Assembly: GCA_050253415.1 (NCBI GenBank)
Contig: JBFWJC010000008.1
Coordinates: forward strand, 32,001 to 96,000
Direction of reading: 5' to 3'
Source of the DNA: Pedobacter sp.
GTDB taxonomy: Bacteria; Desulfobacterota; Desulfuromonadia; Desulfuromonadales; Syntrophotaleaceae
Length of the DNA: 64,000 nucleotides
Shown here: piece by piece, positions 1 to 64,000 of the stretch
Layout of the letters: each line of letters begins with the position of its first letter
Numbering within the stretch: position 1 is the first letter of the stretch
The notes under the pieces: model-generated
Seen by the model: the letters and a program-made list of their open reading frames with translations, nothing else
Databases searched by the model: none
Told to the model about the DNA's origin: nothing
Position numbers and translations under genes: made by a program

Positions 1-251
1 AGTGCCGCCCTGACGCCGGGAAACTTGTTAGCTACAATCGACATGCCAATCCCGGTACCACAAATGAGGATACCTTTGTCGGCCTCACCGGTTGAAATAG
101 CCTTGCCTACTCGCTCACCAAAATCAGGGTAATCAACGGAATCTCCGTTATTGGTACCAAGATCGCGCACCTCGATACCCCGATTTTCCAAATAGGCCTT
201 AATACTTTCTTTCAACTCGAGGCCACCATGGTCACTGGCGATAATAAACAT
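1..251 (-). CDS. rpiB: Ribose-5-phosphate isomerase B (5' part; runs off window start)
   Basis: Manual translation from ATG at 251: [10 protein letters not shown]...SVDYPDFG...[23 protein letters not shown], the RpiB/LacAB motifs; not in ORF track. Confidence 0.93.
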
Positions 252-261
252 CCCGACTACC

Positions 262-1494
262 TCAAATCTTTCTGAACAATAGGCTGGCATTGGTGCCGCC
301 AAAACCGAAAGAGTTAGACAAGGCACCGTTAACCGCTACACGACGGGCCTCATTGGGAACGTAGTCGAGATCGCATTCAGGGTCAGCTTCTTGATAATTG
401 ATAGTAGGTGGAATTTCACCACGATCAATAGCCATGACAGAGTAAACCGCTTCCAGACCGCCGGCAGCGCCAAGTGCATGCCCAGTCATACTTTTGGTGG
501 AACTGACCATGAGCTTGGATGCGTGATCTTTAAAAACCGTTTTAATAGCCATGGTTTCATACAGGTCGTTAAAGTGGGTAGAGGTACCGTGGGCATTGAT
601 ATAGGTAACCTCTTCCGCCTTCATGCCGGAATTTTTCAAAGCCATTGCCATGCACCGCGCTGCTCCTTCGCCGCCGGGAGCCGGGGCTGTAAGGTGATGC
701 GCATCGGCAGAAAGGCCATAACCGACAAGTTCAGCATAAATATGAGCACCACGTGCCTTGGCTATCTCGTAATCTTCCAAGACTAGAATGCCAGCACCCT
801 CAGCCATGACAAAGCCATCACGGTTTTTTTCAAATGGACGGCTAGCAGCCTGGGGATCGTCGTTACGCGTCGAGAGCGCACGCATAACGTTGAACCCGCC
901 GACAGCCAAAGGCGTGATCGTCGACTCTGCCCCGCCGGCAATCATAACATCCGCGTCGCCACGTTTAATGATATGGTAAGCGTCACCAATGGAATGGGTG
1001 CCACTTGCACAGGCAGATACGGCTGAAACGTTCGGTCCCTTTGCTCCAAACCGCATGGATATCTGGCCGGGAGCCAAATTGGTAATCAACATGGGTATGA
1101 AGAAGGGGGAAATTTTTTTGTAACCACCTTCAAGAAAAGCGGAATGATATTTTTCGATGGTAGGCAGACCTCCGAGGCCGGCACCTACCAGCACACCAAC
1201 ACGCTCGGCATTTTCGTCATTGATGACGAGTTTGGAATCCTTGACAGCTTCATCGGCAGCCGCCAGAGCGTATTGAATGAAGAGATCCATCTTGCGAACC
1301 TCTTTTTTATCTACATAGTCTTCGGCGTTGAAGTCTTTGACTTCACCGGCAATATGGGTCGGAAAGCTCGAGCAATCGAATCGCGTAATCCGATCAATAC
1401 CCGATTTGCCGGCCAACAGGCTCTGCCAGTTTTTCTCTGCCCCATTCCCCAGGGCCGATATAGTACCGATACCGGTTACGACAACTCTACGCAT
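262..1494 (-). CDS. fabF: 3-oxoacyl-ACP synthase II
   Basis: [10 protein letters not shown], catalytic [23 protein letters not shown]; fab operon context. Confidence 0.97.
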
Positions 1495-1574
1495 GGTGAA
1501 CTATGCCTCCGTTTTAGGCTTTTTTGTGCCGCCTGCGGAAAACCCTGCCAACAGCCGATCACTTTCGATGCATC

Positions 1575-1620
1575 AAAAAGGGGGGAGGAAGCGCTGTTCG
1601 TGACGCATCCCCCTCCCCCT
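1575..1620 (-). terminator. Hairpin plus U-tract between acpP and fabF
   Basis: GGGGGAGG...CCTCCCCC inverted repeat with A5 on its left (U-tract on minus strand). Confidence 0.55.
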
Positions 1621-1638
1621 CAATACCTGCAAGTCAGA

Positions 1639-1872
1639 TCAAGAATTTGCCGAAATATAATCAACGGCATCCTGTACAGTCTGAATCTTTTCAGCGTCTT
1701 CGTCGGAGATTTCGATATCGAATTCTTCTTCGAGAGCCATAACCAGTTCTACAGTGTCAAGGGAATCGGCACCAAGGTCGTCCATGAAAGAAGCATCTCC
1801 GGTTACCTGTGCTTCATCTACACCCAACTGCTCAGCAATAATCTGTTGTACTCTTTCCTCGATAGAAGCCAT
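1639..1872 (-). CDS. acpP: Acyl carrier protein
   Basis: [14 protein letters not shown] phosphopantetheine motif; ATG at 1872 follows AAGGAGG. Confidence 0.97.
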
Positions 1873-1947
1873 CTGCTTCACCTCCTTGTTGTTGTTCGGA
1901 CCGATACAGAATCGGACTGAAGACTATACTCGCGAAATTTTACTTTG

Positions 1948-2685
1948 TTACATGTACATGCCACCGTTAACGCCCAGTACCTGACCGGTGATATACGCGG
2001 CTTGATCAGATGCCAGGAATAGTACGGCGGAAACAATATCTTCGGCTTCGCCGAACCGTCCGAGAGGAATCTGCCCGAGCAGACTCTCTTTGACTTTTTC
2101 GTTCAGAACCTCAGTCATATCCGTAACGATAAAACCAGGTGTAACCGCATTTACGGTAACGTTACGCTTGGAAAGCTCACGAGCGACCGATTTAGTCAAT
2201 CCAATAAGCCCGGCCTTGCTGGCGCAGTAGTTGGCCTGGCCGGCATTGCCCATTTCGCCCACAACGGAAGAAATATTAATTATTCGGCCAACACGCTGCT
2301 TGCCCATGATTTTGGCCGCAGCACGAGAACACAAAAAAGCGCCTTTTAGATTGGTATCGAGAACAGCATCCCAATCAGCGTCTTTCATCCGCACCAAAAG
2401 ATTATCACGGGTGATACCAGCATTGTTGACCAAAATGTCAACCCGGCCAAATGCCTCCATCGCGGTATCAAACAAACGCTCTACATCAGCAGAGCTGGAA
2501 ATATCGGTCGGTACGCTGAGGGCTTCGCCCCCAAGCTCACAAACTTCTTTGACCAGGCTTTCAAGTGCTTCAGTACTCCGCGCTGACACAACAACCTTGG
2601 CACCACACTCTGCCATTTTCAAAGCTATGGCGCGACCGATACCACGCGAGGCACCCGTTACAATTGCAACTTTATCCTTCAACAT
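1948..2685 (-). CDS. fabG: 3-oxoacyl-ACP reductase
   Basis: TGASRGIG, NNAGITRD, YCASK SDR motifs; operon context. Confidence 0.96.
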   Translation of the reverse strand: MLKDKVAIVTGASRGIGRAIALKMAECGAKVVVSARSTEALESLVKEVCELGGEALSVPTDISSSADVERLFDTAMEAFGRVDILVNNAGITRDNLLVRMKDADWDAVLDTNLKGAFLCSRAAAKIMGKQRVGRIINISSVVGEMGNAGQANYCASKAGLIGLTKSVARELSKRNVTVNAVTPGFIVTDMTEVLNEKVKESLLGQIPLGRFGEAEDIVSAVLFLASDQAAYITGQVLGVNGGMYM

Positions 2686-2698
2686 ATTTCACTCCCTC

Positions 2699-3625
2699 TC
2701 ACAGCGCCGGCGTAAAAGCCTTCAGGTCGGCTACGGTCCCTATGTTCTGGATGGCCGAACCCTTTGCGATACGCTTGATCAGGCCAGCAAGCACCTTACC
2801 GGGCCCAATTTCGACAAAGCGTTCAACACCTGAGTCGATCATGTTAACGACAGACTCTTCCCAACGCACTGGAGAATATACCTGGCGCACCAGCAAATCA
2901 CGCACCGCCCCTGCATCACGATTGGCGACAGCATCGACATTACTGACTACAGGACAGCTAAGTTCGGCAACAGCAACGCCAGCTAGAACAGCCTCAAGCT
3001 GTTTGGCGGCGGGTTCCATGAGCATACAATGAAAAGGAGCACTTACAGGTAGCGGTAGGGCTCGTTTAGCACCACGCTCTTTAGCAAGCTCCATAGCCCG
3101 CTGTACAGCAGATACATGCCCGGCAATAACTATCTGACCGGGACTGTTGTAATTGGCCGGCGCAACAATCTCGTTCATGGCAACATCCTGGCAGACCTGA
3201 TCCACGATCTCGTTATCAAGGCCAATAATGGCAGCCATGGTCCCCATGCCTACGGGAACGGCATCCTGCATGAACATGCCGCGTTGCCGCACTGTGCGAA
3301 TTGCATCTTCGAAGGTGATTGCTCCGGCACATACCAACGCGGCATATTCACCGAGAGAATGTCCGGCAACACAGCCAGGAGTTAAACCTGTCTCTCCATG
3401 AAATACACGTAACGCGGCAATGCTTGCGGCAACAATGGCAGGCTGCGTATTAGCGGTCAACTTCAGCTCTTCCTCGGGCCCTTCGAAACACAGTTTCGCA
3501 AGATCGATTCCGAGCGCGTCGTTCGCTTCTTCAAAGGTCACTCGAGCCAGGGGAAAGTTTTCCGCCAGATCTTTACCCATACCGGCATATTGAGATCCCT
3601 GTCCGGGAAACACGAAAGCAGTCAT
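2699..3625 (-). CDS. fabD: Malonyl-CoA:ACP transacylase
   Basis: FPGQGSQ, GHSLGEY, VSAPFH; start trimmed to MTAFVF. Confidence 0.96.
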   Translation of the reverse strand: MTAFVFPGQGSQYAGMGKDLAENFPLARVTFEEANDALGIDLAKLCFEGPEEELKLTANTQPAIVAASIAALRVFHGETGLTPGCVAGHSLGEYAALVCAGAITFEDAIRTVRQRGMFMQDAVPVGMGTMAAIIGLDNEIVDQVCQDVAMNEIVAPANYNSPGQIVIAGHVSAVQRAMELAKERGAKRALPLPVSAPFHCMLMEPAAKQLEAVLAGVAVAELSCPVVSNVDAVANRDAGAVRDLLVRQVYSPVRWEESVVNMIDSGVERFVEIGPGKVLAGLIKRIAKGSAIQNIGTVADLKAFTPAL

Positions 3626-3656
3626 GTGAAGTATTATCTCCTTTACGACAGGGGCT

Positions 3657-4640
3657 TTACCACCGAAAAAGGGCAGAGCCCCATGTAAAGCCTCCACCAA
3701 ATGCATTCAGCAACACAACATCACCGGTCTTGATCCGACCTCCCCTGTGCGCCTCATCAAGAGCTATGGGGATGGAAGCAGCCGATGTATTGCCAACGCG
3801 GTCAACGTTGACCATGACCTTTTCAAGGGGGACACCCAATCGTTTCGCTGTGGCCTCGAGAATCCGTCGATTAGCTTGATGGGGAATGAGAAGATCCACG
3901 TCACTTGCCGTCAGATCATTTGCAGCGAGGGCTTCTTCTCCGGCTTCACACAGCGACCGTACAGCGACCTTGAAAACTTCATTGCCCTGCATCTGAACAA
4001 ACGGATTGCCAGCTTCGGCGGTCGAGCTATCGGCAGGGTTACGGGAACCCTGTCCCATTTGGTACAATAACGGCCAGCAACTACCGTCTGTGTGAAGATG
4101 GCAGCTTAACAAGCCCCTATCTTCTTCTCCGGCCTCAAGCACGACAGCACCCGCACCATCGCCAAACAGAATGCAGGTACCCCTATCCTTCCAATCCACT
4201 ATCCTGCTGAACACCTCGGCGCCAATCAGCAATATCTTCTTGGCGGTTCCCGACTGGATATAACTATTAGCAATAGACAGCCCATAAAGAAAACCACTGC
4301 ATGCTGCAGATATATCGAATGCAAAAGCACGACTGGCCTGTAAGTTACTCTGTACAAGGCATGCGGTAGCCGGCCAATTGAAATCGCCGGTCACCGTAGC
4401 AACAATAATAAGATCGATTTCATCTGCAGCAACACCGGCCATGGACATGGCGCGCCTGGCGGCTTCAGTTGCAAGATCAGAGGTATGCTCACCGTCAGTT
4501 GCAATGCGACGTTCGCGGATACCTGTACGGGTCCAGATCCATTCATCCGTTGTGTCGACTAACTGCTCCAGATCAGCGTTGGTCAAAACTTTTTCAGGTA
4601 GATAGGATCCAGTACCAGTAATACACGTTCGCTTCATCAT
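3657..4640 (-). CDS. fabH: 3-oxoacyl-ACP synthase III
   Basis: AACSGF, PHQAN, GNTSAAS, FGGGFTWG. Confidence 0.96.
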   Translation of the reverse strand: MMKRTCITGTGSYLPEKVLTNADLEQLVDTTDEWIWTRTGIRERRIATDGEHTSDLATEAARRAMSMAGVAADEIDLIIVATVTGDFNWPATACLVQSNLQASRAFAFDISAACSGFLYGLSIANSYIQSGTAKKILLIGAEVFSRIVDWKDRGTCILFGDGAGAVVLEAGEEDRGLLSCHLHTDGSCWPLLYQMGQGSRNPADSSTAEAGNPFVQMQGNEVFKVAVRSLCEAGEEALAANDLTASDVDLLIPHQANRRILEATAKRLGVPLEKVMVNVDRVGNTSAASIPIALDEAHRGGRIKTGDVVLLNAFGGGFTWGSALFRW

Positions 4641-4673
4641 ACTGCAAAACTCCAAACGGGGAATGTCAAAGAA

Positions 4674-5717
4674 CTATCGAACGCCGGCTTCAACAGCATC
4701 ATCACCAGCCCCATCTCTTTCAAGACCAAGCTGAGTAATTAAACGCTCATTGATACGCTGCGATACGGATTCCCTCGCCATGTGAATGGCATTCTTAATG
4801 GCACGGGCATTCGACCCGCCATGGCAGATCATGCCTGTACCCTGAATGCCAAGAAGCGGTGCTCCGCCATACTCTGCGTAATCCACCTTTTTCTTGAATG
4901 CGCGAAACGCAGGGCGCGCCAAAAGGTAACCAAGCTTGGCCAGGAACCGCTGCTTAATTTCACCTTTCAGCATATCACCGATGGCCTCAGAGAGACCTTC
5001 GGAAACCTTAAGCACCACGTTGCCCACAAAACCGTCGCACACCACAACATCGACGTCACCACTAAAAACATCGCGGCCTTCAACAAACCCGATATAATTC
5101 AGTGTGGAATGCTTGAGAAGCTTATGTGCTTCCCGCGCCAGTTCATTGCCCTTGCTCTCCTCTTCTCCATTGGAGAGAACGCCAACCTTGGGACGGTTCT
5201 TGCCAAGCATGAACTTGGCATAAACAGCCCCCATAGTTCCGAACTGCGCGAGGTGAATCGGCTTGCAATCAACATTTGCCCCGCCATCCAACAACACCGT
5301 CTGGCTCTTCTTATTGGGCAAGATGGTTGCTATGGCTGGCCGATCAATCCCAGGTATCCTCTTCAATAGAAACATACCAACGGCCATCGTCGCGCCTGAA
5401 TTGCCCGCACTGACTACGGCATGCACGTCACCACGACGCAGCAACTCAAAAGCAACTCTGATCGAAGAATCCTTCTTTTTCCGAACAGCATCAGACGGCG
5501 AATCATGCATGCCAACAACTTCGCTGGCATGCTGAATGGTAATATCCAGACCCGATACGGGATACCTGGACAGTGCCTCTTCAAGCCGAACCTGATCGCC
5601 GACCAGAACAACCGGAATCTTCCACTCTCTTGCGGCAGCAACCGCACCTTCCACCTCGACCTCAGGGGCATTATCCCCCCCCATAGCATCGACGGCAACT
5701 ACTATTCGTTCGTTCAA
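4674..5717 (-). CDS. plsX: Phosphate acyltransferase
   Basis: [29 protein letters not shown]. Confidence 0.96.
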
Positions 5718-5740
5718 TCGGACGTCCTTTTTATAGGAGT

Positions 5741-5917
5741 TTATTCGGTTTCAACGACGTCCTTACCCTTGTAACTGCCGCAACTTGCACAAACTCTATG
5801 AGGCTGCTTCGGTTCCTTACACTGCGGACAGGTAGAAATCCCGGGAGCGGTCAAAAAGTCATGGGCCCGACGCATATCACGTTTCGATTTGGAGGTTTTC
5901 TTCTTCGGTACTGCCAT
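5741..5917 (-). CDS. rpmF: 50S ribosomal protein L32
   Basis: [29 protein letters not shown] zinc motif. Confidence 0.96.
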
Positions 5918-5998
5918 TTTAAAACTCCTTCCAAGCGGCCACCAGGGCCGATTAATTGTGTCTGCTAAAAACACCAACAGGTTGCAAAAAAGTATACA

Positions 5999-6553
5999 TC
6001 AATCGCTTTTTTTAATCTTAAAATCCTTAAGGGCAGCAAATTTTCCACCCATAGCCTGATCACGACATCCGCAATCGCCATCATTAAGGTCCGCGCCACA
6101 CTGTGAACACAACCCCAGACAGTCTTCACGACAAAGGGGTTTAAAAGGTAACGCCATCACAACCTGTTCCTGAACCGTTTCAGTGAGATCGATTTCGTCC
6201 CCTTCAAAAGCAAGCATCCCCAGATCGTCGGCCTGAAGCTCGACTTCACCGTCGTCGCCACCTTCGTCCATAGCCGGCAGTTGCCGAGCATAAGTGACGG
6301 AAAAGGTTGCATCAAGAGGTTGTTCAAATTCCTGCAGGCACCGACAACACTGAAGACGAACTGTAGTCGTTACGGAACCTTCAACGATTACCATCCCCTC
6401 AAACTTGCGTGCCATCAGCCGGATATCGAGGGGTTGAACAAAAACCGCCTCCCCCTCAGCATGAAGTTCATTCAGCGCAGGAAAACGATCAAATGCTTCA
6501 ATCGACTCAAGGGACAAACCCTGTTCCTTGATGTCGTCCAGGTCGATGATCAA
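5999..6553 (-). CDS. yceD: YceD/DUF177 23S rRNA accumulation protein
   Basis: CxRCL and PLCREDCLGLCSQCG motifs, directly upstream of rpmF; TTG start after GGAG. Confidence 0.9.
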   Translation of the reverse strand: MIIDLDDIKEQGLSLESIEAFDRFPALNELHAEGEAVFVQPLDIRLMARKFEGMVIVEGSVTTTVRLQCCRCLQEFEQPLDATFSVTYARQLPAMDEGGDDGEVELQADDLGMLAFEGDEIDLTETVQEQVVMALPFKPLCREDCLGLCSQCGADLNDGDCGCRDQAMGGKFAALKDFKIKKSD

Positions 6554-6596
6554 AAGCAGTATCTCCAAAAAAGTGACAGGCCGCAGGTAAGCGGGT

Positions 6597-6624
6597 AGTA
6601 TAAGGCTTGACCTCGGTTTGTCAA
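6597..6624 (-). promoter_or_regulatory. Sigma70-like promoter of the yceD-rpmF-plsX-fab operon
   Basis: TTGACA-N16-TATACT on minus strand. Confidence 0.7.
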
Positions 6625-6780
6625 GCGAAAAGGTCGTCCACAATCAGTATCATACCGGCCAGAGCCAGCAACTTACTAGCCTATTCCGCAATGCAATGCA
6701 AGCAATTATTTTACACACAGCAGTTGCAGTAAGCGGATGAATGGGATAGAAACAGACAACTTCCCAACAAGGATACCATC

Positions 6781-7617
6781 ATGCATAAAAAGTTTTTACA
6801 GCCGGGCATCGATCGCCTCCAGGAAATAGTCGCCACCCTGCGCTCCCCAGGGGGGTGTCCCTGGGACGCCAAGCAAACTCCGGAAAGCCTCAAATCACAC
6901 ATCATTGAAGAAACCTACGAAGTTCTTGAGGCAATCGATCTCGGCAACGCAAAGGCTATTTGCGAAGAACTTGGAGATCTTCTTTTACAGGTTGTTTTCC
7001 AAGCCAGGATTTTTGAAGAGAGAGGACTTTTCAGTTTGGAGGACGTCGCCAATGGTATCGCCGACAAACTTGAACGCCGCCACCCTCATGTCTTTAATAA
7101 ATCTCACAACCCGACCGACACCGATCTCCACAAACAATGGGAAAGAATCAAACGGGAAGAAAAATCACAACAAGGCCAACCAACTCCCACGCTTGGCAAC
7201 ACCCCCCCACATCTTCCGGCACTCTTAAAGGCAAAAAAAATCACGCAAAAAGCCAGTCGCGCAGGTTTTGACTGGCCTGATCTAAGCTTCGCCCTGGCCA
7301 AAGTCCATGAAGAACTCGCGGAATGCGAAGAAGCTTTCCTGGAATCGGACCACCATAAGAAAGAAGACGAATTGGGCGACCTCCTGTTTGCTGTCGTAAA
7401 TGTTGGTCGACTTCTTGATATAGATGCCGAAAATGCTTTAGGAAAAACCATCAATCGATTTACCAGACGGTTCACCCTGGTGGAAAAGACGCTTAACAAC
7501 CAGGGACGCAATATAGACAGCGCATCCTTTAATGAATTACTCCGCCTGTGGAACGACGCAAAACAGCAAGATGCTTGTTCCTTTCAAGGTAGCCAGAGCA
7601 CACCACCACAGTGCTGA
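6781..7617 (+). CDS. mazG: Nucleoside triphosphate pyrophosphohydrolase
   Basis: GGCPWD..QT, EETYE, EELGDLLLQ, tandem MazG domains. Confidence 0.95.
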   Translation: MHKKFLQPGIDRLQEIVATLRSPGGCPWDAKQTPESLKSHIIEETYEVLEAIDLGNAKAICEELGDLLLQVVFQARIFEERGLFSLEDVANGIADKLERRHPHVFNKSHNPTDTDLHKQWERIKREEKSQQGQPTPTLGNTPPHLPALLKAKKITQKASRAGFDWPDLSFALAKVHEELAECEEAFLESDHHKKEDELGDLLFAVVNVGRLLDIDAENALGKTINRFTRRFTLVEKTLNNQGRNIDSASFNELLRLWNDAKQQDACSFQGSQSTPPQC

Positions 7618-7689
7618 CAGGATGAACGTCAACAACATCCAATCGTCAATAAACGGAAAAACTATCGCATCTTCAAGCCCCTTCAACCT

Positions 7690-7735
7690 TTTTCCACACC
7701 TTTCGTGGAAAACCAGTGGATAACCCTGTGGAAAG
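7690..7735. promoter_or_regulatory. Cluster of four DnaA-box-like 9-mers
   Basis: TTTTCCACA 7690-7698, CGTGGAAAA 7704-7712, AGTGGATAA 7715-7723, TGTGGAAAG 7727-7735 (1-2 mismatches to TTATCCACA/TGTGGATAA). Confidence 0.6.
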
Positions 7736-8074
7736 CGCCTCCCACCCCCTATCCTTCACGGGCTCCAACAAACTGCCCATTTTATAATCATCTTTACATT
7801 ACATAATATATTCGGTAACTTACAACCAAAAACCAATAAGTTTTAGCGGCATATAAAATAATGCACAACGATACCATTGGTCGTTCGATGAGAATTCTAA
7901 TAATACGTTGAAAGGTTGTTTTTTTGCTAAAAAGTAAGGCGTTTAGGACGTCATTGAAAGGAATAATTGCGGAAAATGAATTTCCAGGTCGACGTCTCTA
8001 TGAGATCGACAATCCACTGCAATGTTCATCAGGGCATGCTGCAAACATCCATAACCCCGACCAACCTTCAGGAC

Positions 8075-8106
8075 AAAACAACCCCCTTCATAACAGAAGG
8101 GGGTTG
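8075..8106 (-). terminator. Rho-independent terminator after tRNA-Arg
   Basis: CAACCCCCTTC-N6-GAAGGGGGTTG perfect 11-bp stem with adjacent A-tract. Confidence 0.8.
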
Positions 8107-8116
8107 CAGGTAAAAT

Positions 8117-8193
8117 TGGCGGCCCCGGCGCGATTCGAACGCACGACCTATCGCTTAGGAGGCGACCGCTCTATCCAACTGAGCTACGGGGCC
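8117..8193 (-). tRNA. tRNA-Arg(CCT)
   Basis: GGCCCCG/CGGGGCC acceptor stem, anticodon loop ctCCTaa, GTTCGAATC T-arm, encoded CCA. Confidence 0.96.
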
Positions 8194-8254
8194 TATGAGG
8201 GGGTAGTTTATACACCATCCTCAAATTGATTGGCAAGGTATTTATTGTTAACGA

Positions 8255-8791
8255 TCAAAACTTAAGCAGGCTAAACACCTTGTCGGACGGCAAACGATCA
8301 CGGCCATTTAAAAACTCCAACTCAGCCAGAAACGCACATTCAACCACTTCCGCACCGGATTCCCTGACCAATTCGACAACCGCCGCCACTGTTCCCCCGG
8401 TAGCCAACAGATCATCCGCTACAACCACCCGGTCGCCCGGCTTGAATGCATCGGCATGTATCTCGAGAGTATCCGTGCCATATTCAAGCTGGTAGGTCTT
8501 TTTGATCGTTTTATAAGGTAACTTCCCAGGCTTACGCACCAAAGTGATCCCGGTCCCAAGCTTATAAGCTAAGGCTGCACCCAGGATAAATCCTCGCGCT
8601 TCGACACCAACAATCTGGTCAATCTTTTGCCCTATATACCGATGAGCAATCAAATCAACCATGCGGTGATAGCTTTTCGCATCAGCCAAAAGTGTCGTGA
8701 TATCTTTAAAAACAATTCCCTTTTTGGGAAAATCGGGGATATCCCGAATCACATTACGCAAGTCATCCACGTTAAAAATCCTTTCTGTCAT
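8255..8791 (-). CDS. apt: Adenine phosphoribosyltransferase
   Basis: [36 protein letters not shown]. Confidence 0.97.
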
Positions 8792-8826
8792 ACAAAATCT
8801 TTCACAGTCAAGTGGTTATCCCGGCA

Positions 8827-9879
8827 TCAGGATCGATGACCCAACTCTCTTTCCATAAAAGCAGAACTGGCTGATTCCTGTTCTTCCATGAGGTTACGTA
8901 GCTTTTGAAGACTCTTTGCTTCGATCTGGCGAATGCGTTCTCTGGTGACACCAAACTTTCTGCCTATGGTATCCAAAGTCTGCGGATCCTGATCGTTCAG
9001 ACCAAACCGCAACACAAGAATTTCCTGTTCATTTTCACTTAACGTAGCAAACCAGTTACAGACATGAGCATATTTATTAATATCATCAACAAAAACTGAG
9101 GGATTATCTGCATTCGTATCCTCAATGGTGTCAATGAGACTGTAGTCGCGATTCTCGCCCATGGGGTGCTCAATGGAGTAGGTTTTTTTGACAAGTACCA
9201 TTAGCCTTCGAATATAAGAAGGTTCAACTCCCATATATTCGGCGATCTCTTCAACCTTTGGTTCCCGGTTAAACTGATGAATCAGCTCTCGACTGATCTT
9301 GATGAACTTATTGATGTCATCTGAAACATGAACCGGCAAACGAATGGTTCGACTTTGATTCACCAATGCCCGCTCAATGGATTGACGGATCCACCACGTC
9401 GCATAGGTGGAGAAACGGCATTCTTTGCTTAGCTTAAAACGTTCGACTGCCTTTATAAGTCCCATATTGCCCTCCTCGATCAAATCGAGAAACGGCAAAC
9501 CGCGGTTCATATACCGCTTGGCTATTTTAACAACAAGCCGCAAATTCGATTCTATCATCCTGTCCCGGGCAGCCATGTCTCCTTCAGAGATACGCCGCGC
9601 AAGCATGCGCTCCTCTTCAGCAGTCAGCAACTTTGTTTTTTGAATTTCTTTCAGGTATAGCTTTATAGCATCATCGGATGGTCCGTCTTCTTTTTTTGGG
9701 GTTTCCTCTTCCGACTCCTCGGACTCCTCGGACTCCTCGGACTCTTCAGATTCATCGGTTTCCTCTACCTCATCCATACTATCCAGAGAATCGAAGCCGT
9801 CGTCTTTCATATCCAGCGCCTCTTCCTCAATAATGTCTTCCTGCGTATCATTTTTATAATGCTTACGAATCTTGCCCAT
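8827..9879 (-). CDS. rpoS: Group 2 sigma70 factor, RpoS-type
   Basis: SNLRLVVKIAKRY, FSTYATWWIRQ, TRERIRQIE; lacks region 1.1; surE-pcm-nlpD-rpoS synteny. Confidence 0.88.
   Translation of the reverse strand: MGKIRKHYKNDTQEDIIEEEALDMKDDGFDSLDSMDEVEETDESEESEESEESEESEEETPKKEDGPSDDAIKLYLKEIQKTKLLTAEEERMLARRISEGDMAARDRMIESNLRLVVKIAKRYMNRGLPFLDLIEEGNMGLIKAVERFKLSKECRFSTYATWWIRQSIERALVNQSRTIRLPVHVSDDINKFIKISRELIHQFNREPKVEEIAEYMGVEPSYIRRLMVLVKKTYSIEHPMGENRDYSLIDTIEDTNADNPSVFVDDINKYAHVCNWFATLSENEQEILVLRFGLNDQDPQTLDTIGRKFGVTRERIRQIEAKSLQKLRNLMEEQESASSAFMERELGHRS
9713..9757. repeat. 9-bp tandem repeat encoding the acidic (ESE)n tract of RpoS
   Basis: GACTCCTCG x3 perfect plus two degenerate copies. 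Confidence 0.9.
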
Positions 9880-10083
9880 AAAAAATCCGTCCTCCCCGTA
9901 GTCCGAATGAGACCACTATATTCGATCCCAACAGACCAATCCTCGTAAAGAATACGCCGCAGTCTCCATCTATCCACCGTACCGGCCTTGCACCACAAAA
10001 AACACCCGACCACTCCTTCTGAATACCTGAAGAAACCTAATCACCACGCGCCACAAACAAGGCAGCGATTTCTACTCCCTTTA

Positions 10084-10920
10084 TCAGGGCAAGCAAGCCA
10101 CGGGATTTAAGGCATTTTTACCATGTCGGATTTCGAAATGAAGACGCGAGCCATCACATCCTGGCGGTGATCCCCCAAGCGCAATACGCTCCCCCTTACT
10201 GACATAAGCACCGGTGCTGACAAGGTTTTTCTTATTAAATCCATACACGGTATAAAAATCGTCCGCATGTTTTAGAATAATAAGATTTCCATAGCCGCTA
10301 ATGCCATTGTCACTGTAGGTCACACGTCCTGCCGCTGCTGCAACAATATTTTGTCCATATTTCACTTCGATCTCAACGCCTTTGCGTCCGCCATAACCCT
10401 GTTGTCCAAAAGGCTTCAACAGTTTACCATGAACTGGCCAGATAAAATTGGCAGGGGGTGTTTTCTCAGCATTTTTTTTAATCGATGATGAATTTTTTAC
10501 AGAGGAGGTCGCAGGCACGCGACTGGCTACGGGCTTTACATTGGCCCTTGAAGAACTTGAAGGTTTTGAGGCAGGCTTACTTGGCAGGGGTTTGCGTTGC
10601 GTATCAGCGGCGACGGTAGCCGTTGCCGGAACATACCTGCGCCTGCTGGCCCCCGGAATCAAAAGACGCTTACCCACTTTAAGCTGAGAAGGATCGTAGA
10701 TACCATTAACGCGAGCGAGATAATCAGGATCAACCTTATAAGTCTGTCCGATCCTATAGAGTGTCTGACCGGACTGAACGGTGTGATACACTCCCCGTGG
10801 CGGGCTGCAACCAAAAAACAAAACCAGCCAAATCAAAAGGCAACCGGTCTTAGCAACATCGCAGATGCTGACAAAAGACCGTATAGACCTGATCGAATCA
10901 TGGGAACGATACCTAAGCAT
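10084..10920 (-). CDS. LysM + M23 lipoprotein (NlpD-like); true start may lie downstream
   Basis: Lipobox LFFGC, LysM YHTVQSGQTLYRI, M23 GYGNLIILKH...LHFEIR; upstream of rpoS. Confidence 0.88.
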   Translation of the reverse strand: MLRYRSHDSIRSIRSFVSICDVAKTGCLLIWLVLFFGCSPPRGVYHTVQSGQTLYRIGQTYKVDPDYLARVNGIYDPSQLKVGKRLLIPGASRRRYVPATATVAADTQRKPLPSKPASKPSSSSRANVKPVASRVPATSSVKNSSSIKKNAEKTPPANFIWPVHGKLLKPFGQQGYGGRKGVEIEVKYGQNIVAAAAGRVTYSDNGISGYGNLIILKHADDFYTVYGFNKKNLVSTGAYVSKGERIALGGSPPGCDGSRLHFEIRHGKNALNPVACLP

Positions 10921-10955
10921 CTTAGAGCATATCCAAACGGGAGAGAATCAAAATT

Positions 10956-11549
10956 TCATGTAAAGTGAGACACCAGAACAAAACCGCCAATACCTAAAAC
11001 CATAAGCGCAAATGTAAGATAATTAAAGTATTTCTCAATAAACCATCGAACGGACTGACCGCAGTAAAAAACCAGGGTAGCCAGCAGGAAAAAACGTAAG
11101 CTTCGACTCAGCAAGGATGCTACCATGAACATGCCGAAGTTGATATGAAAGACCCCGGCACCAATAGTGATAATTTTATAGGGAATCGGCGTGAAACCCG
11201 CTGTGAACACGACCCAGAAGTCGTATTCGGTAAAAAGCTTTTGAACGTGAGCAAATCCCTGCTCACTGAACATGGGGACATACTTATAAAACACCTCCCC
11301 CAGAGTATCCCAAAAACCTAAACCAATACCATATCCTAAAACCCCACCGAGAACGGATCCCACGGAAGCGACAGTAGCAAAACGAAATGCCTTGTATGGG
11401 ACCCCGAGAGCCAGTGCCACAAGCAACACATCCGGAGGAATTGGGAAAAAGGAGGATTCAGCGAAGGCCAGAAGAAACAAGGCGGGTACTCCGTAAGGAG
11501 TATTGGCCCAGCGCAGAACCCAATCATAAAGACGACGTAACAGCCTCAT
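10956..11549 (-). CDS. YqaA/DedA family membrane protein
   Basis: [18 protein letters not shown] motifs; hydrophobic. Confidence 0.9.
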
Positions 11550-12205
11550 CCTTCCGACTCCTCTTCACTCCAACCGCATTTCCCGATCAATGGGACAAAG
11601 CGACAATCAAGAAGATTTTCTTCCGAGAATTTATCAAGTCCGGTGCGTACAACACGTTTAAGTATCTGGTTGCCACGACTTCCGACAGGGATCACCAAAC
11701 GCCCACCGATAGAGAGTTGCTCCAAGTAGTAATGGGGTATTTCAGGACTACCAGCCGTGACAATAATACCATCAAAAGGCGCCTCTTCCTCCCATCCAAA
11801 AGTTCCGTCCGTGAGCTTGATGTTCACATTTCTGCACCCGATCTCATCAAGAACCCGGCGTGCACGGCGAGCTAATGCGGGCAAACGCTCAACGGTATAG
11901 ACTCGAGAAACGAGCTGACTCAAAACCGCTGCCTGATAACCGGAGCCCGTACCCACTTCAAGTACTTTCTCTCCACCGCGCAGACACAGTGCTTCGGTCA
12001 TAAAGGCAACCATGTATGGCTGGGAAATGGTCTGTTTTTCTCCGATAGGGAGGGGATAATCACTATAAGCCTGAGACCGAAGCGCCTCCTCAACGAATAA
12101 ATGACGCGGCACACGCATCATGGCCGAGATCACAAGGGAGTCTGTCACCCCACGCCGAACAACCTGTTGTTCCACCATCAATCGACGGGCAATCGAATAA
12201 TCCAT
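11546..12205 (-). CDS. pcm: Protein-L-isoaspartate O-methyltransferase
   Basis: [29 protein letters not shown]. Confidence 0.96.
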
Positions 12206-12353
12206 GTTTGGTTTTCCTTACAGCATGGGTCCATACGAACCAATGCCCCCCCTTTTTGAGAAAGCAATTAATATATTCAGGCCCGCGTCTAACGGACAAG
12301 GCCACAAATAGTCCTGCATCATCAACAAATAATTTTCGTTGGTTCGGCCGTAT

Positions 12354-13106
12354 TTAAGTTGTGGGATAATCGGCATACCAGGCAGAAAGACTTTCAAAAG
12401 ACTGAAAGTTCGTCAAATCCAGGTGCAACGGCGTTACCGAAATAAAATTTTGACGTAAGGCATGACAGTCGGTACCATCGGCTGATTCAAATTCGCATGC
12501 GTCACCACCGAGCCAATAATATTTGCGCCCACGTGGATCTACCTTTTCTACCACCATATCGCCATAACGCCTTCGCCCCTGACGCGTCAGACGTATTCCC
12601 CGAATAGGCCCTGCGGGAACATTTACATTAAGAAAAGTATCCGCAGGCAAACCATTCTGAACTACTTTCCGCGAAAGATATAAAGCAGCACAAGCCGCAT
12701 GTTTATATTCATCAGGGGAAAAAGCTTCACCGGCAAGCGATACGGCAAGTGCCGGTACCCCCATCAGAGTTGCCTCCATGGCAGCACATACCGTACCCGA
12801 ATAAGTAATATCATCACCAAGATTGGCACCACGGTTAATCCCTGCCACAACAAGATCAGGGACAGAAGCAAACAACCCATGTATACCAAGGTTGACGCAA
12901 TCAGTAGGTGTGCCATCAACGGAATAAACACCAGCGCGCAACTCATCGGCACGTACTGGAGCATGAAGAGTGAGGGCGTGCCCGATGGCACTGCGATCTC
13001 TATCGGGCGCGACAACCACGACCTGACCAAGCTCCCGCATCGATTCAGCCAAAGCTGCAATGCCAGGAGAATGAATACCGTCGTCGTTGGTTACCAGAAT
13101 CAGCAA
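12354..13106 (-). CDS. surE: 5'/3'-nucleotidase SurE
   Basis: LVTNDDG, GTPTDCV, GINRGANLG, YSGTV. Confidence 0.97.
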   Translation of the reverse strand: MLILVTNDDGIHSPGIAALAESMRELGQVVVVAPDRDRSAIGHALTLHAPVRADELRAGVYSVDGTPTDCVNLGIHGLFASVPDLVVAGINRGANLGDDITYSGTVCAAMEATLMGVPALAVSLAGEAFSPDEYKHAACAALYLSRKVVQNGLPADTFLNVNVPAGPIRGIRLTRQGRRRYGDMVVEKVDPRGRKYYWLGGDACEFESADGTDCHALRQNFISVTPLHLDLTNFQSFESLSAWYADYPTT

Positions 13107-13169
13107 TAAACGCCTCGTAGGAAGGTTATACCGGTATGGAAGGTATGAATCGGAAACACAGAACCTGCT

Positions 13170-13517
13170 CTATTCGAGAGAGGCCCGCAACTGCAATAAG
13201 TCCTGACGGATTTCCTGCAACACTCGAACAGCCTCATCAGGGTCAACAGATGAGGCTGCGGGTTCAGCGCCAGATTGTTTGGATAAAATCTTTTTGGCAC
13301 CTGCAATGGTATACCCCTGCAGATACAGCATGTCTTTGAGGGTAAGAACCAGTTCAATATCCGCCCTGCGATAAAGCCGTTGTTTACCTTGGCTCTTGAC
13401 CGGACGGATATTGCGAAACTCGGATTCCCAATAACGCAGGACATGTGGCTTAATGCCAGTCAGCTGCGCTACCTCGCCAATTTTGAAATAAAGTTTATCA
13501 GGAATGGACACCTGCAT
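13170..13517 (-). CDS. MerR-family transcriptional regulator
   Basis: YFKIGEVA...VLRYWESEF...RLYR; conserved ihfA-merR order. Confidence 0.9.
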   Translation of the reverse strand: MQVSIPDKLYFKIGEVAQLTGIKPHVLRYWESEFRNIRPVKSQGKQRLYRRADIELVLTLKDMLYLQGYTIAGAKKILSKQSGAEPAASSVDPDEAVRVLQEIRQDLLQLRASLE

Positions 13518-13540
13518 AATGCGTCCAGAACCGGGCAGGG

Positions 13541-13822
13541 TCAATCTTGCCCGTTTATAGCTGCCTTAAGTACCTGACTGGGCTTAAAGGTCAGGATATT
13601 ACGGGAGCTGATTTCAATTTCTTCACCGGTCTGTGGATTACGACCACGCCTGGTGGCTTTTTGTTTCACAACAAAATTTCCGAACCCGGCAAGTTTGATC
13701 TTTTCCCCATTTTCCAGGGTAGATTTTATCAGATCAAATACCATCTCAACGATATCCGAAGATTCCTTTTTAGAAAATCCGGTCTTAAGGTAAACTTTTT
13801 CTACCAGATCAGCCTTCGTCAT
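13541..13822 (-). CDS. ihfA: Integration host factor alpha subunit
   Basis: MTKADL, GFGNF, RRGRNPQTG, TFKPSQ; downstream of pheT. Confidence 0.93.
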   Translation of the reverse strand: MTKADLVEKVYLKTGFSKKESSDIVEMVFDLIKSTLENGEKIKLAGFGNFVVKQKATRRGRNPQTGEEIEISSRNILTFKPSQVLKAAINGQD

Positions 13823-13869
13823 GGCCTCATCCCCCTTTTGAACCACAGATACTTGAATTCACGCGTTTT

Positions 13870-13898
13870 TTTATAGCACAGGGACTTTTCCTAAGCAA
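13870..13898 (-). promoter_or_regulatory. Sigma70-like internal promoter for ihfA
   Basis: TTGCTT-N17-TATAAA with TG extended -10 on minus strand. Confidence 0.6.
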
Positions 13899-14220
13899 CC
13901 GATTTTTATCACATCAAGCCCAAGAAGCTGCTATTCGCAAAGAAAAGCAGCGATGCCATGGTATTGCCTGGGTTTCGGCATTCAAAGAATCCCGGATTGT
14001 AGCAGGGAAACCATGACCATTAACCAGCGTTTTAGGGCTCAACTGCTAGCGCCCTTCTGGCTGTAAAAAGGACTTAAAGTATGGCCAACGCCCGCTTATC
14101 AGGGTGCTGGCCACACAGAATGAAAGTAGCTTCATACTACCAGGGATGTTTAAATGCATCAGTGGTTCATCTTGGCACAAGACTCAGCCCGGTCAAAAAT
14201 AACGCAACAACCATGCAACC

Positions 14221-16635
14221 TCAACGAATCTCGATGCCTAGATTTGCAATCAGCGCTTTAACAATTCTATCATGAGCTTTCTGAATTTCTTCATCTTTGA
14301 GCGTTCGATCAGCACTACGATATAAAACCCGGATAGCCAGGCTTTTTTTACCCTCAGGCACGCCCTTTCCTCGGTAAAGATCAAACAGGGTGAAATCTTC
14401 CACCAGATTACCACACGATTTATTCAGGACTTTAAGAACCTCACTAAATGGCAGATCTTCATCAACCAGAAAAGCACTGTCTCTGGCTACCTGTGGGAAC
14501 CGTGACAACGCCTTAAATTTGGCGGCCCCACCAGAGGCTGCCAACAATTGTTCAAAATCCAGATCAAGAAGAAGAACCGGTTCATCAATTTCAAAAGCCG
14601 CCAGAACTTTGGGATGAATTTCTCCAAGGGTACCAAGGACTGTCTCCTTGAATCTTACGGTACAACTTTTCCCAGGGTGCAGGAAGGTTTCTCCGACACT
14701 GCCATCCCAGACAACCTCAGAGATATTAAACATATCCAAGACTTGCTCAACAACACCTTTAAGATCGAAGAAATCGACTTTATCGTTTACCTGTCCCCAA
14801 CCTTCAGGTTGGCGGCGTCCACACAAAATAGCGCAAAGTCGCCATTTCTCCAAAGGGAGAGCTTCACCGGGGTTTGGTAAAAAAACGGGGCGCAATTCAA
14901 ACAGTCGCAAATCCTGGTTCTGGTAAGCGAGATTGCGGGAAACCGATTCCAGAACACTCGGCACGAGACTGGTACGCATGACAGACTGATCTTCAGTGAG
15001 GGGATTCAGTATCTTAACCGGATCTCTTCGTATATCAGCTGCCTCCAGACCGATACGATCCCAGGAACCGGGAGCAACGAATGAATAATTTACAATTTCA
15101 CTGAAACCAGCCCCGACCATAACATTACGTAACCTAGCGGTTTCCTTAAGATGCCTGGGAGGAATATGACAAATCATGCGACCAGCTGGCATGGTAACGG
15201 GGATATGATCGTATCCATTGAGACGTGCGACTTCTTCGATGAGGTCGATTTCTCTTTCAAGGTCGGGCCGAAAAGACGGCACGACCACGACCAAACGCTC
15301 TTCATCGCTGCCCTCGGCGGGATACACATCAAGTTCGATGGATCGCAAATGGCCCTGTACATCTTCGAGCTTTAATTTAAGACCCAGTATTTCATTAACG
15401 CGCCTGATGGAAAGACCGATTTTCCGTTCACTCAAGGGCTTGGGATATTCGTCAATCCTCTCCCGGCATACAACTCCTCCAGCAACCTGACTGATAAGAG
15501 CAGCGGCTTTATCCAGTGCCACTGGCACCATTGCAACATCGCCACCTCGCTCAAACCGATGGGAAGCTTCGGTACGCAAGGCCAGACGTTTGCTGGTACG
15601 TCGTATAGTCAGTGGATTAAAATAAGCACTTTCAAGAAGGATATCGACGGTTTCCGGGATTATTTCGGAATTTTCTCCCCCCATAATACCGGCCAGCGCA
15701 ACCGGCCCCTTTCCATCGCAGATCACCAGGTCGTTTTCACCAAGGGAACGGGGGACACTGTCGAGAGTCTTAAACTGTTCGGACGAAGCGGCCCTCTTAA
15801 CCACGATACGGCCCTCTGCGAGACGGCGATAATCAAAAGCATGCAGAGGCTGCCCCAATTCCATAAGAATAAGGTTGGTTACATCAACGACATTATTAAT
15901 AGAGCGTTGGCCGACCGATTCCAGGCGGCGCACCAACCATTCCGGCGACGGCCCGATTTTAACACCAAGAATCAAACGAGCCGCATAACGAGGGCACAGT
16001 TCCGGGTCCTCAATAATTACTGAAGTGAGTTCGGATGTTTTTTGTTCACCTTCGATTAAAGTGGGCATAGTGACCTTAAGAGCACACCCCGCCATGGCGG
16101 ATACTTCTCGCGCCACACCCATAACACTCAGGCAATCAGGCCGATTGGGAGTAAGGCCAATTTCATACCGCACATCTTTAAGTCCCAAAGCATCAAAGAC
16201 AGGTTGGCCCAACTTAAAATCAGGCGATAGAATCATGATGCCATCGGAACTATCCGCAAGACCCAGTTCTTTTTGTGAACAGAGCATGCCAAAGGATTCC
16301 ATGCCGCGAATTTTCGATTTTTTAATTTTGAAATCGCCGGGGAGTATGGTGCCTACGGTAGCAAGGGCGACAAGATCACCGGTTTTATGATTAGTAGCGC
16401 CACAAACAACCTGCACGGTTTCTGTACCCGAATCGACCTGACACACCGTCAATTTATCGGCATCGGGATGCTTATCAACAGAAACCAACCTGGCAACAAC
16501 AACAGAATCAAATCCTTCGCCAATGCGCTCCATGCTATCTACTTCAAGTCCGGCCATAGTAAGACGGTGCGCCAGCTCATCAGGACTTAATTTAAAATCT
16601 ACAAACTCTTTCAACCAATTATAAGTAACGATCAT
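14221..16635 (-). CDS. pheT: Phenylalanine-tRNA ligase beta subunit
   Basis: HPDADKL, TPNRPDCLS, GQPLHAFD, C-terminal FDX-ACB domain. Confidence 0.97.
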   Translation of the reverse strand: MIVTYNWLKEFVDFKLSPDELAHRLTMAGLEVDSMERIGEGFDSVVVARLVSVDKHPDADKLTVCQVDSGTETVQVVCGATNHKTGDLVALATVGTILPGDFKIKKSKIRGMESFGMLCSQKELGLADSSDGIMILSPDFKLGQPVFDALGLKDVRYEIGLTPNRPDCLSVMGVAREVSAMAGCALKVTMPTLIEGEQKTSELTSVIIEDPELCPRYAARLILGVKIGPSPEWLVRRLESVGQRSINNVVDVTNLILMELGQPLHAFDYRRLAEGRIVVKRAASSEQFKTLDSVPRSLGENDLVICDGKGPVALAGIMGGENSEIIPETVDILLESAYFNPLTIRRTSKRLALRTEASHRFERGGDVAMVPVALDKAAALISQVAGGVVCRERIDEYPKPLSERKIGLSIRRVNEILGLKLKLEDVQGHLRSIELDVYPAEGSDEERLVVVVPSFRPDLEREIDLIEEVARLNGYDHIPVTMPAGRMICHIPPRHLKETARLRNVMVGAGFSEIVNYSFVAPGSWDRIGLEAADIRRDPVKILNPLTEDQSVMRTSLVPSVLESVSRNLAYQNQDLRLFELRPVFLPNPGEALPLEKWRLCAILCGRRQPEGWGQVNDKVDFFDLKGVVEQVLDMFNISEVVWDGSVGETFLHPGKSCTVRFKETVLGTLGEIHPKVLAAFEIDEPVLLLDLDFEQLLAASGGAAKFKALSRFPQVARDSAFLVDEDLPFSEVLKVLNKSCGNLVEDFTLFDLYRGKGVPEGKKSLAIRVLYRSADRTLKDEEIQKAHDRIVKALIANLGIEIR

Positions 16636-16721
16636 GACGGCGATCCTCTAAAAAGTATAAATACGGACAAGAAACGTCATAAGAACCCGTCGTTTAAAGG
16701 AAACGACGAATTCCAAACCTG

Positions 16722-17738
16722 TTAAAACTGACGCAAAAAGCGGATATCGTTTTCAAAAAACAACCGCAAATCATTTACGCCATACTTTAGCATGGCAATA
16801 CGTTCCACGCCCATACCGAAGGCAAAGCCGCTGTAAACTTCCGAATCGTAATTAACAGACTTAAAAACTTCAGGGTCGATCATGCCGCTGCCAAGAATTT
16901 CCAACCAACCCGAATTTTTGCAGACCCGGCATCCCTTCCCTTTACACATGACACACTGAATATCGACTTCGGCACTCGGTTCGGTGAAAGGGAAAAATGA
17001 AGGTCGAAAGCGAACTTCGAGACCTTTTCCAAAAATCTGGGACAAAAAGGCAGTCAGAATCCCTTTGAGATCGCCAAATGTGATGTTGCGTTCCACCAAA
17101 AAACCCTCTACCTGATGAAACATAGGGGTATGGGTAATATCAGAGTCTCTGCGATAAACCGTACCGGGTGCGATAATTCTAACGGGGGGTGCGTGTTTAA
17201 GCATGGTGCGAATTTGTACGGGAGACGTATGGGTTCGCAGGACGATATCATCATTAACATAAAAGGTATCCTGCATATCACGAGCAGGATGATCTTTAGG
17301 CATGTTAAGAGCTTCGAAATTATAAAAATCCTGCTCCACCTCGGGACCTTCGGCGACAGCAAACCCAAGAGCGGCAAATATGGCCGTAATCTCTTCGATA
17401 ACAAGCGTGACAGGATGCTTGGTTCCGGCGGGCAAACGTCGTCCAGGCAAAGAAACATCAACCCGTTCTTCGGCAAGACGTTTTTCCATTTCAATCTCGC
17501 CAAGAATACGGGAACGGTCTTCGAACAGGCTCTCAAGATCGCTTTTCACCTGGTTGGCTAACGCACCCAGAATAGGTCTCTCTTCCGGACTGAGTTTTCC
17601 CATCTCTTTCATGATGGCCGTCAGTTCGCCCTTTTTACCGAGAAAACGAACGCGGGTTTCCTGTAAAATAGCGGCGGAAGAGGCAGCTTCAAAAGCTGCA
17701 CGTCCATGCTCCAGCATGGCATTAAGTTTTTCTCTCAT
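16722..17738 (-). CDS. pheS: Phenylalanine-tRNA ligase alpha subunit
   Basis: [36 protein letters not shown]. Confidence 0.97.
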
Positions 17739-17803
17739 ATTCCGTTCCATTCGTCCCGTTTGAAAACCAAAGATGCGGTCCGGTATAAACATCCCGCACC
17801 GCA

Positions 17804-17842
17804 CAAAAAAAAAGAGATGAGGCCCTGCCTCATCTCTTTTTT
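17804..17842. terminator. Bidirectional terminator between rplT and pheS
   Basis: An-GAGATGAGGC-CCT-GCCTCATCTC-Tn. Confidence 0.85.
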
Positions 17843-17857
17843 CTGAACTCGATCATC

Positions 17858-18214
17858 TTACTGAAGCTGGGCTTTGGCTTTTTCCGCGATGGCGCTAAAG
17901 CCAGCAGGATCTGTTACAGCCAGCTCTGCCAGAACCTTGCGGTCCAGAGCGATTTCTGCCTTTTTCAGACCGAAAACAAACCGACTGTAAGATACGCCGT
18001 TGTCACGTGCCGAAGCGTTAATCCGGGCAATCCATAATGCACGAAAATCCCGTTTTTTAACACGGCGGTCACGAAACGCATAATTAAGCGCACGATCAAC
18101 CGCCTCTGTAGCACTGCGAAACAACTTACTACGGGCGCCGCGATAACCTTTAGCCAGCTTTAAAACCTTATTACGACGACGTCTCGCTTTGAATCCTCTT
18201 TTTACTCTTGGCAT
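17858..18214 (-). CDS. rplT: 50S ribosomal protein L20
   Basis: MPRVKRG...LAKGYRG...LWIARINA...DRKVLA. Confidence 0.97.
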
Positions 18215-18319
18215 GCAACTACTCCTCGTGGTGGTGAGCGGATAATCCCGCTGCCGGATCTGAAGGGGGAGACATTTCCCCACAGTTCACGGACTTAAAT
18301 ATGACCCACCGTCTCGCTC

Positions 18320-18517
18320 TTAAATGTAAGGGATAAGACAGCTGATATTTTTATGGTCAGCCTTGGCAACAATCGTACCCTGTCGAAGGTCGCGTTTACG
18401 CTTGGTCGACTTTTTGGTCAGAATGTGACTGGTAAAGGCCTTGTTGCGACGAATTTTACCGGTGCCGGTTTTGCGGAAACGCTTAGCAGCTCCACGGTTG
18501 GTTTTAATCTTTGGCAT
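18320..18517 (-). CDS. rpmI: 50S ribosomal protein L35
   Basis: [14 protein letters not shown]...[12 protein letters not shown]. Confidence 0.97.
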
Positions 18518-18620
18518 GGAAACGTTCTCCTTGGTATCATGACGCGACACAGTGTGCCCTATCAGGCATCATTGATGTTCGCGGTATTATCCGATCGTTA
18601 TTTTCGATCGGCATATTAGC

Positions 18621-19136
18621 TTATTTTTTCTTCGGTGCGATTACCATAGTCATGAAACGTCCCGCCATTCGCGGAGACATCTCCACCACTGCGATATCAG
18701 CTACCTCATCGGCGACCCGTTTCATCAGACCGTAACCAAATTCCGGATGAGTAACCTCGCGACCACGGAACATGACGGTCACTTTTACCTTGTTGCCATC
18801 TTCAAGAAACCGCAAGGCATTTCTAACCTTTACCTGAAAATCATGATCCTCCGTCTTGGGCCGCATCTTGACTTCTTTGATATCGACACGCGCAGACTTC
18901 TTTTTGGCCTCTGCGGCACGCTTGCTCGCCTGATACTTATACTTGCCGTAATCCATGATACGACACACAGGCGGGCTCGCATTGGGCGAAACCTCTACGA
19001 GATCGAGCCCTCGCTCTTCCGCTGCAAGCAGAGCTTGGTTAACGCTCATGACACCGAGCATTTCCCCTCCGTCTACGACGACACGGACTTCCTTGGCTCG
19101 AATGGCGCGATTGACGCGCGTTTCCTCCTTAGCTAT
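18621..19136 (-). CDS. infC: Translation initiation factor IF-3 with non-canonical ATA start
   Basis: Frame stays open upstream of the track ORF (IAKEETRVNRAIRAKEVRVV); AGGAGG-N7-ATA at 19136; LDLVEVSPNA, KVKVTVMFRGRE. Confidence 0.93.
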   Translation of the reverse strand: MAKEETRVNRAIRAKEVRVVVDGGEMLGVMSVNQALLAAEERGLDLVEVSPNASPPVCRIMDYGKYKYQASKRAAEAKKKSARVDIKEVKMRPKTEDHDFQVKVRNALRFLEDGNKVKVTVMFRGREVTHPEFGYGLMKRVADEVADIAVVEMSPRMAGRFMTMVIAPKKK

Positions 19137-19147
19137 GGTAGCACCTC

Positions 19148-21064
19148 CTAACGATACTGATCACACTCTTCCTGAACGAATCGTGCAAAGTCTTCAGGAC
19201 TCATGGGTTCCAGGTTTTTGCCGGTTCGGAAGCGAGGAGCGACGGTACCATCCGCCAACTCTTTATCCCCGATCACTAGCATGTACGGTATTTTTTCCAC
19301 CTGGGCCTCTCGGATCTTGAAGCCAAGTTTTTCGTTTCGCAGATCACACTGTACACGAATCCCAGCGGCTCGCAAAGCATCGGTGACCTTTTCAGCATAT
19401 TCAGCCTGATTATCCGTCACATTGATCACAACAGCCTGAACCGGCGCGAGCCACAATGGAAAGTTACCCGCATAATGTTCGATCAAAACGCCGATAAAGC
19501 GTTCAATGGCCCCGAGGATGACGCGATGCAACATGACCGGCCGATGTTTTTCACCATCTTTGCCGACATATGTAAGATCGAAACGCTCAGGTAAGGTAAA
19601 ATCGCACTGGATTGTAGCACACTGCCATCTTCTGTCAAGAGCGTCCTTGAGCTTGATATCGATCTTGGGCCCATAAAAGGCACCGTCGCCCTCGTTAATC
19701 TCGTGAGGCAACTCAAGATCTCTCAAAGCTCCCATCAATGCATTGGTAGCACGCCCCCAGTCTTCGTCGCTGCCAATAGATTTTTCCGGTCTTGTGGAAA
19801 TCTCGATTTCATATTCAAAACCGAAAATAGCCATGACATCCCGCACAAACTCGAGGACGCGTTTGATCTCGCCGTCGAGTTGATCCGGAGTACAAAGAAT
19901 ATGGGCATCGTCCTGAGTAAAGCCTCGAACGCGCAGCAGACCATGCAATACGCCGGACTTTTCATGCCTGTGAACCGTACCGAGTTCAAAGTAGCGCAGG
20001 GGCAAGTCACGGTAGGAACGTTGACGGGATTTATAAATAAGCATATGGGCAAGACAGTTCATGGGTTTAAGCCCATATCCCTGACCGTCCACGTCAGTAA
20101 AATACATATTTTCGCGATAGTTGTCAAAATGACCGGAAATCTTCCACAGATCCGTGCGGAGAATTTGAGGCCCCATAACAATATCGTAGCCACGGCGAAG
20201 ATGCTGACGACGTTCGAAGTCTTCCAGCAAGGTGCGCAACATTGCACCCTTCGGATGCCATATCACCAGACCCGCGCCAGCTTCTTCACTGAAGGAAAAA
20301 AGATCCAACTCACGCCCGATGCGACGATGATCTCGCTTGCGAGCTTCTTCGAGCTTGTTCAAGTAAGTACGGAGGTCTTTCTTATCAGGAAATGCCGTTG
20401 CGTAAATGCGCTGCAGCATGGCATTTTTTTCACTGCCACGCCAGTATGCACCGGCCACGCTGGTAAGCTTAAAAGCCTTAATAAAGCCGGTAGATGGCAG
20501 ATGAGGACCACGACACAGGTCAACAAAATCGCCCTGACGATAAAGAGAGACGGTCGGCGCATCCAGGTCTTCGATCAACTCGACCTTGTAATGTTCACCG
20601 AGTTGCCGAAACAGCTCAATAGCACTATCGCGCGTAACTTCCTCGCGACAAACAGGCAGATTGGCCTTAGCCAATTCTTGCATCCGCTTCTCTATTTTTT
20701 CAAAATCATCAGGTGAAAAGGTATGATCCTGACAGAAGAAATCGTAGTAAAAACCGTTTTCGATGGCAGGTCCGATAGTGACTTGAACTTTGTCACCATA
20801 GATATCCTTAACCGCATGGGCCATGAGGTGGGCTGAGGTATGGCGATATACTTCAAGCCCCAAGGGGGAGTTCAAAGTAATAATCTCCAACCGACCACTC
20901 TGGGTAAGCGGCACAGACAGGTCGATCATACAATCGTTGAACCGGGCCGCCACTGCCTGGCGAGCCAGACCTGCACCGATCCCGGCTGCCACATCACCAG
21001 CGGTGGTCGCTTCAGAAAATTCCTTTATAGAACCATCTGGCAATTCAATCTGAATCATGACCAC
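19148..21064 (-). CDS. thrS: Threonine-tRNA ligase
   Basis: TGS domain, [26 protein letters not shown]. Confidence 0.97.
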
Positions 21065-21080
21065 TCACTTTCTCCGCGAA

Positions 21081-21106
21081 TAAAAAGAGGCATCCGAAGA
21101 TGCCTC
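21081..21106 (-). terminator. Terminator after tRNA-Val
   Basis: GAGGCATC-TTCG-GATGCCTC-TTTTT on minus strand. Confidence 0.8.
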
Positions 21107-21133
21107 GACTATACGCGCGGTGTTTGTAGTATA

Positions 21134-21208
<75 letters not shown>

Positions 21209-21355
21209 ACAAAACTGCGACGGGGCAAATTAATATCAAAACGCAGGTATGTGTGTCAACATGTTTTCCATCATACCTGTAAAAAAAATCATGGCATAGG
21301 GAAAAATCTCTGTTTAGAGCCTCAATGGCTAAAAATTTAAATCAACAACAAAGCC

Positions 21356-22927
21356 TCAAGTCTGCCGTCGTAATTTTCGCTTAATGAAACTGGAGGCCTG
21401 ACTTGCTTCAGGAACCCGCATGATAACACATCCAACTGCATACAATCCTCCGCCTCCCATGACAGCAACCCCCAGCAACATCAGTTTATACCAAAAGGCT
21501 CCAGCCACGTCCCATTTTCCGTTTTGCAACACCACATAGACAAAAGCTGCCATCAGAAGTGTAACCGGGACCACACGGGACATCGACAGTGCAACATGCT
21601 TCAAACCAAGAGAACCAAGCTTTCTTCGCAGCAAGAACAACAGCACCCCGCAATTGAACACAGAGGCCAGAGTCAACGCCATAGCCAAACCCACATGTTG
21701 AAACGGCTTCATGAGCCATATTCCGAGGCCGGCATTTACCAACAGAGTCCAAAAGGATACCCAGACCGGAGTACGGGTATCATTCATGGCATAAAAACTA
21801 GGTACCACCACACGGCTCACCCCAACGAATAACAGACCCGGTGCATAAGCAGCCAACACGATGGATGCCTGCCATACATCCGCATACTCGAAGGCTCCAT
21901 GCATAAAGAACAAACTGTAGACGGGTACGGAACAAAAAATCAATCCAACCGTGGCCGGCAAGGTAAACAATCCGATCAACACAAGCGCATACCGAAGGGA
22001 GTCCTTAAAGCCAGCCTCATCCCCCGTTGCGACCTGCCGGCTCATAGCAGGAAGAACGGCCTGCGCCAGCGAGACAACAAAAATGCCCTGCGGAAACTCG
22101 AATAAACGTTGTCCGAAATAAAGGTAGGACACACTGCCTTCAGGCAGAAAAGAAGCCAACAGCCTTGTCACGACAATATTGATCTGATAAATGGCCACCC
22201 CGATCAGACCAGGCATCATTAACTTGACGATCCTCAGAACCGCGGGATGGCGGAAATGAAAATCGAATTTGAAGCAAATCCCACGGCTTTTCAACACTGG
22301 AAACTGAAAGGCCAGCTGTAGAAAACCACCAATCAGCACGCCGATGGCAAGTGCAGTAACCGGCGCATCAAAGTAATCCGCCAGAAAATACCCTGAAACA
22401 ATCATGGCAAGATTTAATAAAACAGGTGATACGGATGGCCAGAAGTAATGTCCAAGCACATTGAGAATGCCCGTTGCAAGAGCCAACAAGCTGACAAAAA
22501 AGATGTAAGGGAACATCAGACGATTCAGGGAATTCGTCAATTCCAGCTTACCAGGTACCGCACCGAAACCGTATCCGATTACTCGGACAATCCATGGGGA
22601 AGCAAGTATGCCACACAAGGTCACAACTACCATGACCAACAACAACAGCGTCCAACATATATTGGCTACCCGCCTACCCTCTCCCTCCCCCTCGGTATGA
22701 TAAACGCGAGAAAAGGTTGGTACAAAAGCGGCCGTCAAGGATCCTTCCGCAAAGAAACGTCTCAACAGGTTAGGTATTGTAAAAGCCATAAAAAAAGCAT
22801 CGGCACCAAATCCGGCACCAAAAAGACGGGCAACAACCACATCCCGCACCAGTCCAAAAATGCGACTCATTCCGGTGGCAAAACCCATAACACCTGTCGC
22901 CCTGGTAATTTCGCTCTTTTCCTTCAT
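21356..22927 (-). CDS. murJ: Lipid II flippase MurJ (MviN)
   Basis: SRIFGLVRD, ADAF..AFTIPNLLRRFFAEG, RLFEFPQG; many TM segments. Confidence 0.96.
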   Translation of the reverse strand: MKEKSEITRATGVMGFATGMSRIFGLVRDVVVARLFGAGFGADAFFMAFTIPNLLRRFFAEGSLTAAFVPTFSRVYHTEGEGEGRRVANICWTLLLLVMVVVTLCGILASPWIVRVIGYGFGAVPGKLELTNSLNRLMFPYIFFVSLLALATGILNVLGHYFWPSVSPVLLNLAMIVSGYFLADYFDAPVTALAIGVLIGGFLQLAFQFPVLKSRGICFKFDFHFRHPAVLRIVKLMMPGLIGVAIYQINIVVTRLLASFLPEGSVSYLYFGQRLFEFPQGIFVVSLAQAVLPAMSRQVATGDEAGFKDSLRYALVLIGLFTLPATVGLIFCSVPVYSLFFMHGAFEYADVWQASIVLAAYAPGLLFVGVSRVVVPSFYAMNDTRTPVWVSFWTLLVNAGLGIWLMKPFQHVGLAMALTLASVFNCGVLLFLLRRKLGSLGLKHVALSMSRVVPVTLLMAAFVYVVLQNGKWDVAGAFWYKLMLLGVAVMGGGGLYAVGCVIMRVPEASQASSFIKRKLRRQT

Positions 22928-23053
22928 CCCACACAGACTCCTAAAAATACAAAACACCCCAAATAAAGGATTATTTTATTTTAATTCACTATCCAAGATC
23001 GATAACATACTGTTATATGATGCTTTTTTTACGTTTGATAAGTTTTTGTTAAC

Positions 23054-23082
23054 TTGACTAATAATGTCACCGGTGTTATAAA
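23054..23082 (+). promoter_or_regulatory. Sigma70-like promoter of rpsT
   Basis: TTGACT-N17-TATAAA with TG extended -10. Confidence 0.75.
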
Positions 23083-23179
23083 ACGCAGCATGTCATCGAT
23101 AAGAAAACTTTCTATCGTGCAGATGACTTCCAATGTAGAAAAATCAAACAACCTATTTTGTTAAAACGGAGGCAAAACC

Positions 23180-23443
23180 TTGGCCAACCACAAATCCGCT
23201 CTGAAAAGAAATCGCCAAGCGGCGGTACGTAACGCCCGCAACACCCATATCCGCAGCTCCATGCGCACCTTCGTCAAGCAGGTACGTACTGCTGTTACCG
23301 CTGGCAATCTCGAAGATGCCAAGACGGCATTGGACCGCGCCGTACCTTTTATCGATAAAGCTGCCACCAAAGGTGTTATCCATAAAGCAACTGCCAGCCG
23401 CAAGATTTCGCGTCTGGTCAAACTTGTCAACACCCTGGGCTAA
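23180..23443 (+). CDS. rpsT: 30S ribosomal protein S20 (TTG start)
   Basis: [10 protein letters not shown]...[24 protein letters not shown]. Confidence 0.97.
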
Positions 23444-23464
23444 CCATAAGGGTGACATATCAAG

Positions 23465-23494
23465 AAAAAAGGGGCCTTTCAGGCCCCTTTTTTT
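23465..23494. terminator. Bidirectional terminator between rpsT and holA
   Basis: A6-GGGGCCT-TTC-AGGCCCC-T7. Confidence 0.88.
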
Positions 23495-23504
23495 ATCTAG
23501 CACA

Positions 23505-24497
23505 CTACCCTGCCGCCAATCGCAACACCAAAGATTCAAGCACCGCCGCTGGAGGCGAACCGCTGGATTTCAACGCAAGATCGACCTCCAGTAACGATTC
23601 AAAAACACCTCGAAAATTATCCGATGGAATGCGTCGCGCCTGCACGAGTATTCCATTCAGAAAATAAGGGTTGATACCAATACGGCGCGCCATCTCCTTT
23701 TCGGGAACTCGTTGTCGCAGCAACTCGTGAGCTTTCCATAGTTGACGAAAATGCCGGGTGATCATGGCCAGAATAAGTAACGGTGCAACCCCTTCGGCCA
23801 ACAAACGATGCAGCAGCCTTAATGCCTCGCCAACATCCTTTTTGCCCAACGCATCGCTTAGCTCAAATACACTATCGACCCGACTGTCGGTTACCACAGC
23901 CAGAACATCTCTCGGTTCCGCAACATTACGCTCGCCGAGATAATTGCACAATTTGCTTAACTCGCCGTTTATTTCCTGAAGATTAGATCCGACACGTTTG
24001 CAAAAGAGTGTCAGGGCATCTTCCGTAAAAGAAATCCCGGCATCCTCCGCTTGTTCCTTTACAAAGGTTGGTATCTGGTTATCGTACAGTTTTTTAAATT
24101 CAACCAACACACCGGTATTTTTAAAAACCTGATAAAACTTGCGACGACCGTCAACTTTGTCACCCGTGAAGACCAGTATTGTTTCTGGAACAGGGTTGTT
24201 CAGATAAGAGAGAAACTGTTCAAGTTCCGCCGCGGGCAGATTCTGGGCATCACGGACCACCACCACACGTACCGGACTGAATGCCGGCAAGGTGCAGGCC
24301 GAATCCAATACGGTTGTCGCACGACAGTCCTTACCATGAAAAACCTGCAAATTAAAATCGCGGGCTTCCAAAGGTACCGTTTGTTCGATAATCTCTCGCA
24401 GGATACGCTCAATGAAAAAGGTCTCCTCGCCGTACAGAAACAGCAGGCCGGGGAGTTTTTTCTCCCGCAATCGCTTTTTCAATTCACCAGGTGTCAC
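23505..24497 (-). CDS. holA: DNA polymerase III delta subunit
   Basis: FLYGEE, ELSKL, VFELSDA, DLALKSS; leuS-lptE-holA synteny. Confidence 0.92.
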   Translation of the reverse strand: MTPGELKKRLREKKLPGLLFLYGEETFFIERILREIIEQTVPLEARDFNLQVFHGKDCRATTVLDSACTLPAFSPVRVVVVRDAQNLPAAELEQFLSYLNNPVPETILVFTGDKVDGRRKFYQVFKNTGVLVEFKKLYDNQIPTFVKEQAEDAGISFTEDALTLFCKRVGSNLQEINGELSKLCNYLGERNVAEPRDVLAVVTDSRVDSVFELSDALGKKDVGEALRLLHRLLAEGVAPLLILAMITRHFRQLWKAHELLRQRVPEKEMARRIGINPYFLNGILVQARRIPSDNFRGVFESLLEVDLALKSSGSPPAAVLESLVLRLAAG

Positions 24498-24520
24498 ATC
24501 CCCACCCTTTCGAGAGCGGT

Positions 24521-25033
24521 TCAAAAATCGTCTACCATTCGGGAATAGATATCATCGGCCAACCGCCGTGCAATTTCTTCGATAGCGGCCCTCTCGCGAT
24601 CATCCTCGAGAGCTTTATCGGCACTGGCGATGTAATCTTCCGTCCAGCTCGAACGCCCCTTCCAGAGGACTTGTGCGTTGTCGGCATGGCGCAACGCTAC
24701 TTCCACGGTCATGCGCGATCGGTACTCGGCAATACGGTCTCTGCCATCATAGGACAGGGAGTTGCTGGCATATTGAGTAACAGTCCCCGTCAAAAGAGCA
24801 TCGGCCTGATCCGGATCATTGACCAGCTCAACCCCGGGGCTCCTTATCAGGCGATCAAGCAACGCACCGGTCACCGCGTTTTCCAAGAACGGTTCATAGG
24901 TAGCATTATGTAAAATCGCAACATGCACATAGCGTACCCCGGCGGGCAGAGTGTCTCCCTTGCCCTGCAAATGATATCCGCAGCCAAGCAGGCTCAGCAT
25001 CAGCACCAGACCGATCAGACCTCGCGCCATCAT
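24521..25033 (-). CDS. lptE: LPS assembly lipoprotein LptE
   Basis: Lipobox LLGCGY; position between leuS and holA. Confidence 0.85.
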
Positions 25034-27582
25034 GATGCGACGATGCTCACCAGGCGACCGGGAACAACCACTACTTTACGCACAGATTTGCCCTCCAGAA
25101 AGCGAACCACATTGCCCTCCGCCAACGCTGCCTGCTGCACCGTATCGTTATCTGCATCGGCAGCTACAGTCACCTTACCGCGGACCTTACCGTTGACCTG
25201 AACCACGATGGTCATTTCATCTTCTACCAATGCAGCAGTGTCCAAGGTTGGCCAACCGGCGGCTTCAATACCACCCTCATGGCCAAGACAAACCCACAAT
25301 TCTTCGCATACATGCGGGACGAACGGCGCCAAAAGCCTCACCAAAGACTCCAGAGCTTCGCGCATGACTCCAGGATATTCATCCCGCGGTTCGAAACCAT
25401 AGATAGCGTTAACAAGCTCCATAACCGAAGCTATAGCCGTGTTGAAATGGAAGCTACCATCGATATCCTCGGTAACCTTTTTAATTGTGCGATGGACTTG
25501 ACGACGCAAATCCCTGGCCGGGCCTTCTGCGGCTGCCGGAATATCAACGCCGGTAACACGCTCAAGGTTATCGTACACAGCCCTCCAGACGCGGTTCAGG
25601 AAGCGATAGCAACCTTCCACGCCCTGTTCGTTCCACTCGAGATCTTTTTCGGGCGGTGCGGCAAACAGCGAAAAGAGCCGGGCCGTATCCGCCCCGTAAC
25701 TTGCGATGAGCTGATCCGGATCCACCACGTTCTTTTTGGACTTGCTCATCTTCTCATTGCGACCGGTTTTGGCTGTCGCACCGCAAAGAACACACTTCCC
25801 GTCAACCACCTGCTCGGGATAGAGCCAGCCGTGCTCCGGGCAGGAGGTGGTTTCCATACACACCATGCCTTGGGTCAGCAGGTTTTTAAACGGTTCATCC
25901 TGCGAAACCATTCCCAGGTCACGCATAACCTTGGTGAAGAATCGGGCATACAACAGATGCATAACTGCATGCTCAATTCCACCAATATACTGATCCACGG
26001 GCAGCCAGTGGTCAACAGCTTCACGATCCAGCGGTCCGGCGTCAAACCGTGGGCAGGCATAGCGGGCAAAATACCAGGAGCTCTCTACGAAGGTGTCGAA
26101 CGTATCCGTTTCCCGGCGGGCATCACCACCACAAGTCGGGCAGGAGACATTCAAGAAGGACTGGTGCCTTGCGAGTGGACTGCCACCTTCCCCGCTGATT
26201 TCCACATCCATGGGCAACAGGACCGGCAAATCCTTCTCGGGGACAGCAACGGGACCACACTGGGGACAATAAATAATAGGAATCGGGGTTCCCCAGTAAC
26301 GCTGCCGGGAAACGCCCCAGTCACGCAAACGGTAATTTATGGTTTTACAACCGATCCCCTGTTCTTCAAGGAATGCGGCTATTTTTTCTTTGGCAAGATT
26401 ATTATCCAGCCCATCGAAAGGGCCGGAATTAACGAGGAGGCCAGAATCAGTCCAGGCCTCGGTCATTGCCTCCGGATCGAGTGTTTGACCTTCGGGCTGA
26501 ATAACCACAACCTTGGGAATATCATATTTGGTCGCGAACTCAAAATCGCGCTGATCGTGGGTAGGAACGGCCATAACGGCACCGGTTCCATAGTCCATCA
26601 GCACGAAATTGGCCAGATAGATGGGAATACGGCGCCCATTAACCGGGTTAATGCTGTAGGAGCCGGTAAACACCCCTTCTTTGACAAAATCATCGCTGGT
26701 CCGTTTAAGCTTGTCCTGCGAACGTACCCGGGCGATGAATGCCTCGACCTCGGCTTTGCAACCATCGGAGGCCAATGTCATCGCCAAAGGGTGTTCCGCG
26801 GCGAGACTCATGAAAGTAGCGCCGTAGAGGGTATCCTGACGCGTAGTAAAAACCTTGATTTTTGCATCGGAATCCACTACCGGAAAATCGATTTCGCACC
26901 CGGTGGATCGACCGATCCAATTGCGCTGCATCGTCAACACCGACTCAGGCCAACCGGTCAGCTTATAGGTATCATCCAACAGTTCCTGTGCATAATCGGT
27001 AATTTTAAAAAACCACTGTTCCAGCTCTTTTTGCTCGACTTCAGTAGAGCAGCGCCAGCATGCGTCGTTTTCAACCTGTTCATTGGCCAGAACCGTCTGA
27101 CACTCGGGGCACCAATTAACGAAGGAGCTTTTTTTATAAGCCAGACCTTTTTCAAACATTTTGAGAAAGATCAACTGCTCCCAACGATAATATTCAGGAT
27201 GACAGGTAGCCAGTTCGCGATCCCAATCGTAGGAGAATCCCATTTTTTTGATCTGGGCCCGCATATTGGCAATGTTTTCATACGTCCACTTGCCGGGATG
27301 GATGCCATGCTGAATGGCAGCATTTTCAGCGGGCATACCGAAGGCGTCCCACCCCATGGGATGCAACACGTTATAACCTTGCAGACGTTTGAAACGCGCA
27401 ACCACGTCGCCTATGGAGTAGTTGCGTACATGACCCATGTGAATACGCCCGGAAGGATAAGGAAACATCTCTAAAAGATAATACTTTTTCCTGTCGTCCT
27501 CCTGCGCCTTGAAGGTTTTATCCTGCTCCCAACGTTTCTGCCACTTACCTTCAATGCTGCCAGCGTCGTAACGCTCTTCCAT
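25030..27582 (-). CDS. leuS: Leucine-tRNA ligase
   Basis: [32 protein letters not shown]. Confidence 0.98.
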
Positions 27583-27764
27583 AAAAACCCTCCGCATCCA
27601 CACGGATACCAATATAAACAGGAAAACCGGCCAACGCCGGTATCGATGATTCACGGGAATTTACGAAGCCAGTCCCTTCCGATTATATCGAGATATTATC
27701 GGAATCAACTGGCCTCACGTAACACCTATATTGACATGCTCTAAAGACAAGCGCCCTGCGATTC

Positions 27765-27983
27765 CTACTTTTCGCGGTAGGTAATACGCCCGCGAGTCAA
27801 ATCGTAGGGGGACAATTCAACAGTCACACGATCGCCGGGCAGAATACGGATGTAAAACTTCCTCATTTTACCCGAGATGTGGGCCAGAATGGTGTGCCCG
27901 TTATCAAGCTTGACACGAAACATGGCATTGGGAAGTGGTTCTATGACCTTCCCTTCAACTTCAATGGCTTCTTCTTTTGCCAA
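27765..27983 (-). CDS. infA: Translation initiation factor IF-1 (TTG start)
   Basis: [26 protein letters not shown]. Confidence 0.97.
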
Positions 27984-28226
27984 CGCAACCTCCTTGCAAT
28001 ATTTAACAATCGCTTCCAGTGAATAATTCCAAGTGAAAAAACAGCACTATTTAACATGACCGCCCCCGGCATTGTCAACCCTTTGGCCCAAATGGCAGTC
28101 ACTCTAACCGGGTTTCACCAACAAGCGTCCTTACCGAAAGATTGCAACCACAATCGGCCCTTGTCAACCGACTCAATCCCTATCGGCTCTTTGCTTATTA
28201 CCTCGTTTGGTTCCACAGTAAAGGGG

Positions 28227-28601
28227 TTACAACCCGAGGAGACGAGAAGCCGTATCGACAACTATGGCAGCCTGCACAGGCTTGGTTATATATTCGGTAG
28301 CGCCAAGAGCCATGGCGCGATCACGATCTTCCGTGGCGCCCTCAGTGGTTACCATGACAATAGGAATATCCCGGGTACGTTGATCCGCTCGTAGCATACG
28401 AACCAGCTTGAGGCCATCCAAGCCCGGCATATTTACATCGGAAAAGACCAGAGACAGCTGTTCATTTGCAATGACCTTCAAGGCCTCAAGACCATCGCTG
28501 GCTTCCAGAACGGTTACACCCGGCACACGCCGCAGCGACATGACCAGCAATTGCCGCATAATAGCCGAATCCTCTACTACCAGGATTTTATGGCCAGACA
28601 T
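28227..28601 (-). CDS. Single-domain response regulator (CheY-like)
   Basis: ILVVEDS, SDVNMP, MVTT, YITKP. Confidence 0.9.
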   Translation of the reverse strand: MSGHKILVVEDSAIMRQLLVMSLRRVPGVTVLEASDGLEALKVIANEQLSLVFSDVNMPGLDGLKLVRMLRADQRTRDIPIVMVTTEGATEDRDRAMALGATEYITKPVQAAIVVDTASRLLGL

Positions 28602-28616
28602 TCCTACCTCCTTACT

Positions 28617-29444
28617 TCATTTAGTCAACAGATCAAGAAAACCTTGGATGGTGGTCAGCTTACGTTCTGATTCAGAATAAAGTTTAGAGGCAAAAATAGC
28701 CGTAGCAGCATGCCCTGCAAGAAGAGTAAACAATTCATAGTCAATATCCGCAAACCGTCGCTTTTGCAAAAACAACTTATAAACCGCCAGGACACCTATG
28801 ACACGGTCTTTTATCTTAAGGGGAATGCAGGCCAAAGGAGCATCATAAGCCGTGCTTACCTCGTCCAGACTGGCGGCGTAAAAACTCTCTCCGGTACTGG
28901 CCACAGTTCCAAGAGTTCCTTTGCCCAGGGGGCAGGCCGGTAATTGATCGATTTCCACACCTTCGCCGACCATGGCCTGTAAAGACCCGGCATTTTCATC
29001 AAGCAGAAAAAGCGCGAATTCCTCACCGCCAATAAGATTAATAATAATCTCGGAGATAATCTGCAGCACATCGCGAAAATCAAGAGTTAAATGCAATTGA
29101 TAGGTCGCAATGTAGAGGTTGGCCAGACTATTATTCTCCCCCTCTATCTCAACGTAACGGTTGGCAAAGTCGATATTTTCAGCTTCTACACGCGCAATGC
29201 GCTGCATGATTTCCATCTTTTCCTGCTCAAGGTCGGCGACCTGAGATTTCAGGGTTTCGACCTCTTGCAGTGCCTGGGCAGCACAGGAAGCTAAACGATT
29301 CTGCTCTTCCATTTGTACAAGCTGGAAACGCAGTTTTTCATTTTCACGCAACAATTCCTGAGTAAATTCGGCTCCCTTTTTGAAAACCTGTAAAAACTCA
29401 TCTGCTCGTTGGGTTAACTTCCCTTGATCCTCTTTTTGACTCAT
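28617..29444 (-). CDS. Coiled-coil + GAF domain protein
   Basis: Heptad-rich N-terminus; GAF motifs LGKGTLGTVA, ACIPLK, LLAGHAATAI. Confidence 0.8.
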   Translation of the reverse strand: MSQKEDQGKLTQRADEFLQVFKKGAEFTQELLRENEKLRFQLVQMEEQNRLASCAAQALQEVETLKSQVADLEQEKMEIMQRIARVEAENIDFANRYVEIEGENNSLANLYIATYQLHLTLDFRDVLQIISEIIINLIGGEEFALFLLDENAGSLQAMVGEGVEIDQLPACPLGKGTLGTVASTGESFYAASLDEVSTAYDAPLACIPLKIKDRVIGVLAVYKLFLQKRRFADIDYELFTLLAGHAATAIFASKLYSESERKLTTIQGFLDLLTK

Positions 29445-29630
29445 CGTCTCTCCCCGAAACTTCCGAGAGCCTCCATACTTTTGTTCATGCGGAACCATGA
29501 CTTATTGGAACAGGTATTGCCACGTTCTTCCTTGTACCGTAAGCCGACCGCAAACCCACCGATTCGTTCAACCCGGATTATGTTATCCCAAAAACAAGAT
29601 ATCCGACCCATCTATAAATAAGGAAATTAT

Positions 29631-29999
29631 TCAGAGTAAAAATCTTTGGATGGTTTCAATCACCATAGAGGACTTGAAAGGCTTGGTAATATACCAATCC
29701 GCGCCGACTTCCTGTCCACGGGAAAAATCGTCTTGACACTTTTTCGCCGTGAGCATAATAACAGGAATATGGCTGGTATCTTTGGCGCCCTTAATCCGTC
29801 TACAAACTTCAAAACCGTCAATTTCGGGAAGCATGATATCCAGCAAAATCAAATCGGGCTTTTGCAAAGCGATTGCTTCTAAAGCGGCCTGCCCGTTCGG
29901 CACCCCCTTGACGTCATAGCCCTTGGAGGTAAGCAGGATACTTTCCAGACGAAGAAGACTTTCCTCATCTTCGACAATAAGTATTTTTTTCCTGGACAC
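29631..29999 (-). CDS. Single-domain response regulator
   Basis: ILIVEDE, LLDIMLP, MLTA, YITKPF. Confidence 0.9.
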   Translation of the reverse strand: MSRKKILIVEDEESLLRLESILLTSKGYDVKGVPNGQAALEAIALQKPDLILLDIMLPEIDGFEVCRRIKGAKDTSHIPVIMLTAKKCQDDFSRGQEVGADWYITKPFKSSMVIETIQRFLL

Positions 30000-30011
30000 A
30001 ATCCCACTCCT

Positions 30012-32570
30012 TTACAAAGTAACGGACAAGTCGAGAAGTGCTGCAATATTCAACACTCCGACATCATGTCCTTTCCTGCGGACGACTCCAGCAAGGAAAG
30101 GACTGTCGTTTTGCGACAAAATAGCCTCCGTAGCCATTTCTTCACCTTGCGCATTATGAAACAATTGCCCCAAGCGTTCAACCGCAACGGCTACCCTTTG
30201 ATCACCAGAATTACTCAGCAGAACTGTTCCAAAGGACATTTCTGATGCCCCGGAAATCCCCATCCGCGCAGCCACATCAAGCACAGGGACAATCTGGTCT
30301 CGCCACAAGGCCACTCCGCTGATAAAAGATGGGGCACGCGGCACAGGAATCCAATCGGCCCTCTCTATTATCTCCACAACCTCCATGATGTCCAGTGCAT
30401 ATTCATCCCCCCCGAGAAAAAAGGAAATAAAGTTCCCCCTTCCACCTTCTCCGCCAGTTACTGAGGCTATGAAAGAATCATCGTTATCCCGCGAGGAGGC
30501 TGCATCGAATCCACCCGTTACTTGAACAGGCGACTCGGCAATGAACGGCAAGGAAGACTTTACCTCAGGATCCAACCCGTCCAAACAGCCAATTTGCGCT
30601 TGAGGCGGATAAGGTGCCTGGCGTATCAGATAAGCAAGGTCCAGCAACAACACCGGACCGGTACCAACCAATTCAGCAACAGCGGAAAATCCCGGAACCT
30701 GTCGTAACAAAGCGTCAAAGGGACGAATAACCGCCTCCCGTCGCCCCAGCAAGCCCTCAACGATCAGCCCGACCTGCCTGGCGCCGAATCCTACAACCAC
30801 AAGGAAAGGCGCTCCTTCGACGCATGCAGTGGATCCCTTGAAATAATGCCGCAGATCAAGCAATGGCAGAGGCTCCTGACCATCTGACATATGCCCGCTC
30901 TCGGATTCTTTTGCGCAGTTGGTTGCAAAAGGCTTCACACAGCATACACCTTCAAGCGCCATGGCATATGGCCTGTCTGCAACGATGACAACCAGTACCG
31001 ACATGATCGTTTTATGGACAGGCAGCGTTAAAGTCATACAGGTCCCAACACCGGTGCGGGTATCGACCTCGACCATTCCGCAAAGGGAATCAAGCTGGCA
31101 TCGCACCACATCCATACCTATGCCCCGGCCGGAAATCTCCGTAACGTTGGTACAGGTGGAAAAACCGGGCTGAACAAGCAGATCGTAAAGCTGCTGATTC
31201 GACAAAGTTTCCCCTTGCCCAATCATGCCGAGCCCATAAGCCCGGGCTTGAACTTTTTGTAGATCAATGCCACGGCCATCGTCACGAACTTCGATGGCAA
31301 CCTGTCCGCTACGCAGACTGGCTTCAAGAACCAGGGTGCCTTCAGCGGGCTTGCCATACAAGACGCGCTCATCGGGCGGTTCGATGCCGTGATCTATCGC
31401 ATTACGCACCAGATGTAACAGCGGCTCATGCAACCGCTCAAGCACCCCGCGGTCAAGAGGAACGTCATTCCCACGCATGACCAACCGTACACGCTTGCCG
31501 GTCCCGCGCTCTGCCGCCCGCACCACCCGCGTCATACGCTGGAACAAATATCGCACAGGTATCATACGCGCATCGTTAAGGGATCGTTGCAGCCTGAAAA
31601 GATCCCGTTCCATATCCTGAAAAGAGCGTTCAACCACCTCCGTCAATTCAGCATGTTTCTCATCCGTAAACTGCTGAAAATAACGTTTGAGTTGGCCTTG
31701 CCCGAGCATCAGGTTTTTGGAAATTTCCTGCAACTCATCCAGGGCCTTGGATTCTACCCGGATCATCTGCGAGGGGATTGATAATTCTGTCGAGGTCTTT
31801 GATACAGGCTGCCGTGGCGAAACAGCTGTAGCCGTTGGTTTCGCGTCAACCGGTGTAATCAGACGCAGACGCATTCGATATTCTACCGGCAGATGTTTAC
31901 CAAGGTCAGGGCGTATAGATCCACAAAACAGCCAATGAAAGTCGATGCGACCGTTATCTCGAGGCCCTCCGGGAATCGTTGCGAGAAGCTTCCCATGGTT
32001 GCGTAACAGCTGTTCAAACTCAGGCAACGCGGTATCAATCGCAGACAAAGTCAAACAACAACTGATTAAAAAGACATCCTGTCCCACAGCCAGGCAATGA
32101 TGTAATTGCTGGACCTCAAAAACAGTGAGAGAGCGATAAAGATCAGGATCGAGATTGCCAGGTGGTTTCTGCGCCAGGTCTGCAGGGACAAGATCTCCAG
32201 TGCAAACACTCTCCAACAGAGAAATCATCTGTGCACAGCGGGTTTCAGAATCAGATCTCCGATGCACCAACCGGTCCATCAATGTTACCGATTCGTCTAG
32301 CAGCTCAAACAGATGCGCCGTTGCCTGTTGCCGTCCCATGCGGAGATTGTCCAGGCAAGATTCGAGATGATGAGCAAGACTGCTCGCTTGTTGCAGCCCC
32401 ACTGAAGAACTCAGCCCCTTCAATGAATGAAGGCTGCGGAAAAGACTGTCGAGGAGGATGGCATCTAAGGATTTACTGACAAATTGTTCAGTTAATACTT
32501 CCAGATCGCGACGTACAGCCTCGAGCAAATCCTCGGCTTCGCTCACAAATTCAAGATCAGGATCCATCAT
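30012..32570 (-). CDS. cheA: CheA-like histidine kinase with an additional C-terminal CheW domain
   Basis: HPt FRSLHSLKG, HLVRNAIDHGIE, DDGRG, SGRGIGMDVV, P5 domain, then second CheW (FISFFLGGDEYAL..PVPRAPSFISGV). Confidence 0.87.
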   Translation of the reverse strand: MMDPDLEFVSEAEDLLEAVRRDLEVLTEQFVSKSLDAILLDSLFRSLHSLKGLSSSVGLQQASSLAHHLESCLDNLRMGRQQATAHLFELLDESVTLMDRLVHRRSDSETRCAQMISLLESVCTGDLVPADLAQKPPGNLDPDLYRSLTVFEVQQLHHCLAVGQDVFLISCCLTLSAIDTALPEFEQLLRNHGKLLATIPGGPRDNGRIDFHWLFCGSIRPDLGKHLPVEYRMRLRLITPVDAKPTATAVSPRQPVSKTSTELSIPSQMIRVESKALDELQEISKNLMLGQGQLKRYFQQFTDEKHAELTEVVERSFQDMERDLFRLQRSLNDARMIPVRYLFQRMTRVVRAAERGTGKRVRLVMRGNDVPLDRGVLERLHEPLLHLVRNAIDHGIEPPDERVLYGKPAEGTLVLEASLRSGQVAIEVRDDGRGIDLQKVQARAYGLGMIGQGETLSNQQLYDLLVQPGFSTCTNVTEISGRGIGMDVVRCQLDSLCGMVEVDTRTGVGTCMTLTLPVHKTIMSVLVVIVADRPYAMALEGVCCVKPFATNCAKESESGHMSDGQEPLPLLDLRHYFKGSTACVEGAPFLVVVGFGARQVGLIVEGLLGRREAVIRPFDALLRQVPGFSAVAELVGTGPVLLLDLAYLIRQAPYPPQAQIGCLDGLDPEVKSSLPFIAESPVQVTGGFDAASSRDNDDSFIASVTGGEGGRGNFISFFLGGDEYALDIMEVVEIIERADWIPVPRAPSFISGVALWRDQIVPVLDVAARMGISGASEMSFGTVLLSNSGDQRVAVAVERLGQLFHNAQGEEMATEAILSQNDSPFLAGVVRRKGHDVGVLNIAALLDLSVTL

Positions 32571-32694
32571 CTTGAAACCTCTCTGGCTGCACCATGCAAG
32601 CGCCAAAAATGCCAGGCGCTCATCCTGACCTTACGCGGCCCCAGGATCACAACAACCGTTAAAGCAACAAGATATGTTGCCAAAAGCATAAGCC

Positions 32695-34320
32695 CTATCC
32701 GGAATGAGCATCGAGTAAACGTCCTTCCAGAAGCGCTTTTTCCATGGCCAACCCGGCTTGGGAGAGAAAGATCTCAAGTGCTTCGGTATTGCCGACAGGA
32801 CGGTGTTCCGGCAAATTGTCACCATACAGGATCGCTACGACACGCCCCTCACTGACAATCGGGCCCAGAAAAATTTCTTCGGGAATCTTCCCGCCAAGTG
32901 CCTTGCATAAAAACTTATCCCATTCCCCGTTATCAAAACGAGCGCGCATGGGGCTTGGATGACTCAGTATACGTCCAAAAATCGAATCACCATTGCAGGG
33001 GATGACAATATTCCGAATCACTTCATCCGTGGCCCCCGATGGCAAGGTCACGCCAAATTGACCGATCCCAACAACATTATGTTCTTTGACGGAAAAAATA
33101 ACCGCGCGATTCATTACCTCACTGGCGAAACGCAACGCCAGCAAGATAATACCTCCACCGAGGGCGGGATTATGCAACTCTTCAAGCATCCCCTTAAGCA
33201 GATGCAATCCAGGCGAATTGCGAAATGGCGATGGATCAGCTAATATTTGCCGACTTTCCGCTTGCTCATCATCAACGTCCTGGATTCCATGTGGCAAGAT
33301 TGTGACGGGGACATCGGTAGAGTTAATCGCGGAAAAAAGCGTTTGTCCCAGTGCTGCAAGCGCCCGCTTCCCGGTTTCCTGGCGCATATCCAGATTCCGC
33401 GGTTTGGAAAAGATTTCAGGCATGCCCATGTCCCAGACCTTACTTTCAGCATCGGAACAACGGTGATCCGAAAGAGGCAAGACACGCATGTCCGGATAGG
33501 TACGGCAAACCTTTTCCAACAATTCGAGGCCGCCAAGCATCCCCTCACCATTCAAACGTGGCATGATAAGATCAATCACTGCCACCGGCTGAACACCTAC
33601 CAGGCGGGCCTTTTTCAGGCTGATCCAGAAATCTGCGGCCGTCTCGAATAATTCAATGGTCATGCCCCGATTTCTGAAGTAATCTCCCAATTCCTGTCGC
33701 AAACACGGATCATCATCGACAAGCCACACCGGAGCCTTGGTTAAATTTCCCGTTTCCGCGCTGTCATCCTCGCAGGAGGTGTTGTCGTCCGCCACGGTCG
33801 AAGTATGCCGGTCGGGTGTATCTCCGGCTTTGCTTTCATCCGCTAAATCCGGACCTTGATGACCAAGACCTTGACCAAGCAACAGGTGATTGTTGCCCTC
33901 GGCTGGTGGCAGGGCCGTTTCGCCCTCCCACAGTTCAAAGGAAAAAGCTCCCTCTCCCCACGAGCCTAATTCCCCCAGAAATTTTTCTGCCAACAGCAGG
34001 GAAATACGCTTCACTTCCCCCACGGAAACCCCGTAGTGTTTTATCAGCAACTGCCCCAGATGGGGCGCGCCTGTTTCCGAAAGCATCGCCACAGCTGTAT
34101 CGAGGGAAGCGGGGTCGAGTATCGCCTGTCGTTGCAACTCTGCAACCAGTGCGGGCACAACCAGATCGGACGACAGTCGTACAACTTCGCCATGCCAGAA
34201 GGCAATCGTCCACTCCTGTCCGTGGCCACTTACCGTCAAATATCCGGATTTACGACTAAGATGGATGATCTTCAGGATGTCATCCAAGCTTAGATCTGCC
34301 AACTGGCCGACCAAACTCAT
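32695..34320 (-). CDS. DUF4388-like N-domain + receiver + GAF-like protein
   Basis: MSLVGQLADLSLDDILKIIHLSRKSG...WGEGAFSF; receiver LVDDD/IDLIMP; C-terminal ILYGDN. Confidence 0.75.
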   Translation of the reverse strand: MSLVGQLADLSLDDILKIIHLSRKSGYLTVSGHGQEWTIAFWHGEVVRLSSDLVVPALVAELQRQAILDPASLDTAVAMLSETGAPHLGQLLIKHYGVSVGEVKRISLLLAEKFLGELGSWGEGAFSFELWEGETALPPAEGNNHLLLGQGLGHQGPDLADESKAGDTPDRHTSTVADDNTSCEDDSAETGNLTKAPVWLVDDDPCLRQELGDYFRNRGMTIELFETAADFWISLKKARLVGVQPVAVIDLIMPRLNGEGMLGGLELLEKVCRTYPDMRVLPLSDHRCSDAESKVWDMGMPEIFSKPRNLDMRQETGKRALAALGQTLFSAINSTDVPVTILPHGIQDVDDEQAESRQILADPSPFRNSPGLHLLKGMLEELHNPALGGGIILLALRFASEVMNRAVIFSVKEHNVVGIGQFGVTLPSGATDEVIRNIVIPCNGDSIFGRILSHPSPMRARFDNGEWDKFLCKALGGKIPEEIFLGPIVSEGRVVAILYGDNLPEHRPVGNTEALEIFLSQAGLAMEKALLEGRLLDAHSG

Positions 34321-34412
34321 GAATCCACCTCTCTTGAGACAAACCTACGGGCACGTTTTTTCATACTAACCAGGCTAATTCACAAGTGTCATCACAACAC
34401 CTGGAATATCGA

Positions 34413-35732
34413 TCATTCACGCGACCCTCTATCCTTGAAGGTCAAGCGAATGGGGCAGCCTTCGAATCCAAAGGCCTCACGAAGCTTATTGGTCAGATAG
34501 CGTTCATAGGAAAAATGCACCCCGGTAGCCCGGTTGCCAAAGACAACAAACGAAGGGGGGCGCACACCGGTCTGGGTCATATAGTAAAACTTCAGGCGCT
34601 TGCCTTGCACCATGGGGGGAGCATGCGAGATCACCGCCTCTTCAAGTACCCTGTTAAGCGGACCGGTTGGTATCTGGCGATTGAATTCTTCGGCAACCTT
34701 TTCCACATCGGCCATAATTTTGGAGACCCGCTGGCCACTCAGAGCCGAGACAAACAGGATGGGCGCATAAGGCAAAAACTTGAAAGCCATTCGCACCTTT
34801 TCGGTGTACTGCTTCATGGTCCCCTGGTCTTTCTGCACAAGGTCCCACTTGTTAACCACCAGGATAACCGCCCTGCCACGCTCCAGGGCATAACCCGCAA
34901 TGGTCAAATCCTGCTCGGTCACACCCTCCTCGGCGTCGATAACCACCAACACCACATGCGCCCGTTCCATCGATTTGAGCGCATGGATAACGCTGTATTT
35001 TTCCAATTTCTGCTGAACGCGTCCCTTGCGACGGATACCCGCCGTGTCGATCAGCACATAGCGCTTTTTATTGTACACAAAAGGTGTGTCGATACTGTCG
35101 CGGGTGGTACCGGCGGTCGGATTGGCCACCAGCCTTTCCGCTCCGATCATACGGTTGATAAGAGACGATTTGCCGACATTGGGTCGGCCGATAACGGCAA
35201 GCCGGGTCTCTTCAGTGTCTTTGGAGTCGAACTTGGCCGATGCCGGAAGCGCTTTGATCACGGCATCGATCAAACCATCCATACCGCGGCCATGCTCGGC
35301 GGAAACGGTATGAAGTTCCTCTACTCCCAAGGCATAAAATTCAGTTGCGGCCGTTTCCTGCGAAGTACCATCAACCTTATTCACCACATACAACACGGGC
35401 TTGCCGCAACGGCGCAGCATATCGGCCACTTCATGATCCGACGGAGTCAACCCCTCCTTGGCATCCACCACAAACAGGATAACATCCGCTTCTTCAACCG
35501 CGAGTTGCGATTGCTCGCGCATTTGCGTCAACAAGCGGTCTTCACTGGCCGGCTCGAAACCGCCGGTATCGATCAAAACGAAAGGTGTATCGTAACGCGT
35601 TATTTGAGCATAGTTCCGGTCACGGGTAACGCCGGGAAAGTTCTCGACGATAGCCCGCCTGGTACCGAGGATGCGATTAAAAAGGGTCGATTTGCCGACA
35701 TTTGGACGTCCGACGATTGCAACTACAGACAT
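34413..35732 (-). CDS. der: Ribosome biogenesis GTPase Der
   Basis: Two GRPNVGKS P-loops, DTGG/DTAG, NKVD/NKWD. Confidence 0.97.
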
Positions 35733-35795
35733 TTTCGAAACCTATCATGTTATGTAACACACAGAAAACGACCTGGCTCTTTGCCGATGCGACTC

Positions 35796-36707
35796 TTATT
35801 CGTAACCAAACCGTTTAAGCTGCCGGCGCTGTTCCGTCCAGTTCTTTTCCACCTTGACCAGCAGGTCGAGAAAAACCCGGGTACCCAGCATGCGCTCAAT
35901 ATCGTATCGCGCCGCCTTGCCGATGGTTTTGATCTTTTCCCCGCCACGGCCCAGCACAATCTTCCTGTGCCCTTCTCGCGACACGTAAATACATGCTTCG
36001 ATCACCACCAGGTTTTTTTCGGGCTTTTCCTCAAAAACTTCAACCTCGACCGCCACCCCGTGGGGAATTTCCTGCTGAGTTTGCTTGAGAATCTGTTCGC
36101 GAATCATTTCCGCAGCAATGAAACGCTCCGGCATATCGGTAACCATATCGTCGGCATAATAGTGTGGCCCTTCCGGAAGATACTTGACCAGAGTAGAGGC
36201 CAGTTTATCGGTCCCTTCGCCGGTAAGCGCGGAAACCGGTAAAATCTCGGCAAAAGGAAACTTGCGGGAATAGAGCTCGATAAGGGGCAGCAAATCCTCG
36301 CGCTTCACCAGGTCAATCTTGTTGATGATCAGGATTACCGGGACCTTGCTGCGAGCTACCTGCTCCAACACATAATTATCGCCACCGCCTGGCGGATCGT
36401 TGGCTTCCACCAGAAAGAGCGCAATATCCACATCACCGCAAGTGCTCAAAGCCTGCTCTACCATATAGCGATTAAGCAGACCTTTTGCTTTATGCACCCC
36501 GGGAGTATCGAGAAACAACAGTTGCGCATCGGGAAGGTTGCATATACCTAGAATGCGATTGCGCGTTGTCTGCGGTTTGTTCGAGGTTATGGCGATCTTC
36601 TGCCCAAGGACAGAATTCAACAAAGTCGATTTACCCACGTTGGGCCGCCCCATAATGGCGATAAAACCGGAGCGGAAGACCTTTTCAGACCCGTTGTCGT
36701 TTTTCAA
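35796..36707 (-). CDS. era: GTPase Era
   Basis: [26 protein letters not shown] domain; TTG start after GGGAG. Confidence 0.96.
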   Translation of the reverse strand: MKNDNGSEKVFRSGFIAIMGRPNVGKSTLLNSVLGQKIAITSNKPQTTRNRILGICNLPDAQLLFLDTPGVHKAKGLLNRYMVEQALSTCGDVDIALFLVEANDPPGGGDNYVLEQVARSKVPVILIINKIDLVKREDLLPLIELYSRKFPFAEILPVSALTGEGTDKLASTLVKYLPEGPHYYADDMVTDMPERFIAAEMIREQILKQTQQEIPHGVAVEVEVFEEKPEKNLVVIEACIYVSREGHRKIVLGRGGEKIKTIGKAARYDIERMLGTRVFLDLLVKVEKNWTEQRRQLKRFGYE

Positions 36708-36711
36708 GGTA

Positions 36712-37788
36712 TTATAAACTCCCGATAAAAGCTGGTGTTCCATCATCCATGGAACCAGCAGCGGTTGATAATGGTTGCAAATAGCGGGCCTGCGACATGA
36801 CATCGCAGTGCCTCCCATCCATAACGAAGGTTTCCCGCGTCAGACCGTCTTGGGCTACAATATCAAAAGAACCGAACCGATGCAGTAAATAGTCGATATT
36901 TGCCCTGCGGTGACCAAGAGCGTCACTCAGATCCGCAAAAGCGACCTGCACCTGACGATTTATTGACTCCGTAGCAGCAGCCTCCAAGGCACGGCGCCAA
37001 AGTCGCGACCGGACCAACTGACCAAAAGCCGGATGGTAAGGACCATCGATAATAGCCGAGCCACTGTCCAACTCATGTGAAGACTGCAGTCCCAAGCGGA
37101 TAACCGGCATAGCTGCGACACGGCAATGCCACAAAAGCTCCGCACACAACTCAACAGCCCCATCGAGGGTCAACGGCACGAAGTCCCCCTGCCGCCACGA
37201 ATGTTCCAAAGCCGTTCCAGCCAATACCACGGTTGGGTAGATACGCAAAAAATCCGGTCGCAAACTCAGGGCCTGAGCCAGCGAATAACGCGCCTCGGCA
37301 AAACTCCCTCCGGGCAATCCCGGCATCAACTGCAGCCCCACACGCATGCCCTCGTTACGTAACCGCGTTACGGATAGCTCGGCGTCACGGGGTCCGTGAC
37401 CACGCTGCGAAAGGTGCAGTACCTCGGAAGAAAACGACTGGCAACCAAGCTCCACGGTTGTTACCCCAGCCATTTTAAGACGGACGGCAACCTCGGAATC
37501 ACACGCATCCGGGCGCGTCGAGATCCGGATACCGGCAACCTGTCCCGCACGAATAAATGGTTCAACGCATGCCAGATAGTCCCTCTGCAAAGTGTCGTCA
37601 AGCAGAGTAAAACTGCCACCGTAAAAGGCTACTTCACCACAACCATGGGGTGGCAATATGGCAGCGAGCTGTTGCGATACTTGCGCAGGAGTGAGAGCGG
37701 AAGCAACACCGCTGATCCGGTTCTGTTGACAAAAAACACAGCGTTGCTGGCAACCATAATGAGGGATAAAAAAAGGAAAGATCATCAT
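36712..37788 (-). CDS. Elp3/YhcC-like radical SAM protein
   Basis: FIPHYGCQQRCVFC, AFYGGSFT, ISTRPD, LRIYPTVV, GPYHPAFG. Confidence 0.85.
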   Translation of the reverse strand: MMIFPFFIPHYGCQQRCVFCQQNRISGVASALTPAQVSQQLAAILPPHGCGEVAFYGGSFTLLDDTLQRDYLACVEPFIRAGQVAGIRISTRPDACDSEVAVRLKMAGVTTVELGCQSFSSEVLHLSQRGHGPRDAELSVTRLRNEGMRVGLQLMPGLPGGSFAEARYSLAQALSLRPDFLRIYPTVVLAGTALEHSWRQGDFVPLTLDGAVELCAELLWHCRVAAMPVIRLGLQSSHELDSGSAIIDGPYHPAFGQLVRSRLWRRALEAAATESINRQVQVAFADLSDALGHRRANIDYLLHRFGSFDIVAQDGLTRETFVMDGRHCDVMSQARYLQPLSTAAGSMDDGTPAFIGSL

Positions 37789-37859
37789 ATCCAGTGTCCC
37801 GGACCATGCTGATTGATGTGTTCCTGCAACCGCCTATGTGTAGCCATTTTGCTCCGTAT

Positions 37860-38558
37860 TCACCCGCCAAAATGCTCTAAAGCCTGCTTGGCAGCAGCCT
37901 GCTCAGCAGATTTTTTGCTGTGCCCCTGTCCCTGACCGATGGATGATCCCCGAAAATGGACCTCAACCGTGTAGGATCTCTGATGAGGTGGTCCCTCCGA
38001 GCGAACCAGGACATAATTGGGAACTTCACCGAATTGGGCTTGCAGCCGCTCTTGAAGACGTGTTTTGTAGTCGACTCCTGCCTTGCGACGCGCTGCGTTC
38101 TTAATGCTCTCGGAAAACAGGGATTCGATGACCTGCCTGACGCATTCAAAGCCACCATCGCAAAACACAGCGCCAAGTAATGCTTCCATGGTATTGGCAA
38201 GCAGACTGCTTTTACGACGCCCTCCGCTGCGTTCCTCACCCTTGCCCAGATGCATGTAATCGCCCAGCCCAATGGCCTTACCGATGGCAAACAAGCCTTT
38301 TTCGCTGACGACCTCGGAGCGAATGCGGGTCAACTCGCCTTCAGGGAATTGCTCAAAAGAACGAAACACATAATGACTGACAACCAGACCCAGCACCGCA
38401 TCGCCGAGAAACTCAAGTCTTTCGTTATCGGGAGCTGACCGATCGCTCTGTTCATTGCTGAACGATTTATGCGAAAGGGCTTCCTGAAGGAGCGCCTTAT
38501 CGACAAACTCGTAATGGATGGTTTTTTCCAGCAACTCAGCACTTTTAACTTCGACCAA
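37860..38558 (-). CDS. rnc: Ribonuclease III
   Basis: NERLEFLGDAVL signature, dsRBD DYKTRLQE...SKKSAEQ. Confidence 0.96.
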   Translation of the reverse strand: MVEVKSAELLEKTIHYEFVDKALLQEALSHKSFSNEQSDRSAPDNERLEFLGDAVLGLVVSHYVFRSFEQFPEGELTRIRSEVVSEKGLFAIGKAIGLGDYMHLGKGEERSGGRRKSSLLANTMEALLGAVFCDGGFECVRQVIESLFSESIKNAARRKAGVDYKTRLQERLQAQFGEVPNYVLVRSEGPPHQRSYTVEVHFRGSSIGQGQGHSKKSAEQAAAKQALEHFGG

Positions 38559-38927
38559 AAGAATCCCTCCGGACGGTGTCAAACTACACGTACAAATACA
38601 CGAGACCGTAGTATAAACGAACCAACGACATGATCGCAACGCTTGCGGCATACAACTACTCAGCCCAGCGTCAATCAGCCTTGCTTGCCAGATTCATGGA
38701 CCTTGTCGCGGAACGAGGATATGTGCGAAGAATTACGCCAGCCTGATGAAAGAGCAATGTAAGTGATGTGCGAAACGTTGCATCGCCAATATTTATGCCC
38801 GTCGTATTGAACGACTGTACTGAGCAAAAAAATACCGATACAAGCCCAGCACGCCAGGCCACGAACATTTGCATCAAGAAACTATATGAAAACTATATGG
38901 AATAGTCCACCCGGTAAGTATGCCAGA

Positions 38928-38965
38928 AAAAAAACAAAAAGGGCTGGCCATATATGCCAACCCTT
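38928..38965 (-). terminator. Terminator after the tRNA-Pro/Arg pair
   Basis: AAGGGCTGGC...GCCAACCCTT hairpin next to long A-tract. Confidence 0.65.
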
Positions 38966-38973
38966 AAACTCTC

Positions 38974-39050
38974 TGGCGCGCCAGGAAGGACTCGAACCCT
39001 CGACCCTGTGATTAGAAGTCACATGCTCTATCCAGCTGAGCTACTGGCGC
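38974..39050 (-). tRNA. tRNA-Arg(TCT)
   Basis: GCGCCAG/CTGGCGC acceptor stem, anticodon loop ctTCTaa, encoded CCA. Confidence 0.96.
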
Positions 39051-39055
39051 TTAAA

Positions 39056-39132
<77 letters not shown>

Positions 39133-39257
39133 ACAAGAACGAATCTTCTATCATGCGATGGTTATATTTGCAACCTAAAAGACTCCATTCAGCATTTTTT
39201 TATTAGCTTGCGAGCAACTCCTCAAGACAAGACCTCTCAGCGCATCCCCTTTGCATC

Positions 39258-40094
39258 TCAGTATAGCGCCTTAAACCAGACATTCATGCTTTCCTGTCGA
39301 CCACAGATCTGGGTGTTGTTGCGCAGCGTACCGCCAAACCGGTACCCCATGCGGGAAAAGGTAATGTTCATACCGTACGAATAGGCCCTGGCGATGGTGA
39401 ATGCCGTGCGGATGCCATCTGAACGAATCGCTCGCTCCATACTTGCCAGAAGAATCTGAGCCAGCCCCATCCCGCGGAAAGAGGACAGCGTAGCAAAGTC
39501 CGTCATTTCGGCATGCCTTGCTCCCCGATCCATTTCAGCCGAGGCCAAAGCTACCAACCGACCATCGTGCCAGACGCCAAAGTAGCGCACATTATCACGC
39601 ATGGTATCCCGCAGATAACCTGGATCGTGGATAGGAAATGGATAGCTGGCAAAAACCTCTTTGTAGACCGCCGCGGCCGCTTCGACATCTGCTTCAATCA
39701 ATGGCCGCAATTCGGCTCCTTGCGGCAACGCAGGCAACCCGCCATTCGACTGGGTCGCAGCTTTGGCGAGGACATCTTTCACCAACTTCGGCTCACGTTC
39801 AACCGAGCGCTCGGAATGCAGGAACTTGCCCAGCAGCACCCCCTCCTCCCGGCCATGAAACAATTGCGGCACGCGCGCCTCGGCCCGATAACCATTATCC
39901 AGAAAATCCTGACTGACGCTGGCCGGAACCTTGGCAAAAATCTTGGAATATCCTTCGCGAAATGCCAAAGCGTCGAGTTCATCGACAATTTCCGGACAAT
40001 CCGCAGGAGAGATTTTCATAAGATAGATGCGCTCGCTATTTTCACCATGCTGGATCAGGGAACTGCCGATGCGTTCCATGCGATCAATCATCAC
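39258..40094 (-). CDS. ablB: Putative beta-lysine N-acetyltransferase (GNAT)
   Basis: [48 protein letters not shown]; overlaps the aminomutase stop. Confidence 0.88.
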
Positions 40095-41388
40095 TCCTCC
40101 TGTCCATCCGGTCGGTATCCTCCGGCGTCAGGGAAATGGTATCGTCGTGGTCCGACAGCAACTTGACGATGCCGGTCGCCTGGCATTCGTCCGCGCCCTT
40201 GAGCTTGAGCTGAAGGTGGCAATCGTTGCAGCGACGATCGCAGAAAATCGGCTCGTAGCTATGCGGCTCCTGATAGGTAGTGATAACCCCTTCGTAATTT
40301 CGCAACACCACTTTATTCGTGGACAGAGAAATCAGATAGTTCGGATTGAGAGGAATCTTACCGCCGCCGCCCGGCGCATCCACCACGTAAGTGGGGATGG
40401 CAAAACCGCTGGTATGCCCAATGAGATTCTCCATAATTTCAATCCCTTTACCAATGGGCGTACGAAAATGCGCCAGACCTTCGGAAAGATCACACTGGTA
40501 CAGGTAGTAGGGTCGCACCCGATTATCAACCAACCGATGTACCAGCTCCTTGATAATACGCGGGCAATCGTTTACCCCGGCCAACAGCACCGTCTGATTT
40601 CCCAGAGGGAACCCTGCATCAGCCAGCTTGCGCAAAGCGGTTCGTGCCGACGATGTAAGCTCACGAGAGTGATTGAAATGGGTATTGATCCACAAGGGTT
40701 GATGCTTGCGCAGCATGTTGACCAGATCATCGGTAATCCGGCAGGGCAGCACCACTGGCATACGCGTACCGATGCGCACAACCTGAACATGGGGAATACG
40801 CCGCAACTCCGTGAGAATCCAGTCGAGATGATCGTCAGACAACATCAGGGGGTCGCCCCCGGATAACAGCACATCGCGAATCTGGGGCGTTCTGGCAATA
40901 TAATCCAGGCCCTGCAGGATTTCATCCCTGCCCGGGATGGAATCCTGGTCCCCGACCTTACGTTTCCGCGTACAGTGCCGACAATACATCGCACACAGGT
41001 TGCTTACGTGAAACAGAACCCGGTCGGGATAACGATGGGTGATTCCGGGGGCGGGGCTGTCCTTGTCTTCCGCCAAAGGATCCGCCATCTCGCGAGAATC
41101 CGTTTCCAACTCTTGGGGTGCGGGAAATGACTGGATAAAAACCGGATCATTTTGATAATCCGAGAAATCAATAAGAGACAGGTAGTAAGGTGTTATGGCA
41201 AGGGGAAATTTTTCAAGGGTTAAAGCAATGCTCTTACGAAAGTCCTGATCAAACTCGATACCAGCTATACGTTCAAACGTTTTGACATCTTTGATTGCAT
41301 GTTTTACATGCCAGCGCCAATCCTCCCAATTTTTAGTAAAAGTGTCCTCAAAACCGATTTTTTTAGCTATCTTCCTCTCAACTTTCAA
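40084..41388 (-). CDS. ablA: Lysine 2,3-aminomutase (radical SAM/PLP)
   Basis: [39 protein letters not shown]; coupled to ablB. Confidence 0.92.
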
Positions 41389-42223
41389 AAGAATTATCTT
41401 TCTCCCTTCATGATTAAAATTCTTCTAAAGATATTACATTTCCACTTCGATGTCAAATTCGGCCATTCACAACAATTATTTACGTTAATTTGAAATTCTC
41501 GTAAAATCTTCTAACTGTTATAAAATTAATGGGTTTTTTCAATTTCAGCGTGAATGGCAATTTTTATATTTTCAATCATATACCATTAAACTTTTTACGA
41601 CCTAAATAGAGACGATTGAAAACCAAATATTTTACATATTCATACATTCAAAAAGCTAGTTCATAACTTATAAAAACAACAAGCACTATCGGTCAGAAAC
41701 ATTACAGCCCACAGCCATACCCGGACACAAGCCGAGAACAAGAAATAAATCTCAGTGTTCGCCAATCAACCGCGATCTGAATCGCCCATCCCCGCTCCAA
41801 CAAGCCAGGCCAAACAAAGCGAACCCACCCCGAGAAACAATCTCCAAGCATTATGCCTGACCTTGAACATAAGAATAACATTATCGAAATGTTACACATA
41901 GTGGCACGCAACAGGATCACTACTTACTTCAAGTATATTGAGAAGTAATTGACACAAGATATTGTTTTATCATTGTTTTTAATTTTAAACAGGATACAGA
42001 AGGACTGATATTAACAAATTTATGTTACATATCAAGTAGACATTAGAAACTTACCAGACAGCTACCTCAGGTACTGACGCCTCCAAAAAGGCGGTACCCA
42101 TAGCCCTATTGAAGAACGAACCAGGACGAAAAGGAAATGAACGAGACAAAAACGAGGGGGAAGAATAACGATGAAGCACACAAGGAGCCAGGACCAGCTA
42201 TATGAAACCTTGTCGGCGAGCCT

Positions 42224-42847
42224 TTACAGAATATGCTTTTTACGGGCAACCGCCACGGCTTCCATGCGATTGTTGACTTCCAGCTTCTTAAAAATTCTTT
42301 GCACGTGCGTTTTGATGGTTTCGATACTGACAAAATTAATCTGGGCTATATTTTTCAATACACGGATTTCGGTCTTGGTCAGGTTATGCTCGCAACTGTC
42401 ACCTTCCTCATCCTGCATTTGGCGCCACTTTATCGCAAGATTCAAAAGATAAGGCGAGTGACATTCTCTTCCCTCAGCAAAATCCTCAATAATCTTTATC
42501 AGTTCATCAATTTTTGTATTTTTTGCGACATAACCGTTGGCTCCTTCGAGCATGGCCTCCTGAACATATTCTTTCTTGGTATAAGTGGACAGCACGATGA
42601 TCTTCAGATCCGGCAGTGTCTTGCGCAACACGCGGATGGCTTCTATACCTGACAACCCCGGCATATCAACATCCATAAGCACAACATCCGGCGGGTTTTC
42701 ATTGATGGCATTGACCGCATCAAAACCGTTATCCGCTTCACCCACAATTTTGATGTGTTGCTTCGACTCGAGATACATACTCAAGCCGATACGCAGAATG
42801 GGATGGTCATCGGCTATAAAAACCGTTACGGGTCTCGTTTCATTCAT
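42224..42847 (-). CDS. NarL/LuxR-family response regulator with apparently shortened HTH
   Basis: IADDHPILR, LMDVDMP, VLST, YVAK; C-terminal ETIKTHVQRIFKKLEVNNRMEAV. Confidence 0.9.
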   Translation of the reverse strand: MNETRPVTVFIADDHPILRIGLSMYLESKQHIKIVGEADNGFDAVNAINENPPDVVLMDVDMPGLSGIEAIRVLRKTLPDLKIIVLSTYTKKEYVQEAMLEGANGYVAKNTKIDELIKIIEDFAEGRECHSPYLLNLAIKWRQMQDEEGDSCEHNLTKTEIRVLKNIAQINFVSIETIKTHVQRIFKKLEVNNRMEAVAVARKKHIL

Positions 42848-44507
42848 AGTCGGTCTCCCTTGGCACACTATATTCCTGACCGCTTGTAACAGGAATGCGA
42901 AAGCGAAACCGCCCACCCGTTACCTCAGCCCCGGATTCATCAGCATAGGGCGATTCCACCCATATTTCTCCGCCATGAGCTTCAACAACCATTTTGCTGA
43001 ATGTGAGCCCCAATCCGACGCCACGACGTTCGTTGCCACGCTGTACACTCGTCGTATAAAACTTCTCAAAAATAAGGGCCTGTTTCTCTTTGTCTATACC
43101 TTGCCCCTGGTCGTCAATGGTCACAAGTATACAATCCCCATGTTCCGGATCGGACAATTGCTCGGCCTTCACAAAAATTTCGCCTTCGGGAGGGCTGAAA
43201 CGAATGGCGTTTTCCAGAAGATTGACACAGGTACGCTGAATACGACTCCAATCCGCCAACATCCGCACACCGGCACGACCGGGTTGGAAGGATATGTTGA
43301 TTTTCTTGTCGTCGGCTGAAAATCCAACATGCCTGATACTCTCGACAAGCGTGGAATCCATGTCGCCGGGCACCTGGCAAAGATTAACACCCGCACATTC
43401 ATCCAGAAAAATATCAAGAAAGTTCGAAACCATACCGGATAACTTGTGAGTCGAATTCAGGGCCAGGGACACGAGATCGCCGCCCCTGTCGTTAAGAGAG
43501 CCAAGATGCCCGTCCAGCATCAACTCCAGCACCCTCTGGATGGACAAAATCGGGTTGCCCATGTCGTGGGTCAGCATGCCGATCAGGTCCTCCTTCATCT
43601 TTTCTACTTTTTTTTCCTGGGTTACGTCCCGCAATACGGTCACATACCCCATAGCTTCCCGCTTGGTGAGAAAGATTTCCTGAAAGGAGGCATGGGCGTA
43701 AAAAATCTGGCCGTCGGGTTTCAGAACTTCGAAAACCGGCTGAGCGTCAATAATTTCCTGGTGATTTTTGCCAACCAGGTACTCTTTAAACGCTTCCGGC
43801 CTGGCAAAAAGAGAGAATATCGGTTGCCCGACAATAGAGGAGGGTTCACGGCCGAACATTTTGACCGTTGCTTTATTGATCAGAGTAACAATGCCGCCTA
43901 CATCGGTCGATATGATGGCCTCGGAAACGCTGTTGATGATGTTATGCAGATTTTTCTGATAGGCCTTTTGCGACAGATACTTCTGAATAGCCAGAGAGCT
44001 GATGGTTTTAGCGATGGTGCACATGAGGTTCACCGCTGACTGCAGTCTCTGATAACTCATCACCGGCACTTCATGCAATGCCCTGAGGTATCCCGCAATA
44101 TCTTCGACACCGATTCGCTTGGCTGCGTCAATCGCTTCTTCAACGGAGAGGGGTTTTGTCAGGACCTGCCCCATCACCAACGTTGCGACATGATACCCCT
44201 CTACAATAATCGGGGTAGCGCTATCCATGAGACCGGCATTCAGACACTTATAAATAAAGGGCTTACCTATTTTCTTCCCTTCTTCACCACCGAACCTGTC
44301 GCTGGCATAGCACTTTGCCCGCCCTTCCGGGGTCGAACGGCAATAATCTTTACACAGTCGCGAAAAATTGTGCTCGCGCGTGATCGGCTGCCCGGTCAGA
44401 TCGACCAAAACCGAAGCAACACGCGTCGCCTTGGTAAAGTCCCGAACGATCTCCTCCAGTACTTCCTTTTCAATCAGATCGAGGATTTGTATCTGCTGAC
44501 TCGCCAT
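42840..44507 (-). CDS. PocR-PAS sensor histidine kinase (no TM segments seen)
   Basis: PocR motifs NFSRLC..CRSTPEGRAKCYASD, YKCLNAGLMD..PIIVEG..GQV; PAS; THDMGNP; NLLENAIRF, DQGQGI, GVGLGL. Confidence 0.88.
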   Translation of the reverse strand: MASQQIQILDLIEKEVLEEIVRDFTKATRVASVLVDLTGQPITREHNFSRLCKDYCRSTPEGRAKCYASDRFGGEEGKKIGKPFIYKCLNAGLMDSATPIIVEGYHVATLVMGQVLTKPLSVEEAIDAAKRIGVEDIAGYLRALHEVPVMSYQRLQSAVNLMCTIAKTISSLAIQKYLSQKAYQKNLHNIINSVSEAIISTDVGGIVTLINKATVKMFGREPSSIVGQPIFSLFARPEAFKEYLVGKNHQEIIDAQPVFEVLKPDGQIFYAHASFQEIFLTKREAMGYVTVLRDVTQEKKVEKMKEDLIGMLTHDMGNPILSIQRVLELMLDGHLGSLNDRGGDLVSLALNSTHKLSGMVSNFLDIFLDECAGVNLCQVPGDMDSTLVESIRHVGFSADDKKINISFQPGRAGVRMLADWSRIQRTCVNLLENAIRFSPPEGEIFVKAEQLSDPEHGDCILVTIDDQGQGIDKEKQALIFEKFYTTSVQRGNERRGVGLGLTFSKMVVEAHGGEIWVESPYADESGAEVTGGRFRFRIPVTSGQEYSVPRETDYE

Positions 44508-44625
44508 TCCAGCTCCTTAGTCCGCCAACTGAAGGTTTGACACCCCGCCGGCCAGATATCTTCCCATGAGTTATTGATAGCATGAGACCCACTACCGGCC
44601 AAAGTAAAATGTCGTTTACAGCATA

Positions 44626-44725
44626 GGGGTGACGCCGATTATCACTATTTCGGGGGACAAAATGAAGGATTGCGGGGGACAACCTGGAGGGGGTGACATG
44701 CAAGTTCACTATTACGGGGGACAAA
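44626..44725. repeat. Direct-repeat array in the divergent promoter (putative operator sites)
   Basis: GGGGTGAC-N8-TCACTATTWCGGGGGACAAA at 44626-44661 and 44690-44725; third CGGGGGACAA at 44673-44682. Confidence 0.8.
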
Positions 44726-44899
44726 TATAGCATCTTGTAGCGATTGTTATTCAGCCCTCCCTAACATACAAATAAGGTGCGCGCAAAAAGAAACGACCCG
44801 AATTCAGACTTTGCAAAGAAAGACGTACGTCAACCAATTATTTTATTTAATTCGCTACGTTCGTATCACATTTAAGGGCATCCAGGAAAGGGAAAAACC

Positions 44900-45865
44900 A
44901 TGGCTCCTTGGTCTGTAGACACGTTATTACTTTGCTTTGGTGGCGGTATCGTCGGTGCAGCTCTCGGCGGACTGTTTTCTTTCAGCATTTGCGGCCTGAT
45001 TGTTCTGGCCGGTTGCTTCGTCATCTTTAACGGCGGTTCAGAGTTCCTGCTCATGCAGGTCGGACTGGGTCCCCTTTTTGGGCCTCACACCGGCGGCTTT
45101 GTAGCCGGAGTCGCTGCCGTAGCCTACGCTGCCGGTATCAAAAAAAACCTTCCGAGCGGCAGCGGCAAGGACATCCTTTCGCCGCTTATCGGTACCTCCT
45201 GGGATGTACTGCTGGTCGGAGGGGTGTTCGCGGTCTTTGGTCATGTGCTGCTGCAACTGCTGGTCAAAATTCCGTTTGTCAACATGGCGGACTGCATCGC
45301 ACTTACAGTCGTCATCACCCAGTGTGTTGCGCGCCTGCTGTTCTTGAAAGAAATGCCATGGGGTAATGGCGCATCAATTCGCGCCCATGGCTTCCTGGGC
45401 ACCAACGATGGAGCACTGTCCTGGGTCCCATGGATGGCACAACCTGCCCGCCTGATCGTGTTCAGCTTTGGCGTCGGCCTGTTATCGGCCGCTATGGCCA
45501 TGGGCACCAAAAACGTCCTCGACCCCATGGTTGTTCAAGGCACCGTCTCGGCTACCGGCGCCTTCGTGGTGCCCCTGATCTTTGCCTGGGGCATTGCCGC
45601 CATCAGCCTGATCGGTCTGCAGTTGGGTACCGGCGAAATCCAGAAGTTACCTGTCTGGCACTGCCAGGCCATCCTCAGCGCCCTGGCTTTCCTGTTGTTC
45701 AACTCCCTGGTGTTGGCAGCCATTGTCGGCATCCTGGCCGGTCTGCTGCAGGAACTGGTAGCACGAGCCATGTGGAACCACGGGTCTACCCATATCGATC
45801 CGCCAGCCGGCGCCATTGCAGTCGGCACCCTGATCCTCAACCTGGCACACGGCTTCATTAAGTAA
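44900..45865 (+). CDS. Uncharacterised polytopic membrane protein (putative small-solute channel/transporter)
   Basis: About 9-10 Gly/Ala-rich hydrophobic segments; motifs FGPHTGGF, GKDI, HIDPPA; first gene of GRE operon. Confidence 0.75.
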   Translation: MAPWSVDTLLLCFGGGIVGAALGGLFSFSICGLIVLAGCFVIFNGGSEFLLMQVGLGPLFGPHTGGFVAGVAAVAYAAGIKKNLPSGSGKDILSPLIGTSWDVLLVGGVFAVFGHVLLQLLVKIPFVNMADCIALTVVITQCVARLLFLKEMPWGNGASIRAHGFLGTNDGALSWVPWMAQPARLIVFSFGVGLLSAAMAMGTKNVLDPMVVQGTVSATGAFVVPLIFAWGIAAISLIGLQLGTGEIQKLPVWHCQAILSALAFLLFNSLVLAAIVGILAGLLQELVARAMWNHGSTHIDPPAGAIAVGTLILNLAHGFIK

Positions 45866-45998
45866 CTCGGAAATACCCGGCGGGCAACCCCGCTAAACCG
45901 ATTATCCGATTTTTGCAGCACATACACAGCATCCGGCAGAGCACATAGTGCCTGCCAGATAAAAACAGACATCTCAAAAACCCTCAAAAGGAGGAAAC

Positions 45999-48398
45999 AT
46001 GTCTACCAAAGTAAAAGTTAACCCTGTCGTCGCTACTCAGGGCCCCACCGAACGCGTCGAGAAAATCAAGGCTAGATTCCTGGCTACAACTCCGGAAATC
46101 TGCGCCGAACGTGCCAAGCTCATCACCGAATCCTACAAGGAGACCGAAGGCCTGCCCATGACTACCCGGCGCGCCAAAGCGTTGGAAAAAATCCTCATGG
46201 GGATGTCGATCTACATTGAAGACGATGAATTGATTGTAGGCAACCAGTGCAGCATGCCCCGCTCCGCTCCCGTTTATCCTGAATTCTCCTGCGAGTGGCT
46301 GGAAGCCGAACTTGACCGTCTTGCCAAACGCACGGCCGATGTCTTCCTGATCAGCGAAGACGTCAAGCAGACTTTGCGTGAAGATGTTTTCCCCTACTGG
46401 AAAGGCAAAACCAACCAGGAGATCGCCACGGCATTGATGAAGCAGGAAGCCATCGATGCAGGCAACGCGGTTGTCTACACCGTCGGCAACTACTACTTCA
46501 ACGGCGTCGGTCACATTTCGGCTAACTACGGCAAGGTCATGAGCCAGGGCCTCAACGCCGTTATCGCCGAAGCCGAAGCAGCCAAGGCAAAATTCGACTA
46601 CGCCGATGCACACCAAATGAAGTCGCTGCACTTTCTGGAGTCGACCATCATCGCCAACAAGGCTGTCATCGCTTTCGCCAATCGGTATGCCGATGAAGCC
46701 GATCGTCTGGCCGCGGCCGAGAAGGACGCCGCCCGTAAAGCCGAACTGCTTGAGATCGCCCGCATCTGCCGCAAGGTGCCTGCGCAACCGGCAGAAACCT
46801 TCCAGGAAGCAGTACAGGCATTCTGGTTCATCCACCTGGTCATCCAGCTCGAATCGAACGGTCACTCCATCTCGCCGATGCGTTTCGACCAGTACTGCTA
46901 CCCCTTCTATGCAGCAAGCAAAGACTCCATGTCGGACGCAAAGGTCCAGGAACTGCTCGACCTGATGTGGCTCAAGCTCAACGGCCTGAACAAGGTTCGC
47001 GACGAAAACTCCACCATGGCTTTTGCCGGCTACCCGATGTTCATGAACATCATTGTCGGCGGCGTGGACCGCGAAGGCAAAGACGCCACCAACGAACTGT
47101 CGCTGATGCTTCTGCAGGCAGCGGCCAACACCAAACTCTATGCCCCTTCCCTGTCGGTTCGTATCCACGAAGGGACTGCGGATGAGCTGTACATGAAGGC
47201 CGCCGAAGTCAGCCGCATGGGTCTTGGCGTTCCGGCTTTCTTCAACGACCGCACCATCATTCCGGCCCTTCTGTCCCGTGGCCTGACCCTGGAAGACGCG
47301 CGCGACTACGGCATCATCGGTTGCGTCGAGCCCCAGGTCGGCGGCAAGACCGAAGGCTGGCATGACGCCGCCTTCTTCAACATGGCCAAGGTTATCGAGC
47401 TTACCCTCAATAACGGCTACGACAAGCGCACTGCCATGCAGGTTGGTCCCCAGACCGGCGCCGTTACCGAAATGAAGTCTTTCGACGACGTTATGGCCGC
47501 CTATACCAAGCAAATGGAATACTTCGTTGGCTTGATGTGCCACGCCGACAACATGGTTGATCTGGCCCATGGTCAAAATGTGCCCCTGCCCTTCCTTTCC
47601 AGCCTGGTTGAAGACTGCATCGGTCGCGGCAAGTCGCTGCAGGAAGGTGGCGCCATCTACAACTTCAGCGGCCCGCAAGGCGTTGGCGTCGCAAACGCCG
47701 GGGATGCCCTGACCGCTATCAAGAAGCTGTGCTTCGATGAAAAGGTCATCAGCCTGCCGGAACTGAAAGAGGTTCTCGACAAGGACTTCGAAGGCGCTGA
47801 AAACATCCGCCAGATGCTCGTCAACCGTGCTCCCAAATATGGCAACGACGATGACTACGCGGATGAAATCGCCGTCGAATCGGCCAACATCTACTGCCGC
47901 GAAGTCAACAAGTACCACAACCCCCGTGGCGGTCAGTTCCAGCCCGGTCTCTACCCGGCATCTGCCAACGTACCTTTTGGTGGCGTGGTTGAGGCAACCC
48001 CGGACGGCCGCAAAAAAGGCACTCCTCTGGCCGACGGCGTTTCCCCCATCGGAGGTTTCGATATCTCCGGTCCGACCGCAACGGTTAACTCCGTCGCCAA
48101 GCTCGACCATGAAGTCACCTCCAACGGCACCCTGCTCAACCAGAAGTTCCATCCCAACGCCGTGAAGGGTGAAGAAGGTCTGCGTAACCTTATCGCCGTT
48201 ACCGAAACCTACTTCAAAAATGGCGGGTTCCATGTGCAGTACAACGTCATCGACCGGAAAACCCTGGAGAAAGCCCAGGAAAAACCGGAAGAATTCGCCA
48301 GCCTGGTGGTTCGCGTAGCCGGCTACAGCGCCTTCTTTACCGCGCTGGATAAATCTCTGCAGGATGACATCATGTCCCGCACCGAGCAGGTCTTCTAA
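45999..48398 (+). CDS. Glycyl radical enzyme, B12-independent glycerol/1,2-propanediol dehydratase clade
   Basis: IGCVEP (C442/E444), RVAGYS (G775), NGVGH, SNGHS, GWHD, GLYP; AGGAGG RBS. Confidence 0.9.
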   Translation: MSTKVKVNPVVATQGPTERVEKIKARFLATTPEICAERAKLITESYKETEGLPMTTRRAKALEKILMGMSIYIEDDELIVGNQCSMPRSAPVYPEFSCEWLEAELDRLAKRTADVFLISEDVKQTLREDVFPYWKGKTNQEIATALMKQEAIDAGNAVVYTVGNYYFNGVGHISANYGKVMSQGLNAVIAEAEAAKAKFDYADAHQMKSLHFLESTIIANKAVIAFANRYADEADRLAAAEKDAARKAELLEIARICRKVPAQPAETFQEAVQAFWFIHLVIQLESNGHSISPMRFDQYCYPFYAASKDSMSDAKVQELLDLMWLKLNGLNKVRDENSTMAFAGYPMFMNIIVGGVDREGKDATNELSLMLLQAAANTKLYAPSLSVRIHEGTADELYMKAAEVSRMGLGVPAFFNDRTIIPALLSRGLTLEDARDYGIIGCVEPQVGGKTEGWHDAAFFNMAKVIELTLNNGYDKRTAMQVGPQTGAVTEMKSFDDVMAAYTKQMEYFVGLMCHADNMVDLAHGQNVPLPFLSSLVEDCIGRGKSLQEGGAIYNFSGPQGVGVANAGDALTAIKKLCFDEKVISLPELKEVLDKDFEGAENIRQMLVNRAPKYGNDDDYADEIAVESANIYCREVNKYHNPRGGQFQPGLYPASANVPFGGVVEATPDGRKKGTPLADGVSPIGGFDISGPTATVNSVAKLDHEVTSNGTLLNQKFHPNAVKGEEGLRNLIAVTETYFKNGGFHVQYNVIDRKTLEKAQEKPEEFASLVVRVAGYSAFFTALDKSLQDDIMSRTEQVF

Positions 48399-48422
48399 GC
48401 TGCTTATCTTGTTGTAACACTT

Positions 48423-48452
48423 GGGGGCCGGATACATCCGGATCCGGCCCCC
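48423..48452 (+). other. GC-rich intercistronic hairpin between GRE and activase
   Basis: GGGGGCCGGAT-N8-ATCCGGCCCCC, 11-bp perfect stem, no U-tract. Confidence 0.75.
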
Positions 48453-48497
48453 GCCCCACCTGGTAATACGGTTAAACCGAACACCTGGAGAACAACC

Positions 48498-49466
48498 ATG
48501 AACTGGAGAGAAAAGGTCCTTGATTTTGACAACATCGGCGATCGTGGCGAAGGGCTGAAGGGATTGATTTTCGATGTTCAGAAGTTCGCTATCCACGATG
48601 GCGGGGGTATCCGCACCAATGTTTTCCTTAAAGGATGCCCGCTGCAATGCCTGTGGTGCTCGAACCCTGAATCCCTGGCATCCAAGCCGGAAATCACCTT
48701 CGTGACCAACAACTGCATTGGCTGTGGCAAATGCCTGGAGGTATGTCCGGCAGGAGCCATCCGTCAAGGAGAAACAGCCGGTGAAGACATCATCATCGAC
48801 CGGGAGCGCTGCACCCTGTGCGGCCAGTGTGCAAAACACTGCTACGCAGGAGCCATCAACATTATCGGACGGTATGTTTCCGTTCCCGAACTGATGCAGA
48901 TCATCGAGCGTGACCGCAAATTTTATGAGCAGAGCGGCGGCGGAGTCACCTTTTCAGGTGGGGAACCAACCGCACAGCCGGAATTCCTTAAAGCGGCCCT
49001 GGCAGAAATCCAGAAACGCGGTATTCACACTGCCATAGAAACCAGTTCACTTTTACCCTGGGATATTTACGTTTCGATCCTGAAGCACGTCGACCTGGTG
49101 CTGAGCGACATCAAGCACATGGACGATGCCGAGCATAAGCGCCTCACCGGGGTTTCCAACCAACTGATTCTCGATAATATTCGCAACATCTCCAAGCTCG
49201 GTATCCCGGTAAAGATTCGTCTGCCATTGATTCCCGGCATCAACGATTCCGACCGTAATCTCGAAGCCACCGCCGAATTTGTGGAGCAATTGAGCAATGT
49301 ACAGTCGCTCGACATTCTGCCCTATCACCGTCTGGGTGAAATGAAATACCGACAACTGGATCTCAGTTACCCCTTAAAGGGTGTGGAATCGCCAACGGTT
49401 GAACACGTTGAAGAGCGAATCCGCGCTCTCCGGGAAAGGGGATTAAACATTTCCGTCGGCGGGTAG
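48498..49466 (+). CDS. Glycyl-radical enzyme activase with ferredoxin-like insertion
   Basis: HDGGGIRT..FLKGCPLQCLWCSNPES, CIGCGKCLEVCP and CTLCGQCAKHC, GGVTFSGGEP, LPYHRLG. Confidence 0.95.
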   Translation: MNWREKVLDFDNIGDRGEGLKGLIFDVQKFAIHDGGGIRTNVFLKGCPLQCLWCSNPESLASKPEITFVTNNCIGCGKCLEVCPAGAIRQGETAGEDIIIDRERCTLCGQCAKHCYAGAINIIGRYVSVPELMQIIERDRKFYEQSGGGVTFSGGEPTAQPEFLKAALAEIQKRGIHTAIETSSLLPWDIYVSILKHVDLVLSDIKHMDDAEHKRLTGVSNQLILDNIRNISKLGIPVKIRLPLIPGINDSDRNLEATAEFVEQLSNVQSLDILPYHRLGEMKYRQLDLSYPLKGVESPTVEHVEERIRALRERGLNISVGG

Positions 49467-49561
49467 CACCTGTTCCATCGTTTCACAGATACCATTTAAT
49501 TTTTTTATGAGTAGTTATTCCTCGCAAGTAACGATCTTTTTTATCTAGGAGGTAAAAGGAT

Positions 49562-50824
49562 ATGCCAACGTTCAAGCAACTATTCTGTGTTCTTGCCGCA
49601 GCCGCGACCCTGTTCGCGGCCTGCCCTGCTGATGCCGCTTTCGTTGTCGGAGGCAGTGACGGCTGGTCGTTCAGCACCGACGGCAACGTCAACCTGTTTT
49701 TGCGCTACACCACGGCCGACCAACGGCCGGACAATGTTCACAGCGCCTTTTATACCCTGTCCGATGACCAGGATTCCTTCCGTACCCGCAGCGGCTTTTT
49801 GCCCGGCGTACTGGCCTTCAACATCAAGGCACCGACCATGGGTGGACTCGACATGGCGGCACGGGTCGGCTTTTACCCCAATCCCCAAAATGGTAATACC
49901 AAAAACAGCTTCAGCGGACAGATCGACCTGCGCGAGATCTTCTTCACTGTTGACGGCAACTTCGGCCAGTTCCTGGTCGGTAAAGCCTTCAGCTTGTTCC
50001 AGGGCCAGAACTGCCTGACCGGCATGTCGGTCTACGGATTCGGCATCGAAGGTGCTGTGTCCGGCGGCGGCGCAACCCTTGGCAACATCGGTTATGGCTA
50101 CATCTACCCCCAGTTCAATGCCCAATTGCGTTACACCACCCCCGATATGAACGGCTTTAAACTGGCCGTTGCGATTCACGACCCCTCCCAGATTAATGGC
50201 TCGGGCGTCGGCCTCGATTCAAACGTTTACAATCCGTCCGCCGTTGAAACCAATACCCCGCGCTGGGAAGGCGAACTCTCCTATGCCGGCATCTATGCCG
50301 ACGGTGACGGCACCTTCAAATCCTGGGTCAGCGGTCTGTACCAGAATGCCAAATTCGCCAAAGACAGCGCGTTTGATGGCGACGTGACCGCCTGGGGTGT
50401 AGCCGGTGGCGTACAGGTCGGCTACAAAGCCTACGAGTTGGTCGCTTCGGCCTTCACCGGCGAGGCCCTTGGTTCAACTCTGATGCTTGACTACGACTCT
50501 CTCGATTTTACCGGCGAAGAGCGTGAAGGTTACGGTTACCTGCTGCAAGGTACCTACACCTGGGATAACCGTTTCGGGAAAACCAAATTCGGCATCTGCT
50601 ACGGCGCCAACCGCATGGAGGAAACCTCCGCCGAAAAGGTGGTCCGTGCCGCAACCGATAATGGCGAATTGAAACAACAAGACGTCATCACCGTGGGCGT
50701 TTTCCACGATATCAATCCTCACCTCAAATTGGTGCTGGAATACAATCGTGCCAATGTCGAATGGTTCAACGGCGGCAAACAGGAAGTCGACATCATCGGC
50801 CTGGGTACCTTCTTCATGTGGTAA
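49562..50824 (+). CDS. Outer-membrane porin
   Basis: Signal peptide (..PADA/AF), alternating beta-strand pattern, C-terminal aromatic LGTFFMW. Confidence 0.82.
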   Translation: MPTFKQLFCVLAAAATLFAACPADAAFVVGGSDGWSFSTDGNVNLFLRYTTADQRPDNVHSAFYTLSDDQDSFRTRSGFLPGVLAFNIKAPTMGGLDMAARVGFYPNPQNGNTKNSFSGQIDLREIFFTVDGNFGQFLVGKAFSLFQGQNCLTGMSVYGFGIEGAVSGGGATLGNIGYGYIYPQFNAQLRYTTPDMNGFKLAVAIHDPSQINGSGVGLDSNVYNPSAVETNTPRWEGELSYAGIYADGDGTFKSWVSGLYQNAKFAKDSAFDGDVTAWGVAGGVQVGYKAYELVASAFTGEALGSTLMLDYDSLDFTGEEREGYGYLLQGTYTWDNRFGKTKFGICYGANRMEETSAEKVVRAATDNGELKQQDVITVGVFHDINPHLKLVLEYNRANVEWFNGGKQEVDIIGLGTFFMW

Positions 50825-50845
50825 GAAGTTAATCGGGTAACTCAA

Positions 50846-50884
50846 GTGGCCCGTTCCGGATTTTTTTCGGAACGGGCTACTTAC
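50846..50884 (+). terminator. Hairpin ending the GRE operon
   Basis: GTGGCCCGTTCCG...CGGAACGGGCTAC; weak U-tract. Confidence 0.6.
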
Positions 50885-51175
50885 TCTCGCGGTGCAAGGA
50901 AGCCACAATTCACCCGATATGCCTGCATCAGAAGCTCACGGACTCGAAGTCCCCCCACGCGTCATTGAGCTTATCGACACCGAAGAAAAACGCCCTAAAG
51001 GTGTTCCCTTTGTTAAGCAGATTACGAAAACCGGTGCCAGGACCATGAGGATGCCGATAGTCTTTTTAACCAAGGAGAGTGATTTGCTCACCAAAAAGCC
51101 AACCTCTGACGGATATTCAGCCAACAGCTTGACCTTGTTATGAACGGGTCGGGGTTCAGCCAACGAGGAAAGTCC

Positions 51176-51844
51176 ATGGACGATAAATTACCTGACGCCC
51201 CGATAAATTCGTTAACACGCGATGGCCTGAAACACTTTAAAAACGGTGATTGCGACAAGGCCTTAACCGCATTTGGTGAAGCAGCTTCTCTGTGCAGGCA
51301 AACGGGCAATGTTGCCGGCGAGGCACATCAGCAAATGCTTGTCGCGGATATCTATGGGGCCACCAAGCAGCTGGAAAAGGCACTGGAAGCCTACCATCGG
51401 GTTATTTCCCTGCTTATCGATATCGGCGACAAGGCCGGTATCGCTGCCGTACAGAATAACATCGGACTGCTGTTGGCACGCCTGCAGCGGTTTGACGAAG
51501 CCATGATGGTTTTCAAAGATGCCGAGCAGAATTTTATTGCCTGCAGTGAACCGGAGCGTGCCGCAGAACAATTGGCCAACATGGGGTCGGTCAGCCGTGA
51601 TCGTCAAGATTACCTTCGGGCCCTTGATTACTATCGTCAGGCTTTGCAAGTGTTTGAGAAATTGGATCAACTCAGTAGCGTCGCCGACCAGCACGCCAAT
51701 ATCGGTTACATTCTTGCCCTGACGAACGATAAAGATGCCGGTCTGACCCATTTTGATAGCGCCCTGGATCTATACAAAAAGTTCGATAATGCCGCCAAGA
51801 TTACGCAGACGCTAAAAAACATCGAGCTTCTTCAGGCTGAGTAA
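51176..51844 (+). CDS. Tetratricopeptide repeat protein
   Basis: Repeated NNIG/ANMG/ANIG..AL..Y..AL helical units; GAGGA RBS. Confidence 0.85.
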   Translation: MDDKLPDAPINSLTRDGLKHFKNGDCDKALTAFGEAASLCRQTGNVAGEAHQQMLVADIYGATKQLEKALEAYHRVISLLIDIGDKAGIAAVQNNIGLLLARLQRFDEAMMVFKDAEQNFIACSEPERAAEQLANMGSVSRDRQDYLRALDYYRQALQVFEKLDQLSSVADQHANIGYILALTNDKDAGLTHFDSALDLYKKFDNAAKITQTLKNIELLQAE

Positions 51845-52117
51845 AAAATCACCGACGCAAGCTCTGTTTATCATCAGGCCAAAGATCAATTTTCCGGAGA
51901 TGTCTGGCCTTTTTCAGCGGTTCAGTGATCCGGGCAACAGAATCACTATCGGCCTGGCAGAACCTATTGACGATGCCCTGATCCCCACACGACGGAGACA
52001 TGGCCCTGGTCGCTGGTTGTGGCACCAGAACAATATCCCATAATCCAGGTGGCAAACGCGAACCCGGCCTGCGATAACCTGCCACCCTGTTTGAAGAACC
52101 GCCTAAAAGGATGGATC

Positions 52118-52744
52118 ATGAAACCGAATTGTTCCGCTAAAAGGCTGATAAATAACCGTCAGTCACTGACTGATCGAATTATGACACTGGAATTGGCCAT
52201 GTTCCTGAGCGTTCCCACCAGCCAGCCCTACAGCTGTCAGGAAGATCCGCAAAGTTTCAAAGTACATCGTCAAGCCCAGTTCGCAGCCTGGTCCGTCACT
52301 ACCCTTGAGAGTTATTATTACGATCTCCAGGCAGCTAAAGATGCGGGGCGCAACCTGCTGGCCATCAAGTATGCCCGCATGGATAATCTCGTGCCCTGCG
52401 TCAATTTCATCCCGCGGATCGCGTCCATTGTCCATCTGGCAATAACTGGGCAACAACGGTTTATAGATGCCTATCCTCGCCTGATGCAGGGCGGGCGATC
52501 CTTGACCACCTCAACGGACGATGACGGTCTTACTTCCTTTGAAACCTATTTGCGCTGTGAGCTCGAAACCTATTCCGAAACGACCCTGGGGTTGTTATTG
52601 GCTGACATCCGGGGATTGGAGCAGTCCGGCTCGAGTCTTTCCGAAGCCGTCTATCGCTGTCTTGCACAACAGTGGGGCTTTTACTCGCTGGAAGCTCTGG
52701 AAGCAAGCCTGCAGCAGAAAGGTCCCGCTACAGGTAGTCTTTGA
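52118..52744 (+). CDS. DUF4125-like protein
   Basis: GRNLLAIKYARM and TSFETYLRCELETYS, recalled as DUF4125 motifs. Confidence 0.7.
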   Translation: MKPNCSAKRLINNRQSLTDRIMTLELAMFLSVPTSQPYSCQEDPQSFKVHRQAQFAAWSVTTLESYYYDLQAAKDAGRNLLAIKYARMDNLVPCVNFIPRIASIVHLAITGQQRFIDAYPRLMQGGRSLTTSTDDDGLTSFETYLRCELETYSETTLGLLLADIRGLEQSGSSLSEAVYRCLAQQWGFYSLEALEASLQQKGPATGSL

Positions 52745-53412
52745 ACTGTCCGACGATATTTAATTGTCTGACAAGCTTGGTTGATAAAACAGGATTGACC
52801 AGGCAGATCTATCGAGGAGTTTAGCTTTCTTACGATCCGCAGTCATTGCGATCGTCAATATACACAGATAAATTTTCCATTTTTCAAACAGGCATGGTTA
52901 TCAAACAGTTCAATAAAACTTTTTGTTCAAAAAACAACATATCGCCAATGATTTATCGGCAGCTACCTGCAGATAAAATAAATGACCATGTAAGTCATGC
53001 AACATCCGAGCAGACAAATAGTCATACGTGATAATTGCTGTAAGAATCATCTGTCGGGGATAGTTTTTATAACAATTATCAGTATCTCAACGGGTTGGCG
53101 GGACCTCCCACCCTCTAGCCCTGAAAAATTTATTTGTTCGGCCTCCTTGTAATTCCAGATGGGAATGGTCCTCCTTTGCATTCCCCATCTGGAACCTTTT
53201 TTCAGTGCCATTTCCCAACCGTGTTATCAGTATTCCCACCCCCCCCCAAAAAAAACCATACATTGCGTCATGCAGCTGTCCTATTTTATGTTGCCATACG
53301 GACAGAACCACACCAGGGCTGACTAATCCATCATCGGGCATGAGATCAAGCTTCCAAGATTGCAAGTTTAAACCAAGAAAAACAAACATTTAAGCGCCGG
53401 TGACTTGCACAC

Positions 53413-53451
53413 AAAAAAAAGAGCCTCCTTTGAAAACAAGGGAGGCTCTTT
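53413..53451 (-). terminator. Terminator downstream of the radical SAM/SPASM gene
   Basis: A8-GAGCCTCC...GGAGGCTC-TTT. Confidence 0.8.
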
Positions 53452-53521
53452 AGCGTATAGGCTTGTCAACATATTCAGTGAAGACCAGGTATGAGAGTTT
53501 CCAAGGATACGCTACCTGCCA

Positions 53522-54895
53522 TCAGTCCTGCAGACACTGCAACAAACCCATGGCCCATTGGCAGGCACCGCAAGGCTCCGGGTTGGTAAAACAGTCCACA
53601 TCGAAATCTTCTTCCTGCACCAGGTCGCAAGGGGCCACACCGCAATTGGAACAGTACGGATAATCGAATTCAACCACATGTTCGCGGAACGTGCGGAATT
53701 CTTCACTGCGCCAGATATCGAGCAGCGGTTGTCGGTGGACATTGCCAAATACCTTGGGTTTAACCAGTCGATCCCAGTCATTGATATAACAACGATAATG
53801 ATGCCAGAGGTAATAACAAGGGTGCACATCGCCATCCCAGGAGATGAACGCCGAGCCTTTCGTGACAAAGGGACACTCACGTTCGTAACGCGGAGTCAAA
53901 GCCGGCAATTTAATTTCAATCCCCATTTCATCGGCCACCCGTTGCGCTTGGTCAAACACATCCTTGACTTCGGCAAGCAGAGCTTCGTCCCGACGAATCA
54001 GCTGCATGACATCCATGAAGATATCTTTTTGACGTGCCTCGGCTTTCATGCGATTAACCAATTGATTTACTTTACGCACTTGCGGATCTACCGCACGAGG
54101 CAGGACCTGTTCCTTCTCCCAGACCATATAATCGTAGACCCTGATATCGAATCCTTCGGCAGACAATTGCCGCTTCCATCGCTCGTAAATCTCAACCGCC
54201 GCATCGATGGAATTATCGTAAGTGATCTGGTTGATCCCGGAAATGTCGTAAGGGAGGGCATGACTGACAATAATAAAATCGGCTCCGCGCTGCGCAACCC
54301 AGCGCACGGTATCCGGCAACTGGTGAAAGTTTTCACGCATGGCAACGAATTCGGTCCCGATTTTGAGCCGGCTGTTCGGCTGCCTCTGGCGGGCTTCGTT
54401 CAGCATCCTGAAGGCCCGGTCCATGTCACTGATATCCTCACCTTCGCGCACCTTGCTGAAGGTCTCGGGCTTGACACCGTCCACCGACAGGCAGATACGG
54501 TCGAGACCGGCGTCAACCAGATCCCGCGCCCAATTACGATCGATCAACAAACCGTTGGACTGGAACCCGATCCAGGCGTCATCGGGCATCAACCGGCGAG
54601 CCCGCTTCACCCATTCGAGGATATGAGGATGCATCAGCGGTTCGCCGATACCGTTGAGAACCAACGATTCGAGATGGGGGAAAACAGGTTCCAGGGCTGC
54701 AAAGGTCTTCTGCGACATATCCGCATCGATGACCTTGCTGTCCGCCGCCTGCTTGACGCACATGGGACAGCGCAAATTGCAGAAGGTCGTACTTTCAACA
54801 AACAACTTGCTGGGATATGGACGCAACGCCGCGGACTCAAGACTGGCGGAAGCCTCTTCAGATCTGTTACTATTCATTGTTGTCTCGTCCTCCAA
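53522..54895 (-). CDS. Radical SAM/SPASM-domain protein (deltaproteobacterial putative maturase type)
   Basis: CNLRCPMC, GIGEPL, SNG; SPASM ECPF..GDVHPC..FGNV..CSNCGVAPC..CFTNPEPCGAC. Confidence 0.87.
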   Translation of the reverse strand: MEDETTMNSNRSEEASASLESAALRPYPSKLFVESTTFCNLRCPMCVKQAADSKVIDADMSQKTFAALEPVFPHLESLVLNGIGEPLMHPHILEWVKRARRLMPDDAWIGFQSNGLLIDRNWARDLVDAGLDRICLSVDGVKPETFSKVREGEDISDMDRAFRMLNEARQRQPNSRLKIGTEFVAMRENFHQLPDTVRWVAQRGADFIIVSHALPYDISGINQITYDNSIDAAVEIYERWKRQLSAEGFDIRVYDYMVWEKEQVLPRAVDPQVRKVNQLVNRMKAEARQKDIFMDVMQLIRRDEALLAEVKDVFDQAQRVADEMGIEIKLPALTPRYERECPFVTKGSAFISWDGDVHPCYYLWHHYRCYINDWDRLVKPKVFGNVHRQPLLDIWRSEEFRTFREHVVEFDYPYCSNCGVAPCDLVQEEDFDVDCFTNPEPCGACQWAMGLLQCLQD

Positions 54896-55077
54896 ACCGT
54901 TATCCTGTTTTTGTTCAGAATAACCGGTATATCACAGTAAAACCTTGTCTTCGGTCAAGGTTCAACCGATATTCATAGCATAAAGGATAAGGGGGGAAAA
55001 GCGCAAACCACCCGTCCGGTCGACGGGATTCGATGCTTCACTCTTCTTACCGGGCCAGTAAAATGAAGGAGTTAACC

Positions 55078-56343
55078 ATGAAAAGCGCTCTTTTAGGCGC
55101 CTATGTAATCGTATTCTTATGCGATCAAATGCTCGATTGGCTCAATTTGCGTTATCAGCAACGCCATGCCAAACAGATTCCCGCCAGTTTCCAGCGGCAC
55201 TTCGATCATGCCACCGTCGAACGGGCCCTGGCCTATGAAACGGATAAAAAACGTGCGGCGCTTTTTGAAGAAGGACTATCGGCTGTGCTGTTTATCTGGT
55301 TCATGTTCGGAGGCTGGCTACCCCGATACGATACATGGACATCTTCGCTGTCAGGCTCCTTTATAGCGCAGGGTACGCTGTTTTTCCTGGGACTTATATG
55401 GGCCCGCCAGCTGCTGGACCTGCCCTTTTCCTGGTATCGAAACTTCCGTATCGAAGCCCGTTACGGTTTTAACACCATGTCGCTGCGCCTGTGGCTGTCT
55501 GACGCGGCAAAAAGCACAGTGCTGGCTCTGCTCCTGTATGGACTACTGATCGTCGGCACTTTGTGGCTGGTTCAGGCCAGCCCCCAGGCCTGGTGGCTCT
55601 GGGTATGGGGTTTTATCACTTTTTTCAGCCTGTTCGTGATGGTCATCTCCCCCTACCTCATCGAACCGCTGTTCTTTAAATTCTCCCCCATCGAAAAACC
55701 CGGTCTGGAAGAACGGATAAGACAAATGGCCAAAAAAGCCGGGCTGCATGCAGGACGTATCTTCAAGGTGGACGCCTCCCGCCGCAGCCGCCACGGCAAT
55801 GCTTATTTTACCGGCCTGGGCCGGCAGAAACGCATCGTACTGTTCGACACCCTGCTGGAACAGATGGAGGATCATCAAACCCTGGCAGTGCTTGCCCACG
55901 AAATCGGACACTGGAAACATCGGCACATCTCACAACGCCTTATCAGTAGTGCGTTGCTGACCCTTGGTGGCCTGTACCTGTCGGCCCACCTGATCCGCTG
56001 GGGTGGTCTGCCGGGATTATTGCAGCTGCCCTCGGCATCGTTTGCAGCCCAGATCATGATTCTCATGCTGCTTGCCGCACTGGTCAGCTTTCCCCTGGCC
56101 CCCCTGGGCAATATGCTGTCCCGTCGCCATGAGCGCCAGGCGGACCGTTTCGCCTGCAACCTCACCGGGCGCCCCGTCGACCTTGCCGAAGCTCTGATCA
56201 AGCTGGCGCACGACAATCTGGCCGCCCTTCACCCGCACCCCCTGTATGCCTGGTTTCGCTTCTCGCATCCACCGATTGTCGAGCGGGTGAACGCTTTGCT
56301 GAATACAATGTCAAACCCTGAGCAGAATTCGCAACCGAACTGA
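55078..56343 (+). CDS. M48 (Ste24-like) membrane zinc metalloprotease
   Basis: YGFN, DASRRSRHGNAYFTG, RIVLFDTL, HEIGH, ERQAD, SHPP. Confidence 0.93.
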   Translation: MKSALLGAYVIVFLCDQMLDWLNLRYQQRHAKQIPASFQRHFDHATVERALAYETDKKRAALFEEGLSAVLFIWFMFGGWLPRYDTWTSSLSGSFIAQGTLFFLGLIWARQLLDLPFSWYRNFRIEARYGFNTMSLRLWLSDAAKSTVLALLLYGLLIVGTLWLVQASPQAWWLWVWGFITFFSLFVMVISPYLIEPLFFKFSPIEKPGLEERIRQMAKKAGLHAGRIFKVDASRRSRHGNAYFTGLGRQKRIVLFDTLLEQMEDHQTLAVLAHEIGHWKHRHISQRLISSALLTLGGLYLSAHLIRWGGLPGLLQLPSASFAAQIMILMLLAALVSFPLAPLGNMLSRRHERQADRFACNLTGRPVDLAEALIKLAHDNLAALHPHPLYAWFRFSHPPIVERVNALLNTMSNPEQNSQPN

Positions 56344-56354
56344 AAGGATCACCA

Positions 56355-56981
56355 GTGACAAACCATAACGCCTTCGACAACATGGCCAAGGACTGGGACA
56401 ACAATCCTCGCATCATCAAGATGGCCTGCAATTTTGCCGATCACATCAAACAGCATGTGCCTTTGACCCGCCAAACCAGGGCCCTCGATTTCGGTTGCGG
56501 CACCGGTCAGGTAAGCATGCATCTCCATTCCATAGTGCATTCCGTAGCCATGGTTGATACGTCGGAAGGAATGCTCGACGTGTTGCGCCATAAACTCGCG
56601 AATAACGCCATCGATAACATGCACATTTACAAGGGCGACCTGTTTCAGAGCTCTCTTGCGGAGAATTCATTCGACCTGGCCTACACGCTGATGGCCCTGC
56701 ATCATGTCAAACAGGTTTTGCCCGTTTTGCAACGATTTTATAAGTTGCTCAAACCCGGCGGGTATCTCTGTATCGGTGATCTGGAGCCCGAGGATGGCTC
56801 GTTCCATGGCATAGATATGGATGTGCACCCGGGTTTTGATCCAACGGAGTTGCAGACACAGCTTAAGGAAAGCGGCTTTTCCGTTGAACAGGCCTGTCGC
56901 ATGATGGTGGTGGAAAAACCGGACGAGAGCGGCATAGACAAACCCTACCCGCTGTTTTTCCTGCTGATGCAAAAGCCCTGA
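56355..56981 (+). CDS. Class I SAM-dependent methyltransferase
   Basis: ALDFGCGTG, VDTSEGM, MALHHV, LKPGG. Confidence 0.9.
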   Translation: MTNHNAFDNMAKDWDNNPRIIKMACNFADHIKQHVPLTRQTRALDFGCGTGQVSMHLHSIVHSVAMVDTSEGMLDVLRHKLANNAIDNMHIYKGDLFQSSLAENSFDLAYTLMALHHVKQVLPVLQRFYKLLKPGGYLCIGDLEPEDGSFHGIDMDVHPGFDPTELQTQLKESGFSVEQACRMMVVEKPDESGIDKPYPLFFLLMQKP

Positions 56982-56986
56982 ACGCC

Positions 56987-57012
56987 GCAGGGGCGGATTA
57001 TCCCGCCCCTGC
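56987..57012. terminator. Hairpin between convergent methyltransferase and rlpA genes
   Basis: GCAGGGGCGG-N6-CCGCCCCTGC, 10-bp perfect stem. Confidence 0.65.
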
Positions 57013-57051
57013 ATCTGCTATGGATTTTCAATGCTGTCTTCCCCCGGACAA

Positions 57052-57993
57052 TCACCCGAGTTTTTCAAAACGCTCCAACATGATCATACTTTTGGGAAAA
57101 CCGATTTCCGCAAGGGATTTCTTCGCGTTTTCGGCCTGCTGGCGACTGGTAAGCTTTTCCAGCCTGATGCAGTAAATCTGGCAATCCCCCATGGGATAAG
57201 CTTTCATGACCGCCGACTGAAAGCGGGTTTGCACTGCGATCAGAACCGCTTCTGCCTTTTCCAGGGTTTTGAATGCAGCAACCTGCACCGTATATTCCGG
57301 CTTGACCTGGTCCGGAGCATATTCCCCGGCTTTGGGGCTGGAACCGTAAATCACCTCGACAGGATTGAAGGGCGGCTTATGTAAGCGCAAAACCTCTTCC
57401 TGTTCCGGGGACAACCACCTTTTGGTAAGACGTTCGCTACGTGCATAACCCAATGCCTGAATCGATATGGGAGCGGTGCCCGTTTCGTAATAGCCCAATT
57501 CCTTAGCCGCGGCCACGGACAAATCCAGCACCCGGTCCTTGAAATAAGGGCCTCGATCATTCACACGGACAATGACCTCCCGGCCGTTGACCAGGTTGGT
57601 AACCTTGATCCATATCCCTAATGGCAGGGTTTTGTGGGCCGCGGACAGGGCGTTCATATCAAAAATCTCACCGTTGGACGTCTGTCGGCCATGAAACGGT
57701 ATCCCGTACCAACTACCAATCCCTTGCTGTATAAACCCGGTACAGTTGAGGATCGGCTCATAGAATCGTTCACCGATTTCATAAACACGCTGCCAACGCT
57801 CCCCCAGCGTCGGCACCACGCAAGAATATTCCGCCTCATCCTGCTGCTGCGTTTCATTGGACATCGCGGCCACTTTTTCGGCGGCGGTTTCGTCACATGT
57901 GTTCTCCCGCCGTGTCATCGATCCCCCGCCTTGCATAGAAGAACAGCCCACCAACAGCGCAACGGAAGCTGCCGCCATCGCTAAACGCATCAT
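57052..57993 (-). CDS. rlpA: RlpA-family lytic transglycosylase lipoprotein with SPOR domain
   Basis: Lipobox LLVGC; SWYG..FHGRQTSNGE, SAAHKTLP, VRVNDRGPY; YTVQVAAF SPOR. Confidence 0.9.
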   Translation of the reverse strand: MMRLAMAAASVALLVGCSSMQGGGSMTRRENTCDETAAEKVAAMSNETQQQDEAEYSCVVPTLGERWQRVYEIGERFYEPILNCTGFIQQGIGSWYGIPFHGRQTSNGEIFDMNALSAAHKTLPLGIWIKVTNLVNGREVIVRVNDRGPYFKDRVLDLSVAAAKELGYYETGTAPISIQALGYARSERLTKRWLSPEQEEVLRLHKPPFNPVEVIYGSSPKAGEYAPDQVKPEYTVQVAAFKTLEKAEAVLIAVQTRFQSAVMKAYPMGDCQIYCIRLEKLTSRQQAENAKKSLAEIGFPKSMIMLERFEKLG

Positions 57994-58418
57994 GCGTAAT
58001 CCCTCCATGAAAATCACAACCCCTTCACCGAATACCACCGAACCGATAATACAATCGTAAACCTGCGATGAAAATCATTGCCGCTATTCGCAAAAGATTT
58101 CAAGTTAGAAATATCATCGTGGAAAACCGGCGTTCAAATACCTTCAAATTTTTCGAGCCTCTCATCGGAATATGTCTCCCGCCCGATTTTTTGGAAAAAG
58201 AAAAAGGGCCTGGAAACTACCGCCCTAATTAAATTATTAGAAACATTTTCTTTACTGTTCAACCAAGGATAGGTTAAAAATATCTACTCTTGCCGATCCA
58301 GATAGATACGAAACAGCTGCTCAGGGGAGATTTCCCTTTTCCGGTGTTCGGTATGTTCCCTGCTGAAGTATCCGCACCTTGGCATGCACAAGATAAGCTC
58401 TCGAAGAAACAGGACTTC

Positions 58419-59408
58419 ATGCAAAATAAACCAGTCATTGATATCCACTGCCACGGAGCCGGCATTGGTGCAGGAAACAGCGGCTGCCGCGTAGCGAAAC
58501 GCTTGCAAAAAAGTTGGAAGTTCCGTTATTACCTCAAAGCCTTCGGCGTCACACTCGAACAACTGGTCCGAGAAGGCGATATGCTGGTGATGCGTTGTTT
58601 GTCGGAGCAGTTAACGGCATCACTGTCGGTGGATAAAGCAGTAATCTTTGCCCTCGACGGCGTCATGGATTCCCAGGGCCGCCTGGATAAACGCCGGACA
58701 GAGCTGTTTATCCCCGACACATTTATAGAACAAGCATGCGGTAAATATCCCAACCTTCTATTTGGGGCCAGCATCAATCCCTGGAGGCGAAATGCCCTGG
58801 AGTGTCTCGACAAGGCCGCTGCCTCGGGCGCTGTTCTGCTGAAATGGCTTCCATCGATCCAAGGGATCGACCCTGCACATCCTGACCTGATCCCGTTTTA
58901 TCGACGCATGGCGGAATTAAGAATGCCCTTGCTGAGCCATACCGGTGAAGAAGCGTCGTTTACCAAGGCCGACAATTCCCTGGCCGACCCGGAGCGATTG
59001 CGCCTGCCACTTGAACAAGGGGTTACGGTCATTGCAGCACACTGCGCAAGCAATGGGCGCAACGCTGGACAGCATAACTTCGATCGTTTTCTGGGACTGA
59101 TGCAATGCTATGAAAATTTCCATGGTGACATCTCCGCCCTGACCCAAATCAACCGACTCGGACAGTTGCAACGTGTTCTTCGCTATCCCGAATGGTACGG
59201 CCGGCTGCATTACGGCACGGATATGCCGTTACCCCGGACGGGCCTGACATCCCCATGGTTTCAATTGGGCCGTTTGCCTTTTTCCACTATCCGGCGACTG
59301 GCCGCCCTCAGCAATCCCTGGGACCAGGATCTGCAACTGAAACTGGCCCTTGGCCTGCCACCCCAGGTACTGCACAATACGGCCCAATTGTTGTGCTTAA
59401 AATCTTAG
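58419..59408 (+). CDS. Amidohydrolase_2-family metal-dependent hydrolase
   Basis: IDIHCH, LLSHTG, IAAHCA, YGTDMP metal-ligand motifs. Confidence 0.85.
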   Translation: MQNKPVIDIHCHGAGIGAGNSGCRVAKRLQKSWKFRYYLKAFGVTLEQLVREGDMLVMRCLSEQLTASLSVDKAVIFALDGVMDSQGRLDKRRTELFIPDTFIEQACGKYPNLLFGASINPWRRNALECLDKAAASGAVLLKWLPSIQGIDPAHPDLIPFYRRMAELRMPLLSHTGEEASFTKADNSLADPERLRLPLEQGVTVIAAHCASNGRNAGQHNFDRFLGLMQCYENFHGDISALTQINRLGQLQRVLRYPEWYGRLHYGTDMPLPRTGLTSPWFQLGRLPFSTIRRLAALSNPWDQDLQLKLALGLPPQVLHNTAQLLCLKS

Positions 59409-59535
59409 GGCGTTTCGCATCACCCCTGGAGGGGATAAGATTTTTTAAGGATGTTGACCTAAGCAACTTTTGGCGGGTTGTCTGGAATAGTCATGGACAG
59501 ATGTGCTCTCATGGCGGACGCTATCATGCCAAAGA

Positions 59536-62500
59536 TTACGCGTCTTCGGTAAGGGTCGTTATTGAGAGAATTTGCTGGAAGGATTTTTCCATTTCCTCCG
59601 GCGGCACGGGGCGGCTGAACAGATAGCCCTGGACTTCATCGCAGCCCTTGCTCCGGAGAAACTCCATTTGTTCCTCGGTTTCCACCCCTTCGGCGATGAC
59701 CTTCAGGTGCATATTCTGGGCAAGCGCGATAATCGATGAAGCGATTTCAGCGCTTTGCTCATTGGAACAGACATCCCTGACGAAGGAACGATCGATTTTC
59801 AGGTGCGAAATAGGGAATTTCTGCAGATAACTCAAAGAGGAATAGCCTGTTCCGAAATCATCGATAGCGAGGTTTATACCCCGAACCTTAAGATCAGTGA
59901 GGGTCATGATGGACTCTTCGACATCCCCCATGATGACGCTTTCGGTTATTTCCATTTCCAGGTATTTGGGATTAATCTGCGTATCTTGCAGAAGTTGATC
60001 TACCTTGTCGATGAAATTGGGCTCGTTGAATTGTCGGGCGGATATGTTGACGGAAACCCTCATGGGAGTTTCCCCGACGCTATTCCAAAGCTTGATCTGG
60101 TGACAGGCCGTTCGCAAAACCCAATCCCCTAAAGGAACGATCAAGCCGGTCTCTTCGGCAAGGGGTATGAAATCTCCAGGAGGCACAAGGCCCAGGCTTG
60201 GGTGACACCAGCGAACAAGCGCTTCCGCTCCGACTACCAGTCCGGTGGCGAGGTCGACCTGCGGCTGGTAGTGGAGAACGAACTCCTCCTGCGTCAACGC
60301 CTGGCGAAGGGCACCCTCCAGAAACAATAATTCCCTGCTCCGTACATTCATCTCCGGACGGTAGAATTGGCAATTGTTGCGCCCCAGTTCTTTGGCGCGG
60401 TACATGGCAACTTCCGCGTATTTGATCAACGTGTCGAGATTATCGCCATCGTTAGGATAGATACTGATACCGATACTCGCGGTCAGATAGAGTTGATGTC
60501 CTTCAAAAGTAAGAGCTTCGGAAAGGTGTTCAAGTATTTTTTGACCTGTGATCAGGGCATTTTGCGGTTCGTCCACATCTTCAAGGATAACGGCGAATTC
60601 GTCCCCACCGAACCGTGACAGAGTGTCCGACTCTCTGATCTGAGATTTTATGCGGGCGGCTACCTGGCAAAGGATGTGATCACCAATGTCATGTCCAAGA
60701 GAGTCATTTATGGTTTTAAATCGATCAAGATCGAGCAGCAACAAAGCCACCTTCTGCCCGGAGCGCTTTGCTATTGCCAGAATGTGCTGGAGACGGTCAC
60801 AAAAGAGCGCGCGGTTTGGCAGTAGAGTCAACGAATCATAGCTGGCGAGGAAGTTAAGGTGGGATTCCTTTTCCTGCAGACTTTTTTCAGCTTTACGGTG
60901 TTCCAGAGCTATGCTGATGGTAGACGTGAGTGTTTCAAGAAATTTAATGCCGCTCAGATTAAATTTACCGCTCTGGCGATCAATGAGTTGCAGGACCCCG
61001 AACGGTTTTCCTCCGAAACGCAGAGGAATCACAGCCATGGATTGAACCCCTGCATGACAACAGTGATTTAGCGGACACAAAAAAGCCCCCGACTCCAACC
61101 CGCTGTTTGTCCAAAAACTCCCTCCAAGGGAGAAGGTATCCCCTGATCCCTCGCAGCCAAGCCCGAGGAACACCTTGCCGCACATGGTTTGCGCAAGGCT
61201 GGTCTGGCAGTTTTCCCCAATCGATAGGTGGCAGGGATCAGACGTGTATAACTCCTCGAATCCTAGGGTATTTTCATAAACAAAATCATTCTCCTGCACC
61301 AATCGCAAAGCCGCCCCTTCAACTCCGGTAAAATCCTTGATCAATTGCAGGATATCGCGAATCTTATCCGTTTTTTTGCTGGGCAGGGCCAGAATCTCCA
61401 ATACCTGGCCCGTCAAAAGCTGTCTTTGCTCAGTAAGTTTCTTTTTGGTGATGTCCTGCTTGACGGCTACGAAATTGGTGATGACCCCGTTCGCGTTTTT
61501 CAGGGGGGAAATCAATGCACTTTCCCAAAAGAATTCGCCATTTTTGCGTTTGTTGTGGAATTCACCCCGCCACTCCCGTCCCGCGGTAATGGTTTCCCAG
61601 AGGGTACGATAATATTCATCGGGAAAAGTCCCCCCCTTCAGGAAACGGGGATTTTTCCCCAGAACCTCCTCGGATGCATATCCCGACATCTTGGTAAACA
61701 TGGAGTTGACATACTCAATGTTTCCGGCAGGATCGGTGATAACGACGGAATTCGGACTTTGTTCGGTGGCAAGGGAGAGCTTGTTCAATTGATCGAGCAT
61801 TTGTCTCTGACTGGTTATATCCCTAAAACTCCAGACACGACCTACAATTTGGTCATCAAGCTTTTGGGGCATTGTAAGACACTCAAAAAATTTCCCATCC
61901 TTAAAGCGAAGCACATCCCAACTTTGTCGTTCGGGATGAGCATACAAATCCCGGACGATTTCCAAAAAGGTTTCAGGTTCATCCAATTTATCTGCAACAG
62001 AAGACAGCACCGCTTGATTGTCACCTTTATTGATAAGGTCTTCCGGCACTTGCCACATCTCTGAAAACTGCTTGTTGGAGGTCACAATTTCACCTTCAAG
62101 GCTGACCACCAGGATACCGTCACCGGTAGACTCCAGCGTTGCTTCCAGCAAAGAAAGGGAGCCTGAAAGGTGTTCCTCCGCAATTTTTCGGTCCGTGATA
62201 TCGTCAAGGGTCTGGATAACTGCGACCAACTCCCCTTCTGCATTACGAATAGGAGCGGCATTGAAAATGACATAGCGCCTGTTCCCACTAAATTCAGACC
62301 AGCCCTCCGCAACCAGACCATCAGGCACCAGGGAAGATTGATTGATATTAGTGTAAAAGTCAGGGAGTTCTTTCAGGTTGCCATCAATAACAAAATCAGC
62401 CAGGCACGGGCGTTTATGATCATAAAAAGCCCGCCAATGGCCATCCGTTCCAAGTAGACCCTCAGACCGGACTCCGGTCAATTCCTCACAGGCCCTGTTC

Positions 62501-64000
62501 CATACGATGACGTTATGATTGGCATCCAGAACAAAGGCTGCGGCTGCGGCATTCTGCAGTATTTCCTCCGAAAACCGTTTCTGCTCTTCCAACTCTATTT
62601 CTGCATGTTTGCGATCACTGATGTCGAGAATTGTTCCTACAAGACCACTAAGGTTACCATCGGGGTCGCTGAAGTTTGCCTTGTAGAAGATAACCTGATG
62701 AAGCGTTCCATCAGCCCAGAGTAACGAATTTTCATATACCTGAGTCTTTCCGGCACCCATGGCCAATAAATCCGTATCGGCCCGGTGGTACACTTCGGCA
62801 AGATGAGCAGGTGCGATGTCAAAGACCGTCTTACCGATAAGCTCATCTTTGGAAATGCCAATGTACCGTTCAAATGCCTTGTTGCACCCTAAATACCGGC
62901 CTTGCGCATCCTTGAAAAAAACCGGATTCGGCATGACATCGATCAAAACCTGCAAAAAATGAATTTGCTCCTTAAGCGCCCGCGTTTTGGCAGAAAGCCC
63001 GGAGAGCATCTGGTTAAAGGTTGCCGCCAAAGCACCGATCTCGTCCCGGGTGCTTATCTGAATGGAACTTGATGATTCCAGACCGGGGTATGTGAGGATC
63101 TTCCGGGTCAGATCGCCAAGAGGAGCTGTCAGCCACCACATCAGGCACCAGGTAGTGACTGCGGAAACGAACAACATGACAACCAGGGCGAACAGAAAGT
63201 TACGCCTGGCCTCTCCAACCGGAGCATACGCCTCGACCATGGGGAAATTGGCGGCCAGAATCCAGCCGGTGGTCGGCAACTTCTTGAAAGAGCTTAAGGC
63301 ATGCAGCCCTCTGGAAGTGACCGTTTCACCGGTCCCTTCGAAACCTCCCAGAGCCCTGTCGAACATTTTGTTGACCCCCAGGGGAACATCTTGCTTGAGA
63401 ATCCGTCTACGGTCCGGATGGACAATAAGAGTTCGTTCCTGGTTGTAAAGGTAAAGGTAGCCGTTTTTCCCAAGCCGAACATCGGCCAGGTGTCCAAGAA
63501 AATTGTTATTCAGTAAATCGATATTACCTGCCAGAATCGCGACAATCTGATCATCTTTGCCGAAAACCGGGGCGGTAAACATGACCACCGGACGTCGGTT
63601 CTCCTGGGTGGAGAAAAATGGCTCGGAGATTTGTGGCGCCCTGGCTTGAAGAGTCTTCTTCAGATACTTCTCAAACGGGCAGTCAGGTGAGCAGGAATAG
63701 GGATCGTTCGGACTCGATCCAAGAATGACAAATGAAGGAGAGAAAAGAAAAATGCCATTATCAAAAAGAATCTTGTTGTCTGTTTGTTGGTTCAGAAAGT
63801 CCTTGACGTTGGCCGGATCCGAAAGAACTTCCGGCGTCACCCTTTGCGCTATGCCCAAGAGGTGTTCCCGGGTGGCCCTGAGCTTGCCGTCAATTTCTCT
63901 GGCCAAAGACGAAATCAGGGAAAAACTCTGGCTGGATATGGAGTTTTCCAGCTCTTTCCGAAAAAACTGGGAAAAGATAACCCCGGTCGTCGCCAGCAGG
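59536..64000 (-). CDS. Cache-HAMP-PAS(x4)-GAF-GGDEF-EAL c-di-GMP enzyme (5' end beyond window)
   Basis: Frame open to 64000 (LLATTGVIFSQFFRK...); TM segment and HAMP DEIGALA; PAS repeats; RESD-x5-GGDEF; EAL; DDFGTGYSS. Confidence 0.93.
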   Translation of the reverse strand, partial: LLATTGVIFSQFFRKELENSISSQSFSLISSLAREIDGKLRATREHLLGIAQRVTPEVLSDPANVKDFLNQQTDNKILFDNGIFLFSPSFVILGSSPNDPYSCSPDCPFEKYLKKTLQARAPQISEPFFSTQENRRPVVMFTAPVFGKDDQIVAILAGNIDLLNNNFLGHLADVRLGKNGYLYLYNQERTLIVHPDRRRILKQDVPLGVNKMFDRALGGFEGTGETVTSRGLHALSSFKKLPTTGWILAANFPMVEAYAPVGEARRNFLFALVVMLFVSAVTTWCLMWWLTAPLGDLTRKILTYPGLESSSSIQISTRDEIGALAATFNQMLSGLSAKTRALKEQIHFLQVLIDVMPNPVFFKDAQGRYLGCNKAFERYIGISKDELIGKTVFDIAPAHLAEVYHRADTDLLAMGAGKTQVYENSLLWADGTLHQVIFYKANFSDPDGNLSGLVGTILDISDRKHAEIELEEQKRFSEEILQNAAAAAFVLDANHNVIVWNRACEELTGVRSEGLLGTDGHWRAFYDHKRPCLADFVIDGNLKELPDFYTNINQSSLVPDGLVAEGWSEFSGNRRYVIFNAAPIRNAEGELVAVIQTLDDITDRKIAEEHLSGSLSLLEATLESTGDGILVVSLEGEIVTSNKQFSEMWQVPEDLINKGDNQAVLSSVADKLDEPETFLEIVRDLYAHPERQSWDVLRFKDGKFFECLTMPQKLDDQIVGRVWSFRDITSQRQMLDQLNKLSLATEQSPNSVVITDPAGNIEYVNSMFTKMSGYASEEVLGKNPRFLKGGTFPDEYYRTLWETITAGREWRGEFHNKRKNGEFFWESALISPLKNANGVITNFVAVKQDITKKKLTEQRQLLTGQVLEILALPSKKTDKIRDILQLIKDFTGVEGAALRLVQENDFVYENTLGFEELYTSDPCHLSIGENCQTSLAQTMCGKVFLGLGCEGSGDTFSLGGSFWTNSGLESGAFLCPLNHCCHAGVQSMAVIPLRFGGKPFGVLQLIDRQSGKFNLSGIKFLETLTSTISIALEHRKAEKSLQEKESHLNFLASYDSLTLLPNRALFCDRLQHILAIAKRSGQKVALLLLDLDRFKTINDSLGHDIGDHILCQVAARIKSQIRESDTLSRFGGDEFAVILEDVDEPQNALITGQKILEHLSEALTFEGHQLYLTASIGISIYPNDGDNLDTLIKYAEVAMYRAKELGRNNCQFYRPEMNVRSRELLFLEGALRQALTQEEFVLHYQPQVDLATGLVVGAEALVRWCHPSLGLVPPGDFIPLAEETGLIVPLGDWVLRTACHQIKLWNSVGETPMRVSVNISARQFNEPNFIDKVDQLLQDTQINPKYLEMEITESVIMGDVEESIMTLTDLKVRGINLAIDDFGTGYSSLSYLQKFPISHLKIDRSFVRDVCSNEQSAEIASSIIALAQNMHLKVIAEGVETEEQMEFLRSKGCDEVQGYLFSRPVPPEEMEKSFQQILSITTLTEDA

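Follow-up and report, generated by a model that had tools for sequence, protein, structure and literature searches.

The 64,000-nt stretch of DNA analysed here (the window) carries what is quite probably a microcompartment-free, B12-independent module for the use of small vicinal diols, orthologous to Pcar_1395-1400 of Pelobacter (Syntrophotalea) carbinolicus, with 1,2-ethanediol and/or glycerol as its likeliest substrates. The cluster is not new, and its membrane channel and exact substrate are the parts that are still putative. A sequence-only reading had proposed that these genes sense, import and dehydrate a diol. This is in line with comparative evidence, namely a recurrent gene core and the occurrence of the same cassette before B12-dependent dehydratases, while transport and activity are predictions.

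Apart from the assignment of the enzyme family, we infer every step of the following scheme. The diol would pass the outer membrane via a porin-fold, presumably trimeric channel and cross the inner membrane via DUF7973, taken as a passive channel with a urea-transporter/Amt-like fold. In the cytoplasm, a glycyl radical enzyme (GRE) would turn it into the aldehyde by dehydration, once the radical SAM activase had put the radical on Gly775; Cys442 would be the thiyl site, with Glu444 and His172 as acid-base pair. The aldehyde would be oxidised or reduced by Fe-alcohol dehydrogenases (Fe-ADHs), CoA-acylating aldehyde dehydrogenases and an aldehyde:ferredoxin oxidoreductase (AOR) encoded at C1:1.37-1.385 Mb. 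A soluble PocR-PAS kinase would detect the intracellular diol and phosphorylate a LuxR-type regulator, which probably works at the CGGGGGACAA repeats of the divergent promoter region.

Gene order, control region and the shortened regulator

All six genes of the sequence-only reading are in place, in the divergent arrangement that it described. The genes for a response regulator (REC plus LuxR/GerE, NarL/LuxR-type; 42224..42847, minus strand) and a PocR-PAS-HisKA-HATPase_c sensor histidine kinase (42840..44507, minus strand) face away from four plus-strand genes across a 392-bp spacer (44508..44899). The latter encode a polytopic inner-membrane protein of 321 aa assigned to DUF7973 (PF25928) by precomputed family assignment (44900..45865), a GRE of the glycerol/diol dehydratase branch (45999..48398), its activating radical SAM enzyme (activase; 48498..49466) and an outer-membrane beta-barrel porin recognised by its signal peptide, C-terminal aromatic residue and Foldseek matches (49562..50824). 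Intergenic gaps are 133, 99 and 95 bp, and no convincing terminator was detected inside the row in a scan that gave 17 terminator-like sites against 13.9 expected; the four genes are a candidate operon. No RNA run was found to contain the locus. Further along lies a gene for a radical SAM/SPASM 'putative metalloenzyme maturase' (53522..54895, minus strand; TIGR04311, 629.4 bits, cut-off 400), a conserved neighbour of putative module membership only. It adjoins the porin gene directly in the complete genome of a same-genus relative (G004) and is separated from it here by TPR and DUF4125 genes.

The spacer contains three direct copies of CGGGGGACAA (44651, 44673 and 44715) within 22-nt repeats at 44647-44732. 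The 64-kb window has three copies where 0.15 are expected, and three of the eight copies in the 4.1-Mb genome lie in this spacer. It also holds a conserved box, TCACTAnnnnGGGGGACAAA ... TGTAGCGATTGTT, of which TGTAGCGATTGTT and the promoter-proximal box show no variation across 6/6 orthologous spacers. The repeats may serve as operator for the LuxR-type regulator. In the kinase, Pfam detected PocR (172.5 bits, cut-off 23.9), PAS (41.8), HisKA (29.5) and HATPase_c (84.6) domains. No hydrophobic segment was found in the protein, with no stretch of 19 residues reaching a hydrophobicity of 1.6, and the kinase is therefore predicted to be cytoplasmic.

The regulator probably starts at the ATG at 42847, which follows a ribosome-binding site (AAGGGAGA) and overlaps the kinase stop by 8 nt; this gives 207 aa, compared with the listed open reading frame of 42224-42916. 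Its REC domain is well matched (100.9 bits), whereas GerE reaches only 34.1 bits over profile positions 21-57 of 57, against 69.5 bits over positions 3-57 in the regulator of a paralogous module on contig C2. At 42340/42341, a 27-nt in-frame deletion flanked by short direct repeats interrupts the helix-turn-helix. The 27 nt are present in 3/3 aligned orthologous DNAs, and the nine residues they encode in 7/7 orthologues. Contigs of runs X2 and X3 carry the extra 27 nt, which are missing from the probable source run, X1; evidence for the deleted form comes from that one data set. Judged from these sequences, the deletion is strain-specific.

Since the regulator lacks nine helix-turn-helix residues, induction is possibly impaired in this strain, and the deletion may leave the module non-inducible. 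It is even conceivable, though on balance we think it somewhat unlikely, that the module is regulatory-dead or decaying here because its regulator lost part of the DNA-binding helix-turn-helix. The full conservation of the lost residues among orthologues, the weak and partial GerE match and the intact form in two other runs would agree with decay. However, the remaining five genes are intact, with identities to the nearest relative (L010) of 95% for the kinase, 98% for DUF7973, 98% for the GRE, 97% for the activase and 96% for the porin. Moreover, the deletion is in frame and leaves the recognition-helix region untouched, is known from a single data set, and affects a regulator that could be either an activator or a repressor.

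Related clusters and genome context

The framing of the cluster as new and unusual was not supported. Pcar_1394-1400 of P. carbinolicus comprise the same genes in the same order, adjoining ablA and ablB: a LuxR regulator, a Hist_Kin_Sens(PocR)-PAS kinase, a multi-transmembrane protein, a GRE, an activase, an outer-membrane channel and a radical SAM protein. The passages of Aklujkar et al. 2012 (BMC Genomics 13:690, PMC3543383) that concern these genes annotate Pcar_1395-1400 as a glycerol dehydratase cluster, tie the radical SAM protein Pcar_1394 to it, propose that its membrane and outer-membrane proteins aid substrate diffusion, and report paralogous triads at two further clusters, those for 1,3-propanediol and for acetoin/butanediol. 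The architecture, including the channel and porin reading, has thus been described and interpreted in print, but as genome annotation alone, with a predicted function. Unlike P. carbinolicus, the present genome has an extra module on C2, the TPR and DUF4125 genes and the regulator deletion. In G004, the order is M48, radical SAM, porin, activase, GRE, DUF7973, kinase, regulator, ablA and ablB, which agrees with the gene list for Pcar_1394-1402 in PMC3543383; protein identity to the window is 92% for the GRE, 94% for DUF7973, 84% for the kinase and 79% for the regulator.

PocR kinase, DUF7973 and dehydratase form a core that is found again in both Desulfuromonadales and Desulfovibrionaceae, while the porin accompanies it only in Desulfuromonadales. 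Desulfobulbaceae-type loci (L015, L018, L019, L033, L060 and L066) have the same front end of PocR-PAS kinase, LuxR regulator and DUF7973, the last being the first gene ahead of the dehydratase. There, however, the enzyme is a three-subunit B12-dependent dehydratase with a reactivase, a BMC-domain protein is present and there is no linked porin gene.

Among solved relatives, the best is the glycerol dehydratase DhaB1 of C. butyricum with its activase DhaB2 (1r8w, 1r9d), which aligns end to end. According to the part of Zarzycki 2017 that treats it, this enzyme has neither a microcompartment association nor an inter-domain encapsulation peptide; it too is shell-free, which does not support the framing as unusual. 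The C. butyricum system is without a porin because its host is Gram-positive, and we noticed no DUF7973 gene in descriptions of its operon. Genes for propanediol dehydratases, in contrast, share their loci with those for shell proteins and an acylating aldehyde dehydrogenase. The 5i2a enzyme has an inserted segment of some 50 residues (its 592-641) that the window GRE lacks; the R. palustris GRM3 enzyme has an inter-domain encapsulation peptide according to the same part of Zarzycki 2017.

The genome searched comprises 4.10 Mb in 18 contigs (completeness 100). It gave no BMC-domain match, which bears out the claim of a microcompartment-free module, and no B12 diol-dehydratase large subunit, for which the identical search was positive in two control genomes. 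All matches to Aldedh (12/12) and Fe-ADH (13/13) lie off contig C8, and the reported lack of such genes nearby is true over a wider range than had been stated. The aldehyde had been expected to be handled by enzymes encoded elsewhere, and a suitable cluster is found at C1:1.37-1.385 Mb, where two Fe-ADHs, an AOR and two CoA-acylating semialdehyde dehydrogenases (TIGR01722, 689.5 and 527.7 bits, cut-off 448.5) adjoin paralogues of the module's channel and porin.

The glycyl radical enzyme and its substrate

The GRE scored 851 bits for PFL-like and 119 bits for Gly_radical (Pfam) and 849.5 bits for TIGR01774 (cut-off 678.2); no substrate-specific equivalog matched it at or above cut-off. Its best solved relatives were the glycerol dehydratase 1r8w (1030 bits), the diol dehydratase 5i2a (885) and 9rco (872). 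The catalytic motifs NGVGH, ESNGHS, GCVEP, GWHD and RVAGYS are all present, with Gly775, Cys442, Glu444, His172, His289, Ser290 and Asp456 in place. DhaB1 shares the Cys-x-Glu loop, the glycyl site and the equivalents of its His164, His281, Ser282 and Asp447. The activase exceeded the TIGR02494 cut-off (369.8 against 174 bits) and contains two ferredoxin-type CX2CX2C motifs besides a CX3CX2C motif at residue 47.

The pocket of the window GRE reads Phe348/Met349/Ala654 (F/M/A), compared with Y/Q/S in the glycerol dehydratase DhaB1 and F/Q/V in propanediol dehydratases. The latter share with the window GRE the Phe at the Tyr339 equivalent and the chemistry, and differ by Gln at Met349 and Val at Ala654. 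We take the relevant positions to be Tyr339 and Ser642 in the glycerol enzyme and Phe344 and Val696 in the propanediol enzyme; their role was reportedly described by LaMattina and co-workers in 2016. The Tyr and Ser of the glycerol enzyme presumably hydrogen-bond the C3 hydroxyl of glycerol, and the window GRE has Phe and Ala instead. In the set of the 120 closest homologues, which includes the query, the pocket was F/M/A in 47, F/Q/V in 69, F/Q/A in three and F/M/V in one; Y/Q/S occurred in 0 of the 120.

The most likely physiological substrate is 1,2-ethanediol and/or glycerol, in preference to 1,2-propanediol. P. carbinolicus grows on 1,2-ethanediol, and glycerol is used by some strains or co-cultures, according to the passages on growth in PMC3543383; those on GREs assign ethanediol to a second GRE, 34% identical. 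The second GRE of this kind in the present genome is a choline TMA-lyase by NCBIfam. G004 has just two GREs, the F/M/A enzyme and a choline TMA-lyase (1591.7 bits, cut-off 1050), and no B12 diol dehydratase was found in it. Since its other GRE is a choline lyase, the F/M/A enzyme is the sole candidate there for the reported oxygen-sensitive ethanediol dehydratase.

This evidence also weighs against a dedicated glycerol dehydratase, as annotated in 2012, which would yield 3-hydroxypropanal and from it 1,3-propanediol and 3-hydroxypropionate, with ethanediol not being physiological. We consider this unlikely. The score to the C. butyricum enzyme and the assignment of the orthologue to glycerol in the literature, including the annotation in PMC3543383, speak for it, as do the C1 Fe-ADHs and the two CoA-acylating semialdehyde dehydrogenases, which fit a route from 3-hydroxypropanal to acetyl-CoA, and a C3 (malonate-semialdehyde-type) downstream route in the genome. 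Ala654 takes up less space than the Val found in propanediol enzymes and could also accommodate the C3 hydroxyl. However, Phe and Ala occupy the positions that we take to bond this hydroxyl, the Y/Q/S pocket is missing from the closest homologues, and a dhaT-like gene is absent from both cluster and contig.

Membrane proteins and the paralogous module

The membrane protein had been called unknown; it now belongs to a named family, DUF7973 (PF25928), a domain of unknown function. The local Pfam copy returned no family for it at E <= 0.001, so that at the sequence level it matched neither UT nor Amt. Its structural model (pLDDT 90.9, pTM 0.90) gave urea transporters and then Amt/Rh channels as best fold matches with moderate Z, and Foldseek likewise placed a urea transporter first (E 0.036, probability 0.97). 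The predicted fold thus appears similar to that of UT and Amt channels. An internal repeat was not detected (hhalign probability 1.6%). Invariant residues include K90, D91, D102, D131, H254 and an HxxxHxDPP block around H294-P302, and the genome contains four DUF7973 paralogues.

Of 78 loci surveyed for neighbours, 75 had a usable DUF7973 match. In 55 of these, DUF7973 adjoins a GRE dehydratase (14), a B12 diol dehydratase (7), an Fe-ADH (20) or a Zn-ADH (14), as confirmed with Pfam. In 19/75 loci, a PocR domain is found no more than 5 kb away, and 17 of these 19 are among the 21 dehydratase loci. DUF7973 is proposed to be a passive facilitator channel for the diol, although its adjacency to alcohol and diol enzymes fixes neither the direction of flux nor a channel function. 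PduF/GlpF proteins (MIP) have the same proposed role, passive polyol entry ahead of a dehydratase, but no sequence relation to DUF7973. A GlpF/PduF gene had been reported as lacking nearby, and the whole genome in fact has no MIP/GlpF (PF00230) match.

It is distinctly unlikely, with the enzyme reading itself correct, that DUF7973 is not the importer and instead exports the product (alcohol or aldehyde) or has another role in the membrane, small diols then coming in by simple diffusion. Small diols do pass lipid bilayers appreciably, some of the adjoining alcohol dehydrogenases may be alcohol-forming, the invariant His, Asp and Lys would equally fit a metal site or an enzyme, and the fold evidence is moderate. 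Against this, DUF7973 heads the operon in both GRE and B12 dehydratase loci under PocR control, the genome is without any facilitator of the MIP family, and the top fold matches by two methods are all channels for small uncharged solutes. The difference from the proposed facilitator is mainly one of emphasis, as a passive channel serves influx and efflux alike.

For the porin, the local Pfam search gave no match; some homologues carry PF13609 (Porin_4), and names include 'outer membrane channel, putative' and 'porin'. Foldseek with its model (pLDDT 83.6) retrieved DcaP (E 1.7e-19), followed by PorB, Omp32 and OmpF, with 276 matches at E <= 0.001. It is linked to DUF7973 in 6/75 loci, all in Desulfuromonadales, and thus stands outside the widely conserved core.

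Contig C2 carries a second complete module, whose GRE has the full F/Q/V pocket and which probably serves 1,2-propanediol. The two variable pocket positions switch together (pure combinations in 116/120 homologues), as compensatory packing would have them do, and Met plus Ala versus Gln plus Val could possibly be volume-compensating packing and not a change in specificity. If this packing were neutral, the window GRE might be a 1,2-propanediol dehydratase redundant with the C2 paralogue, in agreement with Phe348, with the naming of PocR after the propanediol regulator and with the use of 1,2-propanediol by one P. carbinolicus strain, as reported in the growth passages of PMC3543383. This is very unlikely, as several genomes (the present one and those of the MAGs from which L012/L020 and L011/L080 come) retain both kinds of module, with separate kinases, regulators, channels and porins, and the kinases of the two modules here are only 39% identical. 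Furthermore, the C2-type F/Q/V clade is nested within the F/M/A clade, and this return to F/Q/V after duplication indicates divergent rather than redundant function.

Gene organisation and its precedent in Pelobacter carbinolicus

The six-gene cluster proposed in the sequence-only reading was recovered in full, with every gene in the position given for it. On the minus strand, a PocR-PAS-HisKA-HATPase histidine kinase recognised by its Pfam domain matches (42840-44507) is followed by a REC-LuxR response regulator, for which the listed open reading frame starts at 42916 and the likely start is an ATG at 42847 behind a AAGGGAGA ribosome-binding site. The 8-nt overlap of this ATG with the stop codon of the kinase gene is of a kind typical of translational coupling. 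Divergent from the kinase, across a spacer of 392 bp, four plus-strand genes encode a polytopic membrane protein of 321 residues (DUF7973; 44900-45865), a glycyl radical enzyme (GRE) of the TIGR01774 branch (45999-48398), a radical SAM activase (TIGR02494; 48498-49466) and a secreted outer-membrane protein with a porin-fold model (49562-50824). The gaps within this row are 133, 99 and 95 bp, and a consensus scan revealed no convincing terminator between the four genes (17 sites compared to 13.9 expected, which is chance level overall). No RNA run was found to carry this DNA. With Rfam at gathering thresholds, no riboswitch or leader was detected in the cluster; across the window, the scan returned four tRNAs and one L20 leader, all of them outside it.

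The same arrangement is listed for Pelobacter carbinolicus in the gene-cluster description of Aklujkar et al. 2012 (PMC3543383), which gives Pcar_1400 as a LuxR response regulator, Pcar_1399 as a Hist_Kin_Sens-PAS kinase, Pcar_1398 as a membrane protein, Pcar_1397 as a glycerol dehydratase, Pcar_1396 as its activase, Pcar_1395 as an outer membrane channel and Pcar_1394 as a radical SAM protein, with ablA and ablB as Pcar_1401 and Pcar_1402. That description proposes that glycerol diffusion is aided by the membrane protein together with the outer-membrane protein, and it points out paralogues at the clusters for 1,3-propanediol and for acetoin/butanediol (PMC3543383). The complete genome G004, from the same genus, shows an order identical to Pcar_1394-1402, 79-94% protein identity to the window and the same pocket residues in its GRE (F/M/A, see below); the window shares the Pcar flanks as well, with ablB/ablA at 39258-41388 and the radical SAM/SPASM gene at 53522-54895. 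Given the Pcar list and the G004 order, the architecture and its interpretation were already in print, as annotation. Our literature search returned the 2012 genome paper and reviews, and no experimental study of a Pelobacter or Desulfovibrio glycyl-radical diol dehydratase. Hence, the earlier observation of a sense-import-dehydrate module stands and its functional interpretation is well supported by conservation, while its supposed novelty does not hold: the cluster adds one more example to a kind printed in 2012 and ordinary for the Pelobacter/Syntrophotalea group. Still of interest are the DUF7973 channel hypothesis, the pocket switch between coexisting paralogues, a correction to the ethanediol assignment of 2012 and a damaged regulator in this strain.

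Several features of the flanks are recorded here. The minus strand encodes ablB (TIGR03827, 343.6 bits) and ablA (lysine 2,3-aminomutase, TIGR03820, 762 bits), two adjacent tRNA genes lie just past the end of ablB (38977-39132, minus strand), and the L20-Deltaproteobacteria ribosomal leader is found at 18222-18294 (minus strand; 61.7 bits compared to a gathering score of 42.8). The spacer between ablA and the regulator (41389-42223, 835 bp) is AT-rich, with a GC content of about 0.38-0.39 and without long open reading frames; it is similar in length to the corresponding spacer of G004, and its sequence is not conserved there. Between the porin and the radical SAM/SPASM gene, the interval 50892-52744 (plus strand) holds an 83-aa open reading frame, a TPR protein (51140-51844) and a DUF4125 protein (52019-52744), of which the latter two also occur 3' of the porin in the comparison genome G030 and are missing at the same place in G004. 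The minus-strand radical SAM/SPASM gene is a 'putative metalloenzyme maturase' (TIGR04311, 629.4 bits), with the tungsten-cofactor oxidoreductase maturase family as second best (TIGR04317, 256.9 bits, below its cut-off). It may be speculated that this protein matures the tungsten aldehyde oxidoreductase to which the aldehyde product would pass.

What the cluster lacks was searched for in the whole genome (G000; 4.10 Mb, 18 contigs, completeness 100). The absence of shell proteins and of GlpF/PduF, which had been noted for the neighbourhood, extends to the genome, as there were no matches to PF00936 (BMC), which was detected in control genomes, and none to PF00230, which was detected in nine control genomes. 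The large subunit of the B12-dependent diol dehydratase was likewise not found in G000 by a search that recovered it in two genomes known to have it. Aldehyde and Fe-alcohol dehydrogenases are indeed missing near the cluster, since all 12 Aldedh and all 13 Fe-ADH matches fall on contigs other than C8, which carries the window. The suggestion that the aldehyde is handled by enzymes encoded elsewhere finds candidates in a cluster on another contig (C1:1368000-1387000, locus L005; the enzymes lie at 1.37-1.385 Mb), which contains DUF7973 and porin paralogues, two Fe-alcohol dehydrogenases, two CoA-acylating semialdehyde dehydrogenases of the MMSDH type (TIGR01722, 689.5 and 527.7 bits compared to a cut-off of 448.5), an aldehyde:ferredoxin oxidoreductase and a ThiF-like gene. 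The oxidoreductase and ThiF-like genes are separated by a transposase-like open reading frame (HTH_38, with a weak rve integrase-core match).

Pocket classes and substrate of the dehydratase

The GRE of the window matches PF02901 (851 bits) and PF01228 (119.1 bits) and belongs to the PFL2/glycerol dehydratase branch (TIGR01774, 849.5 bits compared to a cut-off of 678.2); none of the substrate-specific equivalog models reached its cut-off on this protein. Its best solved relatives are 1r8w, the B12-independent glycerol dehydratase of C. butyricum (1030 bits), 5i2a, a Roseburia diol dehydratase (885 bits), and 9rco, a glycyl radical protein (872 bits). The features of an eliminase are present, with Gly775 in RVAGYS and Cys442 and Glu444 in GCVEP, and His172, His289, Ser290 and Asp456 align with His164, His281/Ser282 and Asp447 of the C. 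butyricum enzyme. A 2026 review describes the CXE motif as common to all six C-O eliminases and gives catalytic roles for the Cys-x-Glu motif and His164. The activase scores 369.8 bits with TIGR02494 (cut-off 174.35) and carries the cluster motifs CPLQCLWC at residue 47 (CX3CX2C), CIGCGKC at residue 73 and CTLCGQC at residue 105. In the alignment, the GRE also lacks the ~50-residue insertion found in 5i2a, a microcompartment enzyme; for the related GRM3 enzyme, Zarzycki et al. 2017 describe an inter-domain encapsulation peptide. With neither this insertion nor a single shell gene, the locus falls outside the glycyl-radical microcompartment (GRM) type. Being shell-free is normal for the nearest characterised glycyl-radical dehydratase, and no oddity.

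In the alignment, two positions tell the glycerol enzyme from the propanediol enzyme. The aligned pocket stretches read GYPMYQN/GLYPSS in the glycerol enzyme (Y/Q/S), GYSLFQN/GLYPVS in the propanediol enzyme (F/Q/V) and GYPMFMN/GLYPAS in the GRE of the window (F/M/A, for Phe348, Met349 and Ala654). We take Tyr339 and Ser642 to be the polar pocket residues for the C3 hydroxyl of the C. butyricum glycerol dehydratase; this pair is not kept in the window, where Phe348 and Ala654 take its place. Both this pair and Phe344/Val696 of the propanediol enzyme are said to contact C3 of the substrate, in work attributed to LaMattina et al. 2016. The hydrophobic pair is only half kept, as the Phe is present, the second residue is Ala654 and the adjacent Gln is replaced by Met349.

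The Phe/Val pair is found intact in the GRE of a second full module of the same genome, which is encoded on one strand (C2:586430-596183; L004:6431-16184 in the fetched locus) in the order DUF7973, GRE (F/Q/V), activase, porin, LuxR regulator, single-domain receiver and PocR-PAS kinase. Identity to the window is highest for the GRE (73%) and DUF7973 (70%), followed by the activase (54%), the porin (53%), the LuxR regulator (43%) and the PocR kinase (39%). Among the 120 closest homologues of the GRE (query included), 47 are F/M/A, 69 F/Q/V, three F/Q/A and one F/M/V, and none has the Y/Q/S pocket. In a quick maximum-likelihood tree of 126 rows, which was rooted only at the midpoint and has long outgroup branches, a 66-row clade that is nearly all F/Q/V is sister to a 56-row clade (support 97-99). 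The latter comprises a 24-row group with named Desulfovibrionaceae sequences, F/M/A except for one F/M/V row, and another F/M/A group of 24 rows that includes the query; the sister of the query's group (support 99) consists of six F/Q/V rows, among them the second GRE copy of G000. Together, pocket counts and tree indicate that the two variable positions switch together and reverted after duplication. Judged from these sequence comparisons, the coupled switch suggests a specificity determinant. It is possible that the exchange of Met and Ala for Gln and Val is instead a matter of volume-compensating packing. By two pocket positions, these shell-free dehydratases fall into two classes, both of which are present within one genome, and having them side by side offers a direct and cheap route to substrate specificity. 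The substrates concerned, ethylene glycol, propylene glycol and glycerol, bear on glycol waste and on 1,3-propanediol production.

The account of this cluster in the 2012 paper assigns glycerol to the enzyme discussed here and identifies a second GRE, which is 34% identical, as the oxygen-sensitive 1,2-ethanediol dehydratase (PMC3543383). G004 has just two GREs, and the second of them is modelled as the choline trimethylamine-lyase CutC (1591.7 bits compared to a cut-off of 1050), as is its counterpart in G000. The latter is the third GRE of G000 (TIGR04394, 1580 bits with the same cut-off of 1050; C1:1263594-1266026, L009:6595-9027), and a choline-lyase activase lies about 7 kb away (C1:1272869-1273825, L009:15870-16826; 398.8 bits, cut-off 360). 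That the equivalent genes of G004 and G000 both model as choline lyases bears on the 2012 ethanediol assignment and would correct it. A B12 diol dehydratase is absent from both G004 and G000, and use of ethanediol by P. carbinolicus is reported in the same account (PMC3543383). If the genus dehydrates ethanediol, the F/M/A enzyme is therefore the sole remaining candidate, and the reported use of glycerol would also fall to it. By elimination and pocket comparison, we favour a small-diol dehydratase that acts on ethanediol, glycerol or both, and 1,2-propanediol as the probable substrate of the F/Q/V paralogue.

Two further observations concern other GREs. G000 carries the choline lyase and no microcompartment shell gene. 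In G070, a genome of the same genus, a fourth GRE (L177, G070:C1:2235117-2240105; open reading frame 1072-3723, minus strand) comes near the sulfopropanediol dehydratase model HpfG, with 934.6 bits just below the cut-off of 1000.

The DUF7973 membrane protein and the porin

The membrane protein belongs to DUF7973. The family model PF25928, which is not part of our local Pfam copy, is precomputed for this protein and for all 120 listed relatives, and its nearest Atlas clusters are 100% DUF7973 (scores 0.93-0.95). Neither PF00230 (MIP) nor any other model of the local Pfam matched, and our literature search found no paper naming DUF7973. The family is small: in a search of 1.84 billion representatives, 302 clusters (50% identity) matched at E <= 0.001, and 159 when the limit was set to E <= 1e-10. 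It is also highly conserved, with a mean column identity of 61% over 23 sequences, in which K90, D91, W101, D102, D131, Q248, H254, H294, H298 and D300-P301-P302 are invariant. An AlphaFold model from this 23-sequence alignment (pLDDT 90.9, pTM 0.90) had no Foldseek match in the PDB at E <= 0.001. The top rows were urea transporters (8xdi, E 0.036, probability 0.97, TM 0.38). A test for two homologous halves in DUF7973, the internal repeat of such channels, gave no support, with a probability of 1.6% and E 0.032 for hhalign of the N- against the C-terminal half.

The genomic context weighs more heavily as evidence than the fold resemblance, and the company of the DUF7973 gene consists almost wholly of enzymes for small alcohols and diols. 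We fetched 78 loci from genome_contigs with the family profile, 75 of them with a usable match; being the best matches to a Desulfobacterota-heavy profile, with several from the same genomes, these loci give counts that are inflated by kinship, and neighbours were confirmed by Pfam in a subset. The DUF7973 gene lies next to a GRE dehydratase in 14 of the 75 loci, a three-subunit B12 diol dehydratase with its reactivase in seven, an Fe-alcohol dehydrogenase in 20 and a Zn-alcohol dehydrogenase in 14. None of these four was found in the remaining 20, eight of which have less than 1.4 kb of downstream sequence. A PocR domain occurs within 5 kb of DUF7973 in 19/75 loci, and 17 of these 19 are among the 21 dehydratase loci. 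A separate GRE-centred scan of genome_contigs was left out of these neighbourhood counts, since among the matches listed most were relatives at 37-46% identity and only L088, L090 and L091 were close. Of 151 genomes searched within the taxonomic order of the window, 12 have DUF7973: 10/16 in the window's own family, plus G000, and 1/134 in other families. G000 itself has four copies, two at the GRE modules, one by a Zn-alcohol dehydrogenase and one in the C1 cluster at 1.37-1.385 Mb.

Fold resemblance, the broad neighbourhood pattern and the absence of an MIP gene back the hypothesis that DUF7973 acts as a channel. If so, it would be a new answer to the question of glycol uptake in anaerobes without aquaglyceroporins. 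A joint reading, which we offer tentatively and hold to be rather less than an even bet, has two parts. In the first, the DUF7973 proteins would be inner-membrane channels of a family not recognised so far, share a urea-transporter/Amt-like fold and pass small alcohols and diols; they would replace GlpF/PduF in MIP-less anaerobes and, under PocR control, stand at the front of glycyl-radical dehydratase, B12 dehydratase and alcohol dehydrogenase systems alike. In the second, the F/M/A dehydratase would form a distinct specificity class and correspond to the oxygen-sensitive 1,2-ethanediol dehydratase known from the Pelobacter group, a role that was placed in 2012 on the now-evident choline lyase.

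The outer-membrane protein had no local Pfam match at E <= 0.001. Its relatives carry the names porin or putative outer-membrane channel, and PF13609 (Porin_4) is precomputed on some homologues at 45-62% identity. In the structural model (pLDDT 83.6), residues 4-20 form a signal helix and strands come after it, and Foldseek returned 276 matches at E <= 0.001, led by DcaP (6eus, E 1.7e-19, TM 0.65/0.78) and then PorB, Omp32 and OmpF. According to this model, the protein is a predicted beta-barrel porin with a signal peptide. It is linked to DUF7973 in only six of the 75 loci, all six of them Desulfuromonadales records, and is therefore a lineage-specific addition outside the widely conserved core.

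Sensor, regulator and divergent spacer

The kinase contains a PocR domain (PF10114, 172.5 bits compared to a cut-off of 23.9), HisKA (29.5 bits) and HATPase_c (84.6 bits), and is considered soluble as no hydrophobic segment was found. The divergent spacer between kinase and DUF7973 gene holds three direct copies of CGGGGGACAA, embedded in 22-nt and 36-nt repeats. These are the three copies of the window, where 0.15 would be expected, and three of the eight copies in the genome. The promoter-proximal copy lies within TCACTAnnnnGGGGGACAAA, which together with the following TGTAGCGATTGTT is invariant in 6/6 aligned orthologous spacers. The motif was absent upstream of the paralogous module on C2 and of the Desulfovibrionaceae loci. 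On sequence grounds, the CGGGGGACAA repeats are a candidate operator.

An invariant box at 44730-44745, which follows the promoter-proximal repeat, reads TGGCGTCTTGTAGC in locus L013 and TGGCGTTTTGTAGC in locus L012 (alignment A2), with -24 GG/-12 GC spacing. A sigma-54 promoter was set aside: TGGCGT is replaced by TAGCAT in the window, and the regulator linked to it is no sigma-54 activator. The resemblance is left unexplained.

The regulator has a receiver domain (100.9 bits) and a GerE domain (34.1 bits compared to a cut-off of 23.5), of which profile positions 21-57 alone were matched. This partial match is due to a deletion of nine helix-turn-helix residues, which are kept in all seven orthologues, in the regulator of the C2 paralogue and in the regulator of a B12 locus (L033). 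In the DNA, the lesion is a 27-nt in-frame deletion flanked by short direct repeats. The deleted form was found on a contig of X1, the probable source run, at a depth of 48, and the extra 27 nt are present in the runs X2 and X3, on one contig each, where the depth is about 7-8.

Follow-up and report, generated by a model that had tools for sequence, protein, structure and literature searches.

The glycyl radical enzymes (GREs) that act as diol dehydratases are named in databases from likeness to one Clostridium enzyme. The GRE gene studied here lies in a 64-kb stretch of DNA (64 000 nucleotides, called the window below), and a sequence-only reading had proposed that its product resembles glycerol dehydratase (GD) but lacks both residues for glycerol specificity. 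The locus thus raises the question of which diol is dehydrated by this enzyme, and whether the name 'glycerol dehydratase' is appropriate.

The glycyl radical enzyme and its catalytic residues

According to the translation, the GRE gene (Table 1) is a stop-free ORF of 799 aa and encodes a complete GRE. The residues His172, His289, Ser290, Phe348, Cys442, Glu444, Asp456, Tyr652, Ala654 and Gly775 are all located where the sequence-only reading had placed them, and the motifs GYPMF, GCVE, LYPAS and RVAGY start at residues 344, 441, 651 and 772, respectively. The PFL-like domain (PF02901, 851 bits) and the Gly_radical domain (PF01228, 119 bits) were detected by Pfam. The features of the GRE superfamily are present, namely the PFL-like barrel, the glycyl radical domain with RVxG, the Cys loop and an activase gene 100 nt downstream.

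The equivalent residues were determined by phmmer against PDB chains and by aligning the GRE globally with a Clostridiaceae protein of 787 aa. This protein served as a stand-in for GD, as it matches 1r8w over residues 1-787 with 1635 bits. The GRE and the Clostridiaceae protein are identical at 468 of 787 residues (59.5%). In the global alignment, the residues typical of a diol dehydratase (Cys442-Val-Glu444, His172, His289-Ser290, Asp456 and Tyr652) pair one-to-one with those of GD: His172 with His164, His289 with His281, Ser290 with Ser282, Cys442 with Cys433, Glu444 with Glu435, Asp456 with Asp447 and Tyr652 with Tyr640. The radical-bearing Gly775 is paired with Gly763. The CXE motif is described as the mark of C-O eliminases among GREs in the available part of a review (PMC13450708). 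In an alignment of 42 sequences, Cys442, Glu444 and Gly775 are invariant, and His172, His289, Ser290, Asp456 and Tyr652 are at least 90% conserved. Therefore, the presence of the catalytic set is not due to chance. As judged from its sequence, the gene encodes a B12-independent, oxygen-sensitive glycyl radical vicinal-diol dehydratase.

The GRE reaches none of the NCBIfam equivalog cut-offs for HpfG, HpsG, HypD, CutC, PflD-type, IAD, HPAD and PFL. The only NCBIfam model passed is the PFL2-3 subfamily TIGR01774 (849.5 bits against a cut-off of 678.2). The best equivalog is HpfG, and an HpfG-like (sulfopropanediol) identity was rejected because the score of 734 bits falls short of the required 1000. 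The AF2 model from the 42-sequence alignment has a mean pLDDT of 80.5, with values below 50 at the active site (residues 343-346, 439-441, 655-659 and 767-799).

The substrate pocket

The best PDB match of the GRE by phmmer is 1r8w, the GD of C. butyricum, with 1030 bits. In both phmmer and global alignments, Phe348 and Ala654 are exactly equivalent to Tyr339 and Ser642 of GD, as the sequence-only reading had assumed. In the phmmer alignment with 1r8w, GYPMF is matched by GYPMY and LYPAS by LYPSS, and 5i2a, the propanediol dehydratase (PD) of Roseburia, has GYSLF and LYPVS. The residues that the sequence-only reading had given for these two enzymes are thus correct. In the GRM3 PD of Raoultella (9rco), the corresponding motifs are GYAVF and IYPVS.

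Tyr339 and Ser642 of GD reportedly adjoin the C3 hydroxyl of glycerol and are said to be the hydrogen-bond donors that hold it. Phe344 and Val696 of the GRE propanediol dehydratase presumably form a pocket for the methyl group. In the GRE studied here, Tyr339 and Ser642 are replaced by Phe348 and Ala654; of the PD pair, Phe is kept and Val is replaced by Ala. The Phe/Ala pocket therefore fits neither GD (Tyr/Ser) nor PD (Phe/Val), in agreement with the original proposal. A further residue, Met349 beside Phe348, had been overlooked. It is Gln in GD, in the PDs and in the Val-type relatives, and it co-varies with Ala654.

Distribution and phylogeny of the subtype

Positions 343, 349 and 654 were compared among 121 GD-like sequences. 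The combination A/M/A is present in 47 and G/Q/V in 69, and five are mixed; a Tyr/Ser pocket was found in none of these 121 close relatives. Among the 52 sequences having any one of the Ala-type residues, 47 have all three. The single-site intermediates A/Q/A, A/M/V and G/Q/A were found, so that each pocket change is viable alone. At seven positions, the two Ala groups differ from the two Val groups, and the smaller residues linked to the Ala type include Ala567 (for Val) and Ala516 (for Ser). These results indicate that A343/F348/M349/A654 is a distinct conserved subtype, described here as new, and that the Phe/Ala pocket is not peculiar to one sequence.

Quick trees were calculated, with SH-aLRT as the sole measure of support. 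The GRE is located within a clade of 47 rows (SH-aLRT 100), which is sister to the clade containing C. butyricum GD, Clostridiaceae relatives, Rahnella grpM and a GRM3-type propanediol dehydratase. All five rows of the GD clade, including the named C. butyricum enzyme, have Tyr/Gln/Ser, and the GRE is outside the GD clade. A tree forcing all Met349 rows together was rejected (p-AU 0.019). Thus, the pocket type changed at least twice, unless the genes are mosaic, and both cases point to selection on the pocket.

The subtype occurs in Desulfuromonadales, Desulfovibrio-like bacteria and others. A search of genome contigs for related loci gave mostly distant GREs, and close relatives among the matches listed are in three loci. 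In a phylum-wide search (E<=1e-200), two of the 401 genomes matched, one being the genome studied here and the other having a protein of 43% identity; the 401 genomes yielded no gene contexts from Desulfovibrio. A PocR sensor lies beside the GRE in all five Desulfovibrio-like metagenome loci scanned. The metagenome contexts also contain a conserved HbpS-like gene and a sigma-54 regulator, and no substrate-specific enzyme was found in them. A GDPD/TRAP set, an aldehyde dehydrogenase and a Mo-aldehyde oxidoreductase were each observed in a single kind of metagenome locus. The clade of the subtype has no microcompartment association and is under PocR-sensor regulation.

Genes of the locus

Table 1. 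Features of the locus, with positions in the window and the supporting evidence
Feature	Position	Strand	Evidence
LuxR/NarL-type response regulator	42224..42916	-	Pfam Response_reg 100.9 bits, GerE 34.1 bits
Sensor histidine kinase, N-terminal PocR	42840..44507	-	Pfam PocR 172.5 bits, PAS, HisKA, HATPase_c
Divergent intergenic control region	44508..44899	.	Three CGGGGGACAA copies at 44651-44724
DUF7973 multi-pass membrane protein, putative inner-membrane diol channel	44900..45865	+	Precomputed PF25928, source names
GRE, predicted vicinal-diol dehydratase type, subtype A343/F348/M349/A654	45999..48398	+	Translation, Pfam, NCBIfam, alignment, trees
GRE activating enzyme, radical SAM	48498..49466	+	TIGR02494 369.8 bits (cut-off 174); Pfam Radical_SAM, Fer4
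Outer-membrane porin-like protein	49562..50824	+	Signal peptide, aromatic C-terminus (sequence reading)
TPR protein	51140-51844	+	Pfam
DUF4125 protein	52019-52744	+	Pfam
Radical SAM/SPASM putative metalloenzyme maturase	53522..54895	-	TIGR04311 629.4 bits (cut-off 400)

The PocR sensor kinase gene is divergent from the GRE operon. The LuxR-type ORF shares 77 nt with the kinase gene and therefore probably starts too early; its orthologues (79-83% identity) adjoin a PocR kinase in four loci. In the control region, promoter-like matches were not above those in shuffled sequences. The 10-mer CGGGGGACAA has eight copies on both strands of the 4.1-Mb genome, and three of them are located here within 75 bp. 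The triplet was considered as an operator and set aside as a guess, the motif not being conserved in the orthologous loci checked.

The DUF7973 protein gave no match in the local Pfam scan, and the porin-like protein gave no match in Pfam or NCBIfam. Each has four paralogues in the genome. For both proteins, one paralogue is in the cassette of the GRE paralogue (70% and 52% identity, respectively) and one is in a cluster with Fe-ADH. The activase has CX3CX2C and two ferredoxin-like clusters. The TPR and DUF4125 genes are a recurrent accessory pair beside GRE/activase cassettes; their homologues adjoin the CutC locus and are found in four more loci. Between the homologous genes lies a gene of about 310 aa, which is DUF4037 in the locus scanned. 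The radical SAM/SPASM gene is conserved beside the cassette in four loci. It is linked to the cluster, although its product probably does not belong to the dehydratase.

No dhaT, glycerol dehydrogenase or DHA kinase was found by Pfam among the picked ORFs of at least 100 aa in the window. The microcompartment shell family PF00936 has no match in the genome, which is 100% complete; as a control, family matches were found in 2 of 14 genomes. Fe-ADH genes are present elsewhere in the genome. One cluster there contains Fe-ADH, a methylmalonate-semialdehyde-type dehydrogenase and the paralogous channel and porin, and it resembles the 1,3-propanediol cluster of P. carbinolicus as described in the available part of PMC3543383.

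According to these results, the name of the GRE rests on homology, because the pocket does not match, the enzyme is outside the GD clade, no equivalog is reached and the locus has no glycerol genes. The label 'glycerol dehydratase' is unproven for this subtype. The earlier doubt about this label is thus upheld as far as the name is concerned, which comes from homology alone; it does not extend to glycerol as a substrate.

The paralogous cassette

The same genome has a GRE paralogue of 74% identity (genome G000, contig C2:587656-590037). Its pocket is PD-like, with Phe and Val both present (Phe/Gln/Val), and the type-linked residues are Gly343, Gln349 and Val654 together with Phe160, Gln279, Leu513, Ser516 and Val567. 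The whole cassette is duplicated in six parts, all paralogous: PocR sensor kinase, LuxR regulator, DUF7973 protein, GRE, activase and porin. The CGGGGGACAA repeats were not found in the paralogous cassette. The PocR kinases of the two cassettes are only 39% identical. Ala-type and Val-type GREs are both present in 5 of the 17 genomes of the family.

The orthologue in Syntrophotalea carbinolica

S. carbinolica DSM 2380 has a 92% identical orthologue, ABA88643.1 (Pcar_1397), in the same 90% cluster. It carries the name 'glycerol dehydratase' in GenBank and UniRef. According to the available part of PMC3543383, this name was chosen because the protein is 57% identical to that of C. butyricum. In a full-text literature search, Pcar_1397 was mentioned only in that paper.

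The GREs of S. carbinolica DSM 2380 at E<=1e-100 are only the Ala-type subtype and CutC (1586 bits on TIGR04394). The large subunit of B12 diol dehydratase was found in none of five genomes, in a search that has no positive control, the family being found in none of the 14 control genomes either. The part of PMC3543383 available gives P. carbinolicus as having no B12 diol dehydratase and as growing on 1,2-ethanediol. Strains are stated there to use glycerol and 1,2-propanediol, and glycerol is disproportionated to 1,3-propanediol and 3-hydroxypropanoate. As only CutC is present besides, and no B12 enzyme was found, the Ala subtype is the sole candidate found for the dehydration of ethylene glycol in S. 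carbinolica.

Probable substrate and mechanism

Our preferred reading, at a probability of about 45%, is that the Ala-type GRE is a general short-chain diol dehydratase. Its substrates in Syntrophotalea and related bacteria would be ethylene glycol and/or glycerol, possibly with 1,2-propanediol as well, and the Phe/Gln/Val paralogue would handle 1,2-propanediol as a specialist. By analogy with the family, the neighbouring radical SAM activase would install the radical on Gly775. Then the radical would move to Cys442, which would take a hydrogen from C1 of the 1,2-diol, and Glu444 and His172 would help the C2 hydroxyl group to leave, giving the aldehyde. The porin and the DUF7973 membrane protein of the cassette presumably let the diol into the cell, and the PocR sensor kinase and LuxR regulator encoded beside the operon presumably turn it on.

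Several points do not agree with the general dehydratase. The change from Val to Ala gives a smaller residue, which would not be expected if the substrate is itself smaller, as ethylene glycol is, and the more hydrophobic Met349 would better fit a bulkier apolar substituent. Both residues described as C3-hydroxyl donors in GD are lost, and dhaT, glycerol dehydrogenase and DHA kinase are missing from the locus, unlike in C. butyricum. The Desulfovibrio-like gene contexts indicate no substrate, and the physiological traits were reported for related named species, not for the organism of the window. The paralogues could also differ by regulation or enantiomer preference instead of substrate.

The last point leads to a plain 1,2-propanediol dehydratase that tolerates Ala in place of Val, the two paralogues being distinct in regulation, affinity or enantiomer preference. 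The Ala654 enzyme might, for instance, take (R)-1,2-propanediol and the Val type the (S) form, an idea that reportedly derives from work on Roseburia. Phe348 is common to all PDs, the catalytic residues are identical, the single-site intermediates exist, and PocR sensors are, from the family name, known from propanediol regulation. In addition, 1,2-propanediol is used by a strain of P. carbinolicus, and the type-strain genome has only the Ala subtype (PMC3543383, available part). However, the triad is mostly intact and the pocket type switched more than once. Retention of both full cassettes in five genomes, with such divergent sensors, would be costly if the substrates were identical, and a paralogue with a PD-like pocket in the same genome also counts against simple propanediol use. 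We consider this explanation doubtful, but worth keeping in view. It is unlikely that the GRE is a true glycerol dehydratase acting mainly on glycerol in the cell, with the C3 hydroxyl bound via water or other residues. Such an enzyme would agree with GD as the best PDB match, with the name of the orthologue, with the glycerol disproportionation by P. carbinolicus strains (PMC3543383, same part) and with the Fe-ADH/aldehyde dehydrogenase cluster of the genome, and Ala leaves room where Val would not. Nevertheless, both residues described as binding the C3 hydroxyl are replaced by apolar ones, and neither the clade nor the locus is that of the C. butyricum enzyme. This explanation overlaps the general dehydratase, which counts glycerol among its likely substrates.

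A vicinal diol that is larger or branched, as the sequence-only reading had proposed for a hydrophobic and slightly roomier pocket, could also fit the space at Ala654 and the apolar Met349; 1,2-butanediol, 2,3-butanediol and other C3-substituted 1,2-diols are examples. With Ala instead of Val, two methyl groups are lost where glycerol and propanediol enzymes are told apart. Met is less polar than Gln, and Ala567 and Ala516 are further smaller residues. Yet 1,2-butanediol is not known to have an abundant natural source, and residue 349, adjacent to 348, may point away from the pocket; a larger diol is quite improbable. The boldest proposal seems to us a long shot, namely that the Ala type would be the B12-independent, oxygen-sensitive ethylene-glycol dehydratase of Pelobacter/Syntrophotalea and perhaps also the 'PEG acetaldehyde lyase'. 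The latter activity was reported from Pelobacter venetianus in the 1980s-90s. The altered pocket might then also admit glycol ethers, from which the terminal glycol unit would be cleaved, and the enzyme would add a seventh kind to the C-O-cleaving GRE eliminases. In the part available of a 2026 GRE review, six C-O eliminases are listed and none of them is for ethylene glycol (PMC13450708).

The large conserved subtype represents a predicted third pocket type. It occurs together with a propanediol-like paralogue, which is equipped with a separate sensor, membrane protein and porin. The Ala/Val pair could reveal the residues that set substrate choice, and many annotations could be corrected or upheld from it. 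It would probably also lead to the enzyme of B12-independent ethylene-glycol fermentation in Pelobacter-type bacteria, which is relevant to glycol and antifreeze waste and possibly to PEG breakdown.

Comparison with known systems

C. butyricum DhaB1 (1R8W/1R9D) has the same fold, length class and catalytic residues as the GRE, at the 59.5% identity given above. Both have an adjacent activase and a PocR-domain sensor upstream. The differences are Tyr339 to Phe, Gln340 to Met and Ser642 to Ala, and a different clade. In the C. butyricum dha locus, glycerol dehydrogenase, DhaKLM and Fe-ADH/DhaT lie beside the GRE, whereas the locus studied here has none of these. It contains a membrane protein and a porin of its own, and its regulator is of the LuxR and not the AraC type.

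The PDs of Roseburia inulinivorans (5I2A/5I2G, GRM5) and of Raoultella planticola and Rhodopseudomonas palustris (GRM3, 9RCO-9RCR) share with the GRE the catalytic residues and the Phe at the position of Tyr339. The Ala and Met of the GRE correspond to Val and Gln, respectively, in these enzymes, which also carry an encapsulation insertion of about 50-60 aa after the position of residue 597. The alignment with 5i2a breaks between residues 597 and 599 of the GRE and residues 591 and 642 of the chain, and thus the insertion is absent from the GRE. The GRM3/GRM5 enzymes are located in microcompartment loci (PMC6325248, available part), whereas the genome studied here has no shell gene. The propanediol dehydratase of R. 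palustris did not use glycerol, according to the part of PMC5311937 available.

In S. carbinolica, Pcar_1397 has the same A/M/A pocket as the GRE, with no material difference. In the available part of PMC3543383, Pcar_1398, the DUF7973 homologue, is predicted as a channel, and the positions of the porin-like and radical SAM/SPASM genes correspond to the outer-membrane protein Pcar_1395 and to Pcar_1394, respectively. The gene order is the same in the two loci: channel, GRE, activase, porin and radical SAM protein.

The query protein and its pocket residues

The query, a glycyl radical enzyme (GRE) with the features listed in the table, matched the Pfam families PFL-like (851 bits) and Gly_radical (119 bits). 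A search of all PDB chains gave 37 distinct sequences at E<=0.001, led by 1r8w, the Clostridium butyricum glycerol dehydratase (GD; 1030 bits), then 5i2a, the Roseburia diol dehydratase (885 bits), and 9rco (872 bits). According to PMC12756279, 9rco is the Raoultella planticola GRM3-type 1,2-propanediol dehydratase (PD), which shares 75% identity with that of R. palustris. The query motifs GYPMF (from residue 344) and LYPAS (from 651) lie opposite GYPMY/LYPSS in 1r8w, GYSLF/LYPVS in 5i2a and GYAVF/IYPVS in 9rco. The GD and PD residues that the sequence-only reading had given are thus right, and every residue it named stands at its position in the translation. A Clostridiaceae protein matching 1r8w over 1-787 with 1635 bits was used as a stand-in for the 1r8w numbering. 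In the global alignment with this protein (59.5% identity), all catalytic residues pair one-to-one, F348 corresponds to Y339 and A654 to S642, so that the supposed equivalence of these positions holds. In the 2016 work of LaMattina, positions of the Y339/S642 type reportedly bind the C3 hydroxyl of glycerol or the methyl group of propanediol. The AF2 model of the query is unreliable precisely at the active site. The query is thus shown to be a diol-dehydratase-type GRE that is intact and linked to an activase.

Features of the window and of related loci in the same genome
Feature	Position	Strand	Remark
Lysine 2,3-aminomutase and GNAT acetyltransferase genes	39258-41388	-	adjoining
PocR-PAS histidine kinase			cassette member, divergent from operon
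LuxR-type regulator			cassette member, divergent from operon
Repeats in divergent promoter region	44651-44724		three repeats
DUF7973 multi-pass membrane protein	44900-45865		precomputed PF25928
Antisense open frame	45984-48839	-	951 aa
Query GRE, diol-dehydratase type	45999-48398	+	799 residues, stop-free translation; Pfam
GRE activase			after GRE in cassette
Porin-like outer-membrane protein			after activase in cassette
TPR and DUF4125 proteins	51140-52744		farther downstream
Radical SAM/SPASM maturase			farther downstream
CutC	contig C1:1263663-1266008 (locus L005, 9595-12027)		TIGR04394; also locus L100 in S. carbinolica (G006)
Paralogue cluster L157	contig C1:1364000-1383900		two Fe-ADH genes

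A conserved pocket subtype

The best 120 representatives of 90%-identity clusters in the protein database, each sharing 66% identity or more with the query, were aligned with the genome's own paralogue (121 GD-like sequences). The pair at 348/654 is Phe/Ala in 50, Phe/Val in 71 and Tyr/Ser in none. Ala654 co-occurs with Ala343 and with Met349, which the sequence-only reading had missed. At position 349, the Ala type (A343/M349/A654) has Met, and Gln stands there in GD, in the PDs and in the Val type (G343/Q349/V654); position 343 is Ala in the Ala type and Gly elsewhere. The triads are A/M/A in 47 sequences, G/Q/V in 69 and mixed in 5. Sources of the Ala type include Desulfovibrio gilichinskyi, Maridesulfovibrio bastinii, Solidesulfovibrio magneticus, Halodesulfovibrio and Geobacteraceae. 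In metagenomes, a scan for the coding sequence of AGYPMFMN gave 21 loci, and a full GRE with both motifs was recovered in 13. The F348/A654 pocket is a real finding.

Quick maximum-likelihood trees were built under LG+G4, with SH-aLRT as the sole measure of support. They contained 40 of the 120 database proteins, hand-picked to span the pocket types, together with the family loci and three outgroups. Also included were 15 Clostridiaceae genes (from a search that gave matches at E<=1e-220 in 35 of 286 scored genomes) and two named genes taken from plasmid records, C. butyricum GD and Rahnella grpM. The query falls inside a 47-row clade (support 100), and the sister of this clade (support 96) holds the C. 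butyricum GD together with the Clostridiaceae forms and a GRM3-type PD. Glycerol dehydratases with Tyr/Gln/Ser group in one small clade (5 rows, support 100), nested among sequences with Phe. In the query's own clade, the Ala group and the Val paralogues of Syntrophotalea are placed as sisters (support 99), and the Desulfovibrio-like Ala group lies outside this pairing. The AU test rejects a tree with all Met349 sequences together (p 0.019), the group having been named after the tree was seen. By sliding-window identity, the four subgroups stand at about the same distance from one another (70-75%), and there are hints that they are mosaic. Seven positions (160, 279, 349, 513, 516, 567 and 654) consistently follow pocket type, be it under convergence, reversion or gene conversion, which argues for selection on the Ala/Val difference.

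The query's pocket type is shown to be a conserved one of its own, placed by phylogeny outside the two groups characterised so far. The doubt previously cast on the 'glycerol dehydratase' label was justified.

The cassette and its genome

The query GRE lies in a compact cassette of sensor, regulator, membrane protein, GRE, activase and porin. PF25928 is precomputed for the membrane protein and all 120 listed relatives, and a local Pfam scan of this protein gave no family. In the divergent promoter region, CGGGGGACAA is present in three copies inside 75 bp, with eight in the whole 4.1 Mb genome. Two of the three copies are part of longer direct repeats of 21 bp (CACTATTxCGGGGGACAAA). Conservation of the motif was not seen at the orthologous loci checked.

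The antisense frame spans the whole GRE gene and reaches into the activase gene. Long antisense frames (719-1000 aa) likewise lie opposite the GRE genes in loci L090, L091 and L133; the 951-aa frame is probably a codon-usage effect, not a gene. Upstream, lysine 2,3-aminomutase with a GNAT acetyltransferase is the usual pair for synthesis of the osmolyte N-epsilon-acetyl-beta-lysine.

The TPR and DUF4125 genes belong to a recurrent set, together with a middle gene whose product has about 310 aa (DUF4037 in the one scanned, at L005). The set lies beside GRE/activase cassettes of the Ala type, Val type and CutC (the window, L005 5444-7662, L117, L119, L124 and L128). The window's pair lacks the middle gene present at the other loci. 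This set could be a GRE accessory module not recognised before.

The genome (18 contigs, 100% complete) contains no microcompartment shell genes, and a B12 diol dehydratase large subunit was not found by a search run without a positive control. Two further GREs are present. One, on contig C2, is 74% identical to the query and has a PD-like pocket (G/Q/V). The entire cassette is duplicated around it; between the two copies, the membrane protein is 70%, the activase 54%, the porin 52% and the sensor kinase 39% identical. Judged from these genes, the query coexists with a PD-like paralogue having predicted uptake and sensing parts of its own. The other, 37% identical to the query, is choline trimethylamine-lyase CutC (TIGR04394, 1580 bits against a cut-off of 1050; 9f3w, 1502 bits). 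Close to its gene are those for an Alginate_exp-type porin, a DeoR regulator, an APH-family kinase and an EamA transporter. In L157, paralogues of the cassette membrane protein, porin and radical SAM maturase are clustered with two Fe-ADH genes, a CoA-acylating methylmalonate-semialdehyde-type dehydrogenase and an apparently truncated aldehyde:ferredoxin oxidoreductase gene. An IS30 transposase gene stands on either side of this last gene, and the family scores of the two are near-identical.

Family genomes and the possible substrate

A GRE matched at E<=1e-100 in 11 of the 17 same-family genomes searched. According to the motifs, eight have the Ala type (the window's own G000, and G005, G006, G007, G009, G010, G011, G016), six the Val type (G000, G001, G005, G007, G010, G016) and five both. 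S. acetylenica encodes the Ala type as well as the Val type. The gene order of the cassette is preserved in the family loci examined. The Ala-type protein of G006 was identified by exact look-up as ABA88643.1, 'glycerol dehydratase [Syntrophotalea carbinolica DSM 2380]', and shares a 90% cluster with the query.

PMC3543383 describes this organism, as Pelobacter carbinolicus, as growing by 1,2-ethanediol disproportionation, with no B12 diol dehydratase in the genome and some strains using glycerol or 1,2-propanediol. There, the orthologue Pcar_1397, called 'glycerol dehydratase' and sharing 57% identity with that of C. butyricum, is grouped with a channel (Pcar_1398), an activase (Pcar_1396), an outer-membrane protein (Pcar_1395) and a radical SAM protein (Pcar_1394), the same cluster as the window's cassette. 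That 2012 paper guessed the second GRE, Pcar_0937, to be the 1,2-ethanediol dehydratase. Only two GREs matched in G006 at E<=1e-100, and the second, the counterpart of Pcar_0937, is CutC (TIGR04394, 1586 bits against 1050). This leaves the Ala-type enzyme as the one diol-dehydratase-like GRE found there, and therefore the only candidate found for ethylene-glycol dehydration.

We infer that the Ala and Val paralogues would act on different diols. Our tentative preference (probability roughly 0.45) is that the Ala type may serve as the general dehydratase for ethylene glycol and/or glycerol, with the Val type specialised on propanediol. A plain or enantiomer-specific propanediol dehydratase is rather unlikely. 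A genuine glycerol dehydratase, which overlaps the preferred ethylene-glycol/glycerol reading, is slightly less probable still. The larger diol proposed from sequence alone was neither confirmed nor the likeliest reading, and appears improbable.

Comparison with known systems

A full-text search for Pcar_1397 gave no paper other than PMC3543383, and a literature search on GRE diol dehydratases of Desulfovibrio, Pelobacter and Syntrophotalea found no characterisation. A 2026 GRE review (PMC13450708) gives six C-O eliminases, none for ethylene glycol or butanediol. Across the five Desulfovibrio-like metagenome loci scanned, a PocR kinase accompanies the GRE in all five, a sigma-54 regulator in four, and an HbpS-like gene precedes GRE and activase in four; no substrate-specific enzyme recurs. 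A further, uncharacterised Clostridiaceae pocket variant, Phe/Gln/Ala (GYPLFQN/LYPAAIN, Ala-Ala), was seen at loci L148-L150, L161 and L162 (genomes G689, G450, G658), in both contexts examined (L161, L162) within a four-gene operon of PocR-AraC, Fe-ADH, GRE and activase. The C. butyricum GD gene has glycerol dehydrogenase, DhaKLM, a PocR sensor and Fe-ADH as neighbours, and the Rahnella PD gene has a shell protein, aldehyde dehydrogenase and PduF.
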